The position numbers and the translations under genes were made by a program. From IMG/VR virus record IMGVR_UViG_3300045988_155182: a DNA stretch of 64,000 bases. One strand, given 5' to 3'. Source of the stretch: a virus. Lineage: Duplodnaviria; Heunggongvirae; Uroviricota; Caudoviricetes. Shown here one piece after another: positions 1 through 64,000 of this stretch (positions are counted from its first letter, which is position 1; each line of letters opens with the position of its first letter). The notes beneath the pieces were generated by a model. The model had not been told where the DNA came from. It was given only the letters and a program-made list of their open reading frames with translations, and ran no database searches.

Positions 1-83
1 TTAAACAACCTCTGTTCGCAATGCCCGGCAACACGCTGGGCATTTTCATATAGACACAATCCCTTCTGATTTACGCATACCCT

Positions 84-149
84 AAAACAATTTGTTTTCT
101 GCCTTTTGTTAATTGAGATAATAAGCCACATAAGAAAACAAATTGTTTC
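84..149 (+). promoter_or_regulatory. Two adjacent copies of the early operator palindrome (aaaacaatttgttttc at 84-99; agaaaacaaattgtttc at 133-149)
   Basis: Inverted repeat AAACAA-N-TTGTTT seen directly; the same motif recurs upstream of at least 10 genes in the window. Confidence 0.5.
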
Positions 150-161
150 GGAGTGGTTGAA

Positions 162-461
162 ATGTTGAACATTACCCAAGCCTACCAGGTGGCATTGATC
201 AGTTCATCTCATACATCAGAGGAAGATGCTCGTCGATTCATGATCGCAAGCAATGAGCTGGATTGGGTTTCGCAAATTGACGGCGGTTGTATTGTCCACG
301 CCGGGTTACAGGATGATGTCTGGAAAGACGACTTGCGTCGATATGGTATATCCGAAGGCGCGATTGCTAACATTCAGAAAGTACTTGATGTAGGCTTTGA
401 CTCTGTACATTTTGATTGTGGTGCGCCGGTCGTTGAAGGGCTTGAGTGCTGGAACTGGTAA
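162..461 (+). CDS. Hypothetical early protein (acidic, about 100 aa)
   Basis: ORF track 153..461; ATG at 162 has GGAG about 8 nt upstream; sits directly behind the operator palindrome. Confidence 0.5.
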   Translation: MLNITQAYQVALISSSHTSEEDARRFMIASNELDWVSQIDGGCIVHAGLQDDVWKDDLRRYGISEGAIANIQKVLDVGFDSVHFDCGAPVVEGLECWNW

Positions 462-506
462 CAGATATTAAAGCATTGGTAGTTTGTTTTTAGGATTATC
501 AAAGAA

Positions 507-1241
507 ATGAAAAAGTTGAAAAGTTTAGAAATCCCTGGGACTGGTTATAAATTCTTTATGGACAACGCGGAGTGTGCACCTAACGCGTTGGAAAAAATAC
601 AAAGTCTTATCAACAGCCTTACTGAAGAAGCGAAAGAACTGAAGAGCGAGGCGACAAAGGACAATACAGCTAAAATCCAATGCTTAAATCTCGTTTCTTA
701 TTGTTTATATCAAGTGTCCAAGACACTGATTAAAGGCAATATCTATTACGACGATGAAGACACCTCGACACCTGAAGAAAAAGATAGCGATGAAGAACTC
801 TATGAAGATATCTCTACTAGTGCGGGTCACGCTGCCTTCGATGCTATGGGTGAATCGTCAGGCATCAGATCATTTGTTGAACAGAACAATTCGACAATAA
901 TGATTGAGTACTGTGAACAAACAAGCTCCAAGGCCATACATGTTCTTCACGATGTTGCTGCAGGGGTTCGCTGTGAGGCTGAAGCGGTCAGAAAAGATGT
1001 ATTTGGTGCAGACAGTAATACCGTGAAAGCGTTCATCAACAGTGCTCTGCTAAATTCTTACTCAAACCTTATCGTCAATGCGGCACTATGCGCAAATTCT
1101 GGTGAAGAACACATTGTCATAACCGAAACCAAATATGAGCATCAACAGTCACCAACCATAGAAGAGGTAACTGCATTGGCTATCAAACAGGCGAGTGAAA
1201 TTAGTGATGAAATTCTCTCTCTGCTAAACAAAACTAAGTAA
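507..1241 (+). CDS. Hypothetical acidic protein (244 aa)
   Basis: ORF track; Asp/Glu-rich; no motif recognised. Confidence 0.5.
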   Translation: MKKLKSLEIPGTGYKFFMDNAECAPNALEKIQSLINSLTEEAKELKSEATKDNTAKIQCLNLVSYCLYQVSKTLIKGNIYYDDEDTSTPEEKDSDEELYEDISTSAGHAAFDAMGESSGIRSFVEQNNSTIMIEYCEQTSSKAIHVLHDVAAGVRCEAEAVRKDVFGADSNTVKAFINSALLNSYSNLIVNAALCANSGEEHIVITETKYEHQQSPTIEEVTALAIKQASEISDEILSLLNKTK

Positions 1242-1249
1242 AACATTGA

Positions 1250-2238
1250 TAATGGCGGTCACAATTTGATTCTTTTCTATAAGAATCCGTTGATCGCCAC
1301 TACTCCCCTTCCATACCCGCAATCACATCCTTAAATATCAATAAGTTATAGTTGTTTATACAATCAAGAAAACAACTGAATAACAGATCAACGAAACATC
1401 AACGCTTTCACCCGATTTGGTCTAAAAAATTGACGTTTTCACACATCACTGCTTATACCCGTAATTCTACGCAGCAGACAGCGCCACAGCGTCCAATTTT
1501 CACCACAGACGACCCAACACACTACCAACAAAAACACACGCTCAAAATCGCTCCCGTTGCGTTACACAACCATATAAACAACTTATTTTCAGGCATAACA
1601 AAACAACTAAATAACACACATGCCATTTCCAAAAACAACCAACCTCTTTATGGCAGGCTACCGAAAAGACCCACCTCTTCTCCCCAGGCTACCGGACAAC
1701 CAACCTAACTTTCACAGGCAATCCGAAAACATTCATACGCGCGATACCCACGACACGCCATTACCCAAACAGCGAAGAAACACCAGAATCACTGAACCCC
1801 CAACGAAGCCTGTAACCGCAAGGCTTCTCTCAATCCCAAAAGACACGAAACAGAACAATCACGGGAAACGCCATTACCCAACACACGAATAACTACAAAA
1901 GCCTTTCACACTCCAGACAAACAACTCAAACACAATAACGAAAGCAATCGCCCACCTGCCATTACTCCATACACGGAGAAGAACAATCACCAAAACGACG
2001 AGAACACCCCATAGAAGAACCACCGCAAAACGAACGAAACCACATACACCGACAGAGAGAACAACACACCCAATTCACCAACAGAATTAGTCGCCGTATA
2101 GAACGTTCTGGAAGGAGTGAGTATTAACGTCCATAGAGAGGTTGAGACAGATAAAACACGAATAAAACACAACATGTATAGCGAAGAAGCCAGGTATGTA
2201 TAAGTGGGGAGAGAAGGAGGGGTGTCGCCTCCTTTTTC
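1250..2238 (+). ncRNA. Candidate long non-coding transcript: strongly A+C-rich, G+T-poor tract ending at a rho-independent terminator
   Basis: Plus strand visibly dominated by A and C for about 0.8 kb; ORFs here give low-complexity T/P/Q/H/N peptides with no RBS; possible -35-like TTGATA near 1245 and an operator-like caagaaaacaa near 1365; hairpin plus T-run at 2215-2238. Confidence 0.3.
2215..2238 (+). terminator. Rho-independent terminator (aggagg-loop-cctcct + TTTTT)
   Basis: GC hairpin followed by T-run, seen directly. Confidence 0.55.
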
Positions 2239-2302
2239 GTATTTATTCAACTCCTGATTTTACCCCCCCCGTAACACCCCTACGGTCAGCCTTCGGTCCA
2301 TA

Positions 2303-2437
2303 CAGGGAAAAGGCTGCATCCCGCTACAGAAACGGCTGGGTTGCCTTCGGGGAACGGCTGGAGGTTTTCAGGGAAACGGTCGAGTTGCCTGTGTGGATTT
2401 CGGGAAAAGGCTCGATGCCGGTTCAGGAACGGTGGCG
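2303..2437. repeat. Iteron-like cluster 1: six direct repeats, consensus about cRGGRAAMGGYYG, starting near 2303, 2326, 2348, 2369, 2400, 2424
   Basis: Direct repeats at about 21-23 bp spacing (one 32 bp gap), i.e. roughly two helical turns; seen directly. Confidence 0.55.
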
Positions 2438-2745
2438 TACCGGTATAGCGAGAGGGAGAGTTGCGGCTACCCACCTGTAATGTGCGGGAAGAAGAGAGGC
2501 GCTCACGTGCAGGCGAACTTACTTACCGCTGGATTCCCTCTGAATGCCCAGCTACAGCGTAATTGTGCCAGACAGCCAACGGGTCACAATCGATTTCAGT
2601 AGGTTTTCGGGGAGATGATTATTCTGCCCACCAGCCACCTTCGGCCACTAAATCAGAATAATGTAAAAAGTGTACTCGGTACTGAACCTGAAAACTCACT
2701 GCCAAAACCACATTCACCGGAATAAAATCCTTTTTCGCCTGTGCG

Positions 2746-2786
2746 TTATTGCGATAATAACACCATCAAGAAAACAACATGTTTAA
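2746..2786 (+). promoter_or_regulatory. Conserved early promoter/operator cassette (gcgataat-aACACCatCAAGAAAACAAcaTGTTTA)
   Basis: Near-identical cassettes at about 4890-4923 and 5376-5409; GATAAT-like -10 followed by the operator palindrome. Confidence 0.5.
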
Positions 2787-2796
2787 GGATTGCTTT

Positions 2797-3126
2797 ATGT
2801 TTACAAATATCGACATCAACCAAATCAAGAAATTAACTCAAAAAGAGTTTGATCAGTTTTATGAGTTAGAAGGTTTGTCTTCCACTCTGATCAATTCAAG
2901 ATGGGTGCTGGAGCTGATGACTCGTGATGACGCACCTGCTTTGATGATTTGCGACATGGGTGAAGATGCTGACTTTATGGATATGAGCGAATTTTGTGTG
3001 GACACATACAACCGCAGCCAGAAGTACTACTTCACATGCGATAGCGAGAATGACGTTATTTCTAAGGTCTATCTTCACCTCGTCCAGCATTGGGACGTTC
3101 AGGAGTTTCTTGAAGTATTCGAGTAA
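2797..3126 (+). CDS. Hypothetical small acidic early protein
   Basis: ORF track 2779..3126; ATG at 2797 has AAGGA 7 nt upstream; Asp/Glu-rich. Confidence 0.5.
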   Translation: MFTNIDINQIKKLTQKEFDQFYELEGLSSTLINSRWVLELMTRDDAPALMICDMGEDADFMDMSEFCVDTYNRSQKYYFTCDSENDVISKVYLHLVQHWDVQEFLEVFE

Positions 3127-3251
3127 CCCCAACCAAAGCCAGCATTGCTGGCTTAATTTCTCTATAGCCGCAGGGAAGAACCTGCATATCGCTCATGCAC
3201 CTGATCAATATGCTTTGTAGCCGTTTTCTTACTGGTATTATTTACGCCATT

Positions 3252-3270
3252 GAGAAAACAAGTTGTTTAC
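3252..3270 (+). promoter_or_regulatory. Early operator palindrome (gagaaaacaagttgtttac)
   Basis: Motif family member immediately upstream of the 3280 gene. Confidence 0.45.
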
Positions 3271-3279
3271 GGAGTTGTG

Positions 3280-3591
3280 ATGAAAAAATCATTGGTTCTT
3301 GGTCTGGACAAAGACCAGAAGAGAAAAGAGAAGCCTGCGCTGGTTGCTCAATTAACTTTGCTGGACATCGTTGCCAATGGAACCTCTATTCGTCTGTTCC
3401 GTGAAACAGCGGTGTCTTTCGATAAAAACACCTTTACTCGTTATGTAATGAATGTTCGTCGCCAGCGTGGAAAAGGCTGGATGGCATTTCAAAGAATGTG
3501 GCCGGAACATCAGCTCGAACTGGCTTTGATGGAAGTTAACCGCGTGGCCCAGCAAGAAATTCAGAGAGCATCAGTGATGGCAATAGCCTGA
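3280..3591 (+). CDS. Hypothetical small basic early protein
   Basis: ORF track 3250..3591; internal ATG at 3280 preceded by GGAG. Confidence 0.5.
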   Translation: MKKSLVLGLDKDQKRKEKPALVAQLTLLDIVANGTSIRLFRETAVSFDKNTFTRYVMNVRRQRGKGWMAFQRMWPEHQLELALMEVNRVAQQEIQRASVMAIA

Positions 3592-3625
3592 TAATGTGCA
3601 AGTGGTAATTAGTCGACAGTACGAC

Positions 3626-3654
3626 AGCCCCGCCATCCTTACGGGGCTTTTTTG
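3626..3654 (+). terminator. Rho-independent terminator (agccccg-loop-cggggct + TTTTTT)
   Basis: Seen directly after the 3280..3591 gene. Confidence 0.6.
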
Positions 3655-3658
3655 TATT

Positions 3659-3674
3659 GTAAGTACATACTTAC
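3659..3674. repeat. GTAAGTA-N2-TACTTAC palindrome (first of at least 16 copies)
   Basis: gtaagtacatacttac; family recurs upstream of many genes across the window. Confidence 0.55.
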
Positions 3675-3717
3675 TATCATAGAATATAAAAATAACCAAA
3701 ACACTACGGAGAGTGAA

Positions 3718-4113
3718 ATGACCGTTAAACGCGAAAAACTGACAGTTGATGTTTACTATGCCTCTGAAACCGCCGAAGGTAAGAATGTGGCAAAAATCAC
3801 CGTTGTTACGTACAACACCGAAACTGGTGCCGAAGTCCAGGCCAGTACGATCGTGCGTAAAGGTGATGCCTCCGACGGCGAGTACGCGACTCAATACCAG
3901 TCTATTTTCGATGCAACTGACCCGCTGCTGCTGAAAATCGAGAACTACTTCCGCCAGGTTGATGAAGAGGTGTTTGAAACCATGATGAATATGGTTAACA
4001 CCGTATTCGCCTCCAACCTGAATACCAACACTGCCTGGATTGGTCAGTACGGCCTGCGCATTACCTCTGGCATTCCTGCCGACACCTTAATCCCTGAAAG
4101 CGTATTCGCTTAA
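3718..4113 (+). CDS. Hypothetical protein (132 aa)
   Basis: ORF track 3652..4113; ATG at 3718 preceded by GGAGAG; lies between a terminator and the next terminator. Confidence 0.5.
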   Translation: MTVKREKLTVDVYYASETAEGKNVAKITVVTYNTETGAEVQASTIVRKGDASDGEYATQYQSIFDATDPLLLKIENYFRQVDEEVFETMMNMVNTVFASNLNTNTAWIGQYGLRITSGIPADTLIPESVFA

Positions 4114-4121
4114 TCCTCTTT

Positions 4122-4150
4122 AAATGGCGCGTAAACCGCGCCATTTTATT
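4122..4150 (+). terminator. Rho-independent terminator (atggcgcg-taaac-cgcgccat + TTTT)
   Basis: Seen directly. Confidence 0.6.
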
Positions 4151-4157
4151 AAGCCCG

Positions 4158-4175
4158 ATAACAATTTGTTTTCTG
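4158..4175 (+). promoter_or_regulatory. Early operator palindrome (ataacaatttgttttctg)
   Basis: Motif family member upstream of the 4231 gene. Confidence 0.45.
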
Positions 4176-4230
4176 CCTTATCTGATTTGTGAAAATGATT
4201 TCACTGAAGCAACTTAATAAGGAAACCATC

Positions 4231-4605
4231 ATGGGACTTGATATCTATATCGAGACACAGCCTAAAAACGATCTGAATAACGAGGCATCCAGAAAGCAGG
4301 TTGCTTACTTCCGTAAGTTCAATGCGCTCGTTGGGTGGATGGAGCGCAACGTAGGTGAAGTCGAAAATTGTGAGCTTTTAGAATTAACGATGAATGACAT
4401 TTGTTTTCTGAAGGCTCATTTGATGCACATAAACGAAAGTAATTGCGAAGAGTACTTGCCTACCCGGGAAGGTTTTTTCTTCGGCAGTCAGGAGTACGAT
4501 GAAGGTTACTGGCATGATGTGGGGCAGTTGAAAGAGCTTGTGGAAGATCTGATTAAGAACCACGACTTTCACAATAACAGACTGACCTTCTGCGCCTGGT
4601 GGTAA
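4231..4605 (+). CDS. Hypothetical early protein
   Basis: ORF track 4189..4605; ATG at 4231 has AAGGA 7 nt upstream (the 4189 start is also possible). Confidence 0.45.
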   Translation: MGLDIYIETQPKNDLNNEASRKQVAYFRKFNALVGWMERNVGEVENCELLELTMNDICFLKAHLMHINESNCEEYLPTREGFFFGSQEYDEGYWHDVGQLKELVEDLIKNHDFHNNRLTFCAWW

Positions 4606-4607
4606 AT

Positions 4608-4751
4608 ATGGGCGATTTCAAGAAACGCCTGAAGGAAAGAGCCGAGATGGTCAGAAAGCAAAACGCCTCTTCTGTCATCAGATACGCAAGGCAGTTTAGT
4701 CGCAACAACAAATCAGTTGAGGAAAAGATCCTTAGCGTAATCGGGCGATAA
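4608..4751 (+). CDS. Small basic protein (47 aa), translationally coupled to the upstream gene
   Basis: ATG 3 nt after the upstream stop, open to TAA at 4749-4751; below the ORF-track size cutoff. Confidence 0.3.
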   Translation: MGDFKKRLKERAEMVRKQNASSVIRYARQFSRNNKSVEEKILSVIGR

Positions 4752-4756
4752 TTATT

Positions 4757-4780
4757 AAGGCCACCAGCATTGGTGGTCTT
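4757..4780 (+). terminator. Hairpin aaggccaccagcattggtggtctt (copy 1 of a repeated hairpin element)
   Basis: Near-identical hairpin at 5228-5251; no clear T-run, so it may be a processing or REP-like element rather than a terminator. Confidence 0.4.
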
Positions 4781-4889
4781 AAATGACTTTTAATAACCGA
4801 AGGTTAGTTTGAAACCTGGCTATCAACTTCCAGAACCTTTCTTGTGTATTCAGCCTGTATTAACTTCTTTTATGCCTTATCTACACTGC

Positions 4890-4923
4890 GATAATTACAC
4901 CAACAAGAAAACAACATGTTTAC
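4890..4923 (+). promoter_or_regulatory. Conserved early promoter/operator cassette (copy 2)
   Basis: cgataattacaccaacaagaaaacaacatgtttac. Confidence 0.5.
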
Positions 4924-4940
4924 GCAGTGAGGATATGCTC

Positions 4941-5222
4941 ATGACTGATTTCACCATTACCCCTAAAGCACAAAATGTATTCCTTGAATCATGGCTGGAC
5001 TTGCCGGAAACAGAACAGCAAGAAATGGATCATGTGGATTATGACGAGCAGGTAAGCACGCGATTCTTCCACTTTGAGGGATGCGTTTACGACATTGCCG
5101 ACTTCATGCGAGATGACCGCTTCCCTGAATGGCACGCAAGCTATCCACTAAACGCCTTTGCCATGCTGATGATCCGTGTGGATGATTCAGGGGATACCAT
5201 CGACATCGGTCTGCTCCACTAA
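4941..5222 (+). CDS. Hypothetical small acidic early protein (94 aa)
   Basis: ORF track 4809..5222; ATG at 4941 has GAGGA about 8 nt upstream; the upstream part of the track ORF overlaps the promoter cassette. Confidence 0.5.
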   Translation: MTDFTITPKAQNVFLESWLDLPETEQQEMDHVDYDEQVSTRFFHFEGCVYDIADFMRDDRFPEWHASYPLNAFAMLMIRVDDSGDTIDIGLLH

Positions 5223-5227
5223 AGATT

Positions 5228-5251
5228 AAGGCCACCAATGCTGGTGGCCTT
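5228..5251 (+). terminator. Hairpin aaggccaccaatgctggtggcctt (copy 2)
   Basis: Seen directly. Confidence 0.4.
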
Positions 5252-5375
5252 AAATGACCATCCTGTTTCCCGCAGGCTAAAAACACCAACCTCTTACCTC
5301 CAGGCAACCGACAAACCCACCTGTTCCCGTCCGGCTACCTCAACTTTCCACTTTGACGCCTTATTCATACAACGA

Positions 5376-5409
5376 TAATTAACACCAACAAGAAAACAAT
5401 TTGTTATTT
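5376..5409 (+). promoter_or_regulatory. Conserved early promoter/operator cassette (copy 3)
   Basis: cgataattaacaccaacaagaaaacaatttgttattt. Confidence 0.5.
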
Positions 5410-5426
5410 ACGATAAGGAATTAATC

Positions 5427-5909
5427 ATGAATTTTATCGCTACTGTAAACGCACCCGCACATGGCAATATCGCTGTAACGTTCTCTGACATTGAAAAACG
5501 AGTACTTGGTGCATGGCGCGACAATGAGACGGTAGAACTGTCAGCACAAGAAAAATGCATTATTGCACGCGACATCATTGGCAATCGTCGTTACTCGCGG
5601 GTATTTGAGAAAGCGTATGTGGTAAATTCTGGGTTCGGAACGTTCGTCTTTCCGGTGCGCTCAGGGCGATTCTGCCAGTCCAAGCTGATTGAGTTCGCTA
5701 CGCAGATTTCTGTCTGGATTAAAACTCAATCGTCGTTCAAATTTTCCGACGATGAAGCAGTATCGCAGGGGATGCGGATCGCCAACAATGCGATTAAATG
5801 CAAAAACATTACGTATACCGCTGGCGTTGATACATGGAAACTGTTTTGCGCTAACTTTATGCTGAATGTATACGCAAGCAACCGCATCCACATCCTTGAT
5901 GGCGTGTAA
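5427..5909 (+). CDS. Hypothetical protein (160 aa)
   Basis: ORF track; AAGGA upstream of the ATG. Confidence 0.55.
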   Translation: MNFIATVNAPAHGNIAVTFSDIEKRVLGAWRDNETVELSAQEKCIIARDIIGNRRYSRVFEKAYVVNSGFGTFVFPVRSGRFCQSKLIEFATQISVWIKTQSSFKFSDDEAVSQGMRIANNAIKCKNITYTAGVDTWKLFCANFMLNVYASNRIHILDGV

Positions 5910-5915
5910 CTGAGA

Positions 5916-5939
5916 AGAGGGCCAGAAACGGCCCTTTCT
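5916..5939 (+). terminator. Hairpin gagggcc-agaaac-ggccctttct
   Basis: Seen directly after the 5427..5909 gene. Confidence 0.5.
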
Positions 5940-5958
5940 CTATAGCCACCAGCTGCCG

Positions 5959-6039
5959 CAGGGAAATTTTCAGAAACGGCGAGGAACGCATTCATGAGCC
6001 GACGGGGAACGGCCAGGATTTTTTCGGGAAACGGCTGCA
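5959..6039. repeat. Iteron-like cluster 2 (cagggaaatttt, cagaaacggcgagg, cggggaacggccagg, tcgggaaacggctgc)
   Basis: Same repeat family as cluster 1; last two units about 22 bp apart. Confidence 0.5.
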
Positions 6040-6164
6040 TTCGCCTTTATATAGAAAAAACATCGGGAAGCTGGTGGAATCCAACCAGCGGTTGTCGGAC
6101 AGGTGAGCGGGGAAAATTATGATGACTTTCGTCGCCTGAGACATCCAGATTTCTTTCGTAGCGT

Positions 6165-6208
6165 AATCACATATGTGATTAAGTGGTGTGATTATGTGAA
6201 AAATCACG
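6165..6208. promoter_or_regulatory. Operator-like palindromes (aatcacatatgtgatt; tgtgattatgtgaaaaatcacg)
   Basis: Perfect 14 bp palindrome plus related half-sites in a large intergenic region; seen directly. Confidence 0.4.
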
Positions 6209-6494
6209 CGCACATAATACGCGAGCGGATACGGAACAAAACAAAATGCCGATCCGCGCCGACAATTAAACGCGGATCACATAGCAAGAATAAAAGCCAA
6301 TGATTAACCATACACCATAGCGCAATATAACGCGTTTTAAGCGCGTTAATGTGTTGAGTAATGGGTATGTACTGGTAAGGATATAAAAGCGCGTCTGTGG
6401 CGTTATTTTGGCGCTTATTTTATGTTGTTGGAGTGAGTCAAAGACAATAAAAAAGCGCCATCATTGGCGCGTTATGGTGGAAGTATTAGAAACG

Positions 6495-6529
6495 AAAAAA
6501 GCGCCCATAGTGGGCGCTCGATTTTATTT
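6495..6529. terminator. Bidirectional terminator (gcgcccatagtgggcgc flanked by A-run and T-run)
   Basis: Same 17 bp hairpin repeated at 6772-6788. Confidence 0.55.
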
Positions 6530-6754
6530 ATGTAAACTGATTTCAAATCCCATTTCTACAAACGCTTTTAACATTAAAAATATATCAGCGTCATTCACGT
6601 CTGCTTTTTTTCGCTCCTGGTCGCTCAATAAGTCAATTTTGCGCGTCGTTTCATCGATAAACTCGACTGCGCGCCCAGCGTAACCAGCGATCCCAGCGAT
6701 GCGATTAACAAAATATTCATTGCGCACGTTAACGCCAGCGATAAGAATAAACAT
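6524..6754 (-). CDS. Small hypothetical protein (76 aa) bracketed by two copies of one terminator hairpin
   Basis: ORF track; AAGGAG 7 nt upstream of the ATG on the minus strand. Confidence 0.35.
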   Translation of the reverse strand: MFILIAGVNVRNEYFVNRIAGIAGYAGRAVEFIDETTRKIDLLSDQERKKADVNDADIFLMLKAFVEMGFEISLHK

Positions 6755-6765
6755 GATTAAGCTCC

Positions 6766-6790
6766 TTAAAAGCGCCCATAGTGGGCGCCA
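6766..6790 (-). terminator. Terminator for the 6802..7452 gene (gcgcccatagtgggcgc + T-run on minus strand)
   Basis: Seen directly. Confidence 0.5.
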
Positions 6791-6801
6791 GATTCCATTA
6801 A

Positions 6802-7452
6802 TTACGCTTTGAAAGCATCAGCCAGATAGTTATAGAAATCATTTTTAATAAAGCGATATTGCTGCGTACCAGCTTTTGCGCTTCCCATTCCTTTGACTTT
6901 CTCAACAAGTCCAAGACGTTCGCAAAGATTGATAAGCTGGTTGGCTTGAGTGTATCCTGCGTCTAATTTTATTTCGTTGGCTTTTTTCGCTTCATTCATT
7001 AAATCGAAAACAGCGCCATTTGTGAACGTCTCGATCTCGTCGTTAATCATATCGATTAATGCGAATACACGAGATCCGGACATATCAGCGACGGAATAAA
7101 CACACTTTCCAGCTTTAATGGATTTAACCAGATAAACCAGTTTTTCCAGAGAATAACTGTTAGTCATTGCATCACGGAAAAAAACTTCTGGCGCTTGTTT
7201 GCTTGCTTTGATCGCATAGTAGAAAACAGAGCATAATTTTTCGTCTTCTACAGCGTTTACAACGTTGTTGATGAAGTAAGCAAGTTTAGTGGTCGCAGCT
7301 TGCATATTTGCTTTGTCTGCTTTAGTGTGCGTACCATTTTTATAATGTTCGTTATATGTTTGAGTTGCCAGATCTGCTTTTTCGCGCAGTTCATCGGATA
7401 CAATGGAAGCAGCTTCAATGATGGATTTTTTAGAAATGATAATGTTAGCCAT
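6802..7452 (-). CDS. Hypothetical protein (216 aa), AT-rich, own transcription unit
   Basis: ORF track; AT-rich upstream region 7453-7735 and terminators on both sides. Confidence 0.55.
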   Translation of the reverse strand: MANIIISKKSIIEAASIVSDELREKADLATQTYNEHYKNGTHTKADKANMQAATTKLAYFINNVVNAVEDEKLCSVFYYAIKASKQAPEVFFRDAMTNSYSLEKLVYLVKSIKAGKCVYSVADMSGSRVFALIDMINDEIETFTNGAVFDLMNEAKKANEIKLDAGYTQANQLINLCERLGLVEKVKGMGSAKAGTQQYRFIKNDFYNYLADAFKA

Positions 7453-7735
7453 GATAATTTTTCCTTATGTAAATTTAAAATTTATTGTCGTTAGCGTCTT
7501 CGCTTTCGACGAGTTCAATTATCGATATGCGAAAAAAGATTGCAAGTGTTTTTTTAAATTTTTTTGCAGGGATGAAAGTCCTAGAAATAAAAGCGAGATC
7601 GTCGAAGGTGTTCCCTAAATAAATAATCGATTCCGGCTTTAGACCTTATATATATTTAGGTTATTTGATTTATAGATATAAAGAAGTGATGTGAAAAATA
7701 ATAACCGGACTTAGCCGGTTATTAACCTTATAGAT

Positions 7736-8044
7736 TTATTGAACAGACTCTACAGCCTTACGATTGGTGTCAAATAGCGCATCAACGAACTGTGCCGATG
7801 ACTCGCTAGATTCGCAATCCAACATTGCCCGTTCTTCATTTGCCACTTTCTTACACAGTTCCACACTCTCACCTATCGCTTTTCCTGCTTTTACGGCTGC
7901 CGAAAATTGATACATGCAAACTGATACATTCTGAGACGTTGAGCACACGTCATTCATCAGCGACTGAATGACAGGCTTATAGTCCATTGCATTTGCCGCA
8001 ACTGAGCAAAGTAAAAATAATGGTGGTAACAATATCGATTTCAT
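7736..8044 (-). CDS. Secreted/periplasmic small protein with N-terminal signal peptide (MKSILLPPLFLLCSVAANA)
   Basis: ORF track; hydrophobic N-terminus with ANA cleavage-like site; several Cys residues. Confidence 0.5.
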   Translation of the reverse strand: MKSILLPPLFLLCSVAANAMDYKPVIQSLMNDVCSTSQNVSVCMYQFSAAVKAGKAIGESVELCKKVANEERAMLDCESSESSAQFVDALFDTNRKAVESVQ

Positions 8045-8047
8045 AAC

Positions 8048-8572
8048 TCAAAAAGGCAAAATTCGTTCAACCCAATCGAACAAAACAACTATTTTTCTAC
8101 CGTTCTCGACACGTAGTGTAACCTGACAAGCATCTGCGCCTGCTGACACCCCCTCAATTTCACGGCCATCCGCCATGTACACCCTTATAGATTTGTTTGC
8201 TTTGTAGGCTTGGTTGCAAATTGCAAAAAAATCGCGGCGTGATGGCCGATTATCGACATAATCAGGGTGAACTGTTAGTCGACCTTTGAAATCGTGAGCG
8301 ATACTGTCAAACACACCTGATTCAATGGTACTAATGCGTTCAAGTGGGAGCCTTATACGATTTTCTTTGTCAAAAGGGGCTGGGCAAAGGTCAACTTTGT
8401 TACGAGATGGCATGAGGCCATAAACGTACATGCAAAACGCCTGACCATCTTCGAGAGTGACCCTTACAGGAATTTGTTCTCTGCGCCAGAACATCAGTAG
8501 TTTTTCAACGTTAGTGTAATCTCGCGGCCAGAGTTCAGCTTGGATACCGTAGGTAATATCTTTGGTTGTCAT
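8048..8572 (-). CDS. Hypothetical protein
   Basis: ORF track 8048..8608; internal Met gives start/stop coupling with the upstream lipoprotein gene. Confidence 0.45.
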   Translation of the reverse strand: MTTKDITYGIQAELWPRDYTNVEKLLMFWRREQIPVRVTLEDGQAFCMYVYGLMPSRNKVDLCPAPFDKENRIRLPLERISTIESGVFDSIAHDFKGRLTVHPDYVDNRPSRRDFFAICNQAYKANKSIRVYMADGREIEGVSAGADACQVTLRVENGRKIVVLFDWVERILPF

Positions 8573-8576
8573 GTCA

Positions 8577-9041
8577 TCACAGAGTTGTTGGCAGAATGTC
8601 GATGTCACCAGAATTGCTGGTGAACACCCTGAATGCTTTTGTGTCTCTATTCTTCAGAGTCGTTTCTCGCTCTTGACGAGCGGGGTTTAGAGCACATAAA
8701 CCTGCACCTTCAAGAGATGCACCCACAATTAATTCTCCGGCATTTAAATGGAAAGTCGCTTTTTCGCCTGTAGCCAGTTTTGCGACAGTTTCGCCGTTGA
8801 TGAAAATGGAAGCATCACATCCAGCTCCTACAAAACCTGTGTCTCTCATTACCACCAACGTAGCTGGCGCTGCGCTTTGATACTTGAACACTTTGGCCTG
8901 CGGTGCTGGTTTGGCGTCATGGATTGATATTGGGCGTGATTGGCACGCGGTAAGCATCAACACTGGTAACGTTAGTAGAGGGAGAAGCGAGTATTTCATG
9001 ATAGTTTTAGAACAGAAAGTGAACAGTATGGGAGACTTCAT
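8577..9041 (-). CDS. Putative lipoprotein (lipobox LTAC); candidate superinfection-exclusion protein
   Basis: ORF track; hydrophobic segment followed by L-T-A-C; start ambiguous (9041 has GGGAGA RBS; Met at 8999 gives a shorter, more typical signal peptide). Confidence 0.5.
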   Translation of the reverse strand: MKSPILFTFCSKTIMKYSLLPLLTLPVLMLTACQSRPISIHDAKPAPQAKVFKYQSAAPATLVVMRDTGFVGAGCDASIFINGETVAKLATGEKATFHLNAGELIVGASLEGAGLCALNPARQERETTLKNRDTKAFRVFTSNSGDIDILPTTL

Positions 9042-9067
9042 CTTTGTCTCCCTAATTGATAGCGTGA

Positions 9068-9346
9068 TTATTTTAATCTGCTTAATAGCGTTTCGAGATC
9101 TTCCTTTGTCATATTAGAGTTCTCATAGATACGCATGATTTTCTCACGAGTCTTAGCGGAAGCCCCGACAGAAGATATAACCTTGTCAAAGTCGGCCATT
9201 GTCAATTGTTCCAGAATGGTATTTATGACTTCAGCCTTAGACATTTTGATATTTTTTTCTTTTAGTTTCACTTGAAACTTTCCAAGTTTGTCATTGGCCT
9301 TATCAGACAATGCTACCTGACAGTAAGTTGTTTTCTTTTCACTCAT
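9068..9346 (-). CDS. Hypothetical small protein (92 aa)
   Basis: ORF track; coupled to the upstream helicase gene. Confidence 0.45.
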   Translation of the reverse strand: MSEKKTTYCQVALSDKANDKLGKFQVKLKEKNIKMSKAEVINTILEQLTMADFDKVISSVGASAKTREKIMRIYENSNMTKEDLETLLSRLK

Positions 9347-9348
9347 AA

Positions 9349-10908
9349 CTAATCTCGTTTCAGAACTCCAAAATCGAATGCTCCATCAATAGGCAATACA
9401 CCTTCTGCAAAGCCAGGTGTGGTGTCGATGATGTGTTTTCGCTCATAAGAGTGAGACAACAGGTATTTGTTGCTAATGTCAATGAAATCAGTGATAAAAC
9501 ACACGTTTGCCTGATTTTTTTTGGCTCGTAAGCCACGACCGACACGCTGTCTCATTTCAACTTCTGCTTTCCCACCACCAGCAAGAATGACCGCACCAAC
9601 GCTTGGCACATCAACACCAACATCCAGAATAGTCGAGCCTATTAAAACATCTATTTCACCAGACGCTAAACTATTCAGCTTTGCTTGCCTTGTCGTCTGG
9701 TTAGATTCCCCATAGATGAAATCAACTTTAAGACCTGACTCCTTCATCATCTCCATCAGGATTTGCCCGTGGCGTTTAAGACGAACCAGAGTCATGCAGT
9801 TGAGTGAATGTTGCTTATAAAGCAATGCCTCGCGCACTATGGCCTCGTTACGTCCCAAATTATACACGATCCCCAACTGATAAGCCTTTTGGTAGGCGGT
9901 GCTCATACCAACTCTAAAATTAAGGTGTTTGTTGGCAAGTTCCGCCTTGATTCTGACCTCGTCTGGCTTGTAAGCAACTTTATGATAAAGGAAGTACGGT
10001 TTTGCCAGAATGCCTCGATCAATCAGGTACTTTTCTGTGACTTTAATTTCAATTCGACCGGCCACAGCCATCAGACGCATGTTGGCTTCTGTAGAATCCT
10101 TCATGAACGGCGTGGCCGTAAGCGCCAGACGATAGTCTGCGTTCACACATAATCTGGCAATGTCATAGAAATTAGAGCCTGAAGACTCATGCGCTTCTTC
10201 CAGAATAAGCAGAGACACACTTGAAAGGAAGCGTTTCACTAGCTCCCGACGTTTGAGGTGGTAGCTCTTTTTATCTGGTGTTGCATCGCGTGGTGGTTCT
10301 TCAAGGAAACTTGCCAGAGTTTGAACTGTAGCGACGTTGATATGTCGTGATACCTGGAACTCACCCGAGCCAATGACTCCAACCTTTTGGTCTTTTAACC
10401 ACGGTTCGCCATTTTCGGCGCGGTAGTCGATGGATCTCTGGAAGTTTTCGGCCATTTGAAACATCAGAACAGAGCGGGTTGTTAAAAATAATGTCATTCG
10501 ACCGATACGTGCAGCTGCTTTGCAGGCAACGTTAGATTTCCCGCCACCAGTAGCGATCTGCGCAATCATCATTCCCTCTCGAACCAGTGTTTCCACAGTC
10601 TGATCCTGATACGCATAATCAGGATTGTATGGGAATGGGTTAACCGCCGGATTTGGTTTACCAAGCGCCGGGGCTTTGTCTTTGCGGATATGAACACATT
10701 TGATGCCCGCCTTGTTCAAGTTCGCCGCTACAGGCTTGGCAAAGCCAGCAGGGAACGAGTTTTTACTCCAGTTGAACATCGTGCTTGTGCCCTTCCAGTC
10801 GCCAGTCTCGACTTCGTAGCTCAACATTTGCTGCACCAGTTGCTTTACCTTGTCATCTGCGCCAGAAATAAGCGCATTTACTGCGTTAGATACAATCCGA
10901 ACAGTCAT
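9349..10908 (-). CDS. Superfamily 2 DEAD/DEAH-type helicase (519 aa)
   Basis: Motif I ATGGGKS, motif II LILEEAHE, motif III LTATP, motif VI QRVGRGLR in the translation. Confidence 0.75.
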   Translation of the reverse strand: MTVRIVSNAVNALISGADDKVKQLVQQMLSYEVETGDWKGTSTMFNWSKNSFPAGFAKPVAANLNKAGIKCVHIRKDKAPALGKPNPAVNPFPYNPDYAYQDQTVETLVREGMMIAQIATGGGKSNVACKAAARIGRMTLFLTTRSVLMFQMAENFQRSIDYRAENGEPWLKDQKVGVIGSGEFQVSRHINVATVQTLASFLEEPPRDATPDKKSYHLKRRELVKRFLSSVSLLILEEAHESSGSNFYDIARLCVNADYRLALTATPFMKDSTEANMRLMAVAGRIEIKVTEKYLIDRGILAKPYFLYHKVAYKPDEVRIKAELANKHLNFRVGMSTAYQKAYQLGIVYNLGRNEAIVREALLYKQHSLNCMTLVRLKRHGQILMEMMKESGLKVDFIYGESNQTTRQAKLNSLASGEIDVLIGSTILDVGVDVPSVGAVILAGGGKAEVEMRQRVGRGLRAKKNQANVCFITDFIDISNKYLLSHSYERKHIIDTTPGFAEGVLPIDGAFDFGVLKRD

Positions 10909-10952
10909 AAACCTCTTTCCTTAGTGCCTTTTGTATGTTATTTGGCTATTAT

Positions 10953-10972
10953 AATAAGTAAGTGATTACTTA
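10953..10972. repeat. TAAGTA palindrome variant (ataagtaagtgattacttag) in divergent promoter region
   Basis: Seen directly. Confidence 0.45.
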
Positions 10973-11671
10973 GTGGATTGTAGCAATAAAATGGATGTAA
11001 AAATCACGATTTTGCAGGTTGATGTTGCCAACCTTCGCCCGAATACCTGGAACACCAATTCGGTTGGTGCGCAGAATTTTGAAAAACTGAAAGGTTCTAT
11101 CGAAAAATTGGGCTTTTTTAAGCCAATTTTGGCTCGTGAACTTGAAGATGGATTTTTTGAAATCCTCGGCGGCGAACATCGCTGGCGTGCTGCTATTGAG
11201 CAAGGAATTTCAACGGTTCCGGTGCTTTCTGTGGGCAAAATTAGCGATGTCGTAGCTAAACAGATGTCACTGGTGGACAACGAGCGATACGGTGAAGACG
11301 ATCAAATCGCATTGCAACGCTTCATTGAAGAAATTCAGTCAGAACTTGACTATCAACTGTCTGAAATCGCCCCGTATGACGACGAAATCTCGATGGTTTT
11401 AGCAAAAGAGGCGGCAATCGACCTTGAAGCACTGGAGGCATTGTCTCGTGGTAGTGATGAGCCTGTCGATACCGACAAACGAGAGAAAACCGAACGTGTG
11501 GGTGCGGAACATCAGACCATGCGCTTCAAAGTAACCTTCGATGCGTCAGATCGTGTTGCAGAAACCATAAAAAACATCATCAAAGAGCAGGCTATTAACA
11601 CCGGTAATGAAATGGAGAACGCTGGTGAGGCTCTGGTGTGGCTGGTCGACTACTACAAGGAGCGTATGTAA
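10973..11671 (+). CDS. ParB/Srx N-terminal-domain protein 1
   Basis: GGEHRWRAA matches the ParB GxxRxxA box. Confidence 0.7.
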   Translation: MDCSNKMDVKITILQVDVANLRPNTWNTNSVGAQNFEKLKGSIEKLGFFKPILARELEDGFFEILGGEHRWRAAIEQGISTVPVLSVGKISDVVAKQMSLVDNERYGEDDQIALQRFIEEIQSELDYQLSEIAPYDDEISMVLAKEAAIDLEALEALSRGSDEPVDTDKREKTERVGAEHQTMRFKVTFDASDRVAETIKNIIKEQAINTGNEMENAGEALVWLVDYYKERM

Positions 11672-12339
11672 TGACCAAAAAGTTTGAAATCGTATATCGC
11701 GACCCGGCAGATCTTATTCCCTATGAGATGAATGCCAAAAAGCATGATGAACAGCAGATCCGAGATCTGGCCGCAGCCATTAAAAAGCGCGGATTTGACC
11801 AGCCAATTACGGTCGATAAGAACGACGTAATTATTACTGGCCACGGCCGCCGTGAGGCTGCAATTTTTGCTGGACTTGAGCGCGTACCGGTTATTGTTCG
11901 CGATGATCTCAGTGATGACGAGGTTCGTGCGAAGCGCCTTGAAGATAACCGACTTGCCAGCATTGATTACGATGCAATTAAGCTACAGAAAGAGCTTGAG
12001 TCGCTTGTTCTGGACGATATCGAGGTTTTCGGCTTTGAAGAGCGGGAGTTGAATGTTCTCGTTGGCAGCATGACAGAAGAAATGGACACCGACTCGCTAG
12101 TTATCGATCTGGGCGAAGAAACTAAACGACAGAAGGATGAACACACCGAGATCAGTCGTGAAGTTGCAGCGGAAGAAGTACGTGTTGTCGACGTATTGGG
12201 CTTTAAAACGCTCCCTGCTGGCTCTGCCATTGTTGTTGGTGATTTGCTTGCCCATATGGAAGAAATGACGGGAGAAAGCGGGGTAGACGCATTTGTGGCA
12301 TATGCGGAGAAGATCTCTTCCGGGGAGATGGCTGCATGA
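11671..12339 (+). CDS. ParB/Srx N-terminal-domain protein 2
   Basis: TGHGRREAA box; ATG overlaps the upstream stop (TAATG); ORF track 11638..12339. Confidence 0.7.
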   Translation: MTKKFEIVYRDPADLIPYEMNAKKHDEQQIRDLAAAIKKRGFDQPITVDKNDVIITGHGRREAAIFAGLERVPVIVRDDLSDDEVRAKRLEDNRLASIDYDAIKLQKELESLVLDDIEVFGFEERELNVLVGSMTEEMDTDSLVIDLGEETKRQKDEHTEISREVAAEEVRVVDVLGFKTLPAGSAIVVGDLLAHMEEMTGESGVDAFVAYAEKISSGEMAA

Positions 12340-13001
12340 ACAAATACATCATCAACATATCGTTTCAGACACGCGTAAATAAAACCACGCGCACGTTGGA
12401 AATCGCTGAGTCGTTCGGGCTTGGCCTGGACGAAAAAGAGTGGACGCTTTACGACAATCTGGAGCTGGAAGTGAAGCAGGGCGATGTGGTGTACATCACC
12501 GGCCAATCCGGTTCCGGCAAATCCGTTGTGCTGCGCGAGTTGCAACGACAGATGAAGGATGAAGGGCTGTCTGTAGCCTCCATCGATGATTTTACCTTCG
12601 ATAATGAGGTTAACGTCATCGATCAGTTGGGCAAAACGACCAGTGATGCGCTTGGGTTGTTATCTATGGCTGGTCTGAACGATGCATATCTGTTTGTTCG
12701 CAAGCCTTCTGAAATGTCAGACGGCCAGAAATATCGTCTCAAGATTGCCAAACTGATTGAGTCAGGCGCTAAAGTGTGGGCTGCTGACGAGTTCGGCGCT
12801 GTTCTCGACCGTGTAACCGCTCAGGTTGTGGCGTCTAACCTCCAGCGTGCCGCGCGAAAGGTTGGTGCGACGGTAATGGTGGCGACGACTCACGAAGACC
12901 TGAAGAACGCGCTGCGCCCGGATATGCAGATCACCAAGCACTACAAAGAACGCGTGAAGGTGGAATATCACAATGGTAGTCATGATGAGGTCCCTTCATG
13001 A
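12336..13001 (+). CDS. P-loop ATPase, ABC-like (Walker A GQSGSGKS, signature-like SDGQKYR, Walker B VWAADEF)
   Basis: Motifs in the translation; ATGA overlap with the upstream gene. Confidence 0.6.
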   Translation: MNKYIINISFQTRVNKTTRTLEIAESFGLGLDEKEWTLYDNLELEVKQGDVVYITGQSGSGKSVVLRELQRQMKDEGLSVASIDDFTFDNEVNVIDQLGKTTSDALGLLSMAGLNDAYLFVRKPSEMSDGQKYRLKIAKLIESGAKVWAADEFGAVLDRVTAQVVASNLQRAARKVGATVMVATTHEDLKNALRPDMQITKHYKERVKVEYHNGSHDEVPS

Positions 13002-13888
13002 CGGACATCATCATTAAACGCTACCGCCCTGAAGAGTTTCCGCGTCATCTGGACTTTCTGGAGCGAATGACTGTTACAAAGGGAACTGTAGAGGACTGGC
13101 ACGCTCTTAAGTCGCTTCACTACAAAACAGACGGCAAACCTTTCGCGCCAACTTACTATCGCTGCGAACTTGATGACCGTCTGGTGGGCGTCGTGGTTAT
13201 GGCTTACCCGAAACTACTGTTGGCACCTCGCCACCGCATGTTTCCTAAGTTGAAACCAACCACTAATACCACCGTGGCTAACCAGTACTGGGGTCGGTAC
13301 GTGAATAACAACTTTGCGGTGATCAGTCGCTCAGTTGTGGATACTCAGTATCGTGGCGTAGGCGTCTCTTATCGAATGATTAACCTGGTTAGCAGGATGC
13401 ATGACCGGCCAATCATTGAGATCCAGTCCTCGATGAGCAAATACAATCCCTTCGCCATGAAAGCAGGGTTTAAGTTCATCCGCCCTGAGCGACCGAAGAG
13501 CTATGAAAGTGCACTGCGTGTATTCCAGCGCCATTTTCGTTCCGACCCGGGTGATAACGAGGCGATCGTTAAAGAGTTGTTCGCTATGAGCGAGTCTCGT
13601 CGTCGCCGTGCACTGCGTGATCTGGTGGCGGACTACCACAAGAACAGTTCCCTGGCAAAAGCTGGGCGGAATCGTGGCACGACGATTCAGGACATTGCCG
13701 ACAGTCTGGTGGACGAGGCCAGCATTGTGAAGCTGCTCAAGGACATTCACAACCTGAGCTTTACGTCTCCGTTGTATGGTGTGTATCGAAACCCTGACTT
13801 TGGTCGTCGACTGCCTGACACGCTGCCACTGCTGGCATTCGACAAACAACCTTTGGATAAACCGTTAGAAATTGCTTTACCGGCATAA
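12998..13888 (+). CDS. Hypothetical protein with possible GNAT-like acetyltransferase core (YRGVGVS)
   Basis: Weak motif resemblance only. Confidence 0.4.
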   Translation: MTDIIIKRYRPEEFPRHLDFLERMTVTKGTVEDWHALKSLHYKTDGKPFAPTYYRCELDDRLVGVVVMAYPKLLLAPRHRMFPKLKPTTNTTVANQYWGRYVNNNFAVISRSVVDTQYRGVGVSYRMINLVSRMHDRPIIEIQSSMSKYNPFAMKAGFKFIRPERPKSYESALRVFQRHFRSDPGDNEAIVKELFAMSESRRRRALRDLVADYHKNSSLAKAGRNRGTTIQDIADSLVDEASIVKLLKDIHNLSFTSPLYGVYRNPDFGRRLPDTLPLLAFDKQPLDKPLEIALPA

Positions 13889-13897
13889 GGATTTGCC

Positions 13898-14164
13898 ATG
13901 ACGTTAACCGACAAACAAAAGGACATCATCAAAACGCTCAATCTCGGTTATGAGCGAGGTCATCTACTTGACCTGGACGAATTGCTTGAAGTTTTGCCGT
14001 ACAAGACAACCAAGCAAAGTATCCAGTTCTCAATTCGCGCTCTGATAAAAAAGGGGCTGGTGGAGAAAGGGCATACGCGCCAACGCAGTGACAATCGCTA
14101 TCACCGCCGGACTCTTGGGTTAACCACTTTAGGTCGAGCCAAAGCGAAGTTACTGGTGATGTAA
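13898..14164 (+). CDS. Small basic protein, possible winged-helix DNA-binding protein
   Basis: ORF track; composition only. Confidence 0.35.
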   Translation: MTLTDKQKDIIKTLNLGYERGHLLDLDELLEVLPYKTTKQSIQFSIRALIKKGLVEKGHTRQRSDNRYHRRTLGLTTLGRAKAKLLVM

Positions 14165-14188
14165 TCGGTCTGGGAGCTTATTTAAAGA

Positions 14189-14245
14189 CCTGCATCTGTA
14201 TATATAAATAATAAGTAACTTATTAAATATATACGGAAGCAGGCT
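14189..14245. repeat. Long imperfect palindrome (cctgcatctgtatatat...ataagtaacttat...atatatacggaagcagg) centred on a TAAGTA motif
   Basis: Near-copy at 48427-48480; seen directly. Confidence 0.55.
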
Positions 14246-14278
14246 TCGTAAGACATGCCAGACCTAATTAAACACCCC

Positions 14279-14322
14279 AGAAAACAAGTTGGTTAGCAGA
14301 TGCAGTAAACAAGTTGTTTTAG
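14279..14322 (+). promoter_or_regulatory. Double early operator (agaaaacaagttggtt ... taaacaagttgttttag)
   Basis: Motif family member upstream of the terminase small subunit gene. Confidence 0.45.
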
Positions 14323-14359
14323 AGCGCATGGACGCGCTCTGTGTGTTTTAGAGGGATCT

Positions 14360-14992
14360 ATGACGGTCGAAAAAGACGAGGTAAAAACTCGCCTGACACC
14401 AGCGGAGTGGGCCGAAGCTGAAGCCAAATGGACGTCAGGCGAATATACACTCTCAAAGCTGGAGGAAGAGTACGGCATTCGTCGTGAAACACTCTCCAGA
14501 CATTTCAAAAAGCGAGGATTAGAGAAAGGCGCGGACTCTGTTGGGAAGATGGTTCGTGAGTCTCTTAAATCTGACGCAGAGCTTCGCGCTAAAGCCCGTG
14601 CGGAAAAGATAGAAGAACGTCGTACACGTTATGACGGCTGGGCGTATGCGTTGGGGCAGATGGTGATGGTCGAAGTCACTACGGCCAAACGTGAGGGTAA
14701 GCCTTTAGGGGCGATTGAGGATTCTCTCAAGAGCTTACAGAGAGCCAGTAATACCCTTGCAAAATGCTTTGAAGTTTCGTCCAAAGCATTGGGTATGGAT
14801 CATGCGGAAAATGACGAGGAAGAAATTCCGAATCTGGTATTTGGTGAGCTTACGCCTTCCCAGGTGGCGAAATTACGTCAGGAAGACGACGAGCCTGAAA
14901 TCATCGATGACGAATTGCTTGAGACGTTGGAAGAAGAAGCTCTAAGCGAATTTGATGCGACAGATGATGGAAGTGAAGGGGAGGACGAATAA
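14360..14992 (+). CDS. Terminase small subunit (N-terminal HTH, acidic C-terminus)
   Basis: Position directly upstream of terminase large; HTH-like YTLSKLEEEYGIRRETLSRHF. Confidence 0.6.
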   Translation: MTVEKDEVKTRLTPAEWAEAEAKWTSGEYTLSKLEEEYGIRRETLSRHFKKRGLEKGADSVGKMVRESLKSDAELRAKARAEKIEERRTRYDGWAYALGQMVMVEVTTAKREGKPLGAIEDSLKSLQRASNTLAKCFEVSSKALGMDHAENDEEEIPNLVFGELTPSQVAKLRQEDDEPEIIDDELLETLEEEALSEFDATDDGSEGEDE

Positions 14993-16248
14993 TGGCAATC
15001 CCGTCCTCGCTCAGTCTTGTGCAACTGCATTCTGGACAGATGAAAGTCTTCCAGTCTCCGCATCGATTTAAAGTTGTTTGTGCTGGTCGACGCTGGGGAA
15101 AATCCCGGTTGTCGATCTCCACTATTATTCGTGCGGCGGCAAAGGAAAAAAAGCAAAGAGTCTGGTATGTCGCTCCTACTTACCAGATGGCTCGCCAGAT
15201 TTTGTGGGACGATCTACAGGAAGTTCTGCCTCGTAAGTGGGTTAGGAAAAAGAACGACACCACGATGACAATCGTGTTGAAGAACGGTTCGGAGATCGCC
15301 CTCAAAGGTGCTGATAAGCCTGACACTCTGCGCGGCGTAGCGTTGCATTTTGTAGTGCTTGATGAATTTCAGGATATGAAGGCTGACACCTGGTACAAGG
15401 TGTTACGACCTACTCTTTCATCGACACGCGGCGGTGCACTGATCATTGGTACGCCAAAAGGCTTCTCGGAATTTCACAAACTGTGGACTATAGGCCAGAA
15501 CGTAGAGCTGCAAAGAAAGGGACAGTGGAAGAGCTGGCAGTTTGTAACTGCCGATTCTCCGTTTGTACCTACGGCGGAAATTGAAGCTGCTAAGAACGAT
15601 ATGGACCCGAAATCGTTCGCTCAGGAGTACCTGGCGAGCTTTGAGAACATGTCCGGGCGCGTTTACTACCCGTTCGATCGTAACGTGCATGTAAAACCGC
15701 TTCAGTTCAACCCTCGGTTGCCTATATGGGTAGGGCAGGACTTCAACATTGACCCGATGTCTTCAGTAATTTTGCAACCTCAGCCAAATGGTGAGCTATG
15801 GGCAATTGATGAATTGGTGCTCTTTTCCTCTAACACGGCAGAGGTTTGTGATGAGCTTGAGAGACGCTTCTGGCGCTGGAAATCACAGATAACGGTATTT
15901 CCAGATCCGGCAGGTGCTTATCGCCAACATGCTCGCGGGGAGTCTGACGTCGACATATTCAAAGAGAAGGGATTCTTACGTGTCGATTATTCGAAAAAGC
16001 ACCCGCCAATTGCGGATCGTGTTAATGCTGTTAACCGAATGCTGATGACCGCATCTGGAGATATCCGGCTGTATATCGATCCGAAGTGCAAGCATTTGAT
16101 TGATTCACTGGAAAAAGTCATCTACAAGCCTGGAACACGAGATATGGATAAGACAGGTGGCATTGAGCATAGTGCAGACGCATTGGGCTATCCAGTACAT
16201 CGTAGGTATCCAGTCAAAAACCGTGTTATTCTTGGTGGTTCTCGATAG
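14992..16248 (+). CDS. Terminase large subunit
   Basis: Walker A-like VVCAGRRWGKS, Walker B VVLDEF; gene order. Confidence 0.8.
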   Translation: MAIPSSLSLVQLHSGQMKVFQSPHRFKVVCAGRRWGKSRLSISTIIRAAAKEKKQRVWYVAPTYQMARQILWDDLQEVLPRKWVRKKNDTTMTIVLKNGSEIALKGADKPDTLRGVALHFVVLDEFQDMKADTWYKVLRPTLSSTRGGALIIGTPKGFSEFHKLWTIGQNVELQRKGQWKSWQFVTADSPFVPTAEIEAAKNDMDPKSFAQEYLASFENMSGRVYYPFDRNVHVKPLQFNPRLPIWVGQDFNIDPMSSVILQPQPNGELWAIDELVLFSSNTAEVCDELERRFWRWKSQITVFPDPAGAYRQHARGESDVDIFKEKGFLRVDYSKKHPPIADRVNAVNRMLMTASGDIRLYIDPKCKHLIDSLEKVIYKPGTRDMDKTGGIEHSADALGYPVHRRYPVKNRVILGGSR

Positions 16249-16267
16249 GTAAGTAATTATCTAAGGT
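16245..16267. repeat. TAAGTA palindrome variant (gataggtaagtaattatctaagg)
   Basis: Seen directly. Confidence 0.45.
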
Positions 16268-16274
16268 TATTCAA

Positions 16275-17849
16275 ATGGAATTGAACGACAAACAAATTAA
16301 GGATCTGGTGGCGCGACGCCACCCGGAATACGAAAAGAAAAAAGAACATTGGGACTTCCTCGCCAGCACTTACGCTGGCGGGCGTGGTTGGTTTACAGAC
16401 AATATCTTTCGTTACTTTAAAGAGGGAGATCAGGAGTTTAAGGAGCGAGTTGAACGTGCTTATCGCTTCAACCACACTCGTGAGGTGGTAAACCTCATCA
16501 ACAAATATCTCTTTAAAGAAGACATTCATAGAAATATCGAAGAGGCACCAGAGCAGATCCGCAATTTCTGGAAACGTGCGACTCGCCAGAATGCCTCTAT
16601 TGACTCATTTATGGCCGCTATTGATTTGCAGTCGTCTATTTACGGTCGCATATGGGTTGTTGTCGATAGCACGATGAGTGGTGATGTTGAGTCAGTAGCT
16701 GACGAGAAAAAGAAAGATGCTCGCGCCTACGCCTACTGGATTTCACCTCAGCAAATGCTGGATGTGGCATGGGACGACGACGGGAATATGTTGTGGGCGT
16801 TAATTGTGGAAGTCGCTCGTGATGACGCAGATCCTTTTACTTCTACAGGTCAGGAATACCAACGTTATCGTCTGTGGACACAAAACGAGTGGTATCTGTT
16901 CCGTGAGGAAGTGAAGAAGGGCGCTGGTGGAGCAGGTCGCCGTCAGGCAAAAGTTATTTTAGAGGATAGCGGTGAGCATAATCTCGGCGTAGTTCCTGTG
17001 TTTCCTGTTGATTGTATTGGAGAAAGTGAATCACCGTATTTCAGCCCATCGTTGATCGATGATATCGCTTATCTTGATCGTGCGGTTGCAAACTATCTGT
17101 CAAACCTTGATGCCATTATTCAGGATCAGACATTTAGCCAGTTGGCTATACCGGTACAGTCGCTTTTACCTGGTGATGAAAACCACACTAAAGTGCTTGA
17201 AATGGGCACAAAGCGAGTCTTCACCTACGATTCTGAAGGTGGAAACCAGCCGTTTTATCTGTCACCAGACCCGAAACAAGCTCAGATGATCATCACTACG
17301 ATTAAGACGGTGATTAACGAAATCTACCATTCAGTTGGTGTAGCTGGTGAGCGAACGAAGCAGGACAACGCACAGGGAATCGATAATTCATCTGGTGCCG
17401 CAAAAATGTATGACTTCCAGCGTGTAAATAGCTTGCTTGTCACAAAAGCAGAGCGTCTGGAAAGGGCTGAACGCCAAATCATGCTACTGGTTGCGAAATG
17501 GATGGGGGTAGATCTGGACGAAGACCACTCTTTAATTGCATATCCAGAAAGTTTCGATATTCGTGGCCTTACTGATGAATTTTCTGTTGCCGAGAAACTG
17601 TCATTACTTCAGGCACCGGACTCTGTACGTCGTCACCAGATGGAAATGCTTATTGAGAAGATTTTCCCGAACATTACTGAGGCGATGAAAAAGGAATTTG
17701 ATAAAGATCTCTTGAATTTTCCTCCAAAAAATGATCTAAATACCCTTGAAAATAAGTCAGTACTTACTTATGATCGTGGTGCAGCCCAAGAAAGCGGGCA
17801 AGATCAACCCCGAGGGAATGGGGACTCATCTACTCAAGAGAACGAGTGA
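16275..17849 (+). CDS. Portal protein (524 aa)
   Basis: Size and position directly after terminase large. Confidence 0.7.
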   Translation: MELNDKQIKDLVARRHPEYEKKKEHWDFLASTYAGGRGWFTDNIFRYFKEGDQEFKERVERAYRFNHTREVVNLINKYLFKEDIHRNIEEAPEQIRNFWKRATRQNASIDSFMAAIDLQSSIYGRIWVVVDSTMSGDVESVADEKKKDARAYAYWISPQQMLDVAWDDDGNMLWALIVEVARDDADPFTSTGQEYQRYRLWTQNEWYLFREEVKKGAGGAGRRQAKVILEDSGEHNLGVVPVFPVDCIGESESPYFSPSLIDDIAYLDRAVANYLSNLDAIIQDQTFSQLAIPVQSLLPGDENHTKVLEMGTKRVFTYDSEGGNQPFYLSPDPKQAQMIITTIKTVINEIYHSVGVAGERTKQDNAQGIDNSSGAAKMYDFQRVNSLLVTKAERLERAERQIMLLVAKWMGVDLDEDHSLIAYPESFDIRGLTDEFSVAEKLSLLQAPDSVRRHQMEMLIEKIFPNITEAMKKEFDKDLLNFPPKNDLNTLENKSVLTYDRGAAQESGQDQPRGNGDSSTQENE

Positions 17850-17870
17850 TAAGTAACAAAAGGAATTTTT

Positions 17871-18758
17871 ATGAATCTGTGGCAAATGCTTTTGGCCCGT
17901 CGTGGTCTGATGGATGTCGCTGAAGCGCATGAGCGTGGAGGCGCTGGCGGTGTAGCTGCTGATAATGAGCAGAGTACACAAGATCCTGACAAACAGGGTG
18001 AACAAAAAGAGCAGCCGAAGGGCGATGACGAATACGCTGGCATGACTCAGGAAGAGTTACTGGCCGAACTTCGTAAAACCAAGAAAGCTGGTGCTGAACT
18101 GCTGAAGGAGAACATGAAGCGCAAAGAGAAAGAGCGCACATTGGCCGATCAGCTTGCTCAGTACGGTGATATCGATCCGGCTCGTGCTCGCCAGCTTTTA
18201 GAAGCTGAACAGGCCGCAGAAAACGCACGTCGTGAGGCGGAGCAAGCTGAACTGGAGCGTCGTGGTGAGTTCGATGCTGTTAAAAAACAGATGATCGAAG
18301 CACACCAGGCAGAGCTGGCACAGCGTGACGAACGTTATGCAGCACTGGAAAGTGAAAACGCATCACTGAAATCTCAATTAGTCGAGATGACCGTGGGCGC
18401 TTCCTTCAGTAACTCTCTCTTCCTACGTGACAAAGTTCTGATGACCCCGGCAAAAGCCCGCGTGATCTACGGTTCTCATTTTGAAGTGGGTGAAGACGGT
18501 AGCGTAGTGGGTTATGACAAACCGGCAGGTCACAAAGAACGAGCTGTTCTGGTTGACGGTGAAGGTAAGCCGTTGCCGTTTGAATCCGCGATTGAACGCA
18601 TTGTGCGGGCAGATCCGGAAGCTGACGCATTGATGCGTAGCGAAGCCAAGCAGGGTGTAGGCTCACATTCCAAATCGACCTACACAATATCCCAACCGAA
18701 GAACAAGTCGACTATGGATAAGTTGGCCTCCGGTCTGGGGAAAATTGGACTTAAGTAA
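17871..18758 (+). CDS. Head scaffolding protein (charged, coiled-coil-like)
   Basis: Position between portal and capsid; E/K/A/R-rich helical composition. Confidence 0.55.
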   Translation: MNLWQMLLARRGLMDVAEAHERGGAGGVAADNEQSTQDPDKQGEQKEQPKGDDEYAGMTQEELLAELRKTKKAGAELLKENMKRKEKERTLADQLAQYGDIDPARARQLLEAEQAAENARREAEQAELERRGEFDAVKKQMIEAHQAELAQRDERYAALESENASLKSQLVEMTVGASFSNSLFLRDKVLMTPAKARVIYGSHFEVGEDGSVVGYDKPAGHKERAVLVDGEGKPLPFESAIERIVRADPEADALMRSEAKQGVGSHSKSTYTISQPKNKSTMDKLASGLGKIGLK

Positions 18759-18783
18759 CATCTAAATCAAAGGGAATTGATAG

Positions 18784-19659
18784 ATGCCATTACTGCGTGA
18801 AGAAGCTGAAAAGCTGTCTAACAACGAACTTGAACAGGGTGTGATCGAAACTATCATCGATCGCGATGACCTGTTTGCCATCCTGCCTTTTATGAAAATT
18901 AATTCAAAGGCATATCTGTACAACCGTGAAAAAACGCTGAGTGAAGCTACCTTCATCGACGTTAACGACACCATCCCTGAAGGTGCAGCAACCTTCGAAG
19001 AATGCGTTGCGAAACTGCGTATTCTGGCTGGTGACGTAGACGTTGATAAATTCCTGGCGACCACTATGGCCGACACCAACAACCAGTTGGCTATTCAGGT
19101 TCGTCAGAAAGTTAAAGGTCTGGCTCGTGCGTTCCGTCGCAACCTGATTTTGGGTGACTCCAGCTCCAACAACAAGGCGTTTGACGGCATTCCACGCCTG
19201 ATGCACGCAGATCAGAAGATCGATATCGCCGGTGCATCTATGACTTTCTCTATGTTCGACGAACTGGTCGATGCGGTGAAAGATCTTGGTGCTGACTGCA
19301 TCATGATGCGTTCAGAGCACCTGCGTGCTTACCGTGCGCTGCTGCGTACAGTAAACGTAGGTCCGTCTGAAATCATGATGGAGAACTTCGGTCGTCCGAT
19401 GCTGTGTCATAACGGCGTTCCGTTCATCATCAACGACTTCATCCCGACCGATTCTGGCAAAGCAAGCATCTACTGCCTGCATCTGTCAGAAGAGAACGGC
19501 GTTACTGGTCTGTATGGCGGCGACAACGCAGGTATCGTTGTTGAAAACATTGGTACTGTACAGAACAAAGACGCAGTACGTACCCGTGTGAAGTGGTACT
19601 GCTCTCTGGCGAATAAGCACGATAAGGCTATCGCTGCACTGACCAATGTAAAAATTTAA
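18784..19659 (+). CDS. Major capsid protein (291 aa)
   Basis: Position; followed by a strong terminator. Confidence 0.7.
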   Translation: MPLLREEAEKLSNNELEQGVIETIIDRDDLFAILPFMKINSKAYLYNREKTLSEATFIDVNDTIPEGAATFEECVAKLRILAGDVDVDKFLATTMADTNNQLAIQVRQKVKGLARAFRRNLILGDSSSNNKAFDGIPRLMHADQKIDIAGASMTFSMFDELVDAVKDLGADCIMMRSEHLRAYRALLRTVNVGPSEIMMENFGRPMLCHNGVPFIINDFIPTDSGKASIYCLHLSEENGVTGLYGGDNAGIVVENIGTVQNKDAVRTRVKWYCSLANKHDKAIAALTNVKI

Positions 19660-19669
19660 TCAGTGAAGT

Positions 19670-19685
19670 AGATAAGTAATTATCT
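19670..19685. repeat. AGATAAGTAATTATCT palindrome
   Basis: Seen directly. Confidence 0.5.
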
Positions 19686-19693
19686 ATGTTAAA

Positions 19694-19720
19694 GGGTGGG
19701 CTATACGCCCACCCTTTTTG
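19694..19720 (+). terminator. Rho-independent terminator (gggtgggc-tatac-gcccaccc + TTTTT)
   Basis: Perfect 8 bp GC stem plus T-run after the capsid gene. Confidence 0.7.
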
Positions 19721-19732
19721 TAGGAGCGAGAA

Positions 19733-20653
19733 ATGCCAGAACAAAAGATGAAGATTACGGAAGAGGCATTTTCGGATTTTACGGGGCATATGTGCCGTGC
19801 CGGATTTACCAATTCTATCTCCGATGAACCTTTAACCGAGCGACAACAAAGTCAGCTATCTGCTTGTTTGCAGGCGGTTCCCTTCTCCCAATCCGTAAAC
19901 ATAACCCCGGCTTCACCGTCAGTTTTGGTTGGGAAAACTGTTCAACTTAGTGCAGGTATTACTATGGGTAAGAGTGCCAGTTCATTCACCTGGAAGTCAG
20001 CCAATGACCAAATTGCAACCGTTAACGGCACTGGATTAGTAACTGGCGTAGCACCAGGCAAAGTAAAAATTACTGCAACTGATCAGGAAACCCAGCTTTC
20101 CGCTTCAGTGGAAGTCACCGTAAATCCGGTAGCCGTTCAATCCGTAACGGTAACGCCAGAATCAACGTCTGTTGAGAAAGGGAAATCAGTCAGTCTGAAA
20201 GCGAATGTTCAGCCGTCAAATGCGACGAATAAGGCTGTTACCTGGTCTTCCAAAAATGAAGATAAGGCAACGGTAGACCAGAGCGGGAACGTTACTGGTG
20301 TAGAAGTTGGCACTGCGACGATTGAGATCGTTTCCCAAGATGGCAGCAAAAAGGGAACTGCAACGGTGGAAGTAACTGCGCCTGTTGTGGCTGTTACCGG
20401 CGTCGAAATCGACCCAAATAGCACAACCGTTGAGGCAAACAAAACTGTTCAGCTGACCGCAAATGTCGAGCCGGCAGGAGCAACAAATAAAACCGTTACT
20501 TGGGAATCCAAAAATACCGAGTTTGCAACGGTGGATAGCGAAACCGGTGTTGTAACTGGCGTTGCGGCTGGTACTGCCACAATCGAGGTTACTACCCAAG
20601 ATGGTAGCCACAAAGCGACAGCGACCGTAGAAGTCACTGCTGCACAGGAATAA
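19733..20653 (+). CDS. Ig-like (BIG2-type) repeat protein, probable head decoration/surface protein
   Basis: Three repeats of about 90 aa with the TVQL..A.V.P..AT.K.VTW.S.....ATVD..G.VTGV..GTATI pattern. Confidence 0.65.
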   Translation: MPEQKMKITEEAFSDFTGHMCRAGFTNSISDEPLTERQQSQLSACLQAVPFSQSVNITPASPSVLVGKTVQLSAGITMGKSASSFTWKSANDQIATVNGTGLVTGVAPGKVKITATDQETQLSASVEVTVNPVAVQSVTVTPESTSVEKGKSVSLKANVQPSNATNKAVTWSSKNEDKATVDQSGNVTGVEVGTATIEIVSQDGSKKGTATVEVTAPVVAVTGVEIDPNSTTVEANKTVQLTANVEPAGATNKTVTWESKNTEFATVDSETGVVTGVAAGTATIEVTTQDGSHKATATVEVTAAQE

Positions 20654-20697
20654 TCAATATTGGGCGGCGAAAGCCGCCCATGTAGAGAGAATGCGTT

Positions 20698-21132
20698 ATG
20701 AAACCAGCAAAAATTGTTTTATTAGAACCGCAATTTTCCGGTTATTCGGGAATGTTGTGCGGCGTTCAGTTCGAGAACGGGGTGTCCGTAGCGGAGTTGC
20801 CTTTTATCGATCAGCAAAGGATTTGTGCCTCAATGCGAGCATCAACAGTCGAGGGCAAAAATGTTTCTCCGTCTGCCGCATACAGTGATCGTGGCGAGCT
20901 GACCGCAGACCTGATTACCGAGCCAGCAGCACCTGACATTGTGCCAATGAAACGTGGGACACCAGATGAACCGGCCAAACAGATCCAGACTTTCACACGA
21001 GAAGAGTTGGAGTCAATTGCAGACAATGAAGGCATTGCCGGTCTACGTGTGATTGGTAATCAGGTTGGTGTCAAAGCGAAAGGAATTGTCGAGATGATTG
21101 AAGGCATCCTGAAAGCACAAGGCGGTGAGTAA
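20698..21132 (+). CDS. Hypothetical head-associated protein (144 aa)
   Basis: ORF track; position. Confidence 0.45.
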   Translation: MKPAKIVLLEPQFSGYSGMLCGVQFENGVSVAELPFIDQQRICASMRASTVEGKNVSPSAAYSDRGELTADLITEPAAPDIVPMKRGTPDEPAKQIQTFTREELESIADNEGIAGLRVIGNQVGVKAKGIVEMIEGILKAQGGE

Positions 21133-21965
21133 TGGCGCAGATCGACTCGTATCGTAGCGGTGAAGCTGTTTCCCTTTCATTTGCCTTCAACGTGCTGGAT
21201 ATCGAATCTGCTACCTACACAGTAAAGGACAGCACCGGGGCTATTCTCGTTGATGGCGAGCCGCTAGAAATTACCAGCGGTCAAATGTCGATTCCGGTTG
21301 TCGTGTCGGCTGAATATAACCAGCTCTCTGAGAAAGAACGCGATCTGCGGTACGTCATTGTGAAGGCTGTTGCATCGGGTCTGACGCATGAAGAGCGGCA
21401 AATGTATGTTCTGCTGAATAGTTTTGAACTGTCGATACCAGAACAGTCGTTTGCAACTGTCGCTGATGCTCAAATGCAGGCGATCGATATGCTGAATGGG
21501 GACACTTTGCTGTCGGATGGTGAAGGCTTAATGCGCAAGCGTCTCATTGAGGCTACCAGACGAATTAAAACTTTACCGTTCTCAATCCGCAAAATTCTAC
21601 GTATCGACTTTGACCGATACGATCGCCCTCAAAATATGCTGAATGTGTATGACATTCCGTGGGGAGCAGATGGAGCGTACCGGCATGATTTAGTCGATTG
21701 GGAAAAGATGACGCAGGAGAAGTTTGAAGAGTTCCCTGACTACTTCAAAGAAGCGTTGATGCTTGCCGTTGTCAACGAAGCGTGTGAGATCGCAAATGGC
21801 AATGATGTTGCCGCAGCACGAGAGGATGGCATTTTGTCAGAGTCAATCGGTGAAACAACCAACATGTACCGTACCGGTAAAGCTGCAAACGTTCATGTGG
21901 CTCGCAGTACCTGGCGCTTGCTGGTCAGTTACATCAACAACCGTATGATTGTTCGCCGTGCGTAA
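21132..21965 (+). CDS. Hypothetical structural protein (277 aa)
   Basis: ORF track; ATG overlaps the upstream stop. Confidence 0.45.
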   Translation: MAQIDSYRSGEAVSLSFAFNVLDIESATYTVKDSTGAILVDGEPLEITSGQMSIPVVVSAEYNQLSEKERDLRYVIVKAVASGLTHEERQMYVLLNSFELSIPEQSFATVADAQMQAIDMLNGDTLLSDGEGLMRKRLIEATRRIKTLPFSIRKILRIDFDRYDRPQNMLNVYDIPWGADGAYRHDLVDWEKMTQEKFEEFPDYFKEALMLAVVNEACEIANGNDVAAAREDGILSESIGETTNMYRTGKAANVHVARSTWRLLVSYINNRMIVRRA

Positions 21966-22044
21966 CGCCAGTCGCATTATTTACTTTTGGTCGAAAGGGT
22001 TTTTGGCCAGTAATGAGAGCGACCGACAACAACAGAGAGAGAGC

Positions 22045-22389
22045 ATGAATATTTCGTGGCAAACAGAAATTGCGATCTACCGCTTTGGCGCAAAGAACGT
22101 TTACGGCGAGGCGCAATTACAATTCGTCAGGAAGACGAATGTCGGCGTGGTTAAGTTCGAACAGAGTAATGAGAAATCGTCAGTTCGTGCTGATAGCTCT
22201 GGTAGTCGTGGTAAGGCGAGTCTGGAGCTGTTTGATGCTGTGTTAGTTGTCCCTTTAGAAGCGGCTGTACAACTTGATGATGTGCTGATCCTTGAAGGTC
22301 AAAAATTAAAGGTGTCCAGTGTTCATCGCCGCTGGGGGCTACGAGGAAGACCTGGGCATCTTGAAGTAGGGGCGAATATATGGGTCTGA
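22045..22389 (+). CDS. Hypothetical head-tail joining protein
   Basis: ORF track 21949..22389; internal ATG at 22045 avoids a long overlap with the upstream gene. Confidence 0.4.
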   Translation: MNISWQTEIAIYRFGAKNVYGEAQLQFVRKTNVGVVKFEQSNEKSSVRADSSGSRGKASLELFDAVLVVPLEAAVQLDDVLILEGQKLKVSSVHRRWGLRGRPGHLEVGANIWV

Positions 22390-22853
22390 AATACGATGCG
22401 CATCAGTTCAAACGTGCGGGGAATCGACTCAACAACAGCCAGAAAGCATTTAAGCGATATCTTATCCGGGACATGGAAAAGCTGGCGCGTTTGGTTGAGC
22501 GTCTCAGCCGTGCAATGGCCCCGCTGGAAACCGGATCTCTGGAGACAGCCATCTTTGCCAGAGTGATTAAAGAAGGTTATTCAGGGCTGCGTATTGAGCT
22601 TTCTGTGTCTGGAGCAAAACCACGTCAGGGGCATCCGGGCGTAGAAGTAGGTGACTATGCTAAGTACATGGAGCTGGGTAAATACCGACTCGGTTATCTT
22701 TCTCGAATGAAGAACGTGACAAACCCACCAATTGCCGGTGTTAAACCCCGTGTTGGGCCACACTTTCTGGAAAGAGCGGTGGAAATTAGCGAGAAGCAGT
22801 TCTCAGAAGCGATTCTTGAGGCTGCCAGAAAAGCCGGATTTACGAGAGGTTAA
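22380..22853 (+). CDS. Hypothetical tail completion-type protein (157 aa)
   Basis: ORF track; position. Confidence 0.45.
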   Translation: MGLKYDAHQFKRAGNRLNNSQKAFKRYLIRDMEKLARLVERLSRAMAPLETGSLETAIFARVIKEGYSGLRIELSVSGAKPRQGHPGVEVGDYAKYMELGKYRLGYLSRMKNVTNPPIAGVKPRVGPHFLERAVEISEKQFSEAILEAARKAGFTRG

Positions 22854-22854
22854 T

Positions 22855-23238
22855 GTGTTTATTGAAGCGTTTGCAAGTTTGATGCAGAAGGCAAAGATTG
22901 GCACGGTCGGGACTGACATTTTCTGTCACTACTTGCCTGCCAATGTGAAATCTGGCGTCCTGCTTATTAACCCAAATACCGGCATCAGCATCGATCATGA
23001 GCTACAGGGCTTTTATCACGAATCATTCACAATCATTGTGCGTGGTTCGTCAATTACTACAACGGTTGAGAAAGCCAATAAAATCATTGAGATGTTTCCA
23101 GTAGAGGAAACGGAATCTGGTGGTGTTTATTTTCGACTTGTACGACCGATGGCGATGCCAATCATTTATCCCAAAAATGATGGGGCATTAATAGAAGCAG
23201 GCATTCCTGTTGAATTTGCTGGCTATTTATTGAATTAA
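22855..23238 (+). CDS. Hypothetical structural protein (about 127 aa)
   Basis: ORF track 22732..23238; GTG at 22855 follows GAGAGG and the upstream stop. Confidence 0.4.
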   Translation: MFIEAFASLMQKAKIGTVGTDIFCHYLPANVKSGVLLINPNTGISIDHELQGFYHESFTIIVRGSSITTTVEKANKIIEMFPVEETESGGVYFRLVRPMAMPIIYPKNDGALIEAGIPVEFAGYLLN

Positions 23239-23245
23239 CTCAATT

Positions 23246-23262
23246 GGTAAGTATATACTTAC
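23246..23262. repeat. GTAAGTA-TA-TACTTAC perfect palindrome
   Basis: ggtaagtatatacttac. Confidence 0.55.
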
Positions 23263-23312
23263 TATTAGCGCAATGAATGCGTAGAATTAACGGAAAAAGG
23301 AGTTTTCCATCA

Positions 23313-24059
23313 ATGTCTAATACCCATGTAAAAAACATCAAACTTGGTGCCTGTAAGGTGTCGTTTGGTGGTGTGGATTTGGGTTACACCAAAGGTGGTG
23401 TTCAGGTTGAAGTAGCCACTGAAACGCTGAAAGTCACCGTCGATCAGTTGGGGCAGACCGTAATTTCCGAATTAGTTCAGGGGCGCAACATTACCATCAC
23501 CGCGCCTCTGGCTGAGTCTGTACTCCAAAACATGGTTGACCTGATGCCTGGTTCTACTCTGAGCGAAGATGACAACTCTGTCACGATCACATCTGCACAG
23601 GGCGTTAACCTGATTGATGTGGCGAAGGAGCTGGTTCTGACTCCGCAGGACACCACCGACTATGTGTTGACCATCCCGAAAGCGGCAACCGCGGGCAACT
23701 TCACTATGACCTACCAGTCTGATGATGTTCGTGTGTTCTCTGTTCAGTTCAGCGCATACCCGGATGATGAAGGCGTTCTGGGCAAAATGAGCGGTCCTAA
23801 ACCGGTAAAAACTGTGTCGATCTCACCGGAATCTCCAACCGTAAAAGCTGGAGAAACTGTGCAACTGACAGCCGAAATCACTCCAGCTGATGCCGCAGAC
23901 AAAACCGGTGTTTGGGAATCCGAAGACCAGGAAAAGGCCACGGTAGATCAAACGGGTCTGGTACGTGGTGTGGCGCAGGGTTCTACAAATATCTCCTTCA
24001 CCAGCAATAGCGGTGGTAAGAAGGCAACTAAGTCAGTAACGATTAACCCCGCAGATTAA
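23313..24059 (+). CDS. Major tail tube protein with C-terminal Ig-like domain (lambda gpV-like organisation)
   Basis: ORF track 23277..24059; ATG at 23313 behind AAAAAGGAG; C-terminal BIG2-like segment. Confidence 0.65.
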   Translation: MSNTHVKNIKLGACKVSFGGVDLGYTKGGVQVEVATETLKVTVDQLGQTVISELVQGRNITITAPLAESVLQNMVDLMPGSTLSEDDNSVTITSAQGVNLIDVAKELVLTPQDTTDYVLTIPKAATAGNFTMTYQSDDVRVFSVQFSAYPDDEGVLGKMSGPKPVKTVSISPESPTVKAGETVQLTAEITPADAADKTGVWESEDQEKATVDQTGLVRGVAQGSTNISFTSNSGGKKATKSVTINPAD

Positions 24060-24072
24060 TCAGTAATTAAGC

Positions 24073-24100
24073 AGAGGCTCAGGATGGGCCTCTCTTTTAA
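24073..24100 (+). terminator. Rho-independent terminator (agaggc-loop-gcctct + CTTTTAAAA)
   Basis: Seen directly. Confidence 0.55.
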
Positions 24101-24114
24101 AAGGATTTTAACCA

Positions 24115-24432
24115 ATGACCAAATTACTCGATCTCGATTCCATTCTGCCTCCGAAGAAAAGCATCAAATTTGGCGGTCAGGAATATCCCATCGTTGAAAT
24201 GACGGTAGGTCTGTTCGTTTCCATCAAGCAGATGGAAGGCAAAGATCTCATGAACATGTCTCCTGTTGAGCAAGTGACAGCTTATGCAGATCTGGTTCGT
24301 AAGGTTATCCCTTCAGTACCTGACGAAGTTCTTGAAAAACTGACTGTTCCGCAACTCCAGCAGATCTTCACCTTCGCTATGGAAGTGATTGATGAAGAAA
24401 ACGAAAAAGCGGCTGGCGAAGGGGCAAAGTAA
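24115..24432 (+). CDS. Tail assembly chaperone (gpG-like)
   Basis: Small acidic protein immediately upstream of the tape measure gene. Confidence 0.6.
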   Translation: MTKLLDLDSILPPKKSIKFGGQEYPIVEMTVGLFVSIKQMEGKDLMNMSPVEQVTAYADLVRKVIPSVPDEVLEKLTVPQLQQIFTFAMEVIDEENEKAAGEGAK

Positions 24433-24782
24433 TTTCCCGCGATGAATCCGGGACAAGGACCGTCTCAATAGATCTCGGATTCTATTTCAGTCGTGTAGTT
24501 GCTCACTACGCCGTGTCGCCATTAGAGCTACTGAACGTTCCTCTCACGATGTTCTGGATGCTCAGTCGCAATATAGACCGTCTGCGTGCGGAAGAGGATG
24601 TCCGCAACTTACAAGTCGCTCGTGCGTCCCAGGCGGATGGCGAGGCTGTGAAGGCGTTCATGGAGGGTTTGCAACTCAGGATTGGAAGACCAGTCGTAAC
24701 AGATAAAGTCTACGATCCAAGCCAGGATAAGGCAGACCCTGACGCCAAAGAGCAACTGATGCAAATATTTGGCAGAGGATGA
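24396..24782 (+). CDS. Probable -1 frameshift extension of the tail chaperone (gpGT-like)
   Basis: The -1 frame is open from 24396 to 24782 and overlaps the last 12 codons of the G-like ORF; A-run GAAAAAG at 24403-24409 is a candidate slip site. Confidence 0.4.
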   Translation, partial: RKRKSGWRRGKVISRDESGTRTVSIDLGFYFSRVVAHYAVSPLELLNVPLTMFWMLSRNIDRLRAEEDVRNLQVARASQADGEAVKAFMEGLQLRIGRPVVTDKVYDPSQDKADPDAKEQLMQIFGRG

Positions 24783-24789
24783 CAAGGGA

Positions 24790-27700
24790 ATGTCACAAAA
24801 CGTAGAGTTTATCCTGTCGCTGGAAGACAAACAGTTTACAGCGTCAATCGATCGTGCGGGGAAACTGCTTACTCGATTTGGTGAGCAGGTAACAAAGCCT
24901 GCTCAAAAAATCCAAACCTTTGAACGCTCTTTGGGTTCGGTCGCCCGTATCATTGGCGTTCTGGAAAGCAAGCTCGATTCTACGGCAGATAAACTACAGG
25001 ATGTAGCTGCCGGTTTTGAGCTTGCTTCAGATGCTACGCGTAAAATGCGTGGCAACATCACCAGCCTCAATTCTGGTCTTAAAGCCCTGATTGAGCGCGT
25101 CGATACGACAACTTCTTCAGTAGATAAACTCACCGCGTCATTACGTAAAGTGCAATCAGAGCTAAATGATTTCTCTGATTGGGCGACCTATGCAAGCAAA
25201 AGCGCAAGCCGCTTTGGTACGGAGGTCAAAGAAGCCTCTGCGTCCGTGAGTGGCATGAATACGCGCCTTAATACCACGACGAAGCGACTCAGTAATTGGG
25301 GTGTCACAACGAGTCAGGCTGCCGAGGGACTGAAAAAGGTTCGTGAGCAGATGGACGAAGTTATCGGACGTCAGCAACTGATTAGCAAGCCGGTACGCGT
25401 TCGTACATCTGGAAGTGGCGATGGTGGTAGCGGGCGGCGTAGCGGCGCTTCTGGCCATAGCGGTAAAAGTAACGAAGGAGGTATGTTCTCTGGCCTTCGT
25501 GGCAACATTTTCCTGCTTGGCGAGATCGGAGATGCAGCCAGAACGGTTACTGACATCATGTTTGGGTGGCAGAAGCCTATTGTTGAAGCTGCGGCCGAAA
25601 TGGAACGTATGCGGGTGATGCTTCGAGGGTTGAATAAGGAGAAGTCCAACCCGGGCCAGGCTGCCGCTGATGATATGAAGTACATCGTAGACATGGCGCA
25701 AAATGCGCCGTTCGCGATGCAGGCGTTAACAGATTCCTTCGTGAAGTTTCGTTCTGCTGGCTTAGATCCAACCGATGGTTCTCTGAAGGCGCTGGTGGAC
25801 TCCGTTGCTCGTTTTGGTGGTGATAGTGAGCTGTTGAAACGTGCGGCTGTGGCCGTTCAGCAGATGTCCGGTAAGGGCGTTGTGTCAATGGAAGAGCTAC
25901 GTCAGCAATTAGGTGAAGCCGTTCCTAACGCGATGCAGGCAATGGCAGACGCAGCAGGCATCACTATGGGGGAACTGACTAAAGCCGTTGCCAGCGGTAC
26001 GGTTGAGGCAAAACAGGCGTTGTCTCTGATGTTTGTTGGTCTGCGTGCGGAGAATGAGAACGCAGCGAAAGACATGATGCAAACCTACACAGGTGCGCTG
26101 GCGCAACTTCAGACGTCATTCACGTTATTTGCTGATCGGGTTGGTCAGGCCGGATATCTGGATTCTCTATCGAAGGGGATGAAAGAACTGGCTTCAATCA
26201 TGAATAGCGCCGAAGGGATTTCGTTTGCCAATTCTTTAGGCTCGGGGTTAACGACGGCAATCGATGGGTTGCGTCAGCTTGCTCAATGGTTAGCAAAGAA
26301 CCAAGAGCTGGTAATTAATCTCGGTAAGGTCGTGGCCGCGATGGTTGCGTTCAAACTGATGCGAGCAGGGATCATGGGGGTAGTTGGCGCAGGCAGCCAG
26401 ATGGTTAGCACCTTTGCCACGATGGCGACCGCCATACAGACTCCATTTAACCTCGGCGCTACAGCAGTAACCCGATTCAATCGTGCGGCACGTATGGGGC
26501 TGGCTCCGATCCCCTCTCTTATTTTCGCCATCCGTGGGGCGATTACGGGGCTTAAAGGCGCTTTTGCTGGATTAACGGCGTTCATTGCGGCAAACCCTAT
26601 AGGGGCAGCATTTACAGTCGCCACTGTAGCTGTTGCTGGCCTAATCACGTACATGACCATGCTCCGCAGCGAAACTTCAAAGGTCGTTGACGAGATTAGG
26701 AAAATACCAGAGGCGATGACGGCGGCCAAACGTGCACAAATGGCCGACCGCGCAGAAAAGCTCGAAAAGCAGATTCTTGCTGATCAACGAGCATTAAAAA
26801 CTGGTGAGGGTGTTAATTACGTATCTAACTCTGCCGGTGTTATTACTCACAAAGAGTCGAAGGCTGACATCGAAGCACGCCTGAAAAAAAATCAGGAAGA
26901 GTATCAAAAGATAACCGGCACGATAGCTCTTGGTGACGGCGCTGTAGCAAAGCGTTTGGCTAAAGAGGCTGCCGAATCTCAGATTGAGAAAATTCGAGCG
27001 GAAAACCAGATTTTCGCGGCAACATTCGTGAAAGCCCGGCAGGAGGCTCTGGATAAGATCCAGAAAATCAATGATGACGGTTCACTTTCAGATGACGAAA
27101 AGAACAAGCTATTGGCACCGTTACGTGAAACGGTAAACAAAAGCTATCTGGAGCCTGCGCAAAAACTGGTTGATTCACTTTCTTCTCGTAAGAATGCGAC
27201 CGAGAAGCAAATTGCGACTCTTAATGATCAGCTTGAAAAAGCCAAAAAGGATGGAAATACCGAGCAGATCCAGAAACTGCAAGGCAGTATTCGTGGTTAT
27301 CAGGAGCATTTGGAAGCCGTTGCTCAGGAGCTGACTCAGGCAGAGTTCGAGAGAGATAACGCGGCCAAAACTGGTAAGGGCGTAATGTCAAACCAGGGGA
27401 CTGTTCTTGGGTTAGGTACAACTGATAAAGCTGCTCAGAAGGCGCTGGCGCAATATATGCGAAACCAGATGGATTCTGCGACTTATCAGCGTACTTTGCC
27501 TGACGGCACTCCGATGATGGACTTCGAAGGTAAGCCGATTATTGGGCCTAAACAACTCAAGACGCAGCTTAATTTGCAGAAAGCATCCAGTGCCAGCTCT
27601 CTGGAGAAAATGAGCGATGAAGAGCGTGCCGCAGCCATTGCTGCACTGACTAAAGCTCGTGAACAGGATGCAGCAGCTGCCGAGAAAGCAGCCCAACGAT

Positions 27701-29361
27701 CAGCTAACGCCTCGCAGCGTGCGGCCAAGAAGGAACAGGCAGCGCAACAGAAACTGGCAGCCGGATACCAGAAGGCTCTGGACAAAGCCGATCAGCTTAT
27801 GGGGCAAATGGGTGAAAGCTCTAAGGCTACGGTATCGTTTGATCAGTCTCTTCGCGATACAACGAAATCGCTGACAGATTTGGCTAATGCGGTTCCTAAC
27901 GAGTTCATCACTCAAGAGATGATCGACAAGGCGAAAAAACGTCTTGAAGACCTCAAAAATGCGACACCTGAATATCGTGAGATGTTTAATCGCCGCAATG
28001 TTGAGCAGATGATCTCCACTTGGGCACCGGAGGCGGATTCCATTATTAGTGCTGGCTATACGCCGTCTCGCGAAGAGAAAGTTGCTGATTTCGAAGACAC
28101 CTACAACCGCAATCTCAAAGCGTTGATAGAACTTCGTGATAAGGCGTCTGATCCTAAAGTTGTGGCGCTTTATACAAAGAAAATCAATCAACTGATTGCT
28201 GCTGGCAATACCGCGCTTATTAAAGAGACGGGGACTGCGACGCAGAAGTTGGCACTGGAATACGAAAATCTGGCAGAGCAGATCGAAAGCACCTGGACTG
28301 ATTTGTTTAGTGGCTTAACTGATGTCCTGACTGATTTCGTTATTAACGGGAAGATGAGCTTCTCCAGCCTATCTCAGTCCATTTTGAAAGATATCACCAA
28401 TATGGTCGTGAAGTCGCAGATCACGCTGCCTCTAATGAACATGTTGGGGATGGGAACCACCGCAGCTGGTAGTTCACAGAGTGGTAATTTGCTCACCGGG
28501 GTTGCTTCCGCAGTTGCCAATCAAGGTGTGCGCATAAGCAACACTGTTAATGGCGACAAGTCGGTAGGAGAAGCCACGAAGGAGACGTCCAGTTCGGTAA
28601 CTGGATTGGGGCAAACGACACAGCAGACCACCAGCGCAATTGGCACAGCAACAAATGCGATTGGTAGCTGGGTATCAGGGCTATTTAATAGCACCGAAGC
28701 CAAAGATGCTGAGACAAAAGCAGTGAAGGACTCCATCTTCTCGATGCAGAACCTCAGCTCTGTTACCGGCGCTCTGTCTGCCGCGTTTGCAATGCTTGGA
28801 GCTAATGCTTCCGGCTCTGGTAATAAGTGGTTGAATTTCGGCGCGACAGTTGCATCTGGTTTGGTTTCAGTATGGGCTGGTGGTGGATTCGATGGATTGA
28901 TGTCCGGTTCTTCTGGCTCAACTTCCGGGTTCAACAATCTGACCAGTTCTGCTGCCGATGGCACGAATGGTATTCCTGCAATTCCGAAGTTTGCAAATGG
29001 TGGCATATTCGGAAAAGACGGCGTGATCCCGCTCCGGGCATACCAGAAAGGCGGTATCGCCAACTCACCTCAATTGGCGTTGTTTGGGGAAGGCGATATG
29101 AATGAGGCGTATGTTCCATTGCCTGATGGTCGAACAATCCCTGTAACGCTCAGTACCGATGGTATGAGTGGAGGAGGAAATGTTCTTTCTCCGGTATCAA
29201 TTGAGATCAACGTCCATAGTGACGGTAGCACAACTGAATCCGGCGATACAGAAAGCATATGGAACAATGCCGCTCAACGGATGAAAGCAATCGCGCTTGA
29301 GACTATCGCTCAAGAGAAACGCCCTGGCGGATCACTCAACCCAAACACTCAACGTAACTAA
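24790..29361 (+). CDS. Tail tape measure protein (about 1520 aa)
   Basis: Size, helical/Ala-rich composition, position; ORF track 24769..29361 begins at TTG, ATG at 24790 preferred. Confidence 0.85.
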   Translation: MSQNVEFILSLEDKQFTASIDRAGKLLTRFGEQVTKPAQKIQTFERSLGSVARIIGVLESKLDSTADKLQDVAAGFELASDATRKMRGNITSLNSGLKALIERVDTTTSSVDKLTASLRKVQSELNDFSDWATYASKSASRFGTEVKEASASVSGMNTRLNTTTKRLSNWGVTTSQAAEGLKKVREQMDEVIGRQQLISKPVRVRTSGSGDGGSGRRSGASGHSGKSNEGGMFSGLRGNIFLLGEIGDAARTVTDIMFGWQKPIVEAAAEMERMRVMLRGLNKEKSNPGQAAADDMKYIVDMAQNAPFAMQALTDSFVKFRSAGLDPTDGSLKALVDSVARFGGDSELLKRAAVAVQQMSGKGVVSMEELRQQLGEAVPNAMQAMADAAGITMGELTKAVASGTVEAKQALSLMFVGLRAENENAAKDMMQTYTGALAQLQTSFTLFADRVGQAGYLDSLSKGMKELASIMNSAEGISFANSLGSGLTTAIDGLRQLAQWLAKNQELVINLGKVVAAMVAFKLMRAGIMGVVGAGSQMVSTFATMATAIQTPFNLGATAVTRFNRAARMGLAPIPSLIFAIRGAITGLKGAFAGLTAFIAANPIGAAFTVATVAVAGLITYMTMLRSETSKVVDEIRKIPEAMTAAKRAQMADRAEKLEKQILADQRALKTGEGVNYVSNSAGVITHKESKADIEARLKKNQEEYQKITGTIALGDGAVAKRLAKEAAESQIEKIRAENQIFAATFVKARQEALDKIQKINDDGSLSDDEKNKLLAPLRETVNKSYLEPAQKLVDSLSSRKNATEKQIATLNDQLEKAKKDGNTEQIQKLQGSIRGYQEHLEAVAQELTQAEFERDNAAKTGKGVMSNQGTVLGLGTTDKAAQKALAQYMRNQMDSATYQRTLPDGTPMMDFEGKPIIGPKQLKTQLNLQKASSASSLEKMSDEERAAAIAALTKAREQDAAAAEKAAQRSANASQRAAKKEQAAQQKLAAGYQKALDKADQLMGQMGESSKATVSFDQSLRDTTKSLTDLANAVPNEFITQEMIDKAKKRLEDLKNATPEYREMFNRRNVEQMISTWAPEADSIISAGYTPSREEKVADFEDTYNRNLKALIELRDKASDPKVVALYTKKINQLIAAGNTALIKETGTATQKLALEYENLAEQIESTWTDLFSGLTDVLTDFVINGKMSFSSLSQSILKDITNMVVKSQITLPLMNMLGMGTTAAGSSQSGNLLTGVASAVANQGVRISNTVNGDKSVGEATKETSSSVTGLGQTTQQTTSAIGTATNAIGSWVSGLFNSTEAKDAETKAVKDSIFSMQNLSSVTGALSAAFAMLGANASGSGNKWLNFGATVASGLVSVWAGGGFDGLMSGSSGSTSGFNNLTSSAADGTNGIPAIPKFANGGIFGKDGVIPLRAYQKGGIANSPQLALFGEGDMNEAYVPLPDGRTIPVTLSTDGMSGGGNVLSPVSIEINVHSDGSTTESGDTESIWNNAAQRMKAIALETIAQEKRPGGSLNPNTQRN

Positions 29362-29403
29362 CTATCGACTGCCCCGACCGTGGCAGTCTCACAAGGATGT
29401 GAG

Positions 29404-29739
29404 ATGGAAAGACAAACGTTTAATTGGTATCCAGATTACGAATCTGAAAAAAGCGTAAAACCGAATGTAACGGTACTTAATTTTGGTGATGACTACGAGC
29501 AGCGACAGGCTCAAGGTCTTAATCGTATTAAAGAAGAATGGTCGTTAACCTTTACCAGATCATACAACGAAATTAATGCAATCGATGACTTCCTGACTGA
29601 GCGAGCAGGCGTTGAGTCGTTCTATTGGGTTAATCCAAGAGGAAAACGGATTGTAGTTGTATGTGACAGTCATACGGTCAAGCGATATCAGGGGTACTGT
29701 GTCTTAACTGCTACATTCAGACAAGTATTTGAGGCTTAA
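29404..29739 (+). CDS. Minor tail protein, lambda gpM-like
   Basis: ORF track 29380..29739; position after tape measure; size. Confidence 0.7.
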   Translation: MERQTFNWYPDYESEKSVKPNVTVLNFGDDYEQRQAQGLNRIKEEWSLTFTRSYNEINAIDDFLTERAGVESFYWVNPRGKRIVVVCDSHTVKRYQGYCVLTATFRQVFEA

Positions 29740-29744
29740 GTATC

Positions 29745-29770
29745 TGGATAAGTAAGTACTAATTTACTAT
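29745..29770. repeat. TAAGTA palindrome variant (ggataagtaagtactaatttactatc)
   Basis: Seen directly. Confidence 0.45.
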
Positions 29771-29821
29771 CATTGTGGCGCTGACAGGATGTTAGCGCCT
29801 ACTTATTTCAAGGATGAAACA

Positions 29822-30520
29822 ATGGGAATTAAAGCTGATATTCAGAGCTTATCTCCCTCTGCACTCATTGAGTTGTTCGTACTGGATATGTCGAACACAA
29901 CTTCAGGGGGGAAGTTATTCTTCCACGCCGGAACAAACGAACTGATGCAACCTGTCGTCTGGCAAGGAGTGACATACGAGCCGTGGCCAATCAAAGCATC
30001 AGGCTTTGACAAAACTGGCCAGGGAACGTTGCCACGTCCAAAAATTCAGGTATCGAACTTTGCCGGAACCGTCTCTGCGGAAGTTCAGGCGAACGACGAT
30101 CTTGTTGGCTGCCGCATTATTCGCAAGATGACGCTGGCTCGCTTCCTCGATGCCGTTAATTTTAAAGACGGCAACCCAACAGCAGATCCAAACCAACATT
30201 TCCCGGATGAAATGTGGTTTATCGAACAGAAAACTCTCGAAACTCATCAGGTTGTCGAGTTTGAATTGTCCAGTGTGTTCGATTTGATGGGGGTGCAACT
30301 GCCGTATCGTCAGATCATTAAAAACACCTGCCCGTGGAAATACCGAGGGCCAGAATGCGGCTATACCGGTCCATATTTCGACAAAAATAACCAGCAGACG
30401 TCTATGTCTGGTGCTGATTACTGCACAAAACGTTATGACGCCTGTAATGCGCGTCGGAATTATTTTGCCAACGGAGTGATCCATTTTGGCGGGTTTATTG
30501 GAGCTACGCGATATGGGTAA
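29822..30520 (+). CDS. Minor tail protein, lambda gpL-like
   Basis: TCPWKYRGPECGYTGP and RFLDAVNF match remembered lambda gpL segments. Confidence 0.8.
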   Translation: MGIKADIQSLSPSALIELFVLDMSNTTSGGKLFFHAGTNELMQPVVWQGVTYEPWPIKASGFDKTGQGTLPRPKIQVSNFAGTVSAEVQANDDLVGCRIIRKMTLARFLDAVNFKDGNPTADPNQHFPDEMWFIEQKTLETHQVVEFELSSVFDLMGVQLPYRQIIKNTCPWKYRGPECGYTGPYFDKNNQQTSMSGADYCTKRYDACNARRNYFANGVIHFGGFIGATRYG

Positions 30521-31310
30521 TAAAGCAATCCCTGAGCTTGGCTCTGATGTTATGCAGCAAATCTATCTCTGCGCCATAAATCGCTACCCTAATGAAGCGT
30601 GTGGCTTTCTGGTGAGAACTAATGGCGACAAATATCGCTTTATGGAAGCGCGAAATGTTTCGGAGAACCCGCAGAACACTTTTGTAATGCACGTTGACGA
30701 CATTATGGCGGCAGAGGATGCAGGTGACGTAATCGCAATCTGGCATTCACATACTGATGAATCAGCAGAAGCATCTGATGCCGATCGTGCAGGCTGTGAA
30801 GCGACGGAAGTTCCGTGGATGATTCTGGCTATTCGCAAGAATGTTGAGGGAGATGCCCCTTTCCATTTTAGCGAGATGAATGTGATCACACCTGATGGTT
30901 TCGAAATGCCATACCTGGGTAGACCGTATGTATTTGGCGTATTCGATTGCTGGATGTTGTGTCGGGACTATTTGAAGCGTGAGTTTAACGTCGAGCTTAA
31001 CCCGAACGCACACCTGCATATTCCATCGTGGTACACCGGCGATAACGACATTCTCGACCAGAACTACCGAAACGAGGGATTGGTACGGCTTGCACCTGGA
31101 ACAGAGCCTCAACGTGGGGACGTCTTCTTTATTCAATACGGGAAAATGCCAGATCACTGCGCGGTTTATATCGGCGATGGAATGATTCTTCATCACCAGA
31201 TCGACCGTCTTAGTTGTCGTGCTTATTACGGCGGAATGTATCAGAAACATACGACGCATCACTTGCGTCACAGAGACTTGCTCAAGGGAGATGAGACGTG
31301 TCTGAGTTAG
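30513..31310 (+). CDS. Tail tip assembly protein, lambda gpK-like (MPN/JAB + NlpC/P60)
   Basis: HSH..E JAB-like motif and NlpC/P60-like FDCWMLCRDY; ATG overlaps the L stop. Confidence 0.75.
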   Translation: MGNKAIPELGSDVMQQIYLCAINRYPNEACGFLVRTNGDKYRFMEARNVSENPQNTFVMHVDDIMAAEDAGDVIAIWHSHTDESAEASDADRAGCEATEVPWMILAIRKNVEGDAPFHFSEMNVITPDGFEMPYLGRPYVFGVFDCWMLCRDYLKREFNVELNPNAHLHIPSWYTGDNDILDQNYRNEGLVRLAPGTEPQRGDVFFIQYGKMPDHCAVYIGDGMILHHQIDRLSCRAYYGGMYQKHTTHHLRHRDLLKGDETCLS

Positions 31311-31891
31311 TTCATGTGCAGCTTGGCGGCCCTATGGCCAAACATTTTGGCCGCCACTGGCATCTAAAGGTGCGCAATACAAAACAGGCTCTGGATTTAA
31401 TTGAGGCCAACAAGCCTGGGTTTAAAGCATGGATGAAGCGCAATATCAAAACCTATGACCGTTACCACATCCAGATCACCAATAAACAGGGCCACAAGTG
31501 GTCTGTTGACGAAAGTGAATATCAGATGATGGGGCAGTCTGACAACATTGCCAAAATCCGCATTACACCTGTTCCGCGAGGAAGCGGTGGATCTGCTTTT
31601 GGGTGGTTTCAGACGGTAGTAGGGGCCGCTTTGTTGGTTGTATCGGCGGTAGTGATGCCTGCTTTAGCACCTCTCGGTTTGTCACTGATGATGGGCGGCA
31701 TATCACAAATCATATCGCCGCAAGCCACTAACGAAAGTGTGAGACAGGCAGATAACTCGAACTCTTATTATTTCGACGGCCCTCAAAATACAGAAAACCA
31801 GGGCAACCCAGTACAACTTATCTATGGCGAGGAAATTCTGGTTGGCTCACAGGTTGTGAGTTCTTCAATCACGATTGACCAGCTAATGTAA
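31298..31891 (+). CDS. Tail assembly protein, lambda gpI-like
   Basis: Position between K-like and J-like genes; size. Confidence 0.65.
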   Translation: MSELVHVQLGGPMAKHFGRHWHLKVRNTKQALDLIEANKPGFKAWMKRNIKTYDRYHIQITNKQGHKWSVDESEYQMMGQSDNIAKIRITPVPRGSGGSAFGWFQTVVGAALLVVSAVVMPALAPLGLSLMMGGISQIISPQATNESVRQADNSNSYYFDGPQNTENQGNPVQLIYGEEILVGSQVVSSSITIDQLM

Positions 31892-31902
31892 ACAAGGATT
31901 TT

Positions 31903-34900
31903 TTGAACATGGAACAGTTCAAGAAGAAAAAGCTACCGCTGTTTATTGCCGGTGCGGGTGGTAAAAAAAGCAGCAAAAGCTCCAGCCGTACACCTGTTGA
32001 AGCCGACGATACCGTAAATTCTCGTGCAATGGCCGCTATCCTCGATCTTCTTGGGGAAGGGGTAATTGGCGGCTTAGTAAATGGCGCAAGATCTATTTTT
32101 ATCGACGATCTGCCGATTGTAAATGAAGACGGTTCCTCCAACTTCAGCGGAATCACATGGGATTTTCGCGACGGTTCACAAGACCAGACTCCAATGTCTG
32201 GCTTTGATTTCGTTGAAACGCCTAAATCCGTCAATATCCAGTTAAAAAAAACACATTATGTAACGGTTTCAATCGATAACGATGAAGCTGATCGGGTTCG
32301 TGTCATCATGAAGTTTCCTTCTTTGCGAAGCATAGATAAAAAAACTGGTGACACGAACGGTACGACTGTTGAGTACAAGTTCCAGATAGCAAATGGCGAC
32401 TCAACATTTGTAGATGTGGTCGCTGAAGGTGAAAAAAGCGTTGGCATTAAGCTAACAGCAAAGAAGACCGGCGTTTATTACCGTAGCTATGAGCTGAAGC
32501 TGCCTAAGCCTGGACGAGCATACAAGGTTCGTGTGGTCCGTATTACCGATGATAACAGTAGCCAGTATCTCTATAACGATACATGGGTGGATTCAATCGG
32601 GGAAATTGTCGATACACCGATGAACTATCCAAACTCTGTTTTGGTTGGATTGAAGGTAAACTCTGAGCAATTCGGCAGCACCATGCCATCTCGCTCTTAT
32701 CTGGTGCGTGGCCTAAAAATTCGAGTACCTTCAAACTATAACGAGTCCAGTAACACTTACGCTGGGGTATGGGATGGCACTTTTAAGCTGTTGTCTTCTT
32801 CGAACCCCGCGTGGATTCTCTTTGATTTGCTGACCAATGCTCGATATGGCCTTGGTCAGTATGTGTCGGAATCTATGATTGACCTTGGCCAGTTGTACCA
32901 GATTGGTCGATATTGTGACGAAGAGGTCGATGATGGCTTTGGTGGCAAAGAGAAACGCTTTGCAATCAATACGCAGATCACCAGTCGACAGGACGCATAC
33001 CGGCTAATTCAGGATATTGCCGGAGCATTCCGCGGCATGGTGTTTTGGGCTGGTGGGATGGTTAACATCATGCAGGATAGCCCATCAGATCCGGTAATGA
33101 TGTTTACCAACTCTAACGTCAAAGATGGATTGTTTACCTATAAAGGTTCTGCGCGTAAAGATCGCCCATCCGTTGCGCTCGTAACCTACAACAACAAGGA
33201 GGACGGTTATAAGCAAAACATCGAGTACGTCGAAGATCAGGACGCAATGCGCCGTTATGGTGAGCGTAAAACAGAAGTCGTAGCATTTGGCTGTACAAGC
33301 CGAGGGCAGGCTCACCGAGTTGGTTTGTGGCTTTTATATACCGCCAGAATGGAGTCGGATGTAATTACATTTACTGCCGGCTTAGACGCGTCATTTCTGA
33401 TGCCTGGTGAAACCGTTCTGATTCAGAACAAATATCGCGCAGGCAAACGTAACTCAGGTCGAATTGTGGCGTTTACCAAAAACAGCGTCACACTCGATGC
33501 GCCTGTGTCGTTAGCCAAAGGCGGCTGCTTTATTCGAATACTGAATCAGGAAGGCAAAATCGTTGAACGCGATGTTCTTGAAACTGGCGAAAATATAACA
33601 AAAGTTACGTTTTCAAAAGCCCTGTCTTCGGCTGAAACGCCTGTTTTGAACGGCGTCTGGACTATTACAGAACCAGACCTCGAACCTATGCGCGTTCGCA
33701 TCGTTAACATCGCGCAGGGGGAAACGCCGGGTAGCTTTGACATCACCGCTGTTGAGAACAATCCGTCTAAATATGAGGCAATCGACAATGGTGCAACGCT
33801 GATCCCGCAGAATACGACGGTATTGGACCCAACTTACTCCAAGCCATCTAATCTGCAAATCACTGAAGGGACTTATCTCTCAAGCCCGGGCAACCTGTCA
33901 GTAAAACTGACTGCAACATGGGAAGGGAAATCTCCAGAGTATTGGATCAGTTGGCGACGTTCTGATGAAAACAATGTATCGAACTGGCAATCGGCGCGTG
34001 TAACCGAAGAGCAATACGAAATCGTTAATGTCGCGGAGAATGGACGCTACGACTTCCAGCTGTATGCGGTTTCATTCAACGGTAAAAAAACAGAGATTAT
34101 CAGTACCGTTTATCAGGTGTTGGGCACAATGACACCGCCGGATGCCCCAACGTCATTAACGGCCGTTGGAGACTATCGTAATGTGATACTGAATTGGGTT
34201 AATCCAGATTCGGTAGACCTTGATCACATTAATGTTTACGCATCCCAGACCAACAATCTGGATACGGCGAAACTGATCGCAGAGTCTGCAAGCACCACCT
34301 TTACACATGCTGGTCTTGGGGATAGCGAAACGTGGTATTACTGGGTTCGAGCATCGAACAAGCGAGGTATGTTAAGTCCTCCGAACTCAAACTTGGGTAC
34401 AGAGGCGACAACTCGCGATGTACTGTCGTTCCTGACTGGCAAAATTACATCTTCCGAGCTTGGTCAGGCTCTGCTTGAGGACATCAACAGCAAAGCCTCT
34501 CAAGAAGCAGTTGACGAGTTAAATGAGCATATCAACCAGAGCGTCGAATCTTTGGAGGGGGCGGTAAACGACGTTAAGGAAGATATAGCTGAATTAGATA
34601 AGCAGTTCAGCGATAACCTCGCGGATTTTGAAATAAAATTCAACGAGCGTAGCGATGCTTTGGAGAACGCACAAACCGAGCTTAAAGGTGAGGTTTCGGC
34701 AACGATCGACAAGGTCAATGAAGCGTTTGAAAAAATTGATGCTACTGATGCTGCAATTGTTGAAATCGAAAACACCGTATCTGAACACGATAAAGCTCTC
34801 GCTAATACAGTCGAGGCAATAAAGGCTGCAAGAGATGAAGCGGCGGCTCTTATTGCTAAGGAAAGCGAGGCTCGTGTTGAAGGCGATGCTGCAAACGCTA

Positions 34901-36636
34901 AACAACTGGAAGTGTTGCAGTCAACGGTAGAGGAAAGCTCCGCTGCCGTTGAAGAAATGAAAAAGACGGTTGCAGAGGTCGATCGTGCCAGTGCAGAACT
35001 GACTACGAACATTGAGGCGTTAGCCAAAACAAATATTGACCTGGCTCTTCGTCAAGATGAAGACCAGCACAAGCAGATGGTCAATAACGCGAAGATCGCA
35101 ACAACACAGAAAACCTTTGCTGATGATATGTCTGCAATGGCCACGAAGGTTGAGGAAATTCGCGTAGAAATTGGCGAAGACATTAAGGCCAGTATTCTGG
35201 AAGAGTCCACCGCTCGTGCCGATGGCGATGAAGCGTTGGCAAAGCGTGTCACTCAGCTGCAATCTAAGTTTGAAGGAGATATCAGCGCGGCGATTAGTAC
35301 AGAGCAGGAGGCTCGTACATCTGCCGATGAAGCTCTGACGACACAGATCACTCAGCTTGAGTCGAAAGTAAGCAACGATATCGTCGCAGCCATTAAGGAA
35401 GAGCAAGAAGCCCGAGCAACGGAAGATTCGGCTCTGGCAAGCCAGATCACCCAACTTCAGGCAAAGGTTGATGATGATATTTCTGCTGCAATACGTAGTG
35501 AGCAGGAGGCCCGAGCAAGCGGGGACTCTGCGTTAGCCAAACAAATAAACCAGCTTCAGTCAAAGGTTGACGGTGATATATCCGCTGCCATCACTCAGGA
35601 GCAGGAGGCCAGAGCAAGTGCTGACCAGGCGCTCTCACGAGAAATTAACAGCCTGCGAGCACAAACCGGAACTGATATTGCCGCAGCGGTTGCTGTAGAG
35701 ACAAAAGCAAGGACTGATGCCGATAGTGCATTGTCTACCCAGATTACGTCTCTTACAGCAAAAGCTAATGATCTCGAGGCGTCTCTTGCCAGAGAAACAA
35801 CGGCTCGTGCAGATGGTGATACCGCTTTAACAAAAGAGGTTTCAAATTTAAAAGCACAGACAGCGAAAGATATTAGTGCGGCCGTTGCAGTTGAAACGCA
35901 GGCTCGAACTGATGCTGACTCGGCGTTGTCGTCTCAGATCACCAAGCTGACCTCTCAATACAAAGAGGATATTAAAGCGGCTGTAGCAACCGAAACGAAA
36001 ACGCGTACAGAGCAAGATGCTGCATTGGCGACTCAAATCACAAACTTAGAGTCTCAAACGGCAGCCAACATTTCCGCGGCGGTAACAACTGAAACGACAG
36101 CGAGAACGCAGGCAGATAATGCTCTGAGTGGGCGAATCGATACTCTGAAAGCAGAGGTGGATGGAAATACCGCGACAATTCAACAGCAGGCAACAGCTAT
36201 TGCTGATACCAACAAAAAAGTATCAACCGCGTGGACGTTGAAAATGGAGACTTCAACGAGCGGAGGGCAGAAGTATGTTGCCGGTATTGCGCTTGGTATT
36301 GACACCACTGGGCTATCTCAGTTTTTGGTTCAGGCGGACAGGTTTGGTTTGGTCAACTCTGTTAACGGGAAGATCACAACGCCATTTGTTATCGAAAACA
36401 GTATCGCCTATATGAATGGAGCGTATATCAAGGATGGCACAATCACCAATGCAAAAGTAGGCGATCTGCAATCTACCAATTTTGTTAGCGGTAGATCTGG
36501 ATGGCGGTTCGGCAAAAATGGAACGCTTGAGATCAACGGTAATAGCGGCGGCAATGGGCGATTGGTTATAAATGGTCAGCGGATTGACGTTTATGACGAT
36601 AACAACGTCCTACGAGTAAGAATTGGCCGTCTGTGA
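31903..36636 (+). CDS. Central tail tip protein, lambda gpJ-like, with expanded coiled-coil repeat region
   Basis: N-terminal two-thirds match remembered lambda J segments (NSEQFGS, VPSNYN, IWDGTFK, FGCTSRGQAHR.GLWL, KYVAGI..G); at least nine tandem 33-aa repeats. Confidence 0.85.
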   Translation: MNMEQFKKKKLPLFIAGAGGKKSSKSSSRTPVEADDTVNSRAMAAILDLLGEGVIGGLVNGARSIFIDDLPIVNEDGSSNFSGITWDFRDGSQDQTPMSGFDFVETPKSVNIQLKKTHYVTVSIDNDEADRVRVIMKFPSLRSIDKKTGDTNGTTVEYKFQIANGDSTFVDVVAEGEKSVGIKLTAKKTGVYYRSYELKLPKPGRAYKVRVVRITDDNSSQYLYNDTWVDSIGEIVDTPMNYPNSVLVGLKVNSEQFGSTMPSRSYLVRGLKIRVPSNYNESSNTYAGVWDGTFKLLSSSNPAWILFDLLTNARYGLGQYVSESMIDLGQLYQIGRYCDEEVDDGFGGKEKRFAINTQITSRQDAYRLIQDIAGAFRGMVFWAGGMVNIMQDSPSDPVMMFTNSNVKDGLFTYKGSARKDRPSVALVTYNNKEDGYKQNIEYVEDQDAMRRYGERKTEVVAFGCTSRGQAHRVGLWLLYTARMESDVITFTAGLDASFLMPGETVLIQNKYRAGKRNSGRIVAFTKNSVTLDAPVSLAKGGCFIRILNQEGKIVERDVLETGENITKVTFSKALSSAETPVLNGVWTITEPDLEPMRVRIVNIAQGETPGSFDITAVENNPSKYEAIDNGATLIPQNTTVLDPTYSKPSNLQITEGTYLSSPGNLSVKLTATWEGKSPEYWISWRRSDENNVSNWQSARVTEEQYEIVNVAENGRYDFQLYAVSFNGKKTEIISTVYQVLGTMTPPDAPTSLTAVGDYRNVILNWVNPDSVDLDHINVYASQTNNLDTAKLIAESASTTFTHAGLGDSETWYYWVRASNKRGMLSPPNSNLGTEATTRDVLSFLTGKITSSELGQALLEDINSKASQEAVDELNEHINQSVESLEGAVNDVKEDIAELDKQFSDNLADFEIKFNERSDALENAQTELKGEVSATIDKVNEAFEKIDATDAAIVEIENTVSEHDKALANTVEAIKAARDEAAALIAKESEARVEGDAANAKQLEVLQSTVEESSAAVEEMKKTVAEVDRASAELTTNIEALAKTNIDLALRQDEDQHKQMVNNAKIATTQKTFADDMSAMATKVEEIRVEIGEDIKASILEESTARADGDEALAKRVTQLQSKFEGDISAAISTEQEARTSADEALTTQITQLESKVSNDIVAAIKEEQEARATEDSALASQITQLQAKVDDDISAAIRSEQEARASGDSALAKQINQLQSKVDGDISAAITQEQEARASADQALSREINSLRAQTGTDIAAAVAVETKARTDADSALSTQITSLTAKANDLEASLARETTARADGDTALTKEVSNLKAQTAKDISAAVAVETQARTDADSALSSQITKLTSQYKEDIKAAVATETKTRTEQDAALATQITNLESQTAANISAAVTTETTARTQADNALSGRIDTLKAEVDGNTATIQQQATAIADTNKKVSTAWTLKMETSTSGGQKYVAGIALGIDTTGLSQFLVQADRFGLVNSVNGKITTPFVIENSIAYMNGAYIKDGTITNAKVGDLQSTNFVSGRSGWRFGKNGTLEINGNSGGNGRLVINGQRIDVYDDNNVLRVRIGRL
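35170..36150 (+). repeat. Tandem 99 bp (33-aa) coiled-coil repeats inside the J-like gene
   Basis: Repeated DISAAI..EQEARASADSAL..QITQLQSKVDG units in the translation. Confidence 0.7.
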
Positions 36637-36669
36637 TGGTGGAAAAAAAATTTTATATCGGTAAAAATA

Positions 36670-36686
36670 GGTAAGTATTTACTTAA
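36670..36686. repeat. GGTAAGTA-TT-TACTTAA palindrome
   Basis: Seen directly. Confidence 0.5.
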
Positions 36687-36729
36687 TGGCGGGCAAGGAT
36701 AACCCGCCAAATCAAGGAGCATATTCAAC

Positions 36730-39700
36730 ATGTGGTACAGGGAAGGTACTATCACATTTACACAGGGTAGCAATACTCTGGTTGGGGCAGGGACAGCCTG
36801 GAACGTAACAGCTAATGGTGTGTTGCCGGGGATGATCGTCATTGGCCCCGACAATAAGCTGTATGAGATCAAGCGCGTAATAAGCGATACGAATATTGTT
36901 CTCTCAGAACCTTATACCGGCGAAACTCAGTCTGAGGTTCCGTGCCGAATCATTACGACCTATGAAGGCGACTTAACACAGTTTAGCGCGCGCTTTACTG
37001 CGCTAATGTCGCGTATGTCGGCTGATTCCAAGTCCATGCGCAGTTGGTTGACTGCGCTGGATGAGGTGACAATCGAGCGTGAAGACGGTACAGAAGTAAC
37101 CGTTAAGCCGCTAATGCAGATCGTCAACGAGCACAACGAAAACGTTGAGTGGTATAAAAATAACACTGACGCGATTGATGCTGCTGGCGACAAAGCTCGT
37201 GAGGCGGCGGCCAGTGCTGCCGCAGCAGCAGAAAGCGCCAATACCGCTGGAGAAAAAGCCTCTCAAGCGTCTCAAAGTGCATCCGCTGCGGCATCCTCAC
37301 AAAGTGCCGCAAGTGCGAGTGCAACTGCTGCGAAAAAATCTGAAACGAATGCCGCAGCGTCACAACAATCAGCAGCCACTTCTGCATCCACCGCGACCAC
37401 GAAAGCGTCAGAAGCTGCCACCTCAGCCCGGGATGCGGCGGCCTCAAAAGAGGCAGCGAAATCATCAGAAACGAACGCATCCTTGAGCGCCAGTAGCGCA
37501 GCTTCCTCGGCAACGGCGGCAGGAAATTCCGCGAAGGCGGCAAAAACGTCCGAGACGAACGCCAGGTCTTCTGAGACGGCAGCGGGACAGAGCGCCTCAG
37601 CTGCGGCAGGCTCAAAAACAGCGGCTGCGTCGTCTGCCAGTGCCGCGTCAACAAGTGCCGGGCAGGCCTCAGCCAGTGCCACCGCCGCCGGAAAATCGGC
37701 AGAAAGTGCCGCATCGTCTGCTTCAACAGCCACAACGAAGGCTGGCGAAGCCACTGAACAGGCCAGCGCAGCAGCGAGGTCTGCTTCCGCAGCGAAGACA
37801 TCCGAAACGAACGCGAAAGCGTCGGAAACCAGCGCAGAATCCTCAAAAACGGCTGCCGCATCGTCCGCCAGTTCGGCGGCGTCATCGGCATCATCTGCGT
37901 CTGCTTCAAAAGATGAGGCGACCAGACAGGCGTCAGCAGCGAAGGGCAGTGCCACGACGGCATCCACGAAAGCAACAGAGGCGGCAGGCAGTGCGACGGC
38001 AGCATCTCAGAGCAAAACTGCTGCTGAATCCGCTGCGACCCGTGCGGAAGCTGCTGCTGATCGTGCTGAAGAGATTGCCGGTGCAGTTGCGATGGAAGAC
38101 GCAAGCCTTACAACTAAAGGTGTTGTGAAACTTAGCAGTGCTGTTGATAGCACCAGTGAATCGCTGGCCGCAACGCCAAAAGCAGTTAAAGCAGCCAATG
38201 ACAATGCGAATAGCAGGGTGCCATCTAACCGAAAAGTTAACGGAAAAGCACTGACTGCGGATATAACATTAACGCCGAAAGATATTGGTACTTTAAATTC
38301 AGTAACGATGTCTTTCTCTGGCGGGGCTGGGTGGTTCAAACTGGCTACGGTTACCATGCCACAAGCGAGTTCCATCGTTTACATCGCATTGATTGGTGGC
38401 GCTGGTTACAACGTCGGTTCCCCACATCAGGCAGGCATTTCAGAACTGGTTCTACGAGCAGGCAATGGAAACCCCAAAGGAATTACCGGGGCTTTGTGGA
38501 AGCGTACAGCCGTCGGATTAACGAATTTCGCCTGGATCAACACATCCGGCGATACATATGATATTTACGTTGAGATTGGCAATTATGCGACTCGTGTAAA
38601 TATCCATTGGGATTGTACTGCAAATGCGACAGTTTCTATTTATACATCGCCAACATATTCAGCGAGTAAGCCTTCCAGCGTTACCGATGGTGTTGTTTAT
38701 ACGATGTATAGCTCACATCAGAAACCGACGCCGTTAGATATTGGAGCACTGCCAACAACCGGAGGAACAGTTTCAGGTCCGTTGTCTGTTACAGGTGGAT
38801 TAACTGGTTCATTGAATGGTAATGCAAGTACAGCCACGAAATTGCAGACGGCAAGATCTATCGGTGGAGTTGTTTTCGACGGTTCTGCAAATATTAACCT
38901 TCCAGGTGTAAACACTACGGGTAATCAGAACACCACTGGTAATGCTGCAACTGCTACAAAACTTCAGACGGCAAGAACTATCGGCGGCGTGAGCTTTGAT
39001 GGTACTGCGAATATTAATTTGCCAGGTGTTAATACGACTGGTAATCAGAACACAACGGGCAACGCGGCTACTGCTACGAAGTTGCAGACTGCGCGTACTA
39101 TCAATGGGGTGTCGTTTGACGGCTCGGCAAATATTGCCTTGTCGCCAGCAAATATAGGTTGCCCGGCATCTCCTACTGGTTGGCTTGTAACAGGTGATAA
39201 TGGAGCTTCAATAACAACAGAGCAATTAGTGACTCTGCTACGAGATAATGGTGCTTTTAGTGTAAAGGCATGGATAGCGCGTTGTGCCTGGGCGTATGCA
39301 AATAGTGCATCCATACCAGACAGCGAAACAGGATGCGGCATTATTCCACTGGCTGGCGCAGTTATTGAGGTATTTAATAAAGGCAGTAGCTCAAACAATT
39401 ATACGATTCGTATAACAACGGCAACAACGACAGGTGTCTCTGGCGCACTCACTAATGCGGAGTTTGTCTATGTGTTTAATGGGACGACCTATTCACCAGG
39501 ATGGCGCAGAGCGTATAACACTAAAAACAAGCCTACTGCGGCTGATGTCGGAGCTTTACCACTATCTGGAGGGGCGTTAACTGGCGGATTAACTGCTGCT
39601 GGCGAGATAATTTCCAAATCGGCGAATGGTCTGCGCATTGCCTACGGAAACTACGGATTCTTTATCCGAAATGATGGATTGGACACATATTTCATGCTAA

Positions 39701-41181
39701 CAGCATCAGGAGACACATTAGGTTCATGGAACGGTTTGCGACCTATTACAATTAATAATACCAGCGGTTCTGTGTCCATTCGTAATGGACTCAATGTTAC
39801 TGGCGGCATCAATGGTAGTTTGAACGGTAATGCTGCAACTGCAACAAAACTGCAAACAGCACGCACAATAGGCGGAGTGTCATTCGATGGCTCCGCCAAT
39901 ATCAACCTGCCGGGTGTAAACATTGCTGGTAACCAGAACACTACCGGTAATGCAGCGACAGCGACCAAGTTGCAGACAGCATGTACTATCAACGGCGTCT
40001 CGTTTGATGGTTCTAAAGATATTGAACTTAACCCACGGTCTATAGGCACGATCAACTCCACAACAATGTCATTCAGCGGTGGTGCTGGTTGGTTCAAATT
40101 AGCAACGGTAACCATGCCACAGGCGAGTTCTGTTGTTTCAATTACGTTGATTGGTGGCTCGGGATTTAACGTGGGGTCACCTCAACAGGCAGGTATATCT
40201 GAACTTGTTTTGCGTGCAGGTAATGGTAATCCGAAGGGGATTACTGGTGCTTTATGGCAGCGCACATCGACAGGGTTTACAAATTTTGCCTGGGTCAATA
40301 CATCTGGTGATACTTACGATATTTACGTTGCAATCGGAAATTATGCGTGGCGTGTAAATATTCAATGGGATTATACCAGTAATGCCAGCGTGACGATTCA
40401 TACGTCACCAGCATATTCTGCTAATAAGCCGGAAGGGTTAACGGACGGTACAGTTTATTCACTCTATACGCCATCAGAGCAGTTTTATCCGCCTGGCGCA
40501 CCAATCCCGTGGCCATCAGATACCGTTCCGTCTGGTTATGCCCTGATGCAGGGGCAGACTTTTGACAAATCTGCCTACCCGAAACTTGCAGCCGCTTATC
40601 CGTCAGGCGTGATCCCTGATATGCGTGGCTGGACGATTAAGGGCAAACCCGCCAGTGGTCGTGCCGTATTGTCTCAGGAACAGGACGGCATTAAATCGCA
40701 CACCCACAGCGCCAGCGCATCCAGTACGGATTTGGGGACGAAAACCACATCGTCGTTTGATTACGGAACCAAATCCACGAATAACACCGGGGCGCATACC
40801 CATAGTATTAGCGGGACTGCAAATAGTGCAGGTGGGCACCAACACCATAGTTCTGGACCATATGCGAATTCTAATGATGGTGATCTCTTTCCTAACGGTT
40901 ATACCCAGGTTTCAGCCACAAACAAACCAGTTGTACCACGGCAAGGTGGCCAAGGTATGGCCCGTTTATCAGGGAAAACATCATCAGATGGAGCACATAC
41001 CCACTCGTTATCCGGTAGTGCCGCAAGCGCAGGTGCTCACGCACACACTGTTGGTATTGGTGCTCATACGCACTCCGTTGCGATTGGTTCACATGGACAC
41101 ACCATCACCGTTAACGCTGCTGGTAACGCGGAAAACACCGTCAAAAACATCGCATTTAACTATATTGTGAGGCTTGCATGA
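36730..41181 (+). CDS. Side tail fibre protein (Stf-like) with Ala/Ser-rich KTSETNA-type repeats, internal duplications and His-rich C-terminal tip
   Basis: [13 protein letters not shown] repeats; repeated [52 protein letters not shown] units; GAHTHS motifs near the C-terminus. Confidence 0.85.
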
Positions 41182-41978
41182 TTACGCTCATTCTTTCTGC
41201 ACCAGTAACAGAAATGGCTGAAGCATTTAAGCGGGTATTTGCAAACGCAGATAATGTGAATATTGTCGGAAAGCCATTTGAAACAATCAGAGAATTTGAC
41301 TGCATGGTAAGTGCGGCAAATAGTTTCGGCCTGATGGATGGCGGCGTTGATGCCGCCATTACCGCATTCTTCGGTACTCAGTTACAGTCCCGCGTTCAGA
41401 ATCATATTCTTCGTGAATATCTAGGCGAGCAGCCTGTAGGTTCTGCATTTGTTATTGAAACGGGGCATAATCATCACCCCTGGCTGGTACATGCGCCAAC
41501 AATGCGTGTTCCGCTGACAATTGACGGAACAGACTCTGTATATAACGCAACCTGGGCCGCTTTACTTGCCATCTTTCAGCACAATAAAAACGCAACGACA
41601 GACAGGAAAATAAAGACGGTGGTATTCCCTGCAATGGGGGCCGGATGTGGTCAGGTTCCGTTTGAAAGCGTTGCCCGGCAGATGAAGCAGGCGTGGGATA
41701 ACTTTAATAAAAAAACAGAAGCAATTAACTGGGAATATGCACAATCTCGCCAGTCGGCAGTATTTAGCACATATGCATACTGTCCAGGTAATTCTGTTTG
41801 CCGTTATGCGGATACTAAATATATTGGCTGTGGCGATTCCCGGACGTATTGCTCACGTTCAGGGCAGATCTGTATTAACCCTGAACATCAGGCTGATGAT
41901 GTACTGATACAACATCAGGCTAATAACCGGTTTCGCCCTGGTTCGCATATACACCGGATTAATCCGGAAAATACCTGA
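41178..41978 (+). CDS. Macro-domain protein (ADP-ribose binding/hydrolase fold) with Cys-rich C-terminal tail
   Basis: [18 protein letters not shown] and [22 protein letters not shown] correspond to the two macro-domain signature segments (NAAN..L.GGGGV..AI and FP.ISTGIYG.P). Confidence 0.7.
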
Positions 41979-42082
41979 GGCAATATCGCCACTGGCGCAT
42001 ATAATCACGGAAGGGGCATCACTGTTGGTGCTCACACCCATACACTCAATAAACAACATACTGTCTTTGATATTAAGTAGAG

Positions 42083-42670
42083 GTGAACATGGACTTCACA
42101 ATGAGTGAACAACCACGGACCATAAAAATTTATAATCTGTTGGCCGGAACCAATGAATTTATTGGTGAAGGTGATGCATATATTCCACCTCATACGGGGC
42201 TGCCAGCTTATTCTACGGATATAGCGCCACCGGATGTACCTGCTGGCTTCGTGGCCGTATTCAACAGCGAAAATAAATCATGGAGTCTCGTTGAAGACCA
42301 CAGGGGTAAAACGGTCTATGACGTGGAATCAGGGGACGCGTTGTTTATTTCTGAACTTGGGCCATTACCGGAAAATGTCACCTGGTTATCACCGGATGGG
42401 GAATATCAGAAGTGGGACGGCACATCCTGGGAGAAGGATGAGGAAACAGAAAAATTGTTTCAGGTACGGGAAGCGGAAGAAACAAAAAAAAGTCTGATGC
42501 AGGTAGCCAGCGAGCACATTGCGCCACTTCAGGATGCTGTAGATTTGGAGATTGCAACGGAGGAAGAAGCATCGTTGCTGACTGCATGGAAGAAGTATAG
42601 AGTTTTATTGAACCGCATTGACACATCAACGGCACCGGATATTGACTGGCCAACAATACCAGCAGAGTAA
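42083..42670 (+). CDS. Tail fibre assembly protein (Tfa)
   Basis: Size and C-terminal W.KYR.LLNRID....DWP..P pattern typical of lambda-type Tfa. Confidence 0.75.
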
Positions 42671-42718
42671 GGGGCAGATTATATCTGCATTATTAACAAC
42701 GATTAGTTTGCAAGATAT

Positions 42719-42742
42719 ATAGTAGGTAAGTACATACCTACT
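42719..42742. repeat. TAGTAGGTAAGTACATACCTACTA palindrome
   Basis: Seen directly. Confidence 0.5.
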
Positions 42743-42791
42743 ACAAATGGTTAAAATATGATATAAACACGCCATCCCGATTTGACTTTTC

Positions 42792-43127
42792 ATGGAGGAA
42801 AACATGTCGAACGAGATGGCGGGAGTCACAACTGAACAGGTTGAGCGCATCGCCTCAATCGTTGCTCGGGAAGTCGTAGGCAAATTAGGTAAAGAAATAC
42901 GCGAGGAAATTGGCCAGGAGGTCAACGACCAGCTCAAAACCTACTTTGGCGATATGACGCCTTCGCAACACAGCATTCAGCACTCCAACCTGGACAAACT
43001 ACTTAATCGGCTAGACGCCATCTCCAGCGGGTTCTTTGGCGGCATTATCTCAAAGATAACGTCGTTCCTGATTACCGCGCTGCTGCTGGGTCTGGCCGCT
43101 TATGGCGTGAAGAATGGACTGCAATAA
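42792..43127 (+). CDS. Membrane protein with single C-terminal TM, possible holin
   Basis: First gene of the apparent lysis cassette; hydrophobic ITSFLITALLLGLAAYGV. Confidence 0.35.
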   Translation: MEENMSNEMAGVTTEQVERIASIVAREVVGKLGKEIREEIGQEVNDQLKTYFGDMTPSQHSIQHSNLDKLLNRLDAISSGFFGGIISKITSFLITALLLGLAAYGVKNGLQ

Positions 43128-43140
43128 CAGGAGATCAAGG

Positions 43141-43833
43141 ATGAAAACTCCGAGAGGCATTCGTAATAACAACCCTGGCAACCTCGACAAAGGTTCGCCG
43201 TGGCAGGGGCTAATCGACAACCCTGCCGAACCGCGCTTTTGCACGTTTAAAGACCCTGTTTGGGGGATTCGTGCGCTGGCGGTGACTCTAATTACCTACC
43301 ACGATAAACGTCGCGCAAAAGACGGCACAAGTATCGATACCATTCGTGAAGTTATTGAACGCTGGGCACCGCCGAATGAAAACAATACTGACGCCTACAT
43401 TAATGAGGTGTCTAAAGCCGTTGGTGTAACCGCAGACATGATCATCGATCTGCATGATTACGACATCCTTCGACCTTTGGTTGAGGCAATCATTCGCCAT
43501 GAGAATGGGCGAGGTCCGCTAAAAACGCTGAACACCTGGTATGCGGCAGAAGTTATTGAGGAAGGTCTGCGTCGAGCTGGCGTCGTTAAGCCGGTGAAAA
43601 CCGTGAAGGCTGTTCCTGTAACTAAAGAAACCGCAGGCGCAACTGTCACAGCAGGTATTGGTCTGGCGCAGCTGGCCGATGTTATGCCGCAGGTTTCCGC
43701 TGCTATGGATAAAGCACAAGGTCATATCTCTAGCGGGGATACAGTACGCATCATCTTCGGCATTGCCACTATTTTTGTGGCCGGATTCATTGCCTGGTCG
43801 CAGGTAAGAAGACACCAGAAAGGGATGGTCTAA
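43141..43833 (+). CDS. Putative endolysin/cell-wall hydrolase (family not recognised) with C-terminal TM segment
   Basis: ORF track 43114..43833; ATG at 43141 behind AGGAG; position directly upstream of the spanin pair. Confidence 0.4.
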   Translation: MKTPRGIRNNNPGNLDKGSPWQGLIDNPAEPRFCTFKDPVWGIRALAVTLITYHDKRRAKDGTSIDTIREVIERWAPPNENNTDAYINEVSKAVGVTADMIIDLHDYDILRPLVEAIIRHENGRGPLKTLNTWYAAEVIEEGLRRAGVVKPVKTVKAVPVTKETAGATVTAGIGLAQLADVMPQVSAAMDKAQGHISSGDTVRIIFGIATIFVAGFIAWSQVRRHQKGMV

Positions 43834-43834
43834 T

Positions 43835-44086
43835 ATGCTAGGCAGCCTGATGACAAAGCTAAAAGTTGCTTTGATTACGCTGGCTGCCGTTCTTTTCGTT
43901 CTGGTCGGCGCTTACACGATGGGCGGAAATGCGGCGCGACGAGCAATGGAAGAGAAGGCAAAACAGGAAGACAGGAAACGACTTCAAAACACAGTGAAAG
44001 TGGTGAATGAGACGAGCAGTAAAATACGTCAGAAAGATGCTTCTGCCGTTCATCGTGAGTTGTATGATAAGTGGGTGCGTCATTAA
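43835..44086 (+). CDS. i-spanin (Rz-like): N-terminal TM plus charged coiled-coil
   Basis: LKVALITLAAVLFVLVGAY TM followed by K/E/R-rich segment. Confidence 0.6.
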   Translation: MLGSLMTKLKVALITLAAVLFVLVGAYTMGGNAARRAMEEKAKQEDRKRLQNTVKVVNETSSKIRQKDASAVHRELYDKWVRH

Positions 44087-44222
44087 ACCACAAACCACCA
44101 GCGTGTTGTTCTGCGATGGGGCTGAGCCTATCTATATCAGCAATAATGATGTAATGACTGAAGAAACCGAACGCCAAATCCTTTTTCACAATACGATGGG
44201 AGAGAGGGTTTGTGGTTGGTGA
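44007..44222 (+). CDS. o-spanin (Rz1-like lipoprotein) overlapping the 3' end of the i-spanin gene in another frame
   Basis: Signal peptide with lipobox ISGC; classic overlapped Rz/Rz1 arrangement. Confidence 0.55.
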   Translation: MRRAVKYVRKMLLPFIVSCMISGCVIKPQTTSVLFCDGAEPIYISNNDVMTEETERQILFHNTMGERVCGW

Positions 44223-44254
44223 TGTCGAAGTTCCCCTCAAATGAGGGGAACACA

Positions 44255-44776
44255 TTATTCTTCGAACAATTTTTCGATAGATTTTGTAGGATAGAACAAA
44301 GAACGCTCGTTGTTACCAACCAGCTGGATAAAGCCTAAACTTTTATAAAACGCCTTGGCTTTGTCATTTAACGCCTCAACGAAAAGTCCATGAATGCCTA
44401 CAGCAAGAGATGCATTGTACACAACGCGCATTGCATGTGTTACAAGCATTGAGCCAAATCCTTGACCTTGAAGGGACTTGTCCAAAGCCAGCCTACCCAA
44501 AGTAACACTTGGAACATTCCGATAAGGAACCTTCTTTTGTTTGCTTCTTGAAGGTAAGGACTCCTTTTCAAAACAACTACCTGACAAAGTGTAATATCCT
44601 AACACTTTTGGCCTTTCTTCTTGAGTGCAAAGCACATAAGCACGAAGAATTTTTCCCTCATGCTGCCTTTTTAAGTGGTTGGCTAAAAAGGCGTTTAGTG
44701 ACTCTTCGCCGCAATCAAAACCGTTTAGATCATAATCTTTCTCTCCAGAGAAAATCTCTATCGTTGTATTGCTCAC
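44255..44776 (-). CDS. GNAT-family acetyltransferase toxin (TacT/AtaT/KacT-like)
   Basis: GNAT motif RLALDKSLQGQGFG; about 170 aa; paired with upstream RHH gene. Confidence 0.75.
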   Translation of the reverse strand: MSNTTIEIFSGEKDYDLNGFDCGEESLNAFLANHLKRQHEGKILRAYVLCTQEERPKVLGYYTLSGSCFEKESLPSRSKQKKVPYRNVPSVTLGRLALDKSLQGQGFGSMLVTHAMRVVYNASLAVGIHGLFVEALNDKAKAFYKSLGFIQLVGNNERSLFYPTKSIEKLFEE

Positions 44777-44783
44777 GAGTAAA

Positions 44784-45053
44784 CTACTCCATGCTTTTCA
44801 GACGATCAGCAGCTCGTTTCAGCTTGTCGTTCGGTGCCGGAGGATTGCTTATAGCGTCCATAACCAGATTCCAGGATTCTTCATTCAGAACTAGTCTACG
44901 GTGTTGCTCTATAACTTTCACGGCACGTTCAGATGCACTGCTAACCATAAACTGAGTAATGCTCTGGTTAGACATTGCGGCAGCTTCCTCGATGATGCTT
45001 TTATCGTCATCGGTTAATCTCAAATCGATGCGCTGCTTTTTTAGTGCTGACAT
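44784..45053 (-). CDS. RHH antitoxin (TacA/DUF1778-like) of the GNAT toxin
   Basis: ORF track 44784..45092; small protein immediately upstream of and co-directional with the GNAT gene. Confidence 0.7.
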   Translation of the reverse strand: MSALKKQRIDLRLTDDDKSIIEEAAAMSNQSITQFMVSSASERAVKVIEQHRRLVLNEESWNLVMDAISNPPAPNDKLKRAADRLKSME

Positions 45054-45319
45054 GTATTCCTCCTGATGGCCGTGATGTAGGAAGGCCATCAATCTCCTCT
45101 GTTCAAACTGAGTTTTCGACTCAAAAATTACTTTAAAAGGCTATAGCCCATTACGTGTGCATTATCAAATTGTGTACGGCATAACACCGTACTTGTAATA
45201 TAGAGGTCATTGTTACTTTTTTCAACAGACAAATACAAGCTATGATTGCCAATTGTTAATCACAACCTACCATTTAACCTTTACACCGCAGCCGTAGGCA
45301 TTTAGGCTATATCACATAT

Positions 45320-45337
45320 AAGAAAACAAGTTGTTTC
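45320..45337 (+). promoter_or_regulatory. Early operator palindrome (agaaaacaagttgtttc) upstream of parA
   Basis: Motif family member. Confidence 0.45.
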
Positions 45338-45371
45338 AGACGATAATTATATACGCAAAGGGAACTCTCCA

Positions 45372-46040
45372 ATGACCAAGATCTTTGTGGTTGGCGGCAC
45401 AAAGGGCGGGCCTGGCAAATCCACCGTTGCCCAGCAAATTGCCGTTTGCCTGAAAGTCAAAAAGAAGAAGAAGGTTTATATTACCGATATAGATATTCAG
45501 CGCACGACAACGAGCTGGTGTGAAGACCGTCGACAGAACGAAGACCTTGAGCTGATTCCTTTTGCATACGTTCAGGATGACATCATTAAGCACCTAAAAT
45601 CGCTTCAGGGTAGAGCTGAGTTTGTAGTGGTAGATGCTGGTGGCTTCGACTCCGAAATTCAGCGACAAGCGATGCTGATGGCCGACGTTATCATTATCCC
45701 GCTTCGTCCTAAGCGTCGTGATTTGAAATCTCTGCGTGATATCGATCCTATTATCGACAATGTTCGTAATGTAAACGATAAAGTGAAGGTCCGCGCGGTC
45801 ATGAACCAGTGTCCGGCTTTGCCATCACAAGTGTCTCGCATTCTGGCGGCTAAAGAGATTGTTGAGACGTTTGGCATCGAGTCTGCGCCAGTCAATCTAT
45901 ATAACCGCAACGTCTATGATGATGCGGAAGAGTCTGGTCGTTCTATCTTTGAAATGACCGGTAGCGAGCGCGACAAAAAGGCGGAAGCCGAGTTTGAAGA
46001 ATTTGTAGATTATCTGTTGAGTCTGGAGGAAAAAGAATAA
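45372..46040 (+). CDS. parA: ParA partition ATPase (deviant Walker A)
   Basis: VVGGTKGGPGKST deviant Walker A typical of ParA/MinD/Soj. Confidence 0.8.
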   Translation: MTKIFVVGGTKGGPGKSTVAQQIAVCLKVKKKKKVYITDIDIQRTTTSWCEDRRQNEDLELIPFAYVQDDIIKHLKSLQGRAEFVVVDAGGFDSEIQRQAMLMADVIIIPLRPKRRDLKSLRDIDPIIDNVRNVNDKVKVRAVMNQCPALPSQVSRILAAKEIVETFGIESAPVNLYNRNVYDDAEESGRSIFEMTGSERDKKAEAEFEEFVDYLLSLEEKE

Positions 46041-46399
46041 TGTCCATGAAAATGGGTGACCTAGCAAAGCGCAAAGAGCCTGATGCACCGGCTAAGAACA
46101 CAACTCCTTTGCGCCAACCAGTCAGACCACAGGGACGCCCGACTCGTGGCAAAGAGAAAATTAAAAGCCGCACAATGTCACTGGAGGACGAATACTTCGA
46201 ACTGCTGGAGATGATGAAGTTCATCCCTCGCTTCGAGAAGTTCACTCGTTCTGACGTGATTCGTGCTGCTATTTTCCATCTTGCGGAGAAGACACCGCAG
46301 GAAATCGAGGACATCGTGAAACTTAACGAGGCGATCACCGCTGCCGATGTCACGATGCGTACCGATGAAATCAAACGCGAGTTGATGAAGAAAGGTTAA
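46040..46399 (+). CDS. Small partition partner, ParG/RHH-type centromere-binding protein (putative)
   Basis: ATGA overlap with parA; basic N-terminus and RHH-like C-terminus. Confidence 0.5.
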   Translation: MSMKMGDLAKRKEPDAPAKNTTPLRQPVRPQGRPTRGKEKIKSRTMSLEDEYFELLEMMKFIPRFEKFTRSDVIRAAIFHLAEKTPQEIEDIVKLNEAITAADVTMRTDEIKRELMKKG

Positions 46400-46406
46400 T
46401 TTTATT

Positions 46407-46432
46407 GAGGTGCTGCTTGGCACCTCTTTCTA
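46407..46432 (+). terminator. Rho-independent terminator after the partition operon (gaggtgc-loop-gcacctc + TTTCT)
   Basis: Seen directly. Confidence 0.5.
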
Positions 46433-46443
46433 TAGGTTCCCTA

Positions 46444-47163
46444 ATGCTCTACAAATATATTGGAAGTGAAGATTCGCAAAAAGTGTTACGTAACCTCAAA
46501 CGGTTTGTAGAGGACGGCACTATCTCTGCTAGCGCACCTTCTTCATTCAACGACCCATCAGAGTTCAAAGTTTCGATAACGATGGGAGGTACAGAAGTGG
46601 AGCGCCGGAAACACTTTGAAGACAATGGATGTAAGGATTTTTCCTTTGAAGACTGGGATGCTGTAGCTCCTGAAGCTGCAAAATCGTTGGCTGTGGATTT
46701 GCGGAAAGAATCATTAGGGGCTTTTGGTGTGGTGTGCTTGTCACCAAACGAAGATAACATCTTGATGTGGTCACATTACTCAGTGTCGCATAAAGGTTTC
46801 TGCATAGGCTTTGATGATGATTTTGTTACCTCTATTGAGGGGTATCACAGCTTTGATAATGTGAAATATATACCTTCTGTTCCCGTGTTCGATGAAGTTA
46901 CAGATGAGTTTAAGGTACTTTTTGATAAGCTCTTTTTCTACAAGCACGAATGCTGGAAATATGAGGAAGAACAAAGGGTTATTACTAAAAAAATAGGCGC
47001 TCAGGCATTTGATAAGAAATATATTAGAGAGATCATTCTTGGACATAACGTTTCTCCTGAAGTAGAAGAATATGCCCGGACACAGCTAGACACGAGCATC
47101 GAGGTTTACAAAATGAGTACACCTGATGATGGTTATCTTCTTGTCAAAGAAAAGCTGAAGTAG
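46444..47163 (+). CDS. Hypothetical protein, DUF2971-like (uncertain), AT-rich
   Basis: ORF track 46405..47163; starts MLYKY, has MWSHYS and GFCIGF segments that I associate with DUF2971 from memory; follows a terminator. Confidence 0.45.
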   Translation: MLYKYIGSEDSQKVLRNLKRFVEDGTISASAPSSFNDPSEFKVSITMGGTEVERRKHFEDNGCKDFSFEDWDAVAPEAAKSLAVDLRKESLGAFGVVCLSPNEDNILMWSHYSVSHKGFCIGFDDDFVTSIEGYHSFDNVKYIPSVPVFDEVTDEFKVLFDKLFFYKHECWKYEEEQRVITKKIGAQAFDKKYIREIILGHNVSPEVEEYARTQLDTSIEVYKMSTPDDGYLLVKEKLK

Positions 47164-47229
47164 CTCCAGACTTTCCTCAAATGATTATGTTGGGCGCTTT
47201 TCTTATTGAACTGGTTAGTGAGGCTAATA

Positions 47230-48402
47230 ATGGATTTGTTCTCAACCAAAATAGCAAAAAACAAGCTGCACGAATCTTTTAAACAGATTTATCAAGATAA
47301 TACATATGCTCCAGTAAGAGAAGTGATACAGTCGTGGGGGCGTGGGTTACTGGAGCGTAGCGGTGAGCAGACTAAATTCGTTAAAGAGTTTCAGACAACC
47401 TTCAATTCCGCCTTATGGGAATTGTATCTGAACGAAATGTTTATTCGTCTCGATTATTCTGTCGACTACACAAAAGACAGTCCCGATTTCTGTGTTACTA
47501 CACCGTCAGGCTACCAGTTTAACGTCGAAGCTGTGATATCAGATCGGCCACATAATCCACCTGCAGGTGTTCTTTTTAGCGAATCAAAATTCAAACATCA
47601 ATCAACGCTAAAATTAATCGGAAAAATCAAAGACAAACATGATCTTTTTACAGGAGTTAATGGCAAAAAATTCCCGTACTCTACGATGTCTCATGTAGTT
47701 AATAAGCCGTTTGTTCTGGCGCTTGCACCCTTTGACTCCGATTTATCATTGTCTCAAAATAACACAATCATCAATCGAGTGTTGTTTGGCATTGAGGAAC
47801 CTACCACCAGAAATTTGGTGACTGGCAGCCAAACTAAAGTTACCTCAATCAAAAAGAATGAAGACGTTGAAATTCCATTAGGTATATTTACTAACGACTC
47901 ATATAAAGAAATAAGTGCGGTTATTTTCTCCACCACCGGCACTTTTGGAAAAGCCGTGGTTCAAAGCGGTATCGGTAGATATGTAAGGTCAACACGATAT
48001 CGAGCCATTGATGTGAATGATTTTATCGCCAATGAAGGGATGAAAAACGAGGGAAAGCACACACAAAGGATAGGACCTGATCATTTCATCACTACATATC
48101 GGCATTTTTTAAATAACGAAGTCACTGGTGCGGATATTGTAGTTTGTCATTCCACTGCTCATGAAGAGACGCACTTTGACGGCCTTCATATTTACTACAA
48201 TCCTTTTGCGACAGTGCCACTGGACAGAAATATTTTCTTCCCCCCAGAGATAACTCATAATTTTTACGATATGGAAAAAGAACAGTCTGTTCAGAATCAT
48301 CCTGATGGAGCGCTGGTATCTAGACAGGTTTTTGAACCAACTAGAGCACATTTTAGGTATATCATGAAACATTGGTTTCCAGGCTTTCTAAAAGATGTTT
48401 AA
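47230..48402 (+). CDS. Hypothetical protein (390 aa), AT-rich, no recognised motif
   Basis: ORF track 47206..48402; ATG at 47230 behind GAGG. Confidence 0.5.
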   Translation: MDLFSTKIAKNKLHESFKQIYQDNTYAPVREVIQSWGRGLLERSGEQTKFVKEFQTTFNSALWELYLNEMFIRLDYSVDYTKDSPDFCVTTPSGYQFNVEAVISDRPHNPPAGVLFSESKFKHQSTLKLIGKIKDKHDLFTGVNGKKFPYSTMSHVVNKPFVLALAPFDSDLSLSQNNTIINRVLFGIEEPTTRNLVTGSQTKVTSIKKNEDVEIPLGIFTNDSYKEISAVIFSTTGTFGKAVVQSGIGRYVRSTRYRAIDVNDFIANEGMKNEGKHTQRIGPDHFITTYRHFLNNEVTGADIVVCHSTAHEETHFDGLHIYYNPFATVPLDRNIFFPPEITHNFYDMEKEQSVQNHPDGALVSRQVFEPTRAHFRYIMKHWFPGFLKDV

Positions 48403-48426
48403 GCATCCTGCTGGTTGAATTTGGAA

Positions 48427-48480
48427 CCTGCTTCTGTATATAAATACTAAGTTACTTATTATTATTTATACGGAAGCAGG
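48427..48480. repeat. Long imperfect palindrome (copy of the 14189-14245 element) centred on TAAGTTACTTA
   Basis: Both copies share the ctgtatat(a)taaata / tatacggaagcagg flanks around a central TAAGT(A/T)ACTTA core. Confidence 0.55.
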
Positions 48481-48566
48481 TCTTTTTCTATGCCAACTTC
48501 CCAGACACATTCCCTTCCGTTTCCACTTCCAAAAACTGCCACCAGTCGCTATCATCCGCTCATTGC

Positions 48567-48588
48567 AATAAGTAAGTAACTACCTATC
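48567..48588. repeat. TAAGTA palindrome variant (aataagtaagtaactacctatc)
   Basis: Seen directly. Confidence 0.45.
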
Positions 48589-48599
48589 TGGTGAGCCAC

Positions 48600-49340
48600 A
48601 TGAGCCAAATCTTTTTTGATACCATTGACAACGACCAGTACGACTTCATGACAGAGTGGAATACCGCTGTTATGGACAAGTGGGTCGCTGAAAACATTGG
48701 TTTGTCGCGCTGCAAAGACGAGGCTGAACTCTTCGAGACGAAGTGGTTTGATTACCGCGATATGCATCCTCTCATGGCCACCTGTCTGTTTACGGAGGCG
48801 TACAAACGTCAGTACTCAAATATCATGCTGACGCACGGTCGCGAACACTTTGAAACAGCTCCGTTCACCACCGGGTTAAAACGCCTGCCTTATCAGGAGT
48901 TGTCGACTGCCAATAAAACGTCGCTATGGAAAGCACGCCAGTTTGCTGATCGCTATTGCTGTTCATACGACTACTTTATCTCCACGGTTCTTTCCGCAGC
49001 TGCACGGCGTCTGTGGGACAAGTTGCCGCGCCCACAGCATTTATGGCAGCCAGAACTGATTGAGATATTCGAAGAGAAATTATCCAGACGCGCAACAACC
49101 CGTCTGGATGACTCTCTGGTTAGCTTTAAGCATATGGGAGACATGCAGTTCAACCCGATTCAGGAAAGCTATTTTGAGTGGATTCTGGAGCGTTTGCGCA
49201 CCATCCCTCGCAGCAAGCGCATACGCGCAATTTTCTCCGCTATCTGGCTAATGGAAATCGTTCCAGAGCGCCTTATTTCCGCCCACTTTCCAGAAGAACT
49301 GGAAGAAGCACGGCGGTTTATTGATCCCCTATCTAATTAA
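48600..49340 (+). CDS. Hypothetical protein (about 246 aa) at the head of the replication module
   Basis: ORF track 48591..49340. Confidence 0.5.
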   Translation: MSQIFFDTIDNDQYDFMTEWNTAVMDKWVAENIGLSRCKDEAELFETKWFDYRDMHPLMATCLFTEAYKRQYSNIMLTHGREHFETAPFTTGLKRLPYQELSTANKTSLWKARQFADRYCCSYDYFISTVLSAAARRLWDKLPRPQHLWQPELIEIFEEKLSRRATTRLDDSLVSFKHMGDMQFNPIQESYFEWILERLRTIPRSKRIRAIFSAIWLMEIVPERLISAHFPEELEEARRFIDPLSN

Positions 49341-49348
49341 CTAATACT

Positions 49349-49365
49349 AGAAAACAATTTGTTTA
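49349..49365 (+). promoter_or_regulatory. Early operator palindrome (agaaaacaatttgttta)
   Basis: Motif family member upstream of the helicase gene. Confidence 0.45.
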
Positions 49366-49383
49366 AAAAACAAAGGAAAGCAC

Positions 49384-50724
49384 ATGACCGAACTTTGCCA
49401 TACAGGACGCGGGCTGTCCGAAGAGTTTGATGAAGATTTTCAGAACAGATTGACGGCCTATTTTTGTCGTGATCACGAGTTTCTTACTCGTGCTGGAGAT
49501 CTGGTTGTACCTAGCCAATTTGCCAATGCGGCCAATGCCATATTGGTTAATATGGTTTCGGGCTATTACCGTATGTACAAGAGCGCGCCCTCTTCATCTG
49601 CGATTCTGGATATGCTTAAGCGTGCGAAACGCGATAAGACTATCCGTGAGGAACTATTCGCCGATGTTGTTGCTGCGTTTAAGCGCATCCTTGCAGAAAA
49701 ATTGTCTGATACCTCGTACATGGTTGACCAGGTATCAACCTTCGCAAAAAGCGTAGCGTTTGATGATGCTCTGATTAAGGCTGCTGAACTGAAAGAGAAG
49801 GGCGACTTTCAGGGGGCGATGGCAATCATGGCCAAGGTTCAGCAGATTGGATCGAACGAAGCGACCGGAATCTATGACTACTACACCTCCGCAAGTGAGC
49901 GATTGAAAGCGCGTGAATATGAGGCTTCAGAGGAGTATGTGCCAAACAGCATTACAACTGGACTCCCTCTGCTCGATAGGTTGCTGTACCAAAAAGGCTG
50001 GGCGAAGCGTGAAATGGTGCTCTTCATGGGGTTCGCTAAATCCGGTAAATCGACCGCAATGGGTGAGTTTTCCATAAACGCAACGCTTGCTGGCTACAAT
50101 GTTCTGTATCTCTCGCTGGAGGTTCACACCAACATTTTGTCCGACCGCTTTGATGCAAGATTGTCGGAGACGGAAATGTCCAAGCTGGTGGAACGGCGCG
50201 ATGAAGTTCATCGTAAGTTGGCAGAGTTGGGAGCCACTAAGGGGATTGGTAGTTTGTGGGTTGTTGAGCGTCCGTCAGGAAGTATGTCACCTGCAGATCT
50301 GGACCGTATGCTTAACAGTATGAAAGCCAATGGCATGGTGCCTGACATGGTTGTTGTCGACTACGCAGATTTGATGCGTGCCAGTTATGACCTTCGTGAT
50401 GATCGCGCCAATATTCGTAGTATCTACACCGATTTACGTGCTCTTTATGACAAGCATAACGTTGCTGGGATCACGGCATCGCAGACAAACCGTGAAGGTG
50501 GCGCGTCAGAAGTTGCCACAATGATGCACGCCGCCGATAACATCGAAAAAGTACGTATTGCTGACCTGGTAATAACGATCAACAAAACCGAAGAAGAAGA
50601 AGCGAAAGGAGAGGCTCGTCTCTACTTTGCTGGTTCACGTAACCAGCAGGGTGGGATCAGCATTCGCGTTAAACAAAACCTCGAACAAATGCGTTTCATT
50701 GAGCGAATCTTAGACGTTACCTAA
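49384..50724 (+). CDS. DnaB-like replicative helicase
   Basis: Walker A GFAKSGKST, Walker B VVVDYADLM; RecA-like C-terminal domain. Confidence 0.7.
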   Translation: MTELCHTGRGLSEEFDEDFQNRLTAYFCRDHEFLTRAGDLVVPSQFANAANAILVNMVSGYYRMYKSAPSSSAILDMLKRAKRDKTIREELFADVVAAFKRILAEKLSDTSYMVDQVSTFAKSVAFDDALIKAAELKEKGDFQGAMAIMAKVQQIGSNEATGIYDYYTSASERLKAREYEASEEYVPNSITTGLPLLDRLLYQKGWAKREMVLFMGFAKSGKSTAMGEFSINATLAGYNVLYLSLEVHTNILSDRFDARLSETEMSKLVERRDEVHRKLAELGATKGIGSLWVVERPSGSMSPADLDRMLNSMKANGMVPDMVVVDYADLMRASYDLRDDRANIRSIYTDLRALYDKHNVAGITASQTNREGGASEVATMMHAADNIEKVRIADLVITINKTEEEEAKGEARLYFAGSRNQQGGISIRVKQNLEQMRFIERILDVT

Positions 50725-50805
50725 AAAATAAGCGTGGAGAACACCTCCACGCTTGATTCATTTGTGAAACAACTTTTCTTTTGCCAAACCACAAAAGAAA
50801 AACAC

Positions 50806-51984
50806 ATGAGCCTTTATGTTATATCAACATTTAGGTTGGTCACAATATTGCCTGTTAAAAGTGGAATTATCGTGAGCGAGCTGAAAGAGCTAATTGCCGA
50901 ATTAGATTTTGAACAATGGTTGGATACTGAAGGTATCGTTTATCGACGTGGAGGCGTGAGTGCTCGCGGTCGTGAAGTGAATATCAAGGAATGTCCGGTA
51001 TGCGGCAGCTCCAACTGGAAGGTATATTTCAATCTGACCAGTGGCGTCGGCAAATGCTTTGCTGGTGATCATCCCGAAGAGATTCAGTTCAATAAGCTGG
51101 TCTTCCTCAAGCACTACAGCGGCAAATCACGACGACAGTTCGAGGAATATGTGCAGAACGCCCTTCTTTCCCAGGGGTGGGCACCAAAGAAAGAAGAGAT
51201 AGTGCTTGCAAGCACAGTCGAGTTAGAGGGACCACTTGCACTCCCTCGTCATTACGAACTTCCTATAGATGGCCGTCTTCCAGACTATCTGGTTGAACGA
51301 AACATATCGCCTGAAATGGCAAAGTATTTTGACCTACGATACTGCGTCGAAGGTAAGCACGCTTATGTAGATCCGTATACAGATCAGGTTAAAGGACAGA
51401 TATTCGATATGCGAATACTGATACCGGTTTACGATCTGGATGGGGTAATGAAGACATTTCAGGGACGAGACATTACCGGTACAGCAGAACGCCGCTACCT
51501 CTTTCCTATGCAGCTTCCAGCTTCAGGTAAATTTCTCTACAACGGCCATAATGCAGTCGGCAAACAGACTGTAGTTGTCTGTGAGGGTGCGTTCGATGTT
51601 ATGGGGGTCAAACGAGCTATTTTCGACGAAGAAACATTACGTGATTACGTGGAGCCAATAGGAACGTTCGGGATGCATCTATCTGGCAACACCACTCAGG
51701 ATGCAGAAGATCAGTTGGGCGCGTTCCTGACGCTCAAAGCGCGTGGATTACGTAATGTGATCATGATGTGGGATAGTGAAAAGCAAGCTATACGTAATAC
51801 GATGGCCGCAGCCAGGCGACTGACCAGTATTGGTCTTAATGTCAAAGTGGCGTGTTTGGGCGAGGAAGGACTCGACCCGGGCGATGCAACGCCAGAGCAA
51901 ATCATCAAAGCCTATTATCGGGCAAAACCGTATACCAAGCAGTTGGAGTTACAAAGCAAGGTTTTGGGCATTAAGGCTCTATGA
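50806..51984 (+). CDS. DNA primase (zinc-binding plus TOPRIM)
   Basis: CPVCGSSNWKV...C zinc-finger-like segment and TOPRIM-like VVVCEGAFDVMGV; start uncertain (track start 50734 lies inside a hairpin; 50806 ATG and 50872 GTG are alternatives). Confidence 0.7.
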   Translation: MSLYVISTFRLVTILPVKSGIIVSELKELIAELDFEQWLDTEGIVYRRGGVSARGREVNIKECPVCGSSNWKVYFNLTSGVGKCFAGDHPEEIQFNKLVFLKHYSGKSRRQFEEYVQNALLSQGWAPKKEEIVLASTVELEGPLALPRHYELPIDGRLPDYLVERNISPEMAKYFDLRYCVEGKHAYVDPYTDQVKGQIFDMRILIPVYDLDGVMKTFQGRDITGTAERRYLFPMQLPASGKFLYNGHNAVGKQTVVVCEGAFDVMGVKRAIFDEETLRDYVEPIGTFGMHLSGNTTQDAEDQLGAFLTLKARGLRNVIMMWDSEKQAIRNTMAAARRLTSIGLNVKVACLGEEGLDPGDATPEQIIKAYYRAKPYTKQLELQSKVLGIKAL

Positions 51985-52000
51985 TAACAATCACCTTTAA

Positions 52001-52022
52001 AATAAGTAGATGATTACTTATC
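52001..52022. repeat. GATAAGTA-N6-TACTTATC palindrome
   Basis: aataagtagatgattacttatc. Confidence 0.5.
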
Positions 52023-52062
52023 TTTCTGTGAGAATACTTTCATCTGTTAGCTAGGAGTTGGT

Positions 52063-52839
52063 ATGAAAGACGAAATTCAGAAATTAGCCTGCGACATCAT
52101 TGATAAAACTGGTTTAGAAATCAGCGAGAGCAATCGGCTAGACATCATTGAAAAAGCCGTAAAAACAGCAATGGATCATATCGCCACTCGTTTGGTCGAG
52201 ATCCCGCTACCAGGGCTACCTTATCTGAAAGTTGAGTTACACGTATGGGGTGAACCTTCTTGTTCACGGCGTTCTGCATTAGTTGTTTTTATTAGCAAAG
52301 AAAACCCGCTCAGTCTTAAAGTGCAGGTTGGTGCATGGATGGATGGAAAAGTGATCTACACAAATACCGTTTTTTGTCTTTCAAACGACGAAACTATTGA
52401 AGCGGCCATTCAAGAAGCAGTTCTAGCAATGCGCAGCAGCGGTTTGATGAAGAATAACTACGAAGAGTACTTGCGTTCGATAAGTGGTGAAAAGACATTA
52501 TCTCTGAAAGCAGATTTCGTTACCCCGAAAAATCTGTTGGAAGTCTTGCTTAATAAAGGGGCTAATGATGCCGTAAATGTAATCAGAGAGAGTGAGTATG
52601 CGTCTCTTTGCGACATGTGCAAAAGCCAGTTGGATCTGGTGCATATCGTTATTGATGCTGGGAAGGCATGTGATGGCGTAATGGCGGAATTTGCTTGGAA
52701 GGTGGTCAGGATTGCTAACGAATTACCGATGATAGAGCAAGAGGCCAAATCATACGCCACCAATCATGTCACAGAGCTTCTTGTCCCCTATCGCTTAGAA
52801 AGCAATCAGCGCAAGATGGTTAGCTGGGGAAGTTGGTAA
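52063..52839 (+). CDS. Hypothetical protein (258 aa)
   Basis: ORF track. Confidence 0.5.
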   Translation: MKDEIQKLACDIIDKTGLEISESNRLDIIEKAVKTAMDHIATRLVEIPLPGLPYLKVELHVWGEPSCSRRSALVVFISKENPLSLKVQVGAWMDGKVIYTNTVFCLSNDETIEAAIQEAVLAMRSSGLMKNNYEEYLRSISGEKTLSLKADFVTPKNLLEVLLNKGANDAVNVIRESEYASLCDMCKSQLDLVHIVIDAGKACDGVMAEFAWKVVRIANELPMIEQEAKSYATNHVTELLVPYRLESNQRKMVSWGSW

Positions 52840-52871
52840 TCTCTCCGCGCGTCGTTTTTTACGCAAATAAC

Positions 52872-52895
52872 GATAGGTAAGTACAAGATTATTTA
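52872..52895. repeat. TAAGTA palindrome variant (gataggtaagtacaagattattta)
   Basis: Seen directly. Confidence 0.4.
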
Positions 52896-53377
52896 TGGCG
52901 GTAGTTGTGAAAGCTGATTTGTCAAAAATCCCTTCTATTTCAGGAAATAACGGTTATTCACTTCGTTGTGAGGAAGTAAAGATAAACGGTGAGTCGGCAT
53001 ATTGCAGCTACTCCGTATGCCAGCACACCATTCTTGCCTTCAAAGAAAACCGTCTTCCTCGAACGTCTTTCCAGTCGTGCGCAACCGCTATTAAAGCAGG
53101 CAAATGCAAGGCGTTAAAAATGATGGTTGAAGAGATTCGTAAAGGAGAATCTCTGTATTTCGAAGATATGACCGCACTCATTAAGGAGGTTGAAGAACGG
53201 AATAAACAAGCCAGAACTATAAAACGAAAACGTGACAGTGTAACGATTAATAGCATGGTTAAGAAGAGCGCCACATCACAAACAGCGATCACTGACGTGT
53301 ATGCGGCGTTGATTGAAGAAACAACAAAAGAAACACATGAGCAAATCGATCAACATATGGAGGCAAAACAACAATGA
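52895..53377 (+). CDS. Hypothetical Cys-containing protein (160 aa)
   Basis: ORF track. Confidence 0.5.
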   Translation: MAVVVKADLSKIPSISGNNGYSLRCEEVKINGESAYCSYSVCQHTILAFKENRLPRTSFQSCATAIKAGKCKALKMMVEEIRKGESLYFEDMTALIKEVEERNKQARTIKRKRDSVTINSMVKKSATSQTAITDVYAALIEETTKETHEQIDQHMEAKQQ

Positions 53378-54696
53378 AAAAGTTGATCGCACTTAAGCAT
53401 AAGCTGGACGAAATGAAAGCTATGGGAACCAATGCAAAAAAAGAGGCATTGGCCAACATGGATGACTTCGAGCAAAGCATGGTTTCATTGATGCTCAACC
53501 CTTTCATCCGTTTTGGGGTAAAGAAATACAAAGTGGCAGAGCCGCTTAGTGAGTCCGTCCCAAGTGACGAAAAAGCCATTGATATACTGAATAAGCTGGC
53601 CTCTCGCGAGCTGACGGGGAACGCAGCAATAGCTGCTGTTGAGTCTATCGTGGCGTCAATGTGCGCCGATGGGCAGGACGTGTTCCGTCGTTTCCTCTTA
53701 AAAGATCCGAAAGCTGGCGTTGGGATTAGCCTATGCAACAAGGTTTTTGAAAATCCCATTCCGAAATTTGAGGTGCAGCTGGCGTCACCGTATAAAGAAA
53801 AAGGCGACAAATACCCCTTCAAGCCAAATCCTAAAGCCAAATGGCCGATGATTGGCAGCCTTAAGCTCGATGGTTTGCGAGTAATTTGTGAGGTTATTGT
53901 TGACGAGGAAGAGGTGAACTTCCTTTCTCGTACTGGTAATCCAATCACGTCTCTCGATCACCTAAAGCCAGCCATGCTCGAATTAGGCAAACTTTCAGGC
54001 CACAAACACATCTTCTTCGATGGTGAAGGAACAGCCGGTTCATTTAACCAGTCCGTATCTGCATTGCGCAAAAAGAACGTGCAGGCAATTGGCGCTATTT
54101 ATCATGTTTTCGACTTCTTCCTACCGGAATGGCGGGCACAGGCTAAATCCAAAGAGTATGCAAAGACAGGTATAAAGCTGAAAGAGCGCCTGGCTATGCT
54201 CGTGGCGTTGTTCAAAAACGATCGCAGTGAAGGCTACGCACAAGACATTCACCTGCATCCGTTCTACATCATCCATAGCCACGAAGACTTCATCGAACGC
54301 TTCATGAAACGCCTGGACGATAACGAAGAAGGGGAGATGGGCAAAGATCCGAACTCTGTTTACGAGTTTAAACGTACCCGCAGCTGGTGGAAGTTAAAAG
54401 ACGAAGATTCAGAAGATGGTGAAATTATCGATTTTGAGCCTGGCGACCCGGACTCTGGTTTTGCCAACACGCTTGGAAAAATTGTTATTCGTCTTGAAAA
54501 CGGCGTCATCGTTCGTGCGAGTGGCATTAAGCATAAATATCTGGACGAGATCTGGAACAACAAAGAGAAGTACCGTGGTCGTATTGTCGAGGTTCATTGT
54601 CACGAGAAAACACCTGATGGCAGCTTACGCCACCCACGACTGAAATGGCCGCGTTGCTTACGCGATACCGAAGATCGAATCGGAGATAAAGAATGA
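53374..54696 (+). CDS. ATP-dependent DNA ligase (putative)
   Basis: Nucleotidyltransferase motif I KLDGLR, motif III-like FFDGEG, motif V-like WWKLK. Confidence 0.6.
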   Translation: MKKLIALKHKLDEMKAMGTNAKKEALANMDDFEQSMVSLMLNPFIRFGVKKYKVAEPLSESVPSDEKAIDILNKLASRELTGNAAIAAVESIVASMCADGQDVFRRFLLKDPKAGVGISLCNKVFENPIPKFEVQLASPYKEKGDKYPFKPNPKAKWPMIGSLKLDGLRVICEVIVDEEEVNFLSRTGNPITSLDHLKPAMLELGKLSGHKHIFFDGEGTAGSFNQSVSALRKKNVQAIGAIYHVFDFFLPEWRAQAKSKEYAKTGIKLKERLAMLVALFKNDRSEGYAQDIHLHPFYIIHSHEDFIERFMKRLDDNEEGEMGKDPNSVYEFKRTRSWWKLKDEDSEDGEIIDFEPGDPDSGFANTLGKIVIRLENGVIVRASGIKHKYLDEIWNNKEKYRGRIVEVHCHEKTPDGSLRHPRLKWPRCLRDTEDRIGDKE

Positions 54697-54908
54697 TCGT
54701 ATTAAGTAAAAGGGAGAAAGAAACGCTTCATGAAATCAGTAAGTGGCCGGAGTTCCCTGAGTACTGGAAGCCTAAAACGCGAGCTAAGTTAGAGCGTTTA
54801 GGGTTGGTTGCAAACGTTTCTGAAACGTGGTGCTCGGCCAACTACCAGTTAACTGATAAAGGGAAAGTATTGCTACAGCAATTAGTAGAATCAGGAGTGT
54901 TAAAATGA
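54693..54908 (+). CDS. Small hypothetical protein (71 aa)
   Basis: ORF track; ATGA overlaps at both ends. Confidence 0.4.
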   Translation: MIVLSKREKETLHEISKWPEFPEYWKPKTRAKLERLGLVANVSETWCSANYQLTDKGKVLLQQLVESGVLK

Positions 54909-55057
54909 TTCCATACATCTCATTAGCTTTTATGGGTGGCTTCCTTGTCGGCTTCGGCATCTGTCGTGATTTAATTAAGCAGGAACTTAAAACCAAAACA
55001 CTGTGCATCGGAAAGCGTGTGTATCGGGTAGTTCATGAAACAAAGGTTAGAAAATGA
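54905..55057 (+). CDS. Small membrane protein (50 aa; starts MIPYI)
   Basis: ATG overlaps the upstream stop; one hydrophobic segment; below the ORF-track cutoff. Confidence 0.35.
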   Translation: MIPYISLAFMGGFLVGFGICRDLIKQELKTKTLCIGKRVYRVVHETKVRK

Positions 55058-55344
55058 GCAATTTAACTTCTTGGGACTGGTGGTTGGCCACCTATTTCTT
55101 AGCGGCCGGAGTCGCATTCGCCTTTTACGTAGGTCAGTTAGTCGTAAAACTGCTGCTGATTAAATTTGCCAGTCATAAACGTATCGATGATGGTCTGTGG
55201 CGTCTTGGCACCCTGGTGGAAACTCGCTACGGGCAACTTAAGGAGAACGAAACCATTACTATCCAAGCGAAACGATTCACTGCCACCATCACAAGAACAC
55301 CTAGTCGTAGAGTGGCCTTGATCAAAAAAGTCACAACCGAATAA
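55054..55344 (+). CDS. Membrane protein (96 aa)
   Basis: ORF track; N-terminal hydrophobic helix. Confidence 0.45.
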   Translation: MSNLTSWDWWLATYFLAAGVAFAFYVGQLVVKLLLIKFASHKRIDDGLWRLGTLVETRYGQLKENETITIQAKRFTATITRTPSRRVALIKKVTTE

Positions 55345-55353
55345 AATTACAAT

Positions 55354-55375
55354 GATAAGTATTTACTTACTTATC
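55354..55375. repeat. GATAAGTA-TTTACT-TACTTATC palindrome
   Basis: Seen directly. Confidence 0.5.
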
Positions 55376-56122
55376 TTTTATGTATAAGATGACTTTGTTT
55401 TCGTTGAGACGCGACTGTTTGAACTTAAATACAAGTGCAAACGAAGAAGTCTATCTGGCAGTAGCCTAATAAGCCAAACACCAGCGAGGTCAGTTTCCAG
55501 CCTCGTTACCGAAATGGGATACACTGAGCGAGTGTGATTACAGAACGCAGGAGGGAACATGAATGTTCCCTCCGATGAAGTAACAGAATGGGCGGTTGGT
55601 ATATTTTCAACTCCATATGACTCCCGGATTCTTAGCCACTGACCGCCCATCCTGTTACGTCATTTTGTTCAATTATGTCGTTTATACTGGGTTAAAAAGC
55701 GGCGACGTAGCCCGGCTGGTATGGTTAGCCAGCACACAACGTTGAGGCCATTACATTTTTATCAATTCTAAGGTTCTATTCACAGAGATACCGGCGAGCG
55801 TTGATATGTAACATGTTGGGCAAACATTCAATCGGAGTAGTGGCCTCAACGTTGTGAAGACAGGATTGTTGTGTAGGTTTAACCACTGTTGCCATTGGTG
55901 CCTGTTTTCACAACAAATGATTCCATACATCACATTGTATAAATTACAAAGTAGGTGCTGTCCTCAGAAACATCATCTACTTAAAGAGTTTGCCTTCTAC
56001 TATTGAGCGAAGTCGAAAGCGTCTGGCACTAACGAAAAGTGCAAGTAGCGGTGCGTTTCCTGGCAGAAACTAAACCGTCGCGATTGGCACTGTTGAGTAA
56101 TGAATACAGGCAGTGCTGAATT

Positions 56123-56197
56123 GATGGTGTAGCTCAGCGGTAGAGCAGTTGGCTGTTAACCAACTGGTCGGTGGTTCGAATCCACCCACCATCGCCA
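56123..56197 (+). tRNA. tRNA-Asn (anticodon GTT)
   Basis: Acceptor stem gatggtg/caccatc, anticodon loop cTGTTAa, T-loop GGTTCGAATCC, encoded CCA. Confidence 0.8.
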
Positions 56198-56199
56198 AT

Positions 56200-56275
56200 G
56201 CCGGTTTAGCTCAGTTGGTAGAGCGCCTGCCTTGTAAGCAGGATGTCAGCGGTTCGAGTCCGTTAACCGGCACCA
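56200..56275 (+). tRNA. tRNA-Thr (anticodon TGT)
   Basis: Acceptor stem gccggtt/aaccggc, anticodon loop cTTGTAa, T-loop GGTTCGAGTCC, encoded CCA. Confidence 0.8.
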
Positions 56276-56498
56276 ATACAACGATAAGATCATTACGGTT
56301 AATCGTCGTTCATGTGCACAATGACTGGTCGAAAGGTAGTGATCTTACCGTTGTGGTGGATTCGCAGACTGATGCGATAGCTTTCTTGGATGTTAGGGAA
56401 ATGCGGCCGCAAATCTTCCCTTTCGCGAGCGGTGATCGTCCGTAGTCCTAATTGGCTGCACCGTATGCCGGAGATTCAGTACCGGCCACCACAACGGC

Positions 56499-56585
56499 CG
56501 GAGAGTAGGGAGCATGGTGCTCAAGCGGTCTTGAAAACCGTCCCATTGCGCAAGCGATGATGGTTCGATTCCATTACTCTCCGCC
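56499..56585 (+). tRNA. tRNA-Ser (anticodon TGA), type II with long variable arm
   Basis: Acceptor stem ggagagt/actctcc, anticodon loop cTTGAAa, long variable arm, T-loop GGTTCGATTCC, encoded CCA. Confidence 0.7.
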
Positions 56586-56586
56586 A

Positions 56587-56665
56587 GACACAGCGTTGAG
56601 CGGTTTGGCCTTTTAATCAACTCGATTAAGACTCCGCTAACATAAACCAGACCGCTCAACGCTGT
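56587..56665. repeat. Perfect 16 bp inverted repeat (cacagcgttgagcggt ... accgctcaacgctgtg) with about 46 nt loop, directly after tRNA-Ser
   Basis: Seen directly. Confidence 0.6.
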
Positions 56666-56740
56666 GATAGACAATTACGGCAGACGTTCTTAACCATAGC
56701 TTGCTAACATCCTAGCAACACTTTTTTAAGCGCAAAATCC

Positions 56741-56766
56741 AAAGGGGCTTCGGCCCCTTTTTTGTT
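56741..56766. terminator. Bidirectional terminator (aaaggggc-ttcg-gccccttttttt)
   Basis: Seen directly; sits between the tRNA cluster and the convergent minus-strand gene. Confidence 0.6.
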
Positions 56767-57673
56767 AATGATTGCCTAGATATGATTTTAGTTCTTCTTT
56801 AATGATTAGTGAGTATTCTAAAATATCACTTAGTAAAAATTTTGCTCTGTTAAAATACCCACCAAAAGAACCTAAAATTTCAGATGGTCTTTCTAAGAGC
56901 ATCACAATATCATCTTCTTGCACTTTAGTAATGTAACTTCTAACAGCTCTTTCTCCAATAACTCTTTTCTTACCGTTTATTTCAGATTCATCTAAAACCT
57001 TATTTATAAATTTTTCTGTATCATTGAATCGTCCACTATTGTGTACTATTGTATGTCTTAGTAGTTCAATTAGCTTGATGTTAAAGCGATAGTTTTTGCC
57101 AATCTTGTTGTTTGTTTCTATCTCTTTGAAGCCAGGTATTTTATTTCTGAAAATTTTAGTTATTTTTTTCGATGGGTTACTTTTTGCTTTTAATAATCTG
57201 TAATAAACTTCCCTTTTCCCAATTTCATCATCTTCAACCTTACCAAAATCACTTGAGGACCATAAATCATTTCGAACACATACAGTATAGACATATATTG
57301 CCTCAATATAGTCTTCCAGTAACTCATAGGCTTCAGTAATAACCCACTGATATTGTTTATTTTTCAAAGTATTACACAATCTTATCTTTTCTTCTAAATC
57401 AATGGCGCTGTTACCTATCTCTAATGTTGAACCTGTATATGGGTTTGAACATAAATGGCGAGCTAACGTTGTGCCACACTTAATCTTAATAGTTTCATTA
57501 ATATTAATAATAGTATCTGGATTCTGTGCATACTCCACTTCTTTAAGAAGACGTTTTATATTTTTCTTTGTTGTATCATTTATCTGATTTAAATAGTCAA
57601 AAAGTAAAGATATTTCTTCTCTAAATTCGTTGTATTTATTTTCAATCAAAGAATCAGACAACTTACCAATCAT
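56765..57673 (-). CDS. HEPN-like / Abi-family candidate protein (302 aa), AT-rich
   Basis: Rx4H motif (LLRHTIVHNSG) in the C-terminal half; only minus-strand gene in this block; markedly AT-rich, Lys/Asn/Ile-rich. Confidence 0.45.
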   Translation of the reverse strand: MIGKLSDSLIENKYNEFREEISLLFDYLNQINDTTKKNIKRLLKEVEYAQNPDTIININETIKIKCGTTLARHLCSNPYTGSTLEIGNSAIDLEEKIRLCNTLKNKQYQWVITEAYELLEDYIEAIYVYTVCVRNDLWSSSDFGKVEDDEIGKREVYYRLLKAKSNPSKKITKIFRNKIPGFKEIETNNKIGKNYRFNIKLIELLRHTIVHNSGRFNDTEKFINKVLDESEINGKKRVIGERAVRSYITKVQEDDIVMLLERPSEILGSFGGYFNRAKFLLSDILEYSLIIKEELKSYLGNH

Positions 57674-57758
57674 TAAAACCTCTATAAAATGTACATTTCA
57701 AGGCAATCCTTACTGTAATCTATTGTCGTAATCACTTCAATTGTTTACTAGTCAATCA

Positions 57759-57780
57759 ATAAGTTACTACATACTTATCA
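57759..57780. repeat. TAAGTA palindrome variant (aataagttactacatacttatc)
   Basis: Seen directly. Confidence 0.45.
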
Positions 57781-57846
57781 AAAAAATCTGTTTGTAGTAT
57801 AGTCTGATATGTTCGAATCAATATTTATAAAGGTATTTGTTAAGTT

Positions 57847-58092
57847 ATGACGATCACTATCTACGGACGAGATAACTGCTCATACTGCAAACGTGCGGTC
57901 GAGCTGGCGAAGCAACTAAAGGGACATGGCTACGGTGATTATGAGTACATCGACATCACCACTGCCGGTATCGACAAGGAAAAACTAAGTGAAATTGTTG
58001 GTAAACCGGTAGAGACTATCCCCCAGGTGCTGATCGATGGCCAGCCGATTGGCGGATACACAGAACTGGCTGCATACGTCAGCACCCTCTGA
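57847..58092 (+). CDS. Glutaredoxin / NrdH-like redoxin (81 aa)
   Basis: CSYC active-site motif near the N-terminus; size. Confidence 0.7.
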   Translation: MTITIYGRDNCSYCKRAVELAKQLKGHGYGDYEYIDITTAGIDKEKLSEIVGKPVETIPQVLIDGQPIGGYTELAAYVSTL

Positions 58093-58096
58093 TTTT

Positions 58097-58125
58097 AACG
58101 GCTCACAGGAGCCGTTTTTATTCCC
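58097..58125 (+). terminator. Rho-independent terminator (aacggctc-acag-gagccgtt + TTTTT)
   Basis: Seen directly. Confidence 0.6.
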
Positions 58126-58172
58126 ACCAAACTCACTCCCATTTCCCTTAAAATTCAAAAAACAACGTCAAA

Positions 58173-58205
58173 ATGATTCCATACCTACTATGTATGGAAT
58201 CATTG
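58173..58205. repeat. Perfect palindrome aatgattccatac-ctactat-gtatggaatcatt; the 13-mer also occurs near 54903 and 55920
   Basis: Seen directly; about 100 bp upstream of the integrase gene. Confidence 0.55.
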
Positions 58206-58302
58206 CTGAAAATGAGTTACTTTTACTCTTGATCCTATAAGAATCTATGCCTAATATACTGTTTACTTATACAGTGCATCGGCGTAACTCGGTGATTGTC
58301 AT

Positions 58303-59406
58303 ATGAAAAATAGCTTTGACAGAGCACGCGCTGCGGAGAACACCTCAAAAGAGGCGATAGAGTATCTCGAAAGAGCATCTCAAATGCAGGCCGTTATGAT
58401 CTCCCAGGTCAGCAATGACATGAGATTCTCGGACGCATTCATGTTATTCACTCGCTTATCTCTGCTGATAACCAGACGTCGGCCAGAGATCGCTGTTCAT
58501 TGTATTTTGATACATGTTTTGCCGCACATTGCCGATGTAAAAGTAAGTGACATTAATAGGTTCATGGTGAACCAACTGGTCAACCCACTAATACTGGATG
58601 GCAAAATTGTTATGGGCCGCCGCGTTTTCTCTCTGATGAAGCAGTTCCTTAGCTGGTGCGCCTTCCAGGGGATGATAGACGTGTCACCGTTGAACGATAT
58701 GTCACTTAACAAAGTTGCCGGTGGCGCAAAGCCCACACCTCGCGAGCGGAAGCTGACCGACGCAGAGGTATGGGTGTTCTGGAATATATGGGACTACTTC
58801 AATGTGTGTGCTGGTACAAAATGGGCGGCCAGGCTATGTCTTGTATCCGCAAGACGACCTGACGAAGTACTGCGGGCTAAAAAAAGTGAGTTCAATCTTA
58901 AGCGTGGGGTTTGGAATCAAGGCAAGAGGAACAAATCTGCCCGTGAGCATTCTCTGCCTTTAAGCTCATTAATGCGCACTTGTATTGAAGAGTTGTTCGA
59001 ATATGGTAAAGACAGCCAGTGGCTCGTGCCTTCGAATAAAAAAATCGGGAAAGACCTTCCTATGTCTAAAGTGGCAATAGCCCAGGCATTACGTCGTATT
59101 CTGGAACGACCAGAACTGATGGAGCTTGAGCCATTTACACCCCGAGATTTGCGCCGTACTGCGCGTAGTTACTTCCCAGCATTAGGCATAAGCCAGGAGG
59201 TATCACGTAAAATCATGAACCACAGTCTTGAGGGGATAGATCGGGTCTACGACCGGCACGATTATATGGACGAGATGCGAGACGCCTTAGAAAGTTTCTC
59301 GACGTACATCGCATCAATCGTAGAGCAACCGGATTTAGACGAAATTGACCACAAATTTAAGGGAGATCGTCTATCAACAGAGCTTATTCGTGTAAATTTT
59401 TCATAG
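58303..59406 (+). CDS. int: Tyrosine-type integrase/recombinase
   Basis: C-terminal catalytic pattern (RDLRRTARSYF ... HSLEGIDRVYDRHDY) consistent with the R..H..R..Y tyrosine recombinase signature. Confidence 0.8.
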   Translation: MKNSFDRARAAENTSKEAIEYLERASQMQAVMISQVSNDMRFSDAFMLFTRLSLLITRRRPEIAVHCILIHVLPHIADVKVSDINRFMVNQLVNPLILDGKIVMGRRVFSLMKQFLSWCAFQGMIDVSPLNDMSLNKVAGGAKPTPRERKLTDAEVWVFWNIWDYFNVCAGTKWAARLCLVSARRPDEVLRAKKSEFNLKRGVWNQGKRNKSAREHSLPLSSLMRTCIEELFEYGKDSQWLVPSNKKIGKDLPMSKVAIAQALRRILERPELMELEPFTPRDLRRTARSYFPALGISQEVSRKIMNHSLEGIDRVYDRHDYMDEMRDALESFSTYIASIVEQPDLDEIDHKFKGDRLSTELIRVNFS

Positions 59407-59787
59407 AGACTTTATGGCCTCAACAACCTTTTGTGATGCGCCTTTCTCTTTACCGAATCGCTCGTTATATGCAGCAAGAACCTGTTTTTCGTCCTCGTTA
59501 AGAGGAGCAGTGCCTTCTTTGTATAAAAATGCTGCGAGTTCGGGTTGGCGTTCTTCCAGCACCATCATCATAAGACGACTTGGCTCAATGCCCAGTGCCA
59601 GCGCCAGCGGACGAACCTTATCGATAGGCAAAGGAATTTTGCCGCTTTTAATTAAAGAAAGGTTGTTGGCGTTTTTATACCCAATTGTTTTGGCTATCTG
59701 GGCCTGGCTCATAGGTGAGGATTCAATCAACCCTGCGATAAAAGCAGCGTAGCGACTTTCTATAAATTCAATCTTGTTATCAGACAT
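59401..59787 (-). CDS. XRE-family HTH transcriptional regulator (cI/Cro-like)
   Basis: HTH-like QAQIAKTIGYKNANNLSLIKSG; convergent with and overlapping the integrase 3' end. Confidence 0.65.
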   Translation of the reverse strand: MSDNKIEFIESRYAAFIAGLIESSPMSQAQIAKTIGYKNANNLSLIKSGKIPLPIDKVRPLALALGIEPSRLMMMVLEERQPELAAFLYKEGTAPLNEDEKQVLAAYNERFGKEKGASQKVVEAIKSL

Positions 59788-60038
59788 GGTTACAACCTTT
59801 GCGCGTTCAATTCTCTCTGGTAAGTGCTTACCGATATTACATCAAAGGTTAGGGTTGTAAAGCTATTATCATTTTTTTCGATAGGCACTTAAAAGACCGG
59901 TTAAAGGCCATTGCACGGAGAAAAATTAGCCCAAAACAGGTAAGAAAATCAACTTGCATATGATATGAATGTATTCAGTATTGATACAAATTTTAGTAGT
60001 ATTCCTTACCATAGTATAAGTTAGAATGGATTGATTGA

Positions 60039-60251
60039 ATGAACACCACTATTTCCAGCCTAATCGCTCTTGAGATCGGACACGTACAGAAATTAGCTGA
60101 TGAGTGTGTAGCTGACATCCTCACCGATCTACCGAATGAGCAGATTCAGGTTGGTGTGAATGACACAACTGGATTTATATTCGAACTTAACAACAAACGC
60201 TTCACGCTTCTCAATACCGGCTCCGGGTCTTTAGCCGTCAGAATCTGTTAA
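60039..60251 (+). CDS. Small hypothetical protein (70 aa)
   Basis: ORF track; followed by a GC hairpin. Confidence 0.4.
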   Translation: MNTTISSLIALEIGHVQKLADECVADILTDLPNEQIQVGVNDTTGFIFELNNKRFTLLNTGSGSLAVRIC

Positions 60252-60317
60252 CCCCTCTTCTCCCTGCGCGAATGGCTTAGTTCCCTGTTCGCGCAGTGCT
60301 ACATTAAACACACTAGT

Positions 60318-60332
60318 AAATAATTTGTTTTC
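60318..60332 (+). promoter_or_regulatory. Operator half-site variant (aaataatttgttttc)
   Basis: Motif family member upstream of the vWA gene. Confidence 0.35.
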
Positions 60333-60349
60333 ATAACAAAGGATTAGCC

Positions 60350-62458
60350 ATGTCTAAAAAACGTTCCATCAAAGAGGTTCAGGACTTCCGTGACAGTGTA
60401 AAACGAGTAGTCGCTCTCCTTTCAGGTAAAAACATCCCTGTTGCAGAACGAGGGGACGACGCTTATGTACGCTATAACGATGATGGAGAGCCAATTCTCG
60501 TAAACATCCCATCAATCCCGGATAACGCAACACCGGCATTGATGAATGCTGTGCGCGGATTTCTCGATCATGAGGTTGCTCACATTTTGTTTACCGATAT
60601 TCGTGTGTCCAACAAAATGAGAGAAAAAGGACGCGTTCCTTCCTGGTCGCTATGGAATGCCTTAGAAGACGTGTTCATCGAGCGAAAAATGGGTCAGGTC
60701 TTTAACGGAACAAGACGTAATCTGATGGCAACTCAGCGCCTTATAATCGAAAAAGTCTTTAAACCAAAGGCTTCAGAGGCTATTGCTTATTGTGGCAAAG
60801 ATCAGCGCGCGCTTTTTCTAAACTTCTTTCTCTGTCCGGTTGTAAGAGCCTGGGATGGCCAAGCACCGTTCGTAGACTTCATGGATGAATATTGGCCTGT
60901 CATTGAGAAACCAATTTCATTATTAAAAGAACATGGTATCGATGTGGCCGTGCGTAACATGTCTTGCACCGAGGATTGTGTAAAGGTGGCTGCGACCATA
61001 GCTAAGATCCTCAAAGACACTGAAAGTGAAAGCAAAGGTAAGGAGTCAGCTCCGGGAAAAACTTCCGATCCTTCAGACGCTGACCAGACGGATGCCTCTG
61101 GAGAAAACAATGAAGACAACGAAGATCATGAGACACCCTCATCGTTAGATAATCACAAATCTATTAAATCAGAGTCACATAGTAAGTACAAACATGATAA
61201 TAACGACAGTGATGACTCAGATAATCCTGAATCATCAGAAACAATATTCGATGATACAGAAAATGATAAAGCGGTATCAGATTCTGATGCTTCTGATAAC
61301 GCGGCGTCAGAATCATTAACCGCTGACCACGAAAAAAGAAAAACGACAGAAGACGGCTCTTCAGACATTCCAACTCCGTCAAAAATGAGTCTGGAAGAGG
61401 CTTTAGAGGAGTTGGATAGCATGGAAGATGAAGTCGGAGGCATGACAGAAGATGCGCTATCCGAAACGATTAAAAGCGAGTTAACAGAAAGCTCGAAAAG
61501 CGAATACAGGCCATACAATCGCTCATACGACTTCATCGGCTCGATTGATCAGGCAGAAGCCCATATCAAACGGCTTATTAAAACATTCTCCGATATTGAT
61601 TTAGGTGGATATCCAATCAGCCGTTATCGCATCGTTCCTGAAGGCAACCAACTCTTCGACAAATATATTGAAAAGCACCTTTCGTCAGGTGTTTCGTCGA
61701 CGCTGGCAAAAGACCTGGAACGTGCAATAGCAAGCAGAAACAGAGTTCAGTTTATACCTGGCCAGCGTCGGGGGCGCATTCATGGTTCAAGTATCTACAG
61801 ATTAACAATGAATGATGATCGCGTGTTTCGTAAAAAAGAAGAATCTAAAGCCGTTAACGCCTGTGTTCAACAAGTGATTGATTTATCGGGTTCAATGAGT
61901 GGCGAAACGATAAAACTAGCTCTTGCAAGTGCATATACCATCGCCGATGCACTTGATCGAATAAATGTTCCCAACATTATCACCGGCTTCACTACATTTG
62001 GCAGTCATATGGCAGCAGGAGAACTTAAGGCTATCAAATATGAGTTCTCTCGCTTTGAATCTTTAATGCTACCTATCATCAAAAATTGGAATGAAAAAGC
62101 AAATTCTCGCGAAGTTCGCTCACGTATGGGGTGCGTAGGCTACACATTCCCACTTCTTAATAACGTGGATGGTGAAAGCATAGCCAGCCTTGCATCGTTA
62201 TTTTCCGGTCGCTTGGAGGACAGGAAGATCATGCTTGTTCTGAGCGATGGCGCGCCGTGGGCTGTTGGGAGAGGTTTTGACGCCCATTTGCGGTCGGTTA
62301 CGAAGCAAATTGAAACGCAGACTGACATTGATTTGATGGCAATTGGCATCATGACTGATGCACCGGAGAGATTTTACGCAAATCATGCCCTGGTAACTAG
62401 TGTTGATAGTCTTGGTTCATCTGTAGTTACTGAACTATCTCGTATCATTTTGAAATAA
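60350..62458 (+). CDS. CobT-like protein: N-terminal domain, long acidic Asp/Glu/Ser-rich linker, C-terminal vWA domain
   Basis: MIDAS-like DLSGSMSG in the C-terminal third; very acidic low-complexity middle; paired with downstream AAA+ ATPase. Confidence 0.6.
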   Translation: MSKKRSIKEVQDFRDSVKRVVALLSGKNIPVAERGDDAYVRYNDDGEPILVNIPSIPDNATPALMNAVRGFLDHEVAHILFTDIRVSNKMREKGRVPSWSLWNALEDVFIERKMGQVFNGTRRNLMATQRLIIEKVFKPKASEAIAYCGKDQRALFLNFFLCPVVRAWDGQAPFVDFMDEYWPVIEKPISLLKEHGIDVAVRNMSCTEDCVKVAATIAKILKDTESESKGKESAPGKTSDPSDADQTDASGENNEDNEDHETPSSLDNHKSIKSESHSKYKHDNNDSDDSDNPESSETIFDDTENDKAVSDSDASDNAASESLTADHEKRKTTEDGSSDIPTPSKMSLEEALEELDSMEDEVGGMTEDALSETIKSELTESSKSEYRPYNRSYDFIGSIDQAEAHIKRLIKTFSDIDLGGYPISRYRIVPEGNQLFDKYIEKHLSSGVSSTLAKDLERAIASRNRVQFIPGQRRGRIHGSSIYRLTMNDDRVFRKKEESKAVNACVQQVIDLSGSMSGETIKLALASAYTIADALDRINVPNIITGFTTFGSHMAAGELKAIKYEFSRFESLMLPIIKNWNEKANSREVRSRMGCVGYTFPLLNNVDGESIASLASLFSGRLEDRKIMLVLSDGAPWAVGRGFDAHLRSVTKQIETQTDIDLMAIGIMTDAPERFYANHALVTSVDSLGSSVVTELSRIILK

Positions 62459-62473
62459 TTAAAACAGCCTTAA

Positions 62474-62493
62474 TGATAAGTAACTACTTATCA
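62474..62493. repeat. TGATAAGTA-AC-TACTTATCA perfect palindrome
   Basis: Seen directly. Confidence 0.55.
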
Positions 62494-62553
62494 TAGTTAA
62501 TGGTATATTTATATAAGAACTTGAACGCTCATTAGAGAACAAAGGAAAAGCGC

Positions 62554-63789
62554 ATGACTACTACTGCACTGCAAAATGATAAAAATCCTTCTGATTACCT
62601 TGTTTGCAAGTGGTGCGGCAAATCATTTCACTATTTTAAGTCCCATGTAGCCAATGGTAATTGCGAGGGCATTCCTGAGTCAGTAAAAAATGCCGATCCT
62701 GACACCGTACTGAAAATGTACACAACGCAGTTTCCAGATGAACCAACGCTATCGAAAAAGGCACTTGATGCAATTCAAGCTAAACGTGCCGAGCAAAAAA
62801 GCGAAATGGCGAAATCTTCTGGCTTGACCAGTAGCCCAGGCTACACAGGCACAGTTGAGTACAAGACAGATCTGGTCGCAGCTCACGAACTGCTAAACGT
62901 AACGGTGGAAGAACTCGGAACAAAACGTGGGACGCCGCTCATGGTTAGCGTCAACGTCAATACGCCGTATCCAGAGTTCGTTCCAGAAGTGAAGAAGGGC
63001 TACGTATATGGCGACTTCGAACTGATCAAAGATATTTTCATGATGCTTGAACTTGGCATACCTGGCTATTTGTGGGGTCATGCAGGAACAGGCAAATCGT
63101 CATTGCCTACACAGCTATGTGCTTTGCTCAATCGTCCGTTGATCCGTGCCCAACATACAGCATCAATGGAAGAGGCACATGTTACGGGGCAAATTCTGGC
63201 GCGTGATGGCTCTACGTATTTCGAGCCTGGCTTGCTTGCGCTCGCAATGAAGCATGGCTGGGTTTACCTCGCGGATGAATACGACTTTGCGTTTCCACAA
63301 ATTCTTGGCGTGTATCAGCCAGTGCTGGAAGGTGAGGCGTTGGTCATCAAAGAGGCAACTCCAGAATGGCGTCGCATTACTCCGCATGAACGGTTTGCTT
63401 TCATTGGCACTGGCAACACAAACGGTTCTGGTGATGAAACCGGCTTGTACCAGGGTACAAACATCCAGAACGCCGCGAACTTTTCGCGTTTTGGCATCGT
63501 TTCGAATGTGAAATACATGAGCAAAGAGGCAGAGATCAACATGTTGATAAATGCCGGTATCGTGGATGAATACGCAGAAAAGATGGTTAAGTTTGCCGGT
63601 ATCGTTCGCGATGGATACGAAGAACACCTTATCAGTCAGCCAATTGGCCCTCGTGAACTTTTGTTGTCGGCCAAGATTGGAATGATGCGAGGCGACTTTG
63701 TGACAGGTATTGAGCGTTCTTTCATTAACAAACTCCCTTCAGCTTCTGCACAAGCGGCTCGTGAAGTTGTTCAAAAAATATTTGGTTAA
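62554..63789 (+). CDS. CobS/MoxR-like AAA+ ATPase
   Basis: Walker A GHAGTGKS, Walker B YLADEYD. Confidence 0.7.
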   Translation: MTTTALQNDKNPSDYLVCKWCGKSFHYFKSHVANGNCEGIPESVKNADPDTVLKMYTTQFPDEPTLSKKALDAIQAKRAEQKSEMAKSSGLTSSPGYTGTVEYKTDLVAAHELLNVTVEELGTKRGTPLMVSVNVNTPYPEFVPEVKKGYVYGDFELIKDIFMMLELGIPGYLWGHAGTGKSSLPTQLCALLNRPLIRAQHTASMEEAHVTGQILARDGSTYFEPGLLALAMKHGWVYLADEYDFAFPQILGVYQPVLEGEALVIKEATPEWRRITPHERFAFIGTGNTNGSGDETGLYQGTNIQNAANFSRFGIVSNVKYMSKEAEINMLINAGIVDEYAEKMVKFAGIVRDGYEEHLISQPIGPRELLLSAKIGMMRGDFVTGIERSFINKLPSASAQAAREVVQKIFG

Positions 63790-63791
63790 TC

Positions 63792-64000
63792 GTGCGTAAA
63801 GGATGTTTCGGCTCTCTTATCGCTGCTTCTGAAACTGGCAAGGCTTGTCTGGGGTGTCCAGACAAGCCCGATTGTCACCAATCAGCAAAAGAAGTTGCGA
63901 TTTCGATGTATGGGAAGTTCGTAGGCTTCCCCAATGACAAAATCAAAAAAACCAGAAAGGTAAAAACACATGAAGGCACTGATGGTTCGAACTGACTTCT
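63792..64000 (+). CDS. Partial ORF running off the window end, Cys-containing
   Basis: ORF track 63792..63995; truncated by the window. Confidence 0.25.

Follow-up and report, generated by a model that had tools for sequence, protein, structure and literature searches.

Described systems nearest to the block

Fused ABC ATPase-acetyltransferases (COG2401, MK0520 type; IMG and Cyrano annotations) share with two adjacent products of the block described here the ABC motif set, the order ATPase then GNAT, and the GNAT-domain motifs FHY/HYK, R-x-x-G-x-G/A, E-x-x-S/A-x-M, NPF-x-x-AG and C-terminal Y-x-W/Y-x-NP; the present form differs in that ATPase and GNAT are encoded separately, by translationally coupled genes whose junction is an insertion hot spot, and in the presence of two ParB proteins (ParB1 and ParB2) and a small winged-helix (wHTH) candidate. 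This placement does not name a mechanism. RNA cytidine acetyltransferases of the TmcA / NAT10 type, in which an NTPase module coupled to a GNAT acetylates a nucleic-acid base, follow the same NTPase-GNAT logic, by analogy only; their ATPase is helicase-like, not ABC-type. Phage Mu Mom is a GNAT-fold enzyme that uses charged tRNA to modify adenine in DNA (PMC13219725); unlike the present module it acts alone, without an ATPase or ParB partner, and there is no relation at the sequence level, the similarity being no greater than that to many unrelated GNATs.

ParABS, Noc and KorB have in common with ParB1 and ParB2 the ParB_N fold, the box II GxxRxxA and the box III Asn, and provide the closest solved structures; unlike them, the two proteins of the block are acidic and lack a detectable HTH, with neither a ParA neighbour nor an identified parS. 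Assistance by ParB proteins is known in DNA modification (5mYOX-ParB, ParB-MTase and DpdAB systems), and ParB-methyltransferase fusions are often found beside terminase genes in temperate phages. Such fusions (phrog_498; PADLOC MTase_II PDLC03229; Bce_0392 as cited in PMC5512222) share with ParB2 the type of N domain (GHGR and DN motifs); unlike them, ParB2 is a stand-alone protein without a methyltransferase domain and continues into an acidic helical region. The ParB-dependent phage thymidine dioxygenases of 5mYOX clade E adjoin short ParBs that consist of a nucleotide-binding N domain and a C-terminal domain, lack a DNA-binding domain and are needed for activation of the enzyme on DNA (bioRxiv 10.1101/2025.08.14.668559; PNAS PMC13229309). 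Like these, ParB1 and ParB2 are without a recognisable HTH and are encoded beside an enzyme; unlike these, they are two paralogues, their partner is an ABC ATPase plus GNAT and not an Fe/2OG dioxygenase, most ABC-GNAT homologues have no ParB nearby, and a modification in the window is hypothetical.

Operon, flanking elements and ParB proteins

The window (the whole 64,000-nt stretch analysed) is an SSU5-like phage-plasmid with 99% identity to Escherichia phage Cyrano. Five plus-strand ORFs, already listed in the earlier note, are present directly upstream of the packaging genes (Table 1). PHROG family matches were obtained for each of the five (E between 1e-45 and 1e-164), and dN/dS, calculated against SSU5 and a Klebsiella phage, was 0.01-0.07; they are therefore real genes, not chance ORFs, and are under strong purifying selection.

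Table 1. Coordinates of the five-gene block and of the elements on its two sides
Feature	Position	Strand	Basis
UvsW-like DEAD/ResIII helicase, divergent	9349..10908	-	Pfam ResIII, DEAD, Helicase_C; phrog_16
Divergent intergenic region	10909..10990	.	TATAAT and palindrome
ParB1	10973 (GTG) or 10991 (ATG)..11671	+	Pfam ParB_N, phrog_723
ParB2	11671..12339	+	Pfam ParB_N, phrog_930
ABC-type ATPase (stand-alone nucleotide-binding domain)	12336..13001	+	ABC_tran, phrog_293, phrog_11143
GNAT-like protein, basic	12998..13888	+	GNAT fold, motif A, motif B
Small basic probable winged-helix (wHTH) protein	13898..14164	+	phrog_900
AT-rich palindrome, 55 bp, GC-rich outer arms	14189..14243	.	sequence
Terminator-like hairpin with T-run	14320..14341	+	just before TerS ribosome-binding site
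TerS-like DNA-binding protein	14360..14992	+	phrog_867
Large terminase TerL	14992..16248	+	Pfam Terminase_6N, Terminase_6C

The coupling of two ParB/Srx proteins to an ABC-like ATPase, as first described from the letters, was borne out by Pfam ParB_N (PF02195; 49.9 bits for ParB1 and 35.2 for ParB2, cut-off 26.3), by ABC_tran (PF00005; 50 bits, cut-off 25) and by the junctions read from the sequence: TAATG at 11669-11673 between the ParB genes, and ATGA overlaps at 12336-12339 (ParB2/ABC) and 12998-13001 (ABC/GNAT-like). Only 9 nt separate the last gene from the GNAT-like gene, and an AAGGA Shine-Dalgarno sequence lies in this gap. We propose that the five genes form a single lytic-cycle operon. 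The upstream start codon of ParB1 (10973) is GTG here and ATG in SSU5 and a Klebsiella relative; the Cyrano annotation uses the downstream ATG. The block carries the database labels "ParB partition protein", "ABC transporter" or "hypothetical", and neither a functional study nor a solved structure for it was found in the literature.

On the left, the helicase is the last gene of a leftward replication/recombination cluster, and it also flanks the module in distant relatives (L082-L084). TATAAT at 10950-10955 abuts the palindrome TAAGTAAGTGATTACTTA (10955-10972), whose motif is enriched across the window and of which SSU5 and Klebsiella keep the left half-site only; a consensus promoter scan called no promoter in the intergenic region, which is probably the promoter and operator of the module. 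On the right, the operon is bounded by the conserved 55-bp palindrome, 25 nt past the last gene, and it is within this element that the GenBank records of SSU5 and Cyrano are linearised. The palindrome recurs near 48427-48480, in front of the replication genes, and further copies occur in other, unrelated plasmids, so it is not a unique cos or pac site; nothing ties it to ParB1 or ParB2. The hairpin before TerS has a conserved stem and a variable loop when compared with SSU5 and Klebsiella; it suggests that module and packaging genes are transcribed as distinct units, each under its own regulation.

ParB1 (phrog_723, E 2e-79; motifs GGEHRWRAA and VDNERYG; closest PDB sequences Spo0J, ParB and Noc) is, judged by its motifs, a ParB/Srx N-domain protein of the canonical CTPase-like type; His stands at the position of the first Arg in the GERR of canonical ParB. 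ParB2 (phrog_930, E 1e-112; motifs NAKKH, TGHGRREAA and EDNR) is 33% identical to ParB1 over 116 aa, and its box II (GHGRREAA) and box III (EDNR) motifs are invariant among 36 homologues; its next-best profiles are the ParB-methyltransferase families named above. In both proteins Asp replaces Glu ahead of the box III Asn. The ParB2 model (AF2, pLDDT 82) gave CTP-binding Noc, ParB and KorB as best Foldseek matches (E 2e-7 to Noc and ParB-CDP); past residue 100 it shows low-confidence acidic helices and then a conserved C-terminal helical bundle. Both proteins have a pI of 4.5 (ParB1 4.55), with C-terminal halves at 4.1-4.3; dN/dS of ParB1 was 0.055-0.07. No HTH was recognisable in either, Pfam giving ParB_N alone, and the basic contact residues were absent when ParB1 was aligned to the HTH region of Spo0J.

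A ParABS partition system was rejected: the adjacent ATPase is ABC-type (LSGGQ-like signature), a true ParA lies 31 kb off, and no HTH was detected. With an ATPase that is not ParA-type and acidic ParBs, the layout is neither a standard partition nor a standard terminase arrangement, in agreement with the earlier note. That note had also placed a ParA/ParG cassette at 45-46 kb; a separate ParA (45372-46040, MipZ/ParA-type) is indeed there, while the protein labelled ParG is a 119-aa partner without a family match. None of the homologues found has been shown to act in partition or as a terminase accessory, so the suggestion of a different job for the block is unrefuted.

The small basic protein that closes the block has 88 aa and a pI of 10.2; it belongs to phrog_900 (E 2e-45) and gave weak winged-helix matches to LexA (LexA_DNA_bind), Lrs14 and Sta1. 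Its gene always follows that of the GNAT-like protein in SSU5-type relatives and is kept in L082-L084; a homologue was not detected at archaeal or Firmicutes loci.

The ATPase-GNAT pair in split and fused form

The ABC ATPase (dN/dS 0.025) has the full motif set of Walker A (GQSGSGKS), Q-loop, LSGGQ signature (MSDGQ in the translation), Walker B with catalytic Glu (AADEF) and H-loop (TTHED), which is invariant in fused relatives. Its domain resembles transporter-type nucleotide-binding domains and not the DNA-clamping SMC or Rad50 types. An ABC transporter was rejected: none of the five products gave a family match to a permease or other transporter partner, and the conserved partner, fused in relatives, is a soluble GNAT-fold domain; the "ABC transporter" labels are misleading for the same reasons.

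The GNAT-like protein (296 aa, pI 9.8) consists of a GNAT domain (about residues 1-165) and a family-specific C-terminal domain (170-296). The Pfam GNAT match of the window protein was below cut-off (E 0.037; 14.4 bits vs 23.6); remote fused relatives pass Acetyltransf_1 (P0357 25.6 and P0274 21.5 vs 20.7). Motif A (R119-x-x-G122; YRGVGVS in the window protein, YRGIGLG in fused relatives) is invariant among 35 homologues, and NPFxxKAGF serves as motif B. What had been noted as a possible GNAT with a weak motif is a clear GNAT fold.

GNAT toxins of the TacT and AtaT type are small (about 160-175 aa) and have an adjacent RHH or DUF1778 antitoxin; a toxin-antitoxin system was rejected here, the neighbours being an ABC ATPase and a wHTH protein and the 296-aa protein having an extra C-terminal domain. 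A separate canonical small GNAT is encoded elsewhere in the window, at 44255-44776.

The main new result is the split/fused relationship of the two genes: the ATPase corresponds to the N-terminal and the GNAT-like protein to the C-terminal half of a single-chain protein. Homologues of both halves bear the IMG name "ABC-type ATPase with predicted acetyltransferase domain"; phrog_11143, matched by the ATPase, is a fused form; profile searches with the GNAT-like protein match proteins 450-500 aa long (E 1e-27 to 1e-14); and ABC_tran lies directly N-terminal to the GNAT match in all 10 long remote homologues scanned (10/10). In one homologue an intein lies within the ABC domain.

Many archaeal (Bathyarchaeia, Nitrososphaeria) and Firmicutes viruses encode the fused protein beside TerL: on 31 of 76 viral contigs TerL directly precedes the fused gene on the same strand, and among 80 archaeal genome loci 39 have TerL within 4 genes, with at least three gene orders represented. 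In Firmicutes prophages the order is ABC-GNAT, amidoligase (PF12224), a 90-aa gene, TerL, portal. ParB-ABC-GNAT triple fusions were found in P0316/L161 (the fused ParB domain of P0316 resembles ParB1), in L151 and at four archaeal loci, and the order ABC-GNAT, ParB, small gene, TerL in L207 and L216. Other fusions join the pair to a family B DNA polymerase (PolB; L089 and L120/P0327) or to a DnaA-like domain (P0320), and in L246 a SAM methyltransferase and a sulfotransferase-like gene lie between the two genes of the split pair, with a Dam-type DNA methylase next to this group. A ParB gene was present within 6 kb of the fused gene at 3/76 viral and 8/80 archaeal loci; since most fused loci are without one, ParB is not an obligate partner. 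The conserved core is the ABC and GNAT pair and not the ParB pair, and its link to the terminase extends to distant viruses of bacteria and archaea, although much of the TerL adjacency may be inherited synteny in one archaeal virus lineage. The GNAT fold, the widespread fused counterpart and the pair as core go beyond the earlier note.

The block occurs in about 790 plasmid records (PLSDB), and in SSU5-type genomes its place directly ahead of TerS and TerL is invariable, down to a protein identity of 42-47%; small cargo genes insert between the ABC and GNAT genes, an insertion hot spot. The GNAT-like protein (dN/dS 0.012) is more conserved than TerL, identity to the Klebsiella counterpart being 97% for the former, 95% for TerL and 91% for the portal. 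Yersinia pestis pMT1 keeps the block, which says nothing either way, since it keeps TerL too.

Proposed activity and alternatives

The preferred reading, put forward tentatively, is that the operon encodes the parts of an ATP-gated acyltransferase complex, whose target would be the replicated phage DNA or proteins bound to it and which would work shortly before or during packaging. The ABC ATPase and the basic GNAT-fold protein would form its catalytic core. ATP binding would dimerise the ABC domains, in line with the general behaviour of ABC ATPases, and the dimer would thereby bring a pair of GNAT domains to the target, which may be either a base in the DNA or a protein bound to it; the motif A and B signature suggests acyl-CoA as the acyl donor that these domains would carry. 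The acidic ParB1 and ParB2, lacking an HTH, may be NTP-gated (probably CTP-gated) clamps, loaders or activators that load the enzyme or switch it on on DNA, an activator role being suggested because ParB homologues without a DNA-binding domain have been shown to play it for phage thymidine dioxygenases; the wHTH protein may serve in site recognition or regulation. The ABC-GNAT and ParB-ABC-GNAT fusions and the L207/L216 gene order speak for functional linkage of the parts; TerL adjacency, the PolB and DnaA-like fusions and the L246 methylase context for a link to DNA transactions; the intact GNAT fold with motifs A and B and the complete ABC motif set would be consistent with enzyme competence; low dN/dS, identity above TerL and portal, and the intein fit core-gene behaviour; and acidic ParBs facing a basic GNAT, with CTP-binding proteins as nearest structures of ParB2, fit the ParB architecture. 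Against it stand the mostly protein and small-molecule targets of GNATs, a fold no closer to Mom than to dozens of other GNATs, the transporter-like ABC domain, the rarity of ParB near fused ABC-GNAT together with possibly inherited TerL synteny, and the His of ParB1 for the first Arg of GERR, CTP binding by both ParBs being hypothetical. We know of no modified base reported in SSU5-type virion DNA, and literature searches for one found nothing.

That the module aids the terminase mechanically or in site choice, without covalent DNA modification, is unlikely. In such a role the ParB-likes could, for example, nick or mark pac/cos, the wHTH protein could bind the adjacent palindrome, and the ABC-GNAT could regulate terminase or portal assembly. 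Its constant place before TerS and TerL, the adjacency of fused ABC-GNAT to TerL in archaeal and Firmicutes viruses, its conservation at core-gene level, the conserved palindrome before TerS within which the records are linearised, and nicking nuclease activity in some ParB domains (reviewed in PMC5512222) fit such a cofactor, but a purely mechanical role would not obviously call for a GNAT catalytic domain whose cofactor motif is intact, a TerS-like protein is already encoded, the PolB and DnaA-like fusions and the L246 methyltransferase cluster are without a terminase nearby, and the palindrome is duplicated at 48.4 kb and in unrelated plasmids. The same GNAT could instead acylate or peptide-tag capsid, portal, scaffold or terminase during head assembly in an ATP-dependent manner, the ParBs being unrelated accessory NTPases. 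The position at the head of the morphogenesis cluster, the PF12224 amidoligase between ABC-GNAT and TerL in Firmicutes prophages, and a BFVD fold-search match of the GNAT model (rank 38) to a 695-aa viral protein annotated as amidoligase agree with this; the ParB, PolB and DnaA-like fusions point to DNA rather than capsid proteins, and the reading is distinctly improbable.

An effector of anti-defence or host takeover, acetylating host defence proteins, tRNA or metabolites, or with ParB-likes that serve as DNases under NTP control or counter restriction, as has been suggested for the ParB domains of polyvalent proteins, is quite unlikely. Counter-defence genes are usually variable and fast-evolving, whereas conservation here exceeds that of TerL, with synteny across phyla, and a PADLOC search gave no meaningful match, only generic ATPase ones and others to the N-terminal, ParB-like stretch of a model for type II methyltransferases; this has to be set against the ParB-methyltransferase fusions as nearest non-self families of ParB2, the PHROGs category of the ABC and GNAT families ("moron, auxiliary metabolic gene and host takeover"), the cargo genes in the ABC/GNAT gap, and the discussion of ParB and GNAT domains as conflict effectors in PMC5512222. 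Highly improbable is a ParB/KorB-like second partition, silencing or copy-control system of the prophage plasmid. It would account for two ParB-fold proteins with KorB and Noc among their best structural matches, for the palindrome beside the operon and its copy ahead of the replication genes, and for the block in pMT1; but a ParA-type partner is missing from the block, the ParA cassette of the window lying apart at 45372-46399, both ParBs are acidic with no HTH detected, ABC-GNAT homologues stand beside TerL in integrated prophages and archaeal viruses, and the pMT1 case is uninformative, TerL being kept there too.

The proposed ATP-gated acyltransferase may be carried further, to a rather doubtful but wider claim: tailed viruses of bacteria and archaea would share ABC-GNAT as an ancient, near-core enzyme linked to the terminase, and it would perform an undescribed ATP-driven acylation of the packaging substrate, either a new phage DNA base modification or an acetylation that strips nucleoid proteins (HU, Alba, histones) ahead of the terminase, with ParB-type CTP clamps recruited as DNA-loading subunits in some lineages (SSU5, pHCM2, pMT1).

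SSU5-type phage-plasmids, among them Salmonella Typhi pHCM2-like and Yersinia pestis pMT1-like elements, are common in clinical Enterobacteriaceae, and this block is conserved in them at least as strongly as the large terminase, despite the database labels given above. The split/fused link turns a local oddity into a widespread component of tailed-virus biology, of hypothetical function. Action of the enzyme on DNA or chromatin ahead of packaging, if true, would make it a new enzyme class for phage DNA modification or packaging; and the proposed role of the ParBs, if true, would be a second case, following the 5mYOX dioxygenases, in which ParB-fold NTP switches activate enzymes instead of partitioning.

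Layout and conservation of the module

The window is of the SSU5 phage-plasmid type, and its five-gene module (ParB1, ParB2, ABC ATPase, GNAT-like protein and wHTH; coordinates of all features are collected in the table) is flanked upstream by a divergent UvsW-like helicase gene and downstream by a 195-bp gap followed by genes for a TerS-like protein, TerL and portal. The gene junctions were read as TAATG, ATGA and ATGA, then a 9-nt gap with a Shine–Dalgarno sequence, and the translational coupling proposed in the earlier note is confirmed by these overlaps.

The 3.2-kb module region showed 99.0% identity to Escherichia phage Cyrano and 85% to Salmonella phage SSU5, and matched 772 PLSDB plasmids (Klebsiella, Escherichia, Enterobacter, Yersinia pMT1, Salmonella, Citrobacter); with a longer query, 735/792 records kept the complete ParB1-to-TerL block. 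An apparent excess of ABC-GNAT DNA over TerL DNA (744 vs 198 records) was discarded as an artefact of the megablast word size, the gap being removed by the longer query. dN/dS (vs SSU5 and the Klebsiella phage): GNAT-like 0.012; ABC 0.025; ParB2 0.04; ParB1 0.055–0.07; wHTH 0.06. Protein identity to the Klebsiella phage: GNAT-like 97%; TerL 95%; portal 91%; helicase 91%. In relatives at 42–47% identity (a marine contig, an Ectothiorhodospira genome and a 3.3-Mb contig) the order was retained as helicase on the minus strand, then ParB, ParB, ABC, zero to three small inserts, GNAT-like, wHTH, gap, TerS, TerL and portal. The five module genes are real and constrained. They are already catalogued (PHROGs 723, 930, 293, 886 and 900, plus a COG-style name); literature searches on SSU5, ParB-like, COG2401 and ABC ATPase-acetyltransferase topics returned no functional or experimental study of the module.

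ParB1 and ParB2 both scored above the Pfam ParB_N cut-off and share 33% identity across their N domains. ParB1 is the more canonical (GGEHRWRAA and VDNER motifs; nearest PDB sequences Spo0J, ParB and Noc). ParB2 carries NAKKH, GHGR and EDNR motifs and matched best its own PHROG family, then ParB-methyltransferase fusions; in its AlphaFold model (pLDDT 82) the ParB N domain is confidently predicted, the acidic helices after it have low confidence, and the C terminus forms a conserved helical bundle; Foldseek grouped the model with CTP-binding ParB, Noc and KorB. Both proteins are acidic (pI 4.5; C-terminal halves 4.1–4.3), with no recognisable HTH in either.

A single, complete ABC nucleotide-binding domain makes up the whole ATPase and is closest to transporter-type domains; only close relatives were found among the 120 homologue matches listed. 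The GNAT-like protein (296 aa, pI 9.8) gave a sub-threshold Pfam GNAT match only; residues R119 and G122 of its motif A do not vary, nor does motif B, and the GNAT region is followed by a family-specific C-terminal domain. Matches in the viral fold library were of generic GNAT level only. Queried with the family profile, PDB sequences yielded no relative, nor did any solved structure come to light. PADLOC and NCBIfam produced nothing beyond generic ATPase and ParB matches for the module, and no match for the GNAT-like protein. The 88-aa wHTH protein is basic, with weak likeness to the winged-helix domains of LexA, Lrs14 and Sta1. No archaeal or Firmicutes locus matched the HMMs of wHTH and TerS, and these two genes are therefore lineage-specific.

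Coordinates of features in the window and in homologous loci (L-numbers)
Feature	Sequence	Position	Strand	Remarks
Five module ORFs	window	10973-14164	+
ABC / GNAT-like boundary	window	13001/12998
ABC / GNAT-like boundary	L323	4494-4748
ABC / GNAT-like boundary	L324	6995-7546
ABC / GNAT-like boundary	L082	7705-7995
ABC / GNAT-like boundary	L083	6961-7999
ABC / GNAT-like boundary	L084	7598-7997
ABC / GNAT-like boundary	L246	2348-5925
Amidoligase_2 (PF12224) between fused ABC-GNAT and TerL	L166	7510-8400		Firmicutes-type prophage
Amidoligase_2 (PF12224), as before	L086	3645-4517		Firmicutes-type prophage
Amidoligase_2 (PF12224), as before	L087	7522-8385		Firmicutes-type prophage
PolB-ABC-GNAT single ORF	L089	3448-7380		1310 aa
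PolB-ABC-GNAT single ORF	L120/P0327	3580-7362		1260 aa
Flag1_repress 'Repressor of phase-1 flagellin' (FljA-like)	window	8048-8608	-	Pfam E 4e-84
126-aa ORF abutting small GNAT	window	43875-44255	-
Canonical small GNAT	window	44255-44776	-	Acetyltransf_1 33 bits
ParA, 119-aa partner, then DUF2971 protein	window	45372-47163
55-bp palindrome CCTGC(W)TCTG-TATATAAATAATAAGTAACTTATTAAATATATAC-GGAAGCAGG	window	14189-14243 and ~48427-48480		two copies
Near-identical palindrome	L326 (pD228)	3001-3047
Near-identical palindrome	L327 (p3RM15115)	3001-3066
TAAGTAA-N4-TTACTTA sites	window	10955, 14205/14212, 17753, 29749, 36668, 48441, 48569, 52003, 52878, 55356, 57760
Direct repeats CAGAAAACAAGTTGGTT and CAGTAAACAAGTTGTTT	window	14278-14294, 14303-14319
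GC-stem hairpin + T-run, terminator-like	window	14320-14341		right before TerS ribosome-binding site

Fused relatives and their genomic context

A search of 1.84 billion representative proteins with the GNAT-like family profile gave 894 relatives, many of them 450–500 aa long and matched over their C-terminal half. Because an ABC ATPase lay directly N-terminal to that match in 10/10 relatives scanned, the two window genes are a split version of one fused protein (ABC-GNAT), named 'ABC-type ATPase fused to a predicted acetyltransferase domain' in IMG and in the Cyrano annotation. Larger single chains were found: ParB-ABC-GNAT triple fusions (P0316/L161, L151 and four archaeal loci), PolB-ABC-GNAT ORFs whose family B DNA polymerase part has exonuclease and polymerase, and an ABC-GNAT homologue with a DnaA-like N-terminus (P0320); P0284 carries a LAGLIDADG intein inside the ABC domain. 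P0301 is grouped with L089, L120, P0320 and P0284 among these fusion or intein homologues. The ParB domain of the triple fusions is nearer ParB1 on direct comparison, which ruled out assignment to the ParB2 type.

In 31/76 IMG/VR contigs a TerL of the Terminase_6N type directly preceded the fused gene on the same strand, and in 41/76 it lay within three genes. Among the best 80 GTDB loci, 79 are Bathyarchaeia, Nitrososphaeria or related archaeal MAGs, and TerL was at most four genes away in 39 (-1 in 24, -2 in 1, +1 to +3 in 14). Two Nitrososphaerales-type loci read ABC-GNAT, ParB, small gene, TerL; the order ABC-GNAT, Amidoligase_2, 90-aa gene, TerL, portal is shared by a Bacillota prophage and a pair of viral contigs related to it. 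As most fused loci of the IMG/VR and GTDB sets have no ParB gene, ABC-GNAT forms the conserved core and ParB a recurrent accessory.

In split pairs the ABC / GNAT-like boundary is a hot spot of cargo insertion: nothing in the window, 84 aa in SSU5, 183 aa in the Klebsiella phage, one to three small genes in other relatives and five in L246, where the pair brackets SAM methyltransferase and sulfotransferase-like genes, with a D12 DNA methylase as neighbour and no terminase in the vicinity. The cargo is unrelated from case to case (Phage_gp49_66, an RyR-domain protein, SAM methyltransferase and sulfotransferase-like protein among them).

Neighbours downstream of the fused gene were highly variable in the IMG/VR loci (L086–L165), and the contig ended less than 1 kb downstream in 37/76 (17 of them inside the 3' part of the gene) vs less than 1 kb upstream in only 2/76; GTDB contigs showed no such asymmetry (15 vs 10). 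Detection bias accounts only for contigs ending inside the gene; the downstream excess may stem from a hypervariable region, a genome terminus or the way a provirus boundary was called.

Palindromes, repeated motif and neighbouring cassettes

Copy 1 of the 55-bp palindrome is conserved and falls in the gap from the wHTH gene to TerS, 25 nt past the operon; copy 2 precedes the phrog_2500/DnaB/primase replication operon. Carriers beyond the window include an IncY cointegrate and an unrelated 62-kb E. albertii plasmid, there adjoining a RelE/ParE pair, and the SSU5 and Cyrano GenBank records start and end inside the palindrome, which could be an operator, centromere-like site, terminator or genome end. 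Placed before the packaging operon, the repeats and hairpin at 14278–14341 resemble a regulated terminator or attenuator; in SSU5 and the Klebsiella phage the hairpin keeps its stem and varies in its loop.

TAAGTAA-N4-TTACTTA (at most 2 mismatches) occurred 12 times in the window vs 0.16 expected; most sites checked fell within or close to gaps that precede + strand operons, and one (17753) within the portal gene 3' end. The motif probably serves across the genome as a promoter or operator element. Since it precedes structural operons (scaffold, minor tail, tail fibre), replication operons (DnaB, primase, ligase) and ParB1, the module appears to share the general lytic-gene control of the element. 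Dating the operon as 'late' by this motif fails, as replication genes follow it too. A conserved operator upstream of ParB1 was dropped: SSU5 and the Klebsiella phage keep only the left half-site of that palindrome.

Of the ParA/ParG cassette placed by the earlier note at 45–46 kb, ParA (MipZ/ParA-type) is confirmed, and the 119-aa partner, which has no family match, is a putative ParG. The small GNAT and its abutting ORF stand just upstream of this cassette and are separate from the module; as the pair at the homologous position of pD228 is annotated as AtaT toxin and DUF1778 antitoxin, they are probably a GNAT toxin-antitoxin pair.

Predicted role of the module

Three identities were ruled out: ABC transporter (no permease is present beside the ATPase, and the conserved partner is GNAT), GNAT toxin-antitoxin (protein size and neighbours) and ParABS partition system (no ParA in the module, no recognisable HTH in either ParB, and ParA encoded in a cassette of its own elsewhere). 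A role in the plasmid state, in partition or silencing, is very improbable. The recurring partners of ABC-GNAT (TerL, ParB, PolB, DnaA-like domain, DNA methylase) are all DNA-handling; the predicted enzyme looks catalytically intact; and it evolves as a core gene does. The reading tentatively favoured is therefore an acyltransferase, gated by ATP, that would modify replicated phage DNA or its bound proteins before packaging. A non-catalytic packaging cofactor comes next and is considered unlikely; an effector for anti-defence or host takeover is rather less probable, and modification of virion proteins less probable again.

In the favoured acyltransferase scheme, ATP would drive ABC dimerisation, GNAT would draw on an acyl donor, the module parts would be in physical contact, and the target would be replicated phage DNA or proteins bound to it. 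ParB1 and ParB2 would bind NTP and, acidic and devoid of a recognisable HTH, could serve as NTP-gated loaders or activators of the enzyme. In this they resemble the ParB proteins that accompany phage thymidine dioxygenases, which likewise have no DNA-binding domain and have been shown to activate those enzymes (bioRxiv 10.1101/2025.08.14.668559); Mom of phage Mu is a GNAT fold able to modify DNA (PMC13219725). The module would be a variant of the ParB-assisted or NTPase-coupled enzymes directed at nucleic acids.

Follow-up and report, generated by a model that had tools for sequence, protein, structure and literature searches.

A macrodomain gene with a nonsense-truncated allele between the side tail fibre and tail fibre assembly genes of a phage-plasmid: a candidate counter-defence enzyme

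What is a macrodomain gene doing between the genes for a side tail fibre (Stf) and its assembly protein (Tfa), and what are the 33 open codons that continue its reading frame beyond the stop? Both questions are raised by a phage-plasmid sequence of 64,000 nt (the window, i.e., the whole stretch of DNA that was analysed), whose relevant features are listed in Table 1. The reading favoured here, with a probability of roughly 0.55, is that the gene encodes a roving, late-expressed hydrolase of ADP-ribose derivatives that is carried as accessory cargo, serves in counter-defence and has suffered a benign truncation in the window. Fold, motifs, position, insertion, nonsense mutation, mobility and selection are shown by the data below; the enzymatic substrate, the timing of expression, the counter-defence role and the function of the tail are inferences.

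Table 1. Coordinates of the features discussed, in window positions.
Feature	Position	Strand	Remarks
Side tail fibre gene (Stf), 1483 aa	36730..41181	+	lambda-type C-terminal tip, collar domain
Block 100% identical including the TGA	41053..42112	+	recurs in a second, different plasmid-prophage background
Macrodomain ORF	41178..41978	+	300 aa in its intact form, shortened here to 266 aa by a nonsense codon
Macro domain core (Pfam, aa 44-169)	41307..41684	+	motifs invariant in the family
N48...GGVD58 motif (N48-x6-G55-G56-V57-D58)	41319-41351	+	macro-domain signature segment
H105-APTMR	41490-41507	+	invariant in the family
G5 run in the glycine loop	41636..41640	+	+1 or +2 G in two related plasmids, causing a frameshift
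G154-A-G-C-G158 glycine loop	41637-41651	+	second macro-domain signature segment
Cysteine-rich module	41781..41873	+	C202, C208, C225, C232 invariant or nearly so
HQxDD and first G-S-H-I-H	41886..41954	+	last family-wide conserved elements; retained by the truncated protein
Nonsense codon TGA	41976..41978	+	GGA (Gly267) in pTB212, L008, L088, L089, L090
Cut-off C-terminal tail of the macro protein	41979..42080	+	33 codons and TAG; degenerate GAYNH, intact GAHTH
tfa, tail fibre assembly, 193 aa	42089..42670	+	Caudo_TAP, E 4e-44

A macrodomain gene at the stf-tfa junction

The preliminary description had recognised a macrodomain gene by its two signature segments and had proposed that it was inserted into an otherwise contiguous stf-tfa pair. 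The first point is borne out by a match to Pfam Macro (PF01661) that reaches 68.8 bits (cut-off 22; E 5.2e-19) and by conserved residues of catalytic type: N48, D54-D58, H105, G154, G156 and G158 are invariant in 73 phage homologues and in cellular homologues as well. The protein has the three-layer alpha/beta/alpha macro fold, and an AlphaFold2 model built with 73 sequences reached an overall pLDDT of 71, with 85-95 over most of the macrodomain, superseding an earlier model with 19 sequences (pLDDT 59). A dN/dS of 0.11-0.13 indicates strong purifying selection on the domain.

The N-x6-GG-V-D segment and the glycine loop are shared with MacroD-type proteins (O. iheyensis MacroD, E. coli YmdB, human MacroD1/2 and T. 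thermophilus TTHA0132). Oceanobacillus MacroD has N30 and D40 at the aligned positions of N48 and D58, an equivalence of catalytic residues that is based on alignments and on N30A and D40A mutant structures being available for MacroD. The closest solved structure, however, is yeast Ymx7 (YMR087W; PDB 1NJR), a Macro2-type ADP-ribose-1''-monophosphatase with 21% identity to the window protein. Since the Pfam profile Macro_2 (PF14519) scored 23.9 bits, below its 27-bit cut-off (relatives 19.5-22.7 bits), assignment to the Macro2 subclass rests on this structure ranking. Ymx7 is a eukaryotic housekeeping enzyme without a C-terminal Cys/His extension, whereas the window protein has one. The ADP-ribose-1''-phosphate phosphatase activity of Ymx7 has been summarised, and the sole characterised Macro2-type enzyme was reported to lack de-MARylating activity (PMC6397177).

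In its 300-aa form, the protein matches the phrog_2613 profile with E 3e-143, and a literature search found no biochemical or genetic data on any member of this family. Homologues are widespread in enterobacterial prophages, including Gifsy-1, many other Salmonella prophages and phage-plasmids. STM2588.1n of Gifsy-1, gp19 of SEN4/SEN5 and CDS0053 of Chuche belong to the same PHROG, occupy the same position and combine a macrodomain with four cysteines (Cys4) and HxH motifs, but, unlike the window copy with its stop at codon 267, are full length (274-289 aa). NCBI names these products “macro domain-containing protein.”

The insertion into the junction is likewise evident. Aligned with lambda and ev099, the window contains about 900 nt of extra sequence located exactly between the stop of stf and the start of tfa. 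Among 5,426 complete E. coli genomes, the contiguous stf-tfa junction was found at 7,149 places in 3,923 genomes and a macro-bearing junction at 131 places in 128 genomes, i.e., in about 1.8% of lambda-type junctions. The stf gene is complete and reaches its canonical C-terminal end; its TGA stop overlaps the ATG of the macro gene (ATGA), and the macro reading frame carries, at its 3' end, the Shine-Dalgarno sequence of tfa (GAGGTGA). The order fibre-macro-Tfa was kept in 10 out of 10 loci checked and, for the fibre side, in all 80 viral loci; Gifsy-1, SEN5 and Chuche are among these. No signal for a promoter or terminator of its own was found at the locus. A moron with such elements was rejected, as shuffled sequence contained more promoter-like sites than the locus itself. 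The macro protein would therefore be produced late, alongside the tail proteins, through translational coupling.

Candidate roles and mobility of the gene

The N-terminal 195 residues form a Ymx7/Macro2-like macrodomain whose active site, composed of Asn-Asp-His and a double glycine loop, is intact. In the favoured model, it would bind and hydrolyse a derivative of ADP-ribose, be it ADP-ribose-1''-phosphate, a small molecule built on ADP-ribose or an ADP-ribosyl adduct. The enzyme would most likely act in the cytoplasm, where it would reverse or remove an ADP-ribose-based host attack or signal. Precedents exist, as the phage macrodomain AdfM (PMC13309987) and the phage NADAR enzyme AdfN (PMC11825919) are proven counter-defence proteins. 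The genomic context of sister macrodomains points in a similar direction. These proteins, with about 60% identity and assigned to the same PHROG (E 1e-84 to 1e-96), occupy other accessory slots: one is located upstream of lysis genes and adjoins an Acb2/Tad1-hairpin gene (Pfam 8e-17), and others adjoin ParB-N and a methyltransferase or lie within an early-gene array. By analogy with this neighbourhood and with AdfM and AdfN, the family is plausibly accessory, with a counter-defence flavour. Further sisters are tail-less proteins of 203 aa at fibre-tfa junctions, and one with a C-terminal DHDH lies inside a baseplate gene cluster of the Pam3/E217 type.

Beyond the fold, the window gene has no detectable relation to AdfM (PhiKZ gp104), the DarG2 macrodomains or AdfN; it falls into another macro clade and is part of a late tail operon instead of an early region. 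Comparison of the window type with AdfM by hhalign gave a probability of 1.5%, and PADLOC returned no match for the window type (P0002), DarG included, although one Salmonella member hit DarG with E 0.008. A known defence or antitoxin family was accordingly rejected on the negative PADLOC result and the absent similarity to AdfM. The counter to DarT-like defences envisaged in the preliminary description is thus plausible as a functional class, the domain itself resembling Ymx7/Macro2 and not DarG or AdfM. Expression at the late stage, alongside the tail genes, would be odd for a counter-defence enzyme and counts against the favoured reading, as do the missing link to DarG and AdfM, the lack of de-MARylating activity reported for the characterised Macro2-type enzyme, the sub-threshold Macro_2 score and the frequent broken copies described below. 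The counter-defence use of phage-encoded ADP-ribose erasers (AdfM, AdfN) was demonstrated only recently, and phrog_2613 represents a different, Ymx7-like clade. Should this clade counteract a defence or signal that is based on ADP-ribose, an abundant anti-defence family would be added, for which Gifsy-1, SEN5 and Chuche offer easy genetic systems.

The gene is mobile. In the second background that carries the identical block, the fibre tip (40800-41020) and tfa diverge from the window while the 903-nt allele is the same, and relative to pTB212 the gene is mosaic. Conserved flanks, namely the end of Stf and the start of Tfa (MTFKMSE), would allow homologous recombination of a cassette of about 0.9 kb, which would thereby move among lambdoid, P2-like, Mu-like and plasmid prophages. 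Residing in the host-range cassette, the gene is exchanged along with fibre tips; a switch of host range would thereby be linked to whether a counter-defence gene is carried. Broken copies are frequent: beside the two plasmids frameshifted in the G5 run, three further ones are probably frameshifted, judging from 914-nt matches and a missing CDS, and many C-terminal fragment ORFs occur in Salmonella. The gene is often broken and therefore dispensable, at least in prophages.

These features would also fit cargo that is selfish or benefits the lysogen. Here, easy recombination at the flanks would spread a gene that helps host NAD/ADP-ribose metabolism or regulation and not lytic growth, its tail being a by-product of recombination with the adjacent fibre repeats, kept in frame only so that translation ends near tfa. 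Such a scenario is unlikely. The minority presence at the junction, the fine-scale mosaicism, the frequent broken copies and a macro stop that is always within 30 nt of the tfa ATG agree with it. The same is true of stand-alone cellular homologues (about 50% identity), for which neighbour clustering of 70 loci revealed no consistent neighbourhood, as is typical for housekeeping enzymes. However, a promoter for expression in the lysogen was not found at the locus, the purifying selection on the domain and on the cysteine module is strong, and the HxH enrichment and Cys4 invariance described below exceed the needs of an open frame.

The cysteine module and the HxH tail

Downstream of the macrodomain follows a four-cysteine module for which AlphaFold2 predicts, with moderate confidence, a beta-hairpin at aa 211-225. 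It probably binds metal and evolves with a dN/dS of 0.23-0.26. The tail beyond it is under purifying selection as well (0.29-0.32) and is rich in HxH motifs: across 130 distinct family members, an average of 2.2 contrasts with 0.05 expected from composition, a 40-fold enrichment. The number of motifs varies from one to five across the family, and the extreme end is altered by single-base indels. The window frame contains GSHIH and, behind the stop, the two motifs given in Table 1, while Stf carries seven HxH motifs within its last 160 residues. The resemblance to a fibre tip that had been noted earlier holds at the level of the G-A/S-H-x-H motif (pairwise BLASTP of window tail and window fibre, E 0.002). 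The tail of the relative P0333 is 63% identical over 30 aa to the window fibre (40756-40845; E 3e-10). Form and similar spacing of the motifs are also shared with the needle repeats of lambda Stf and T4 gp37 (PF03335), but the macro tail has only one to five motifs and sits on an enzyme instead of a fibre shaft. The Pfam fibre repeat reached E 0.76-0.88 in two relatives and did not match the window type. Ancient or recurrent capture of fibre sequence may explain the fibre-like character of the tail; a duplicated segment of the window fibre was rejected, as direct repeats comprised only short GGTGCTCA-type motif matches.

Taken together, the Cys4 conservation and the HxH enrichment suggest a function of the tail that goes beyond the model of a purely cytoplasmic enzyme. 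The extension, probably metal-binding, may confer oligomerisation or association with Tfa or the fibre, but is not indispensable. It is unusual for an enzyme to end in a fibre-like, putatively metal-binding tail. Cys4 plus HxH as a portable docking domain on other enzymes was rejected: in a tblastn search against phages and among 5.8 billion proteins scanned with a profile, the combination was found in this macro family alone, mostly in fragments of broken copies. Co-variation of the tail with Tfa was rejected, too, as Erwinia and Izhakiella Tfa proteins have near-identical N-termini although the macro tails are very different; tail and Tfa are thus not tightly coupled.

Is the enzyme then part of the virion? 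It could be that the HxH tail, aided by Tfa, trimerises the macrodomain or docks it on the fibre tip, yielding a virion enzyme that acts during assembly or at the cell surface. The strictly kept order fibre-macro-Tfa, in which stops and starts overlap, is consistent with this scenario, as are the enrichment of HxH in the fibre-needle form, the BLASTP match of the P0333 tail to the window fibre tip, the tail dN/dS of about 0.3, the DHDH-ending sister in a baseplate cluster and the name “phage tail protein” in some database records. It nevertheless appears improbable. Tail-less sisters are found in the same fibre-tfa slot and others in non-structural regions, the tail varies in motif number with an end shifted by single-base indels, and the truncated allele persists and has spread. 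Moreover, the tail is predicted to be disordered in the monomer (pLDDT <50 in a monomer prediction), the Pfam fibre repeat shows no significant match, and the Tfa of the window is of the ordinary lambda type. We know of no ADP-ribose substrate outside the cell. The specific case of virion display, in which the tail, folded by Tfa, would anchor a macrodomain trimer to the fibre tip or build a mini-fibre, is considered quite doubtful. It would constitute the first tail-fibre-borne macrodomain enzyme and turn the stf-tfa slot into a docking site for enzymatic cargo.

The premature stop codon

The preliminary description had taken the 33 codons for the remnant of a displaced fibre C-terminus. The open frame is present (41979-42077, closed by TAG at 42078-42080), but its origin is a different one. 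In the nearest relatives (pTB212, L008, L090 and P0002), GGA stands in place of the TGA and 300 aa are encoded (266 + 1 + 33). On this comparison, the 33 codons are the macro family's own natural C-terminus, severed by a nonsense mutation, i.e., a single G-to-T change that turned Gly267 into a stop. The ORF remains open to within 30 nt of tfa in 77 out of 80 homologues on viral contigs, and in 68 of 68 loci the macro stop is located between -11 and +30 nt relative to the tfa ATG. The premature stop of the window removes 33-34 codons and leaves 110 nt to tfa. A sequencing error was rejected, because the exact 266-aa allele is present on 20 public contigs. Programmed read-through of the TGA to yield two isoforms is unlikely from the alleles compared, as the intact ones carry a sense codon.

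The truncation is probably mild. The 266-aa product retains every family-wide conserved element (macrodomain, Cys4, HQxDD and first GxHxH), and Salmonella family members are merely 269-274 aa long with one or two HxH motifs each. The enzyme of the favoured model is therefore predicted to remain functional minus its variable last 33 residues. That the nonsense codon marks a functionless pseudogene, dying in this replicon, has little probability: the loss of 34 codons with a stop displaced 110 nt from tfa and the frameshifts in the G5 run (two verified related plasmids, three more presumed) would agree with decay, but the product keeps all conserved elements at about the length of the Salmonella proteins, the sequence downstream of the TGA shows zero further changes relative to intact alleles, and the exact allele occurs on 20 contigs and in two backgrounds.

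The vestige of a fibre C-terminus displaced by the macro insertion, which the motif-level likeness to the fibre tip and the position directly upstream of tfa had recommended, is almost certainly not the explanation, given that the closest relatives and nearly all homologues have these codons inside the macro ORF, that purifying selection acts on them, that nothing is missing from the upstream fibre up to its canonical end and that the stf-tfa junction of lambda lacks any such sequence. For annotation, the window shows that what looks like a “leftover” reading frame can belong to the adjacent gene, from whose end it was cut off.

The macro gene and the stf-tfa junction

The preliminary description proved accurate in every particular that it reported as observed: the macro ORF, the side tail fibre gene (stf), the tail fibre assembly gene (tfa) and the 33-codon frame open past the macro stop were all found (see table). 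The replicon is an SSU5-like phage-plasmid, and its nearest complete relative is the 110 kb plasmid pTB212. Identity as a macrodomain is supported by a match of residues 44-169 to PF01661 (Pfam Macro, E 5.2e-19), accompanied by a weak match to Macro_2 under its cut-off. The fibre TGA shares bases with the macro ATG in an ATGA overlap, and no promoter-like or terminator-like signal was found between stf, the macro gene and tfa.

The proposal that the gene is an insertion is borne out by alignment with lambda and phage ev099, in which stf abuts tfa at the junction GAGGCTTGCATAATGGCATTCAGAATGAGT, while the window carries about 900 additional bases, fitted precisely between the stop of stf and the start of tfa. 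The macro ATG now uses the former Shine-Dalgarno sequence, and tfa uses a new one, GAGGTGA, at the end of the insert. In a set of 5,426 complete E. coli genomes, stf and tfa are contiguous at 7,149 places (3,923 genomes), and the macro-bearing junction is seen at 131 places (128 genomes), or about 1.8%.

Positions and sizes of the features discussed (window coordinates unless a contig is named)
Feature	Position	Strand	Size and remarks
gpJ-like tail tip protein	31903-36636		1577 aa
Side tail fibre	36730-41181	+	1483 aa; collar domain, HxH (His-x-His) repeats
Tandem repeat in fibre gene	38829-39135		120 nt, 2.2-2.5 copies
Macro ORF	41178-41978	+	266 aa
G5 homopolymer	41636-41640		inside catalytic glycine loop (AMGAGCG)
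Macro stop TGA	41976-41978	+	
TAG closing the 33 codons	42078-42080		
tfa, lambda-type	ATG at 42089		downstream of macro; Caudo_TAP, E 4e-44; phrog_105
Three small ORFs past tfa	42792-44086		111, 239 and 83 aa; hydrophobic segments
GNAT acetyltransferase toxin with TacA/DUF1778-type antitoxin, then ParA-like partition ATPase	44255-45092; 45372-46040	-; +	directly downstream of tail module
P0324, macro homologue	L189:3001-3651		216 aa; C-terminal ...GDHDH...
Acb2/Tad1-hairpin gene	L193:3680-3925		82 aa; Pfam E 8e-17

The C-terminal tail

The 33 codons had been read as the vestige of a displaced tail-fibre C-terminus. This reading is not supported, as they are the C-terminal end of the macro protein itself, cut off by the stop. 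In the two nearest protein clusters the proteins are 300 aa long, corresponding to 266 + 1 + 33 residues, and P0002 is continuous across this point. The window TGA is GGA in pTB212 and two further loci (L008, L090), with no other difference downstream of residue 196. A sequencing error was ruled out for this nonsense allele, since the exact 266-aa protein is present on 20 public contigs. All 903 nt including the TGA are identical between two different plasmid-prophage backgrounds, which have only window positions 41053-42112 in common and diverge in the fibre tip (40800-41020) and in tfa. Eighty viral-contig homologues, of which only two or three are broken, have ORF lengths of 300 (25 loci), 296 (7), 289 (6), 280 (5) and 274 (30) aa, with a few others. 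In 68 of 68 loci the distance from the macro stop to the tfa ATG is between -11 and +30 nt, compared with 110 nt in the window.

All family members have the macrodomain (aa 1-195) in common. The enterobacterial fibre-linked clade adds the module A-Y-C-P-x4-C...Y-I-G-x-G-x3-T-x-C-x3-G-x2-C-I-x3-H-Q-x-D-D, whose four cysteines are invariant or near-invariant, followed by a variable tail with one to five G-A/S-H-x-H motifs (on average 2.2 HxH in each tail, where composition would predict 0.05). This combination was found nowhere outside the fibre-linked macro clade. The window tail resembles the window fibre tip at the motif level only (E 0.002). The tail of the homologue P0333, FDYGTKITNTTGAHTHTIT, shows 63% identity over 30 aa to window fibre positions 40756-40845 (E 3e-10); family tails therefore draw on fibre-tip sequence. 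In a comparison of the 300-aa and 289-aa types of E. coli, dN/dS came to 0.11-0.13 in the macrodomain, 0.23-0.26 in the Cys module and 0.29-0.32 in the tail; the tail is constrained coding sequence rather than debris. In an AlphaFold2 model built on 73 sequences (mean pLDDT 71), the macrodomain was well modelled, the Cys-module hairpin reached moderate confidence and residues 240-300 were unstructured. The truncated protein keeps the macrodomain, the four cysteines, HQADD and the first GSHIH, so that nothing it has in common with the 269-274-aa Salmonella proteins is lost, and its truncation appears to carry no penalty.

The tail remains the odd feature of the family, being fibre-like, metal-ligand-rich and constrained, yet variable and dispensable in sister genes. 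It could serve oligomerisation or association with Tfa or the fibre. Another possibility is that the tail arose mostly as a by-product of recombination with the neighbouring fibre repeats and stays in frame so that ribosomes stop beside tfa.

The locus is mosaic on a fine scale. Compared with pTB212 over window 40500-43900, identity is about 100% at 41700-42900, 91-99% in the 5' part of the macro gene, 69-85% in the fibre tip and 75-89% past 42900, while comparison with L171 (window 40178-42900) restricts identity to 41053-42112. Recombination breakpoints lie inside the macro gene and also at its edges. In the related plasmids pLAO18 and pYY76-1-1 the G5 run is G6 and G7, and the gene is frameshifted; three E. 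fergusonii plasmids with the same 914-nt match length and no CDS listed are presumably frameshifted there too. Slippage-prone inactivation could explain these alleles, and so could sequencing error in the homopolymer. In Salmonella, many copies are broken into fragments, and the gene is expendable in prophages.

Relatives, genomic slots and putative function

Yeast Ymx7/YMR087W (1NJR) ranked first both in a profile search of PDB sequences (E 1.4e-6) and in Foldseek (E 3e-9). Ymx7, the studied Macro2-clade representative, is an ADP-ribose-1''-phosphate phosphatase reported to be without de-MARylating activity (PMC6397177). N48 and D58 correspond in alignment to N30 and D40 of Oceanobacillus MacroD, a protein with available mutant structures. 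Across 73 phage homologues, and likewise in cellular homologues, N48, D58, H105-x-P-T-x-R and G154-x-G-x-G do not vary. DarG and AdfM show no relationship to the protein beyond the fold.

Cellular homologues (about 50% identity; Chloroflexota, Acidobacteriota, Cyanobacteria and others) are stand-alone proteins of about 200 aa without C-terminal extension, and no conserved neighbours of them were found. Nearer relatives (about 60% identity) all belong to phrog_2613 and are phage genes, which occupy a range of positions: directly ahead of holin/endolysin genes, between ParB-N/methyltransferase genes and terminase, in an early small-gene array, in a Pam3/E217-type myovirus baseplate cluster (P0324, flanked by Pam3 gp18-like and E217 gp41-like genes), and at fibre-tfa junctions, either without tail (203 aa, Mu-like) or carrying one VGAHTH (218 aa, P2-like). 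In one holin/endolysin case, a prophage contig from run SRR13893658, the Acb2/Tad1-hairpin gene directly follows P0332 (202 aa), and the pair is a possible anti-defence islet. The fibre-linked clade, found in Gifsy-1 (STM2588.1n), SEN4/SEN5, Chuche and prophages of Erwinia, Izhakiella, Citrobacter and Enterobacter, always has a fibre that ends in NYIVRLA before it and a Tfa that begins with MxFxMS after it. One Izhakiella australiensis genome holds three paralogous 300-aa macro genes (L012, L013, L014) with a different Cys/His-rich C-terminal module (..GCDCGCGWG.. plus four or five HxH); dS is 0.2-0.4 between their differing macro parts and 0.1 or less between their almost identical tails.

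The simplest account is a roving accessory macrodomain enzyme whose fibre-linked clade settled in a recombination-prone host-range cassette, where it would be expressed together with the late tail genes. Its function is probably cytoplasmic and aimed at an ADP-ribose-based host process, with counter-defence the most plausible role, since sister genes occupy slots typical of accessory and anti-defence genes, strong purifying selection acts on the active site and phage ADP-ribose erasers have precedent in AdfM (PMC13309987) and AdfN (PMC11825919). The Ymx7-like subclass is a hint that the substrate would be a small-molecule derivative of ADP-ribose and not DarT-modified DNA. The family already has an annotation (NCBI "macro domain-containing protein") but is uncharacterised, and a literature search found no paper on phrog_2613; it is an abundant candidate for a counter-defence enzyme, open to testing, and its fibre-type tail is unusual.

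Other features of the window

Besides its tandem repeat, the fibre gene contains a module of about 200 aa in two copies; the fibre was therefore lengthened by internal duplication. The gpJ-like protein carries a long run of Ala/Glu/Gln-rich repeats of about 33 residues (..DISAAI..EQEAR...D.AL..QI.QLQSKV..), resembling a long coiled coil that was inserted ahead of the C-terminal domain. Two of the small ORFs past tfa were scanned and gave no Pfam match; the 239-aa ORF has an IRNNNPGN motif, and together the three could make up a lysis or membrane module. The toxin-antitoxin and ParA-like genes farther downstream are both typical of plasmid-prophage maintenance.

Follow-up and report, generated by a model that had tools for sequence, protein, structure and literature searches.

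The two AT-rich genes that separate the partition operon from the replication module in the stretch of viral DNA analysed here (64,000 nucleotides, hereafter the window) are, as judged by sequence comparison, cargo that occupies a variable slot in an E. coli phage-plasmid of the SSU5 type, and it is likely that the two genes represent independent single-gene anti-phage modules stacked within that slot. The window belongs to the SSU5 supergroup of E. coli phage-plasmids, plasmid pHXH-2 being 99.9% identical over the 7 kb that was compared. The finding is real and largely known, and there is little at the locus that is new in kind: the downstream gene (gene B) represents a validated system already listed for SSU5 elements, and the upstream gene (gene A) a catalogued defence candidate. 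The features of the locus are as follows.

46407–46426, + strand: terminator-like hairpin (terminator scan), part of the backbone and not of the cargo
46444–47163, + strand: gene A, 239 aa, ATG start (ORF call)
46468–48425: variable segment, cargo relative to the backbone of phage Cyrano (local blastn)
47164–47229, + strand: spacer between genes A and B, 66 nt
47230–48402, + strand: gene B, 390 aa, 1173 nt (ORF call)
48426–48482, + strand: long imperfect palindrome (repeat search)

Every feature described in an earlier note, which was prepared from the sequence alone, proved to be present where it had been placed or within a few bases. Both of the AT-rich open reading frames that it had proposed were found, with a GC content across 46444–48402 of 0.398, as opposed to 0.461 for the whole window; values as low as that of the block occur in only 3.5% of equally long segments.

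Gene B and the PD-T7-5 family

Comparison of gene B with the PADLOC model for PD-T7-5 (PDLC04110) returned a match with E = 1.8e-139 and 462.6 bits, in which residues 1–371 of the protein align to positions 1–342 of the 346 in the model. DefenseFinder likewise has a model for this system. On the strength of this alignment gene B is a member of the PD-T7-5 family, and probably a close orthologue of the validated protein, RRM82777.1 of E. coli UMB0934 (ORF 27110–28283; Vassallo et al. 2022, PMC9519451). The earlier note had seen no recognisable motif in gene B and had regarded its function as unknown; both statements are superseded by the full-length match to a family that has been experimentally validated as a single-gene system. 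The anti-T7 activity of PD-T7-5 is taken from that published work, in which the ORF was cloned alone with 143 nt of upstream and 119 nt of downstream sequence (PMC9519451). SSU5 phage-plasmids of clade J, from E. coli and Shigella, have also been reported previously to carry PD-T7-5.

The likeness between gene B and RRM82777.1 was judged by length and domain positions, and by these measures no difference is shown: the two are of the same length and carry a nuclease-like segment at the same residues, and gene B matches the family model from end to end. Gene B in the window is preceded by a DUF2971 gene. RRM82777.1 is absent among the accessions listed for the cluster to which gene B belongs, and the original PD-T7-5 contig, RRWJ01000050, is absent among 10 sampled contigs that carry the exact gene B sequence. 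The N-terminus (MDLF) is retained among homologues, and a GAGG motif is located 8 nt upstream of the ATG.

Alignment of gene B with its homologues revealed that E64, P85–D86 and E100 are invariant, and that E64, D86 and E100 fall within the residue range (59–107) in which HHpred matches to Hjc, FokI_C and PDDEXK nucleases were reported for the validated protein (PMC9519451). The position two residues after E100 in the putative PD-(D/E)xK motif is occupied by valine or methionine rather than lysine; K128 and K136 of the next helix are invariant and could substitute for the missing motif lysine. The N-terminal domain is described here as a PD-(D/E)xK-like candidate nuclease core, which is followed by a beta-rich C-terminal domain. 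A Foldseek search of the gene B model against the PDB gave insignificant hits only, profile searches against PDB sequences yielded no structurally solved relative for either gene's family, and NCBIfam holds no model for gene A or gene B.

PD-T7-1, described in the same study as PD-T7-5, is a related system. Residues 1–241 of gene B align to positions 108–347 of its model (E = 4.4e-42), and a weak Hjc/PD-(D/E)xK HHpred signal has been reported for PD-T7-1 at positions equivalent to those in PD-T7-5 (PMC9519451). However, PD-T7-1 has an additional N-terminal region of ~107 residues and a different C-terminus, and gene B scores far better against PD-T7-5.

If the two genes act independently, gene B would function as a self-sufficient PD-T7-5 protein, with E64, D86 and E100, together with K128/K132 from the following helix, as candidate catalytic residues. 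Infection by a T7-like phage would release the nuclease activity and phage replication would be stopped, the beta-rich C-terminal domain perhaps serving to sense the infection or to gate the nuclease.

Gene A and the DUF2971 family

The ATG at 46444 was taken as the start of gene A because the resulting N-terminus, MLYKY, is conserved in the alignment of homologues; a longer TTG start, at 46405, falls within the terminator hairpin. The suggestion in the earlier note that the protein is DUF2971-like is borne out by a Pfam match (PF11185) of 30.1 bits, which lies above the gathering score of 22. The PADLOC check that the same note had proposed for both proteins assigned gene B to PD-T7-5, as described above, and gene A to PDC-S31, four models of which are matched (best E = 4.7e-38, residues 2–234). 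A literature search found PDC-S31 mentioned in none of the papers covered and returned no experimental anti-phage data for enterobacterial members of DUF2971. Going by its 'PDC' candidate name, PDC-S31 is not known to be a validated system.

All of the 15 invariant columns in an alignment of 50 DUF2971 sequences are intact in gene A, among them W109-S-H111-Y112 and Y173-E174-x-E176-x-R178; an ExE-like motif (E174 and E176) and invariant tyrosines are present. The first strand has Y3-K4-Y5 where a clear histidine would be expected for motif I of the H-Y-E ADP-ribosyltransferase (ART) class; motif I is poorly conserved in DUF2971 (PMC12522546). The best structural matches to a confident model of gene A are four DarT structures and other ARTs, and the protein is predicted from this model to have an ADP-ribosyltransferase-like fold closest to that of the DarT DNA ADP-ribosyltransferases, in keeping with the published prediction that DUF2971 proteins are DarT/AbiGi-like ARTs (PMC12522546). 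Identity to non-enterobacterial DUF2971 proteins in the sampled family is 23–33%.

Gene A differs from DarT in having large helical inserts and in the histidine of motif I, which is not conserved. It does not match DarT's own Pfam family, DUF2971 being the only family found, and a Pfam search revealed no DarG macrodomain antitoxin beside it, its neighbours being a parB-like gene and PD-T7-5. Aristaios, a lactococcal single-gene abortive system with a DUF2971 domain, has been validated (PMC11381338; PMC13064643), and it is from this work that anti-phage activity of a DUF2971 protein is known. Compared on the basis of the published description, gene A is likewise a stand-alone gene with a DUF2971 domain and a predicted ART-like fold, whereas Aristaios is larger (316 aa as opposed to 239 aa), its host is Gram-positive, and it was assayed at high copy number.

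A homologue of gene A with 52% identity is found alone in P2-like prophages, between the tail-fibre assembly and sheath genes. From the P2 map, we take this position to be the fun locus. Vassallo et al. (2022, PMC9519451) described the P2 fun locus as a second defence hotspot of P2.

Gene A begins 17 nt past the terminator hairpin, and no promoter is evident for it, promoter-like hits in the region being no commoner than in shuffled sequence. Two weak promoter-like sites are located within the 3' end of gene A (47009–47036 and 47087–47114), and are recorded as leads only.

As an independent module, gene A would respond to infection by NAD+-dependent ADP-ribosylation of nucleic acid or of an essential protein, and this modification may abort phage development as has been proposed for lactococcal Aristaios. 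In the plasmid state, the two present alleles, if active, would together guard the host, and hence the element itself, from competing phages.

Boundaries and occupants of the parB–rep slot

The hairpin at 46407–46426, which is followed by TTTCTATA, has a predicted folding energy of -13.5 kcal/mol (z = -3.05 relative to shuffled sequences). The earlier note had placed a terminator of the parA operon at 46407–46432, and indeed the hairpin and its T-rich tail close the parA/parB-like operon. The hairpin is backbone rather than cargo, and is contained within a stretch 98% identical to phage Cyrano that, in a local blastn comparison, stops at 46467; identity with the Cyrano backbone resumes at 48426. 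The exchange boundary is situated inside the conserved 5' end of gene A. A further edge, on the left of the mobile gene B module, was located at about 47216, since similarity to phage-plasmids that carry only gene B, and to Proteus and Yersinia prophages, begins at 47216–47226; 14 nt of upstream sequence, including the ribosome-binding site, travel with gene B. No terminator was predicted on the + strand of the spacer between the two genes, which folds no better than shuffled sequence (z = +0.67).

The palindrome at 48426–48482, which the earlier note had given as 48427–48480, consists of nested arms of 15 and 12 nt with a folding energy of -25.2 kcal/mol (z = -6.7; none of 200 shuffles folded as well) and is followed by CUUUUUCU. 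It was said to close the block, and it is indeed present there, but it is not the cassette's own: it is a conserved backbone element, retained, irrespective of the cargo, in all of the SSU5-type relatives that were examined. It is also found 3' of gene B in the Proteus and Yersinia prophages, and in 41 further E. coli plasmids it is the sole part of the query that is matched. The palindrome marks the right-hand boundary of cargo exchange and, together with the U-run behind it, probably serves to terminate + strand transcription of the slot. Integron attC sites have consensus core sites RYYYAAC/GTTRRRY. An attC-like identity was considered for the palindrome and rejected, as its outer ends lack such core sites and the U-run after the stem is terminator-like.

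The earlier note had proposed accessory or defence-type cargo for this position, and horizontally exchanged cargo of that type is indeed what is seen: in backbones that are ~98% identical, 46468–48425 is replaced by other genes, several of which also match defence models. In near-identical E. coli backbones the slot is instead occupied by PD-T4-3, by a KAP NTPase (PDC-S49) or by an unrecognised gene, the last being exemplified by a 352-aa gene in plasmid NZ_CP141583.1. Matches to DUF2971 were found in 309 plasmid records, most of them enterobacterial plasmids of ~105–125 kb, against 724 records that match the backbone; about one in three of the matching plasmids has a DUF2971 gene, very divergent in sequence, and such a gene is present also in phages SSU5, Cyrano and pJN2-26. 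The A-like alleles in the slot are only 39–54% identical while their backbones are 77–98% identical.

The slot, which extends from the parAB terminator to the conserved palindrome upstream of the replication genes, is a defence hotspot. It resembles known temperate-phage hotspots (P2 old/tin and fun, P4 psu-int) in that a fixed site flanked by conserved genes receives interchangeable, small, low-GC defence systems, but it differs in its location between parB and the replication genes of a phage-plasmid, with a terminator at one end and a conserved palindrome at the other. No paper describing the parB–rep slot was found in a literature search.

Independence or cooperation of the two genes

Gene A precedes gene B in each of the 11 PLSDB plasmids with these alleles, in 13 of the 5426 complete genomes of E. 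coli and in 10/10 sampled contigs. The co-occurrence that the earlier note had proposed to check therefore holds for the exact alleles, which are always linked, but not for their relatives, in which each gene is found without its partner. Cronobacter pCS1 and Salmonella phage-plasmids have gene B by itself in the slot, and an A-like gene is alone there in SSU5, Cyrano and Klebsiella phage-plasmids; one B protein that has an A partner shares 89% identity with another that lacks it. Since separation is seen both in this slot and elsewhere, A and B are separable, and the description of a two-gene cassette, if taken to mean an obligate unit, does not stand. In one further locus with the pair (L021), which at first sight lay outside any phage-plasmid, similarity to the window reaches ~150 nt upstream and 280 nt downstream; because these flanks also resemble the window, the locus may derive from a phage-plasmid backbone, and it was not counted as an instance of independent mobility.

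The alternative that survives best, although we consider it unlikely, is that A and B form one cooperative system in which an ART-like partner, of the DUF2971 or AbiGi type, acts as sensor, regulator or second effector. Within the enterobacterial clade of B (at least 73% identity), five of the seven sampled contexts have an ART-like gene 41–86 nt upstream on the same strand. Three of these are diverged DUF2971–B pairs (identities of 100%, 73% and 54% for A, and of 100%, 80% and 76% respectively for B) with spacers of 41–67 nt. The other two, in Proteus and Yersinia prophages of different backgrounds, have AbiGi followed by B with spacers of about 65–85 nt, AbiGi being the ART-like family nearest DUF2971 (PMC12522546). 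Moreover, the B module brings just 14 nt of upstream sequence and therefore relies on transcription from whatever lies upstream. Against cooperation, the validation of PD-T7-5 used one cloned ORF and just 143 nt of upstream sequence (PMC9519451), two phage-plasmid lineages have B in this slot with no A beside it, and many phage-plasmids and P2-like prophages have an A-like gene by itself. Among distant B loci a DUF2971 or AbiGi gene was found immediately upstream in 0/50, and within 4 kb of B in 0/80 fetched loci. The constant linkage of identical alleles would be expected in any event if a single phage-plasmid lineage had spread clonally.

The arrangement also brings AbiG to mind. Lactococcal AbiG consists of a ~250-aa protein followed by a ~400-aa protein, a layout similar to the ~240 aa and then ~390 aa encoded on one strand here, and in Proteus and Yersinia the gene in front of the B homologue is a true member of the AbiGi family. 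However, AbiG is listed as a two-component system, with AbiGii linked to the HEPN-like AbiUii and not to PD-(D/E)xK proteins (PMC13064643), whereas A and B occur apart. Neither A nor B gave a hit at E ≤ 1 to AbiGi or AbiGii models in Pfam or PADLOC; when gene A was compared by BLASTP with the AbiGi proteins of Proteus and Yersinia, E was 0.08–0.25, and in the fetched loci neither the DUF2971 nor the AbiGi profile matched genes of the other family. Membership of AbiG was rejected because no profile or BLAST link connects A with AbiGi or B with AbiGii, and because the two genes are separable.

A more elaborate form of cooperation, which we regard as doubtful, is that PD-T7-5 in Enterobacterales commonly forms the second gene of a modular two-gene operon in which an interchangeable DUF2971 or AbiGi protein upstream modulates or broadens the defence. 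It is equally doubtful that, for example, the upstream protein senses infection or ADP-ribosylates a phage factor that would inhibit the PD-T7-5 nuclease, and we would be as hesitant to propose that a promoterless cassette (47216–48482) moves between phage-plasmids and prophages with the palindrome as its recombination boundary.

It is improbable, too, that gene A serves the phage-plasmid itself, as an ART that reprograms or counters the host or excludes rival plasmids, leaving only gene B as a defence gene. Phage T4 provides a precedent in Alt, ModA and ModB, which are ADP-ribosyltransferases that act on the host. A large proportion of SSU5-type elements have a DUF2971 gene at this position, the exchange boundary falls inside its conserved 5' end as if it were a regular feature of the backbone, and gene A adjoins the replication module with no promoter of its own evident. 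Indeed, the caveat in the earlier note that the genes might prove to be conserved in related phages holds to the extent that a divergent DUF2971 gene is frequent in the slot, but nothing indicates a structural or replication role. Gene A is, however, dispensable, because it is missing from the slot of Salmonella and Cronobacter elements and of those E. coli elements that carry PD-T4-3 or the KAP NTPase. The divergence of its alleles within much more similar backbones is what would be expected of defence cargo that is exchanged or diversifying; gene A matches a PADLOC defence-candidate model, a close homologue lies in a putative P2 defence hotspot, and a DUF2971 protein is a validated Abi system (PMC11381338).

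A toxin–antitoxin or addiction module that stabilises the plasmid state, with one protein (ART or nuclease) as toxin and the other as antidote, would suit a pair placed directly 3' of parAB, the typical toxin chemistries of DarT-like ARTs and PD-(D/E)xK nucleases and the Pfam label of AbiGi as 'antitoxin', but is very improbable, since A and B each occur alone in many genomes, where an unneutralised toxin would not be tolerated, neither resembles a known antitoxin in Pfam searches (no macrodomain and no DNA-binding domain), and the element already carries a GNAT/DUF1778 toxin–antitoxin pair at 44255–45092.

Two independent anti-phage modules thus remain the favoured reading of the locus. The recurrence of an ART-like neighbour upstream of PD-T7-5 is nonetheless noteworthy. 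The enterobacterial DUF2971 clade presents an inexpensive candidate for DarT-like defence without an antitoxin, and the parB–rep slot, now delimited as a hotspot with defined boundaries, is a place in which to mine further candidates, such as the 352-aa gene of NZ_CP141583.1. Clinical E. coli, Shigella, Salmonella and Klebsiella commonly harbour SSU5-group phage-plasmids, and the cargo of these elements shapes which phages, therapeutic ones included, can infect their hosts.

Layout and setting of the cassette

The 7 kb around the block shares 99.9% identity with E. coli plasmid pHXH-2, 97-98% with phages Cyrano and CMS-2020a, cargo excepted, and ~83% with Salmonella phage SSU5, and on the basis of these identities the window was assigned to the SSU5 supergroup of phage-plasmids. 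Endolysin, Rz-type lysis genes, a minus-strand toxin-antitoxin pair, parA and a small parB-like gene lie upstream of the block, with a 249-aa gene, a DnaB-like helicase and a primase downstream. The earlier note had described an AT-rich two-gene cassette at 46405-48402, between the partition operon and the replication module, and ORF calls, folding and GC analysis recovered its hairpin, both AT-rich genes and the palindrome in place.

Features of the locus and its upstream flank
44255-45092, minus strand: GNAT-family toxin (173 aa) with DUF1778/TacA-type antitoxin, KacT-like in the Cyrano annotation
46407-46426, plus strand: hairpin with T-rich tail (terminator scan; -13.5 kcal/mol, z = -3.05)
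46444-47163, plus strand: gene A, ORF of 239 aa
Between genes A and B, plus strand: spacer of 66 nt
47230-48402, plus strand: gene B, ORF of 390 aa
48426-48482, plus strand: long imperfect palindrome (repeat search), followed by CUUUUUCU

Folding of the palindrome gave -25.2 kcal/mol (z = -6.7), with none of 200 shuffles equally stable. Alignment with homologues backs the starts of genes A and B, which have the conserved N-termini MLYKY and MDLF, respectively. GC content is 0.398 across the two genes versus 0.461 for the whole window, as low a value being found in just 3.5% of same-length windows, and a promoter scan of the region revealed no convincing promoter for gene A.

Several observations concern the remainder of the window. 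Other phage-plasmids with the identical A+B pair have two unrelated plus-strand genes (~139 and ~257 aa) in place of 44255-45092 upstream of parA, which makes this position a second variable slot. The small gene that follows parA (46040-46399) has no Pfam match and by position resembles a partition adaptor (parB-like); the label 'RelE/ParE putative toxin' that it carries in Cyrano is probably wrong. A 186-aa protein encoded at 8048-8608 (minus strand), in a low-GC stretch at ~6000-8700, matches Pfam Flag1_repress (E = 3.7e-84), a repressor of phase-1 flagellin (FljA-like), which suggests that the phage-plasmid may change host flagellin expression. The lowest GC of the window (down to 0.356) is at 55700-59100, within which lie:

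56123-56197: tRNA Asn-GTT
56200-56275: tRNA Thr-TGT
56500-56586: tRNA Ser-TGA
56765-57673, minus strand: 302-aa ORF
58303-59406: tyrosine recombinase

Family assignment of genes A and B

On sequence grounds, gene B belongs to PD-T7-5: residues 1-371 match the PADLOC model with E = 1.8e-139, and the N-terminal 241 residues also match the PD-T7-1 model. PD-T7-5 was found in E. coli UMB0934 through T7 selection by Vassallo et al., the validated ORF (27110-28283 on contig RRWJ01000050), equal in size to gene B, having been cloned as a single gene labelled 'Nuclease', flanked by 143 nt on its 5' side and 119 nt on its 3' side (PMC9519451). HHpred matches of the validated protein (Hjc, FokI_C, PDDEXK_5 and RmuC; probabilities 41-78%) fall at residues 49-107 (PMC9519451), a range covering E64, P85-D86 and E100, which are invariant among gene B relatives in a 40-sequence alignment. 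Matches to the C-terminal beta-rich half of gene B were uninformative. Among distant relatives, a 50% identical homologue on Agrobacterium plasmid pAoF64/95 (locus L015, 5228-6091) lies immediately 5' of a 'phage exclusion protein Lit family' gene, with a QueC-like gene and a DEAD/DEAH helicase nearby, a typical defence-island setting for the distant branch of the family.

Gene A matches Pfam DUF2971 above threshold and the PADLOC candidate PDC-S31 (E = 4.7e-38), and its predicted structure is confident (pLDDT 93.7). It keeps 15 invariant DUF2971 residues, including W109-S-H111-Y112 and Y173-E174-x-E176-x-R178. Gene A is predicted to encode an ADP-ribosyltransferase (ART)-like protein, in line with a published prediction that places DUF2971 in the H-Y-E clade of ARTs, close to DarT and AbiGi (PMC12522546). 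In Lactococcus, the DUF2971 protein Aristaios has been validated as a single-gene abortive-infection system and interferes with transcription of the phage (PMC11381338; PMC13064643); no experimental tests of enterobacterial DUF2971 proteins were found in the literature searched.

Linkage and separation of the two genes

A minority reading is that A and B act cooperatively. The exact alleles adjoin in all 11 PLSDB plasmids carrying either gene, in 13 of 5426 complete E. coli genomes (plasmid-borne every time) and in 10/10 sampled contigs, and their protein accessions are consecutive across E. coli, Salmonella, Citrobacter and Enterobacter. Two diverged pairs also occur, one in other E. coli phage-plasmids (A 54%, B 76% identical) and one at 73% and 80%, and in Proteus and Yersinia prophages an AbiGi-family gene precedes a 76-77% identical B homologue at similar spacing. 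However, B occupies the same slot without A in Cronobacter pCS1 and Salmonella phage-plasmids, where local comparison showed precisely 46455-47215 to be absent, and a B protein with A and one without can be 89% identical. Conversely, A-like genes occur in the slot without B in SSU5 (41% identity), Cyrano and Klebsiella phage-plasmids, and P2-like prophages carry a lone 52% identical A homologue between the tail-fibre assembly and sheath genes, which we take to be the fun locus. The fun locus is the second P2 defence hotspot of Vassallo et al. (PMC9519451). Moreover, DUF2971 or AbiGi was absent from 50 scanned ORFs upstream of distant B homologues and from within 4 kb of distant B at all 80 loci sampled from species-representative genomes, where the upstream genes are mixed (methylases, type I R-M subunits, SIR2, reverse transcriptase, integrases and transposases); the published PD-T7-5 clone, too, had one ORF. 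We conclude from these comparisons that A and B represent separable, often stacked modules.

A defence hotspot with defined edges

Local blastn identity to Cyrano ends at 46467, 24 nt inside the DUF2971 gene, and restarts at 48426, where the palindrome begins. The 57-nt palindrome is kept in all SSU5-type relatives examined regardless of cargo, and 41 further E. coli plasmids match the query in the palindrome alone. The left edge of the B module is sharp (~47216) in four different contexts, and a diverged palindrome copy lies 3' of the PD-T7-5 homologue in the Proteus and Yersinia prophages (L004, ~7200-7280; L005, ~7205-7285), similarity to the window stopping just past it. Given these edges, the mobile unit is essentially a ribosome-binding site, ORF and terminator, and transcription must originate upstream; besides probably acting as terminator, the palindrome may double as a recombination boundary. 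Near-identical E. coli backbones carry one of three alternatives in the slot: a GIY-YIG protein that matches PD-T4-3, a KAP-family NTPase of 568 aa with a match to candidate PDC-S49, or an opposite-strand 352-aa gene (L120, 2461-3519, minus strand; NZ_CP141583.1, 11143-12201), which has no Pfam or PADLOC match and is by position a candidate defence gene. The slot between parB and the replication genes is thus a defence hotspot with defined edges. On the 240-kb E. coli plasmid CP182204.1, an IS21-family element (transposase and IstB-like ATPase; L129, 5651-7452) sits just 3' of gene B, between slot and replication genes; the size of this plasmid, double the usual, suggests a cointegrate.

Gene B is already known, including in SSU5-type elements, and the family of gene A is a catalogued candidate in which one member, a distant one, has been validated. 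PD-T7-5 is listed among clade J systems, in E. coli and Shigella, in a 2025 preprint based on a DefenseFinder screen of >1200 SSU5-group contigs. Mechanistically, PD-T7-5 could be a PD-(D/E)xK-type nuclease gated by infection, its C-terminal domain being the likely sensor or gate, and DUF2971 may use NAD+ to ADP-ribosylate DNA, RNA or an essential protein and so halt phage development, with no dedicated antitoxin. To our knowledge, there is no description of the slot's delimitation as a defence hotspot, of its near-regular, very divergent DUF2971 alleles, or of the recurring ART-like neighbour of enterobacterial PD-T7-5; each is an incremental advance. Carried by a resident phage-plasmid, genes A and B would keep out competing phages.
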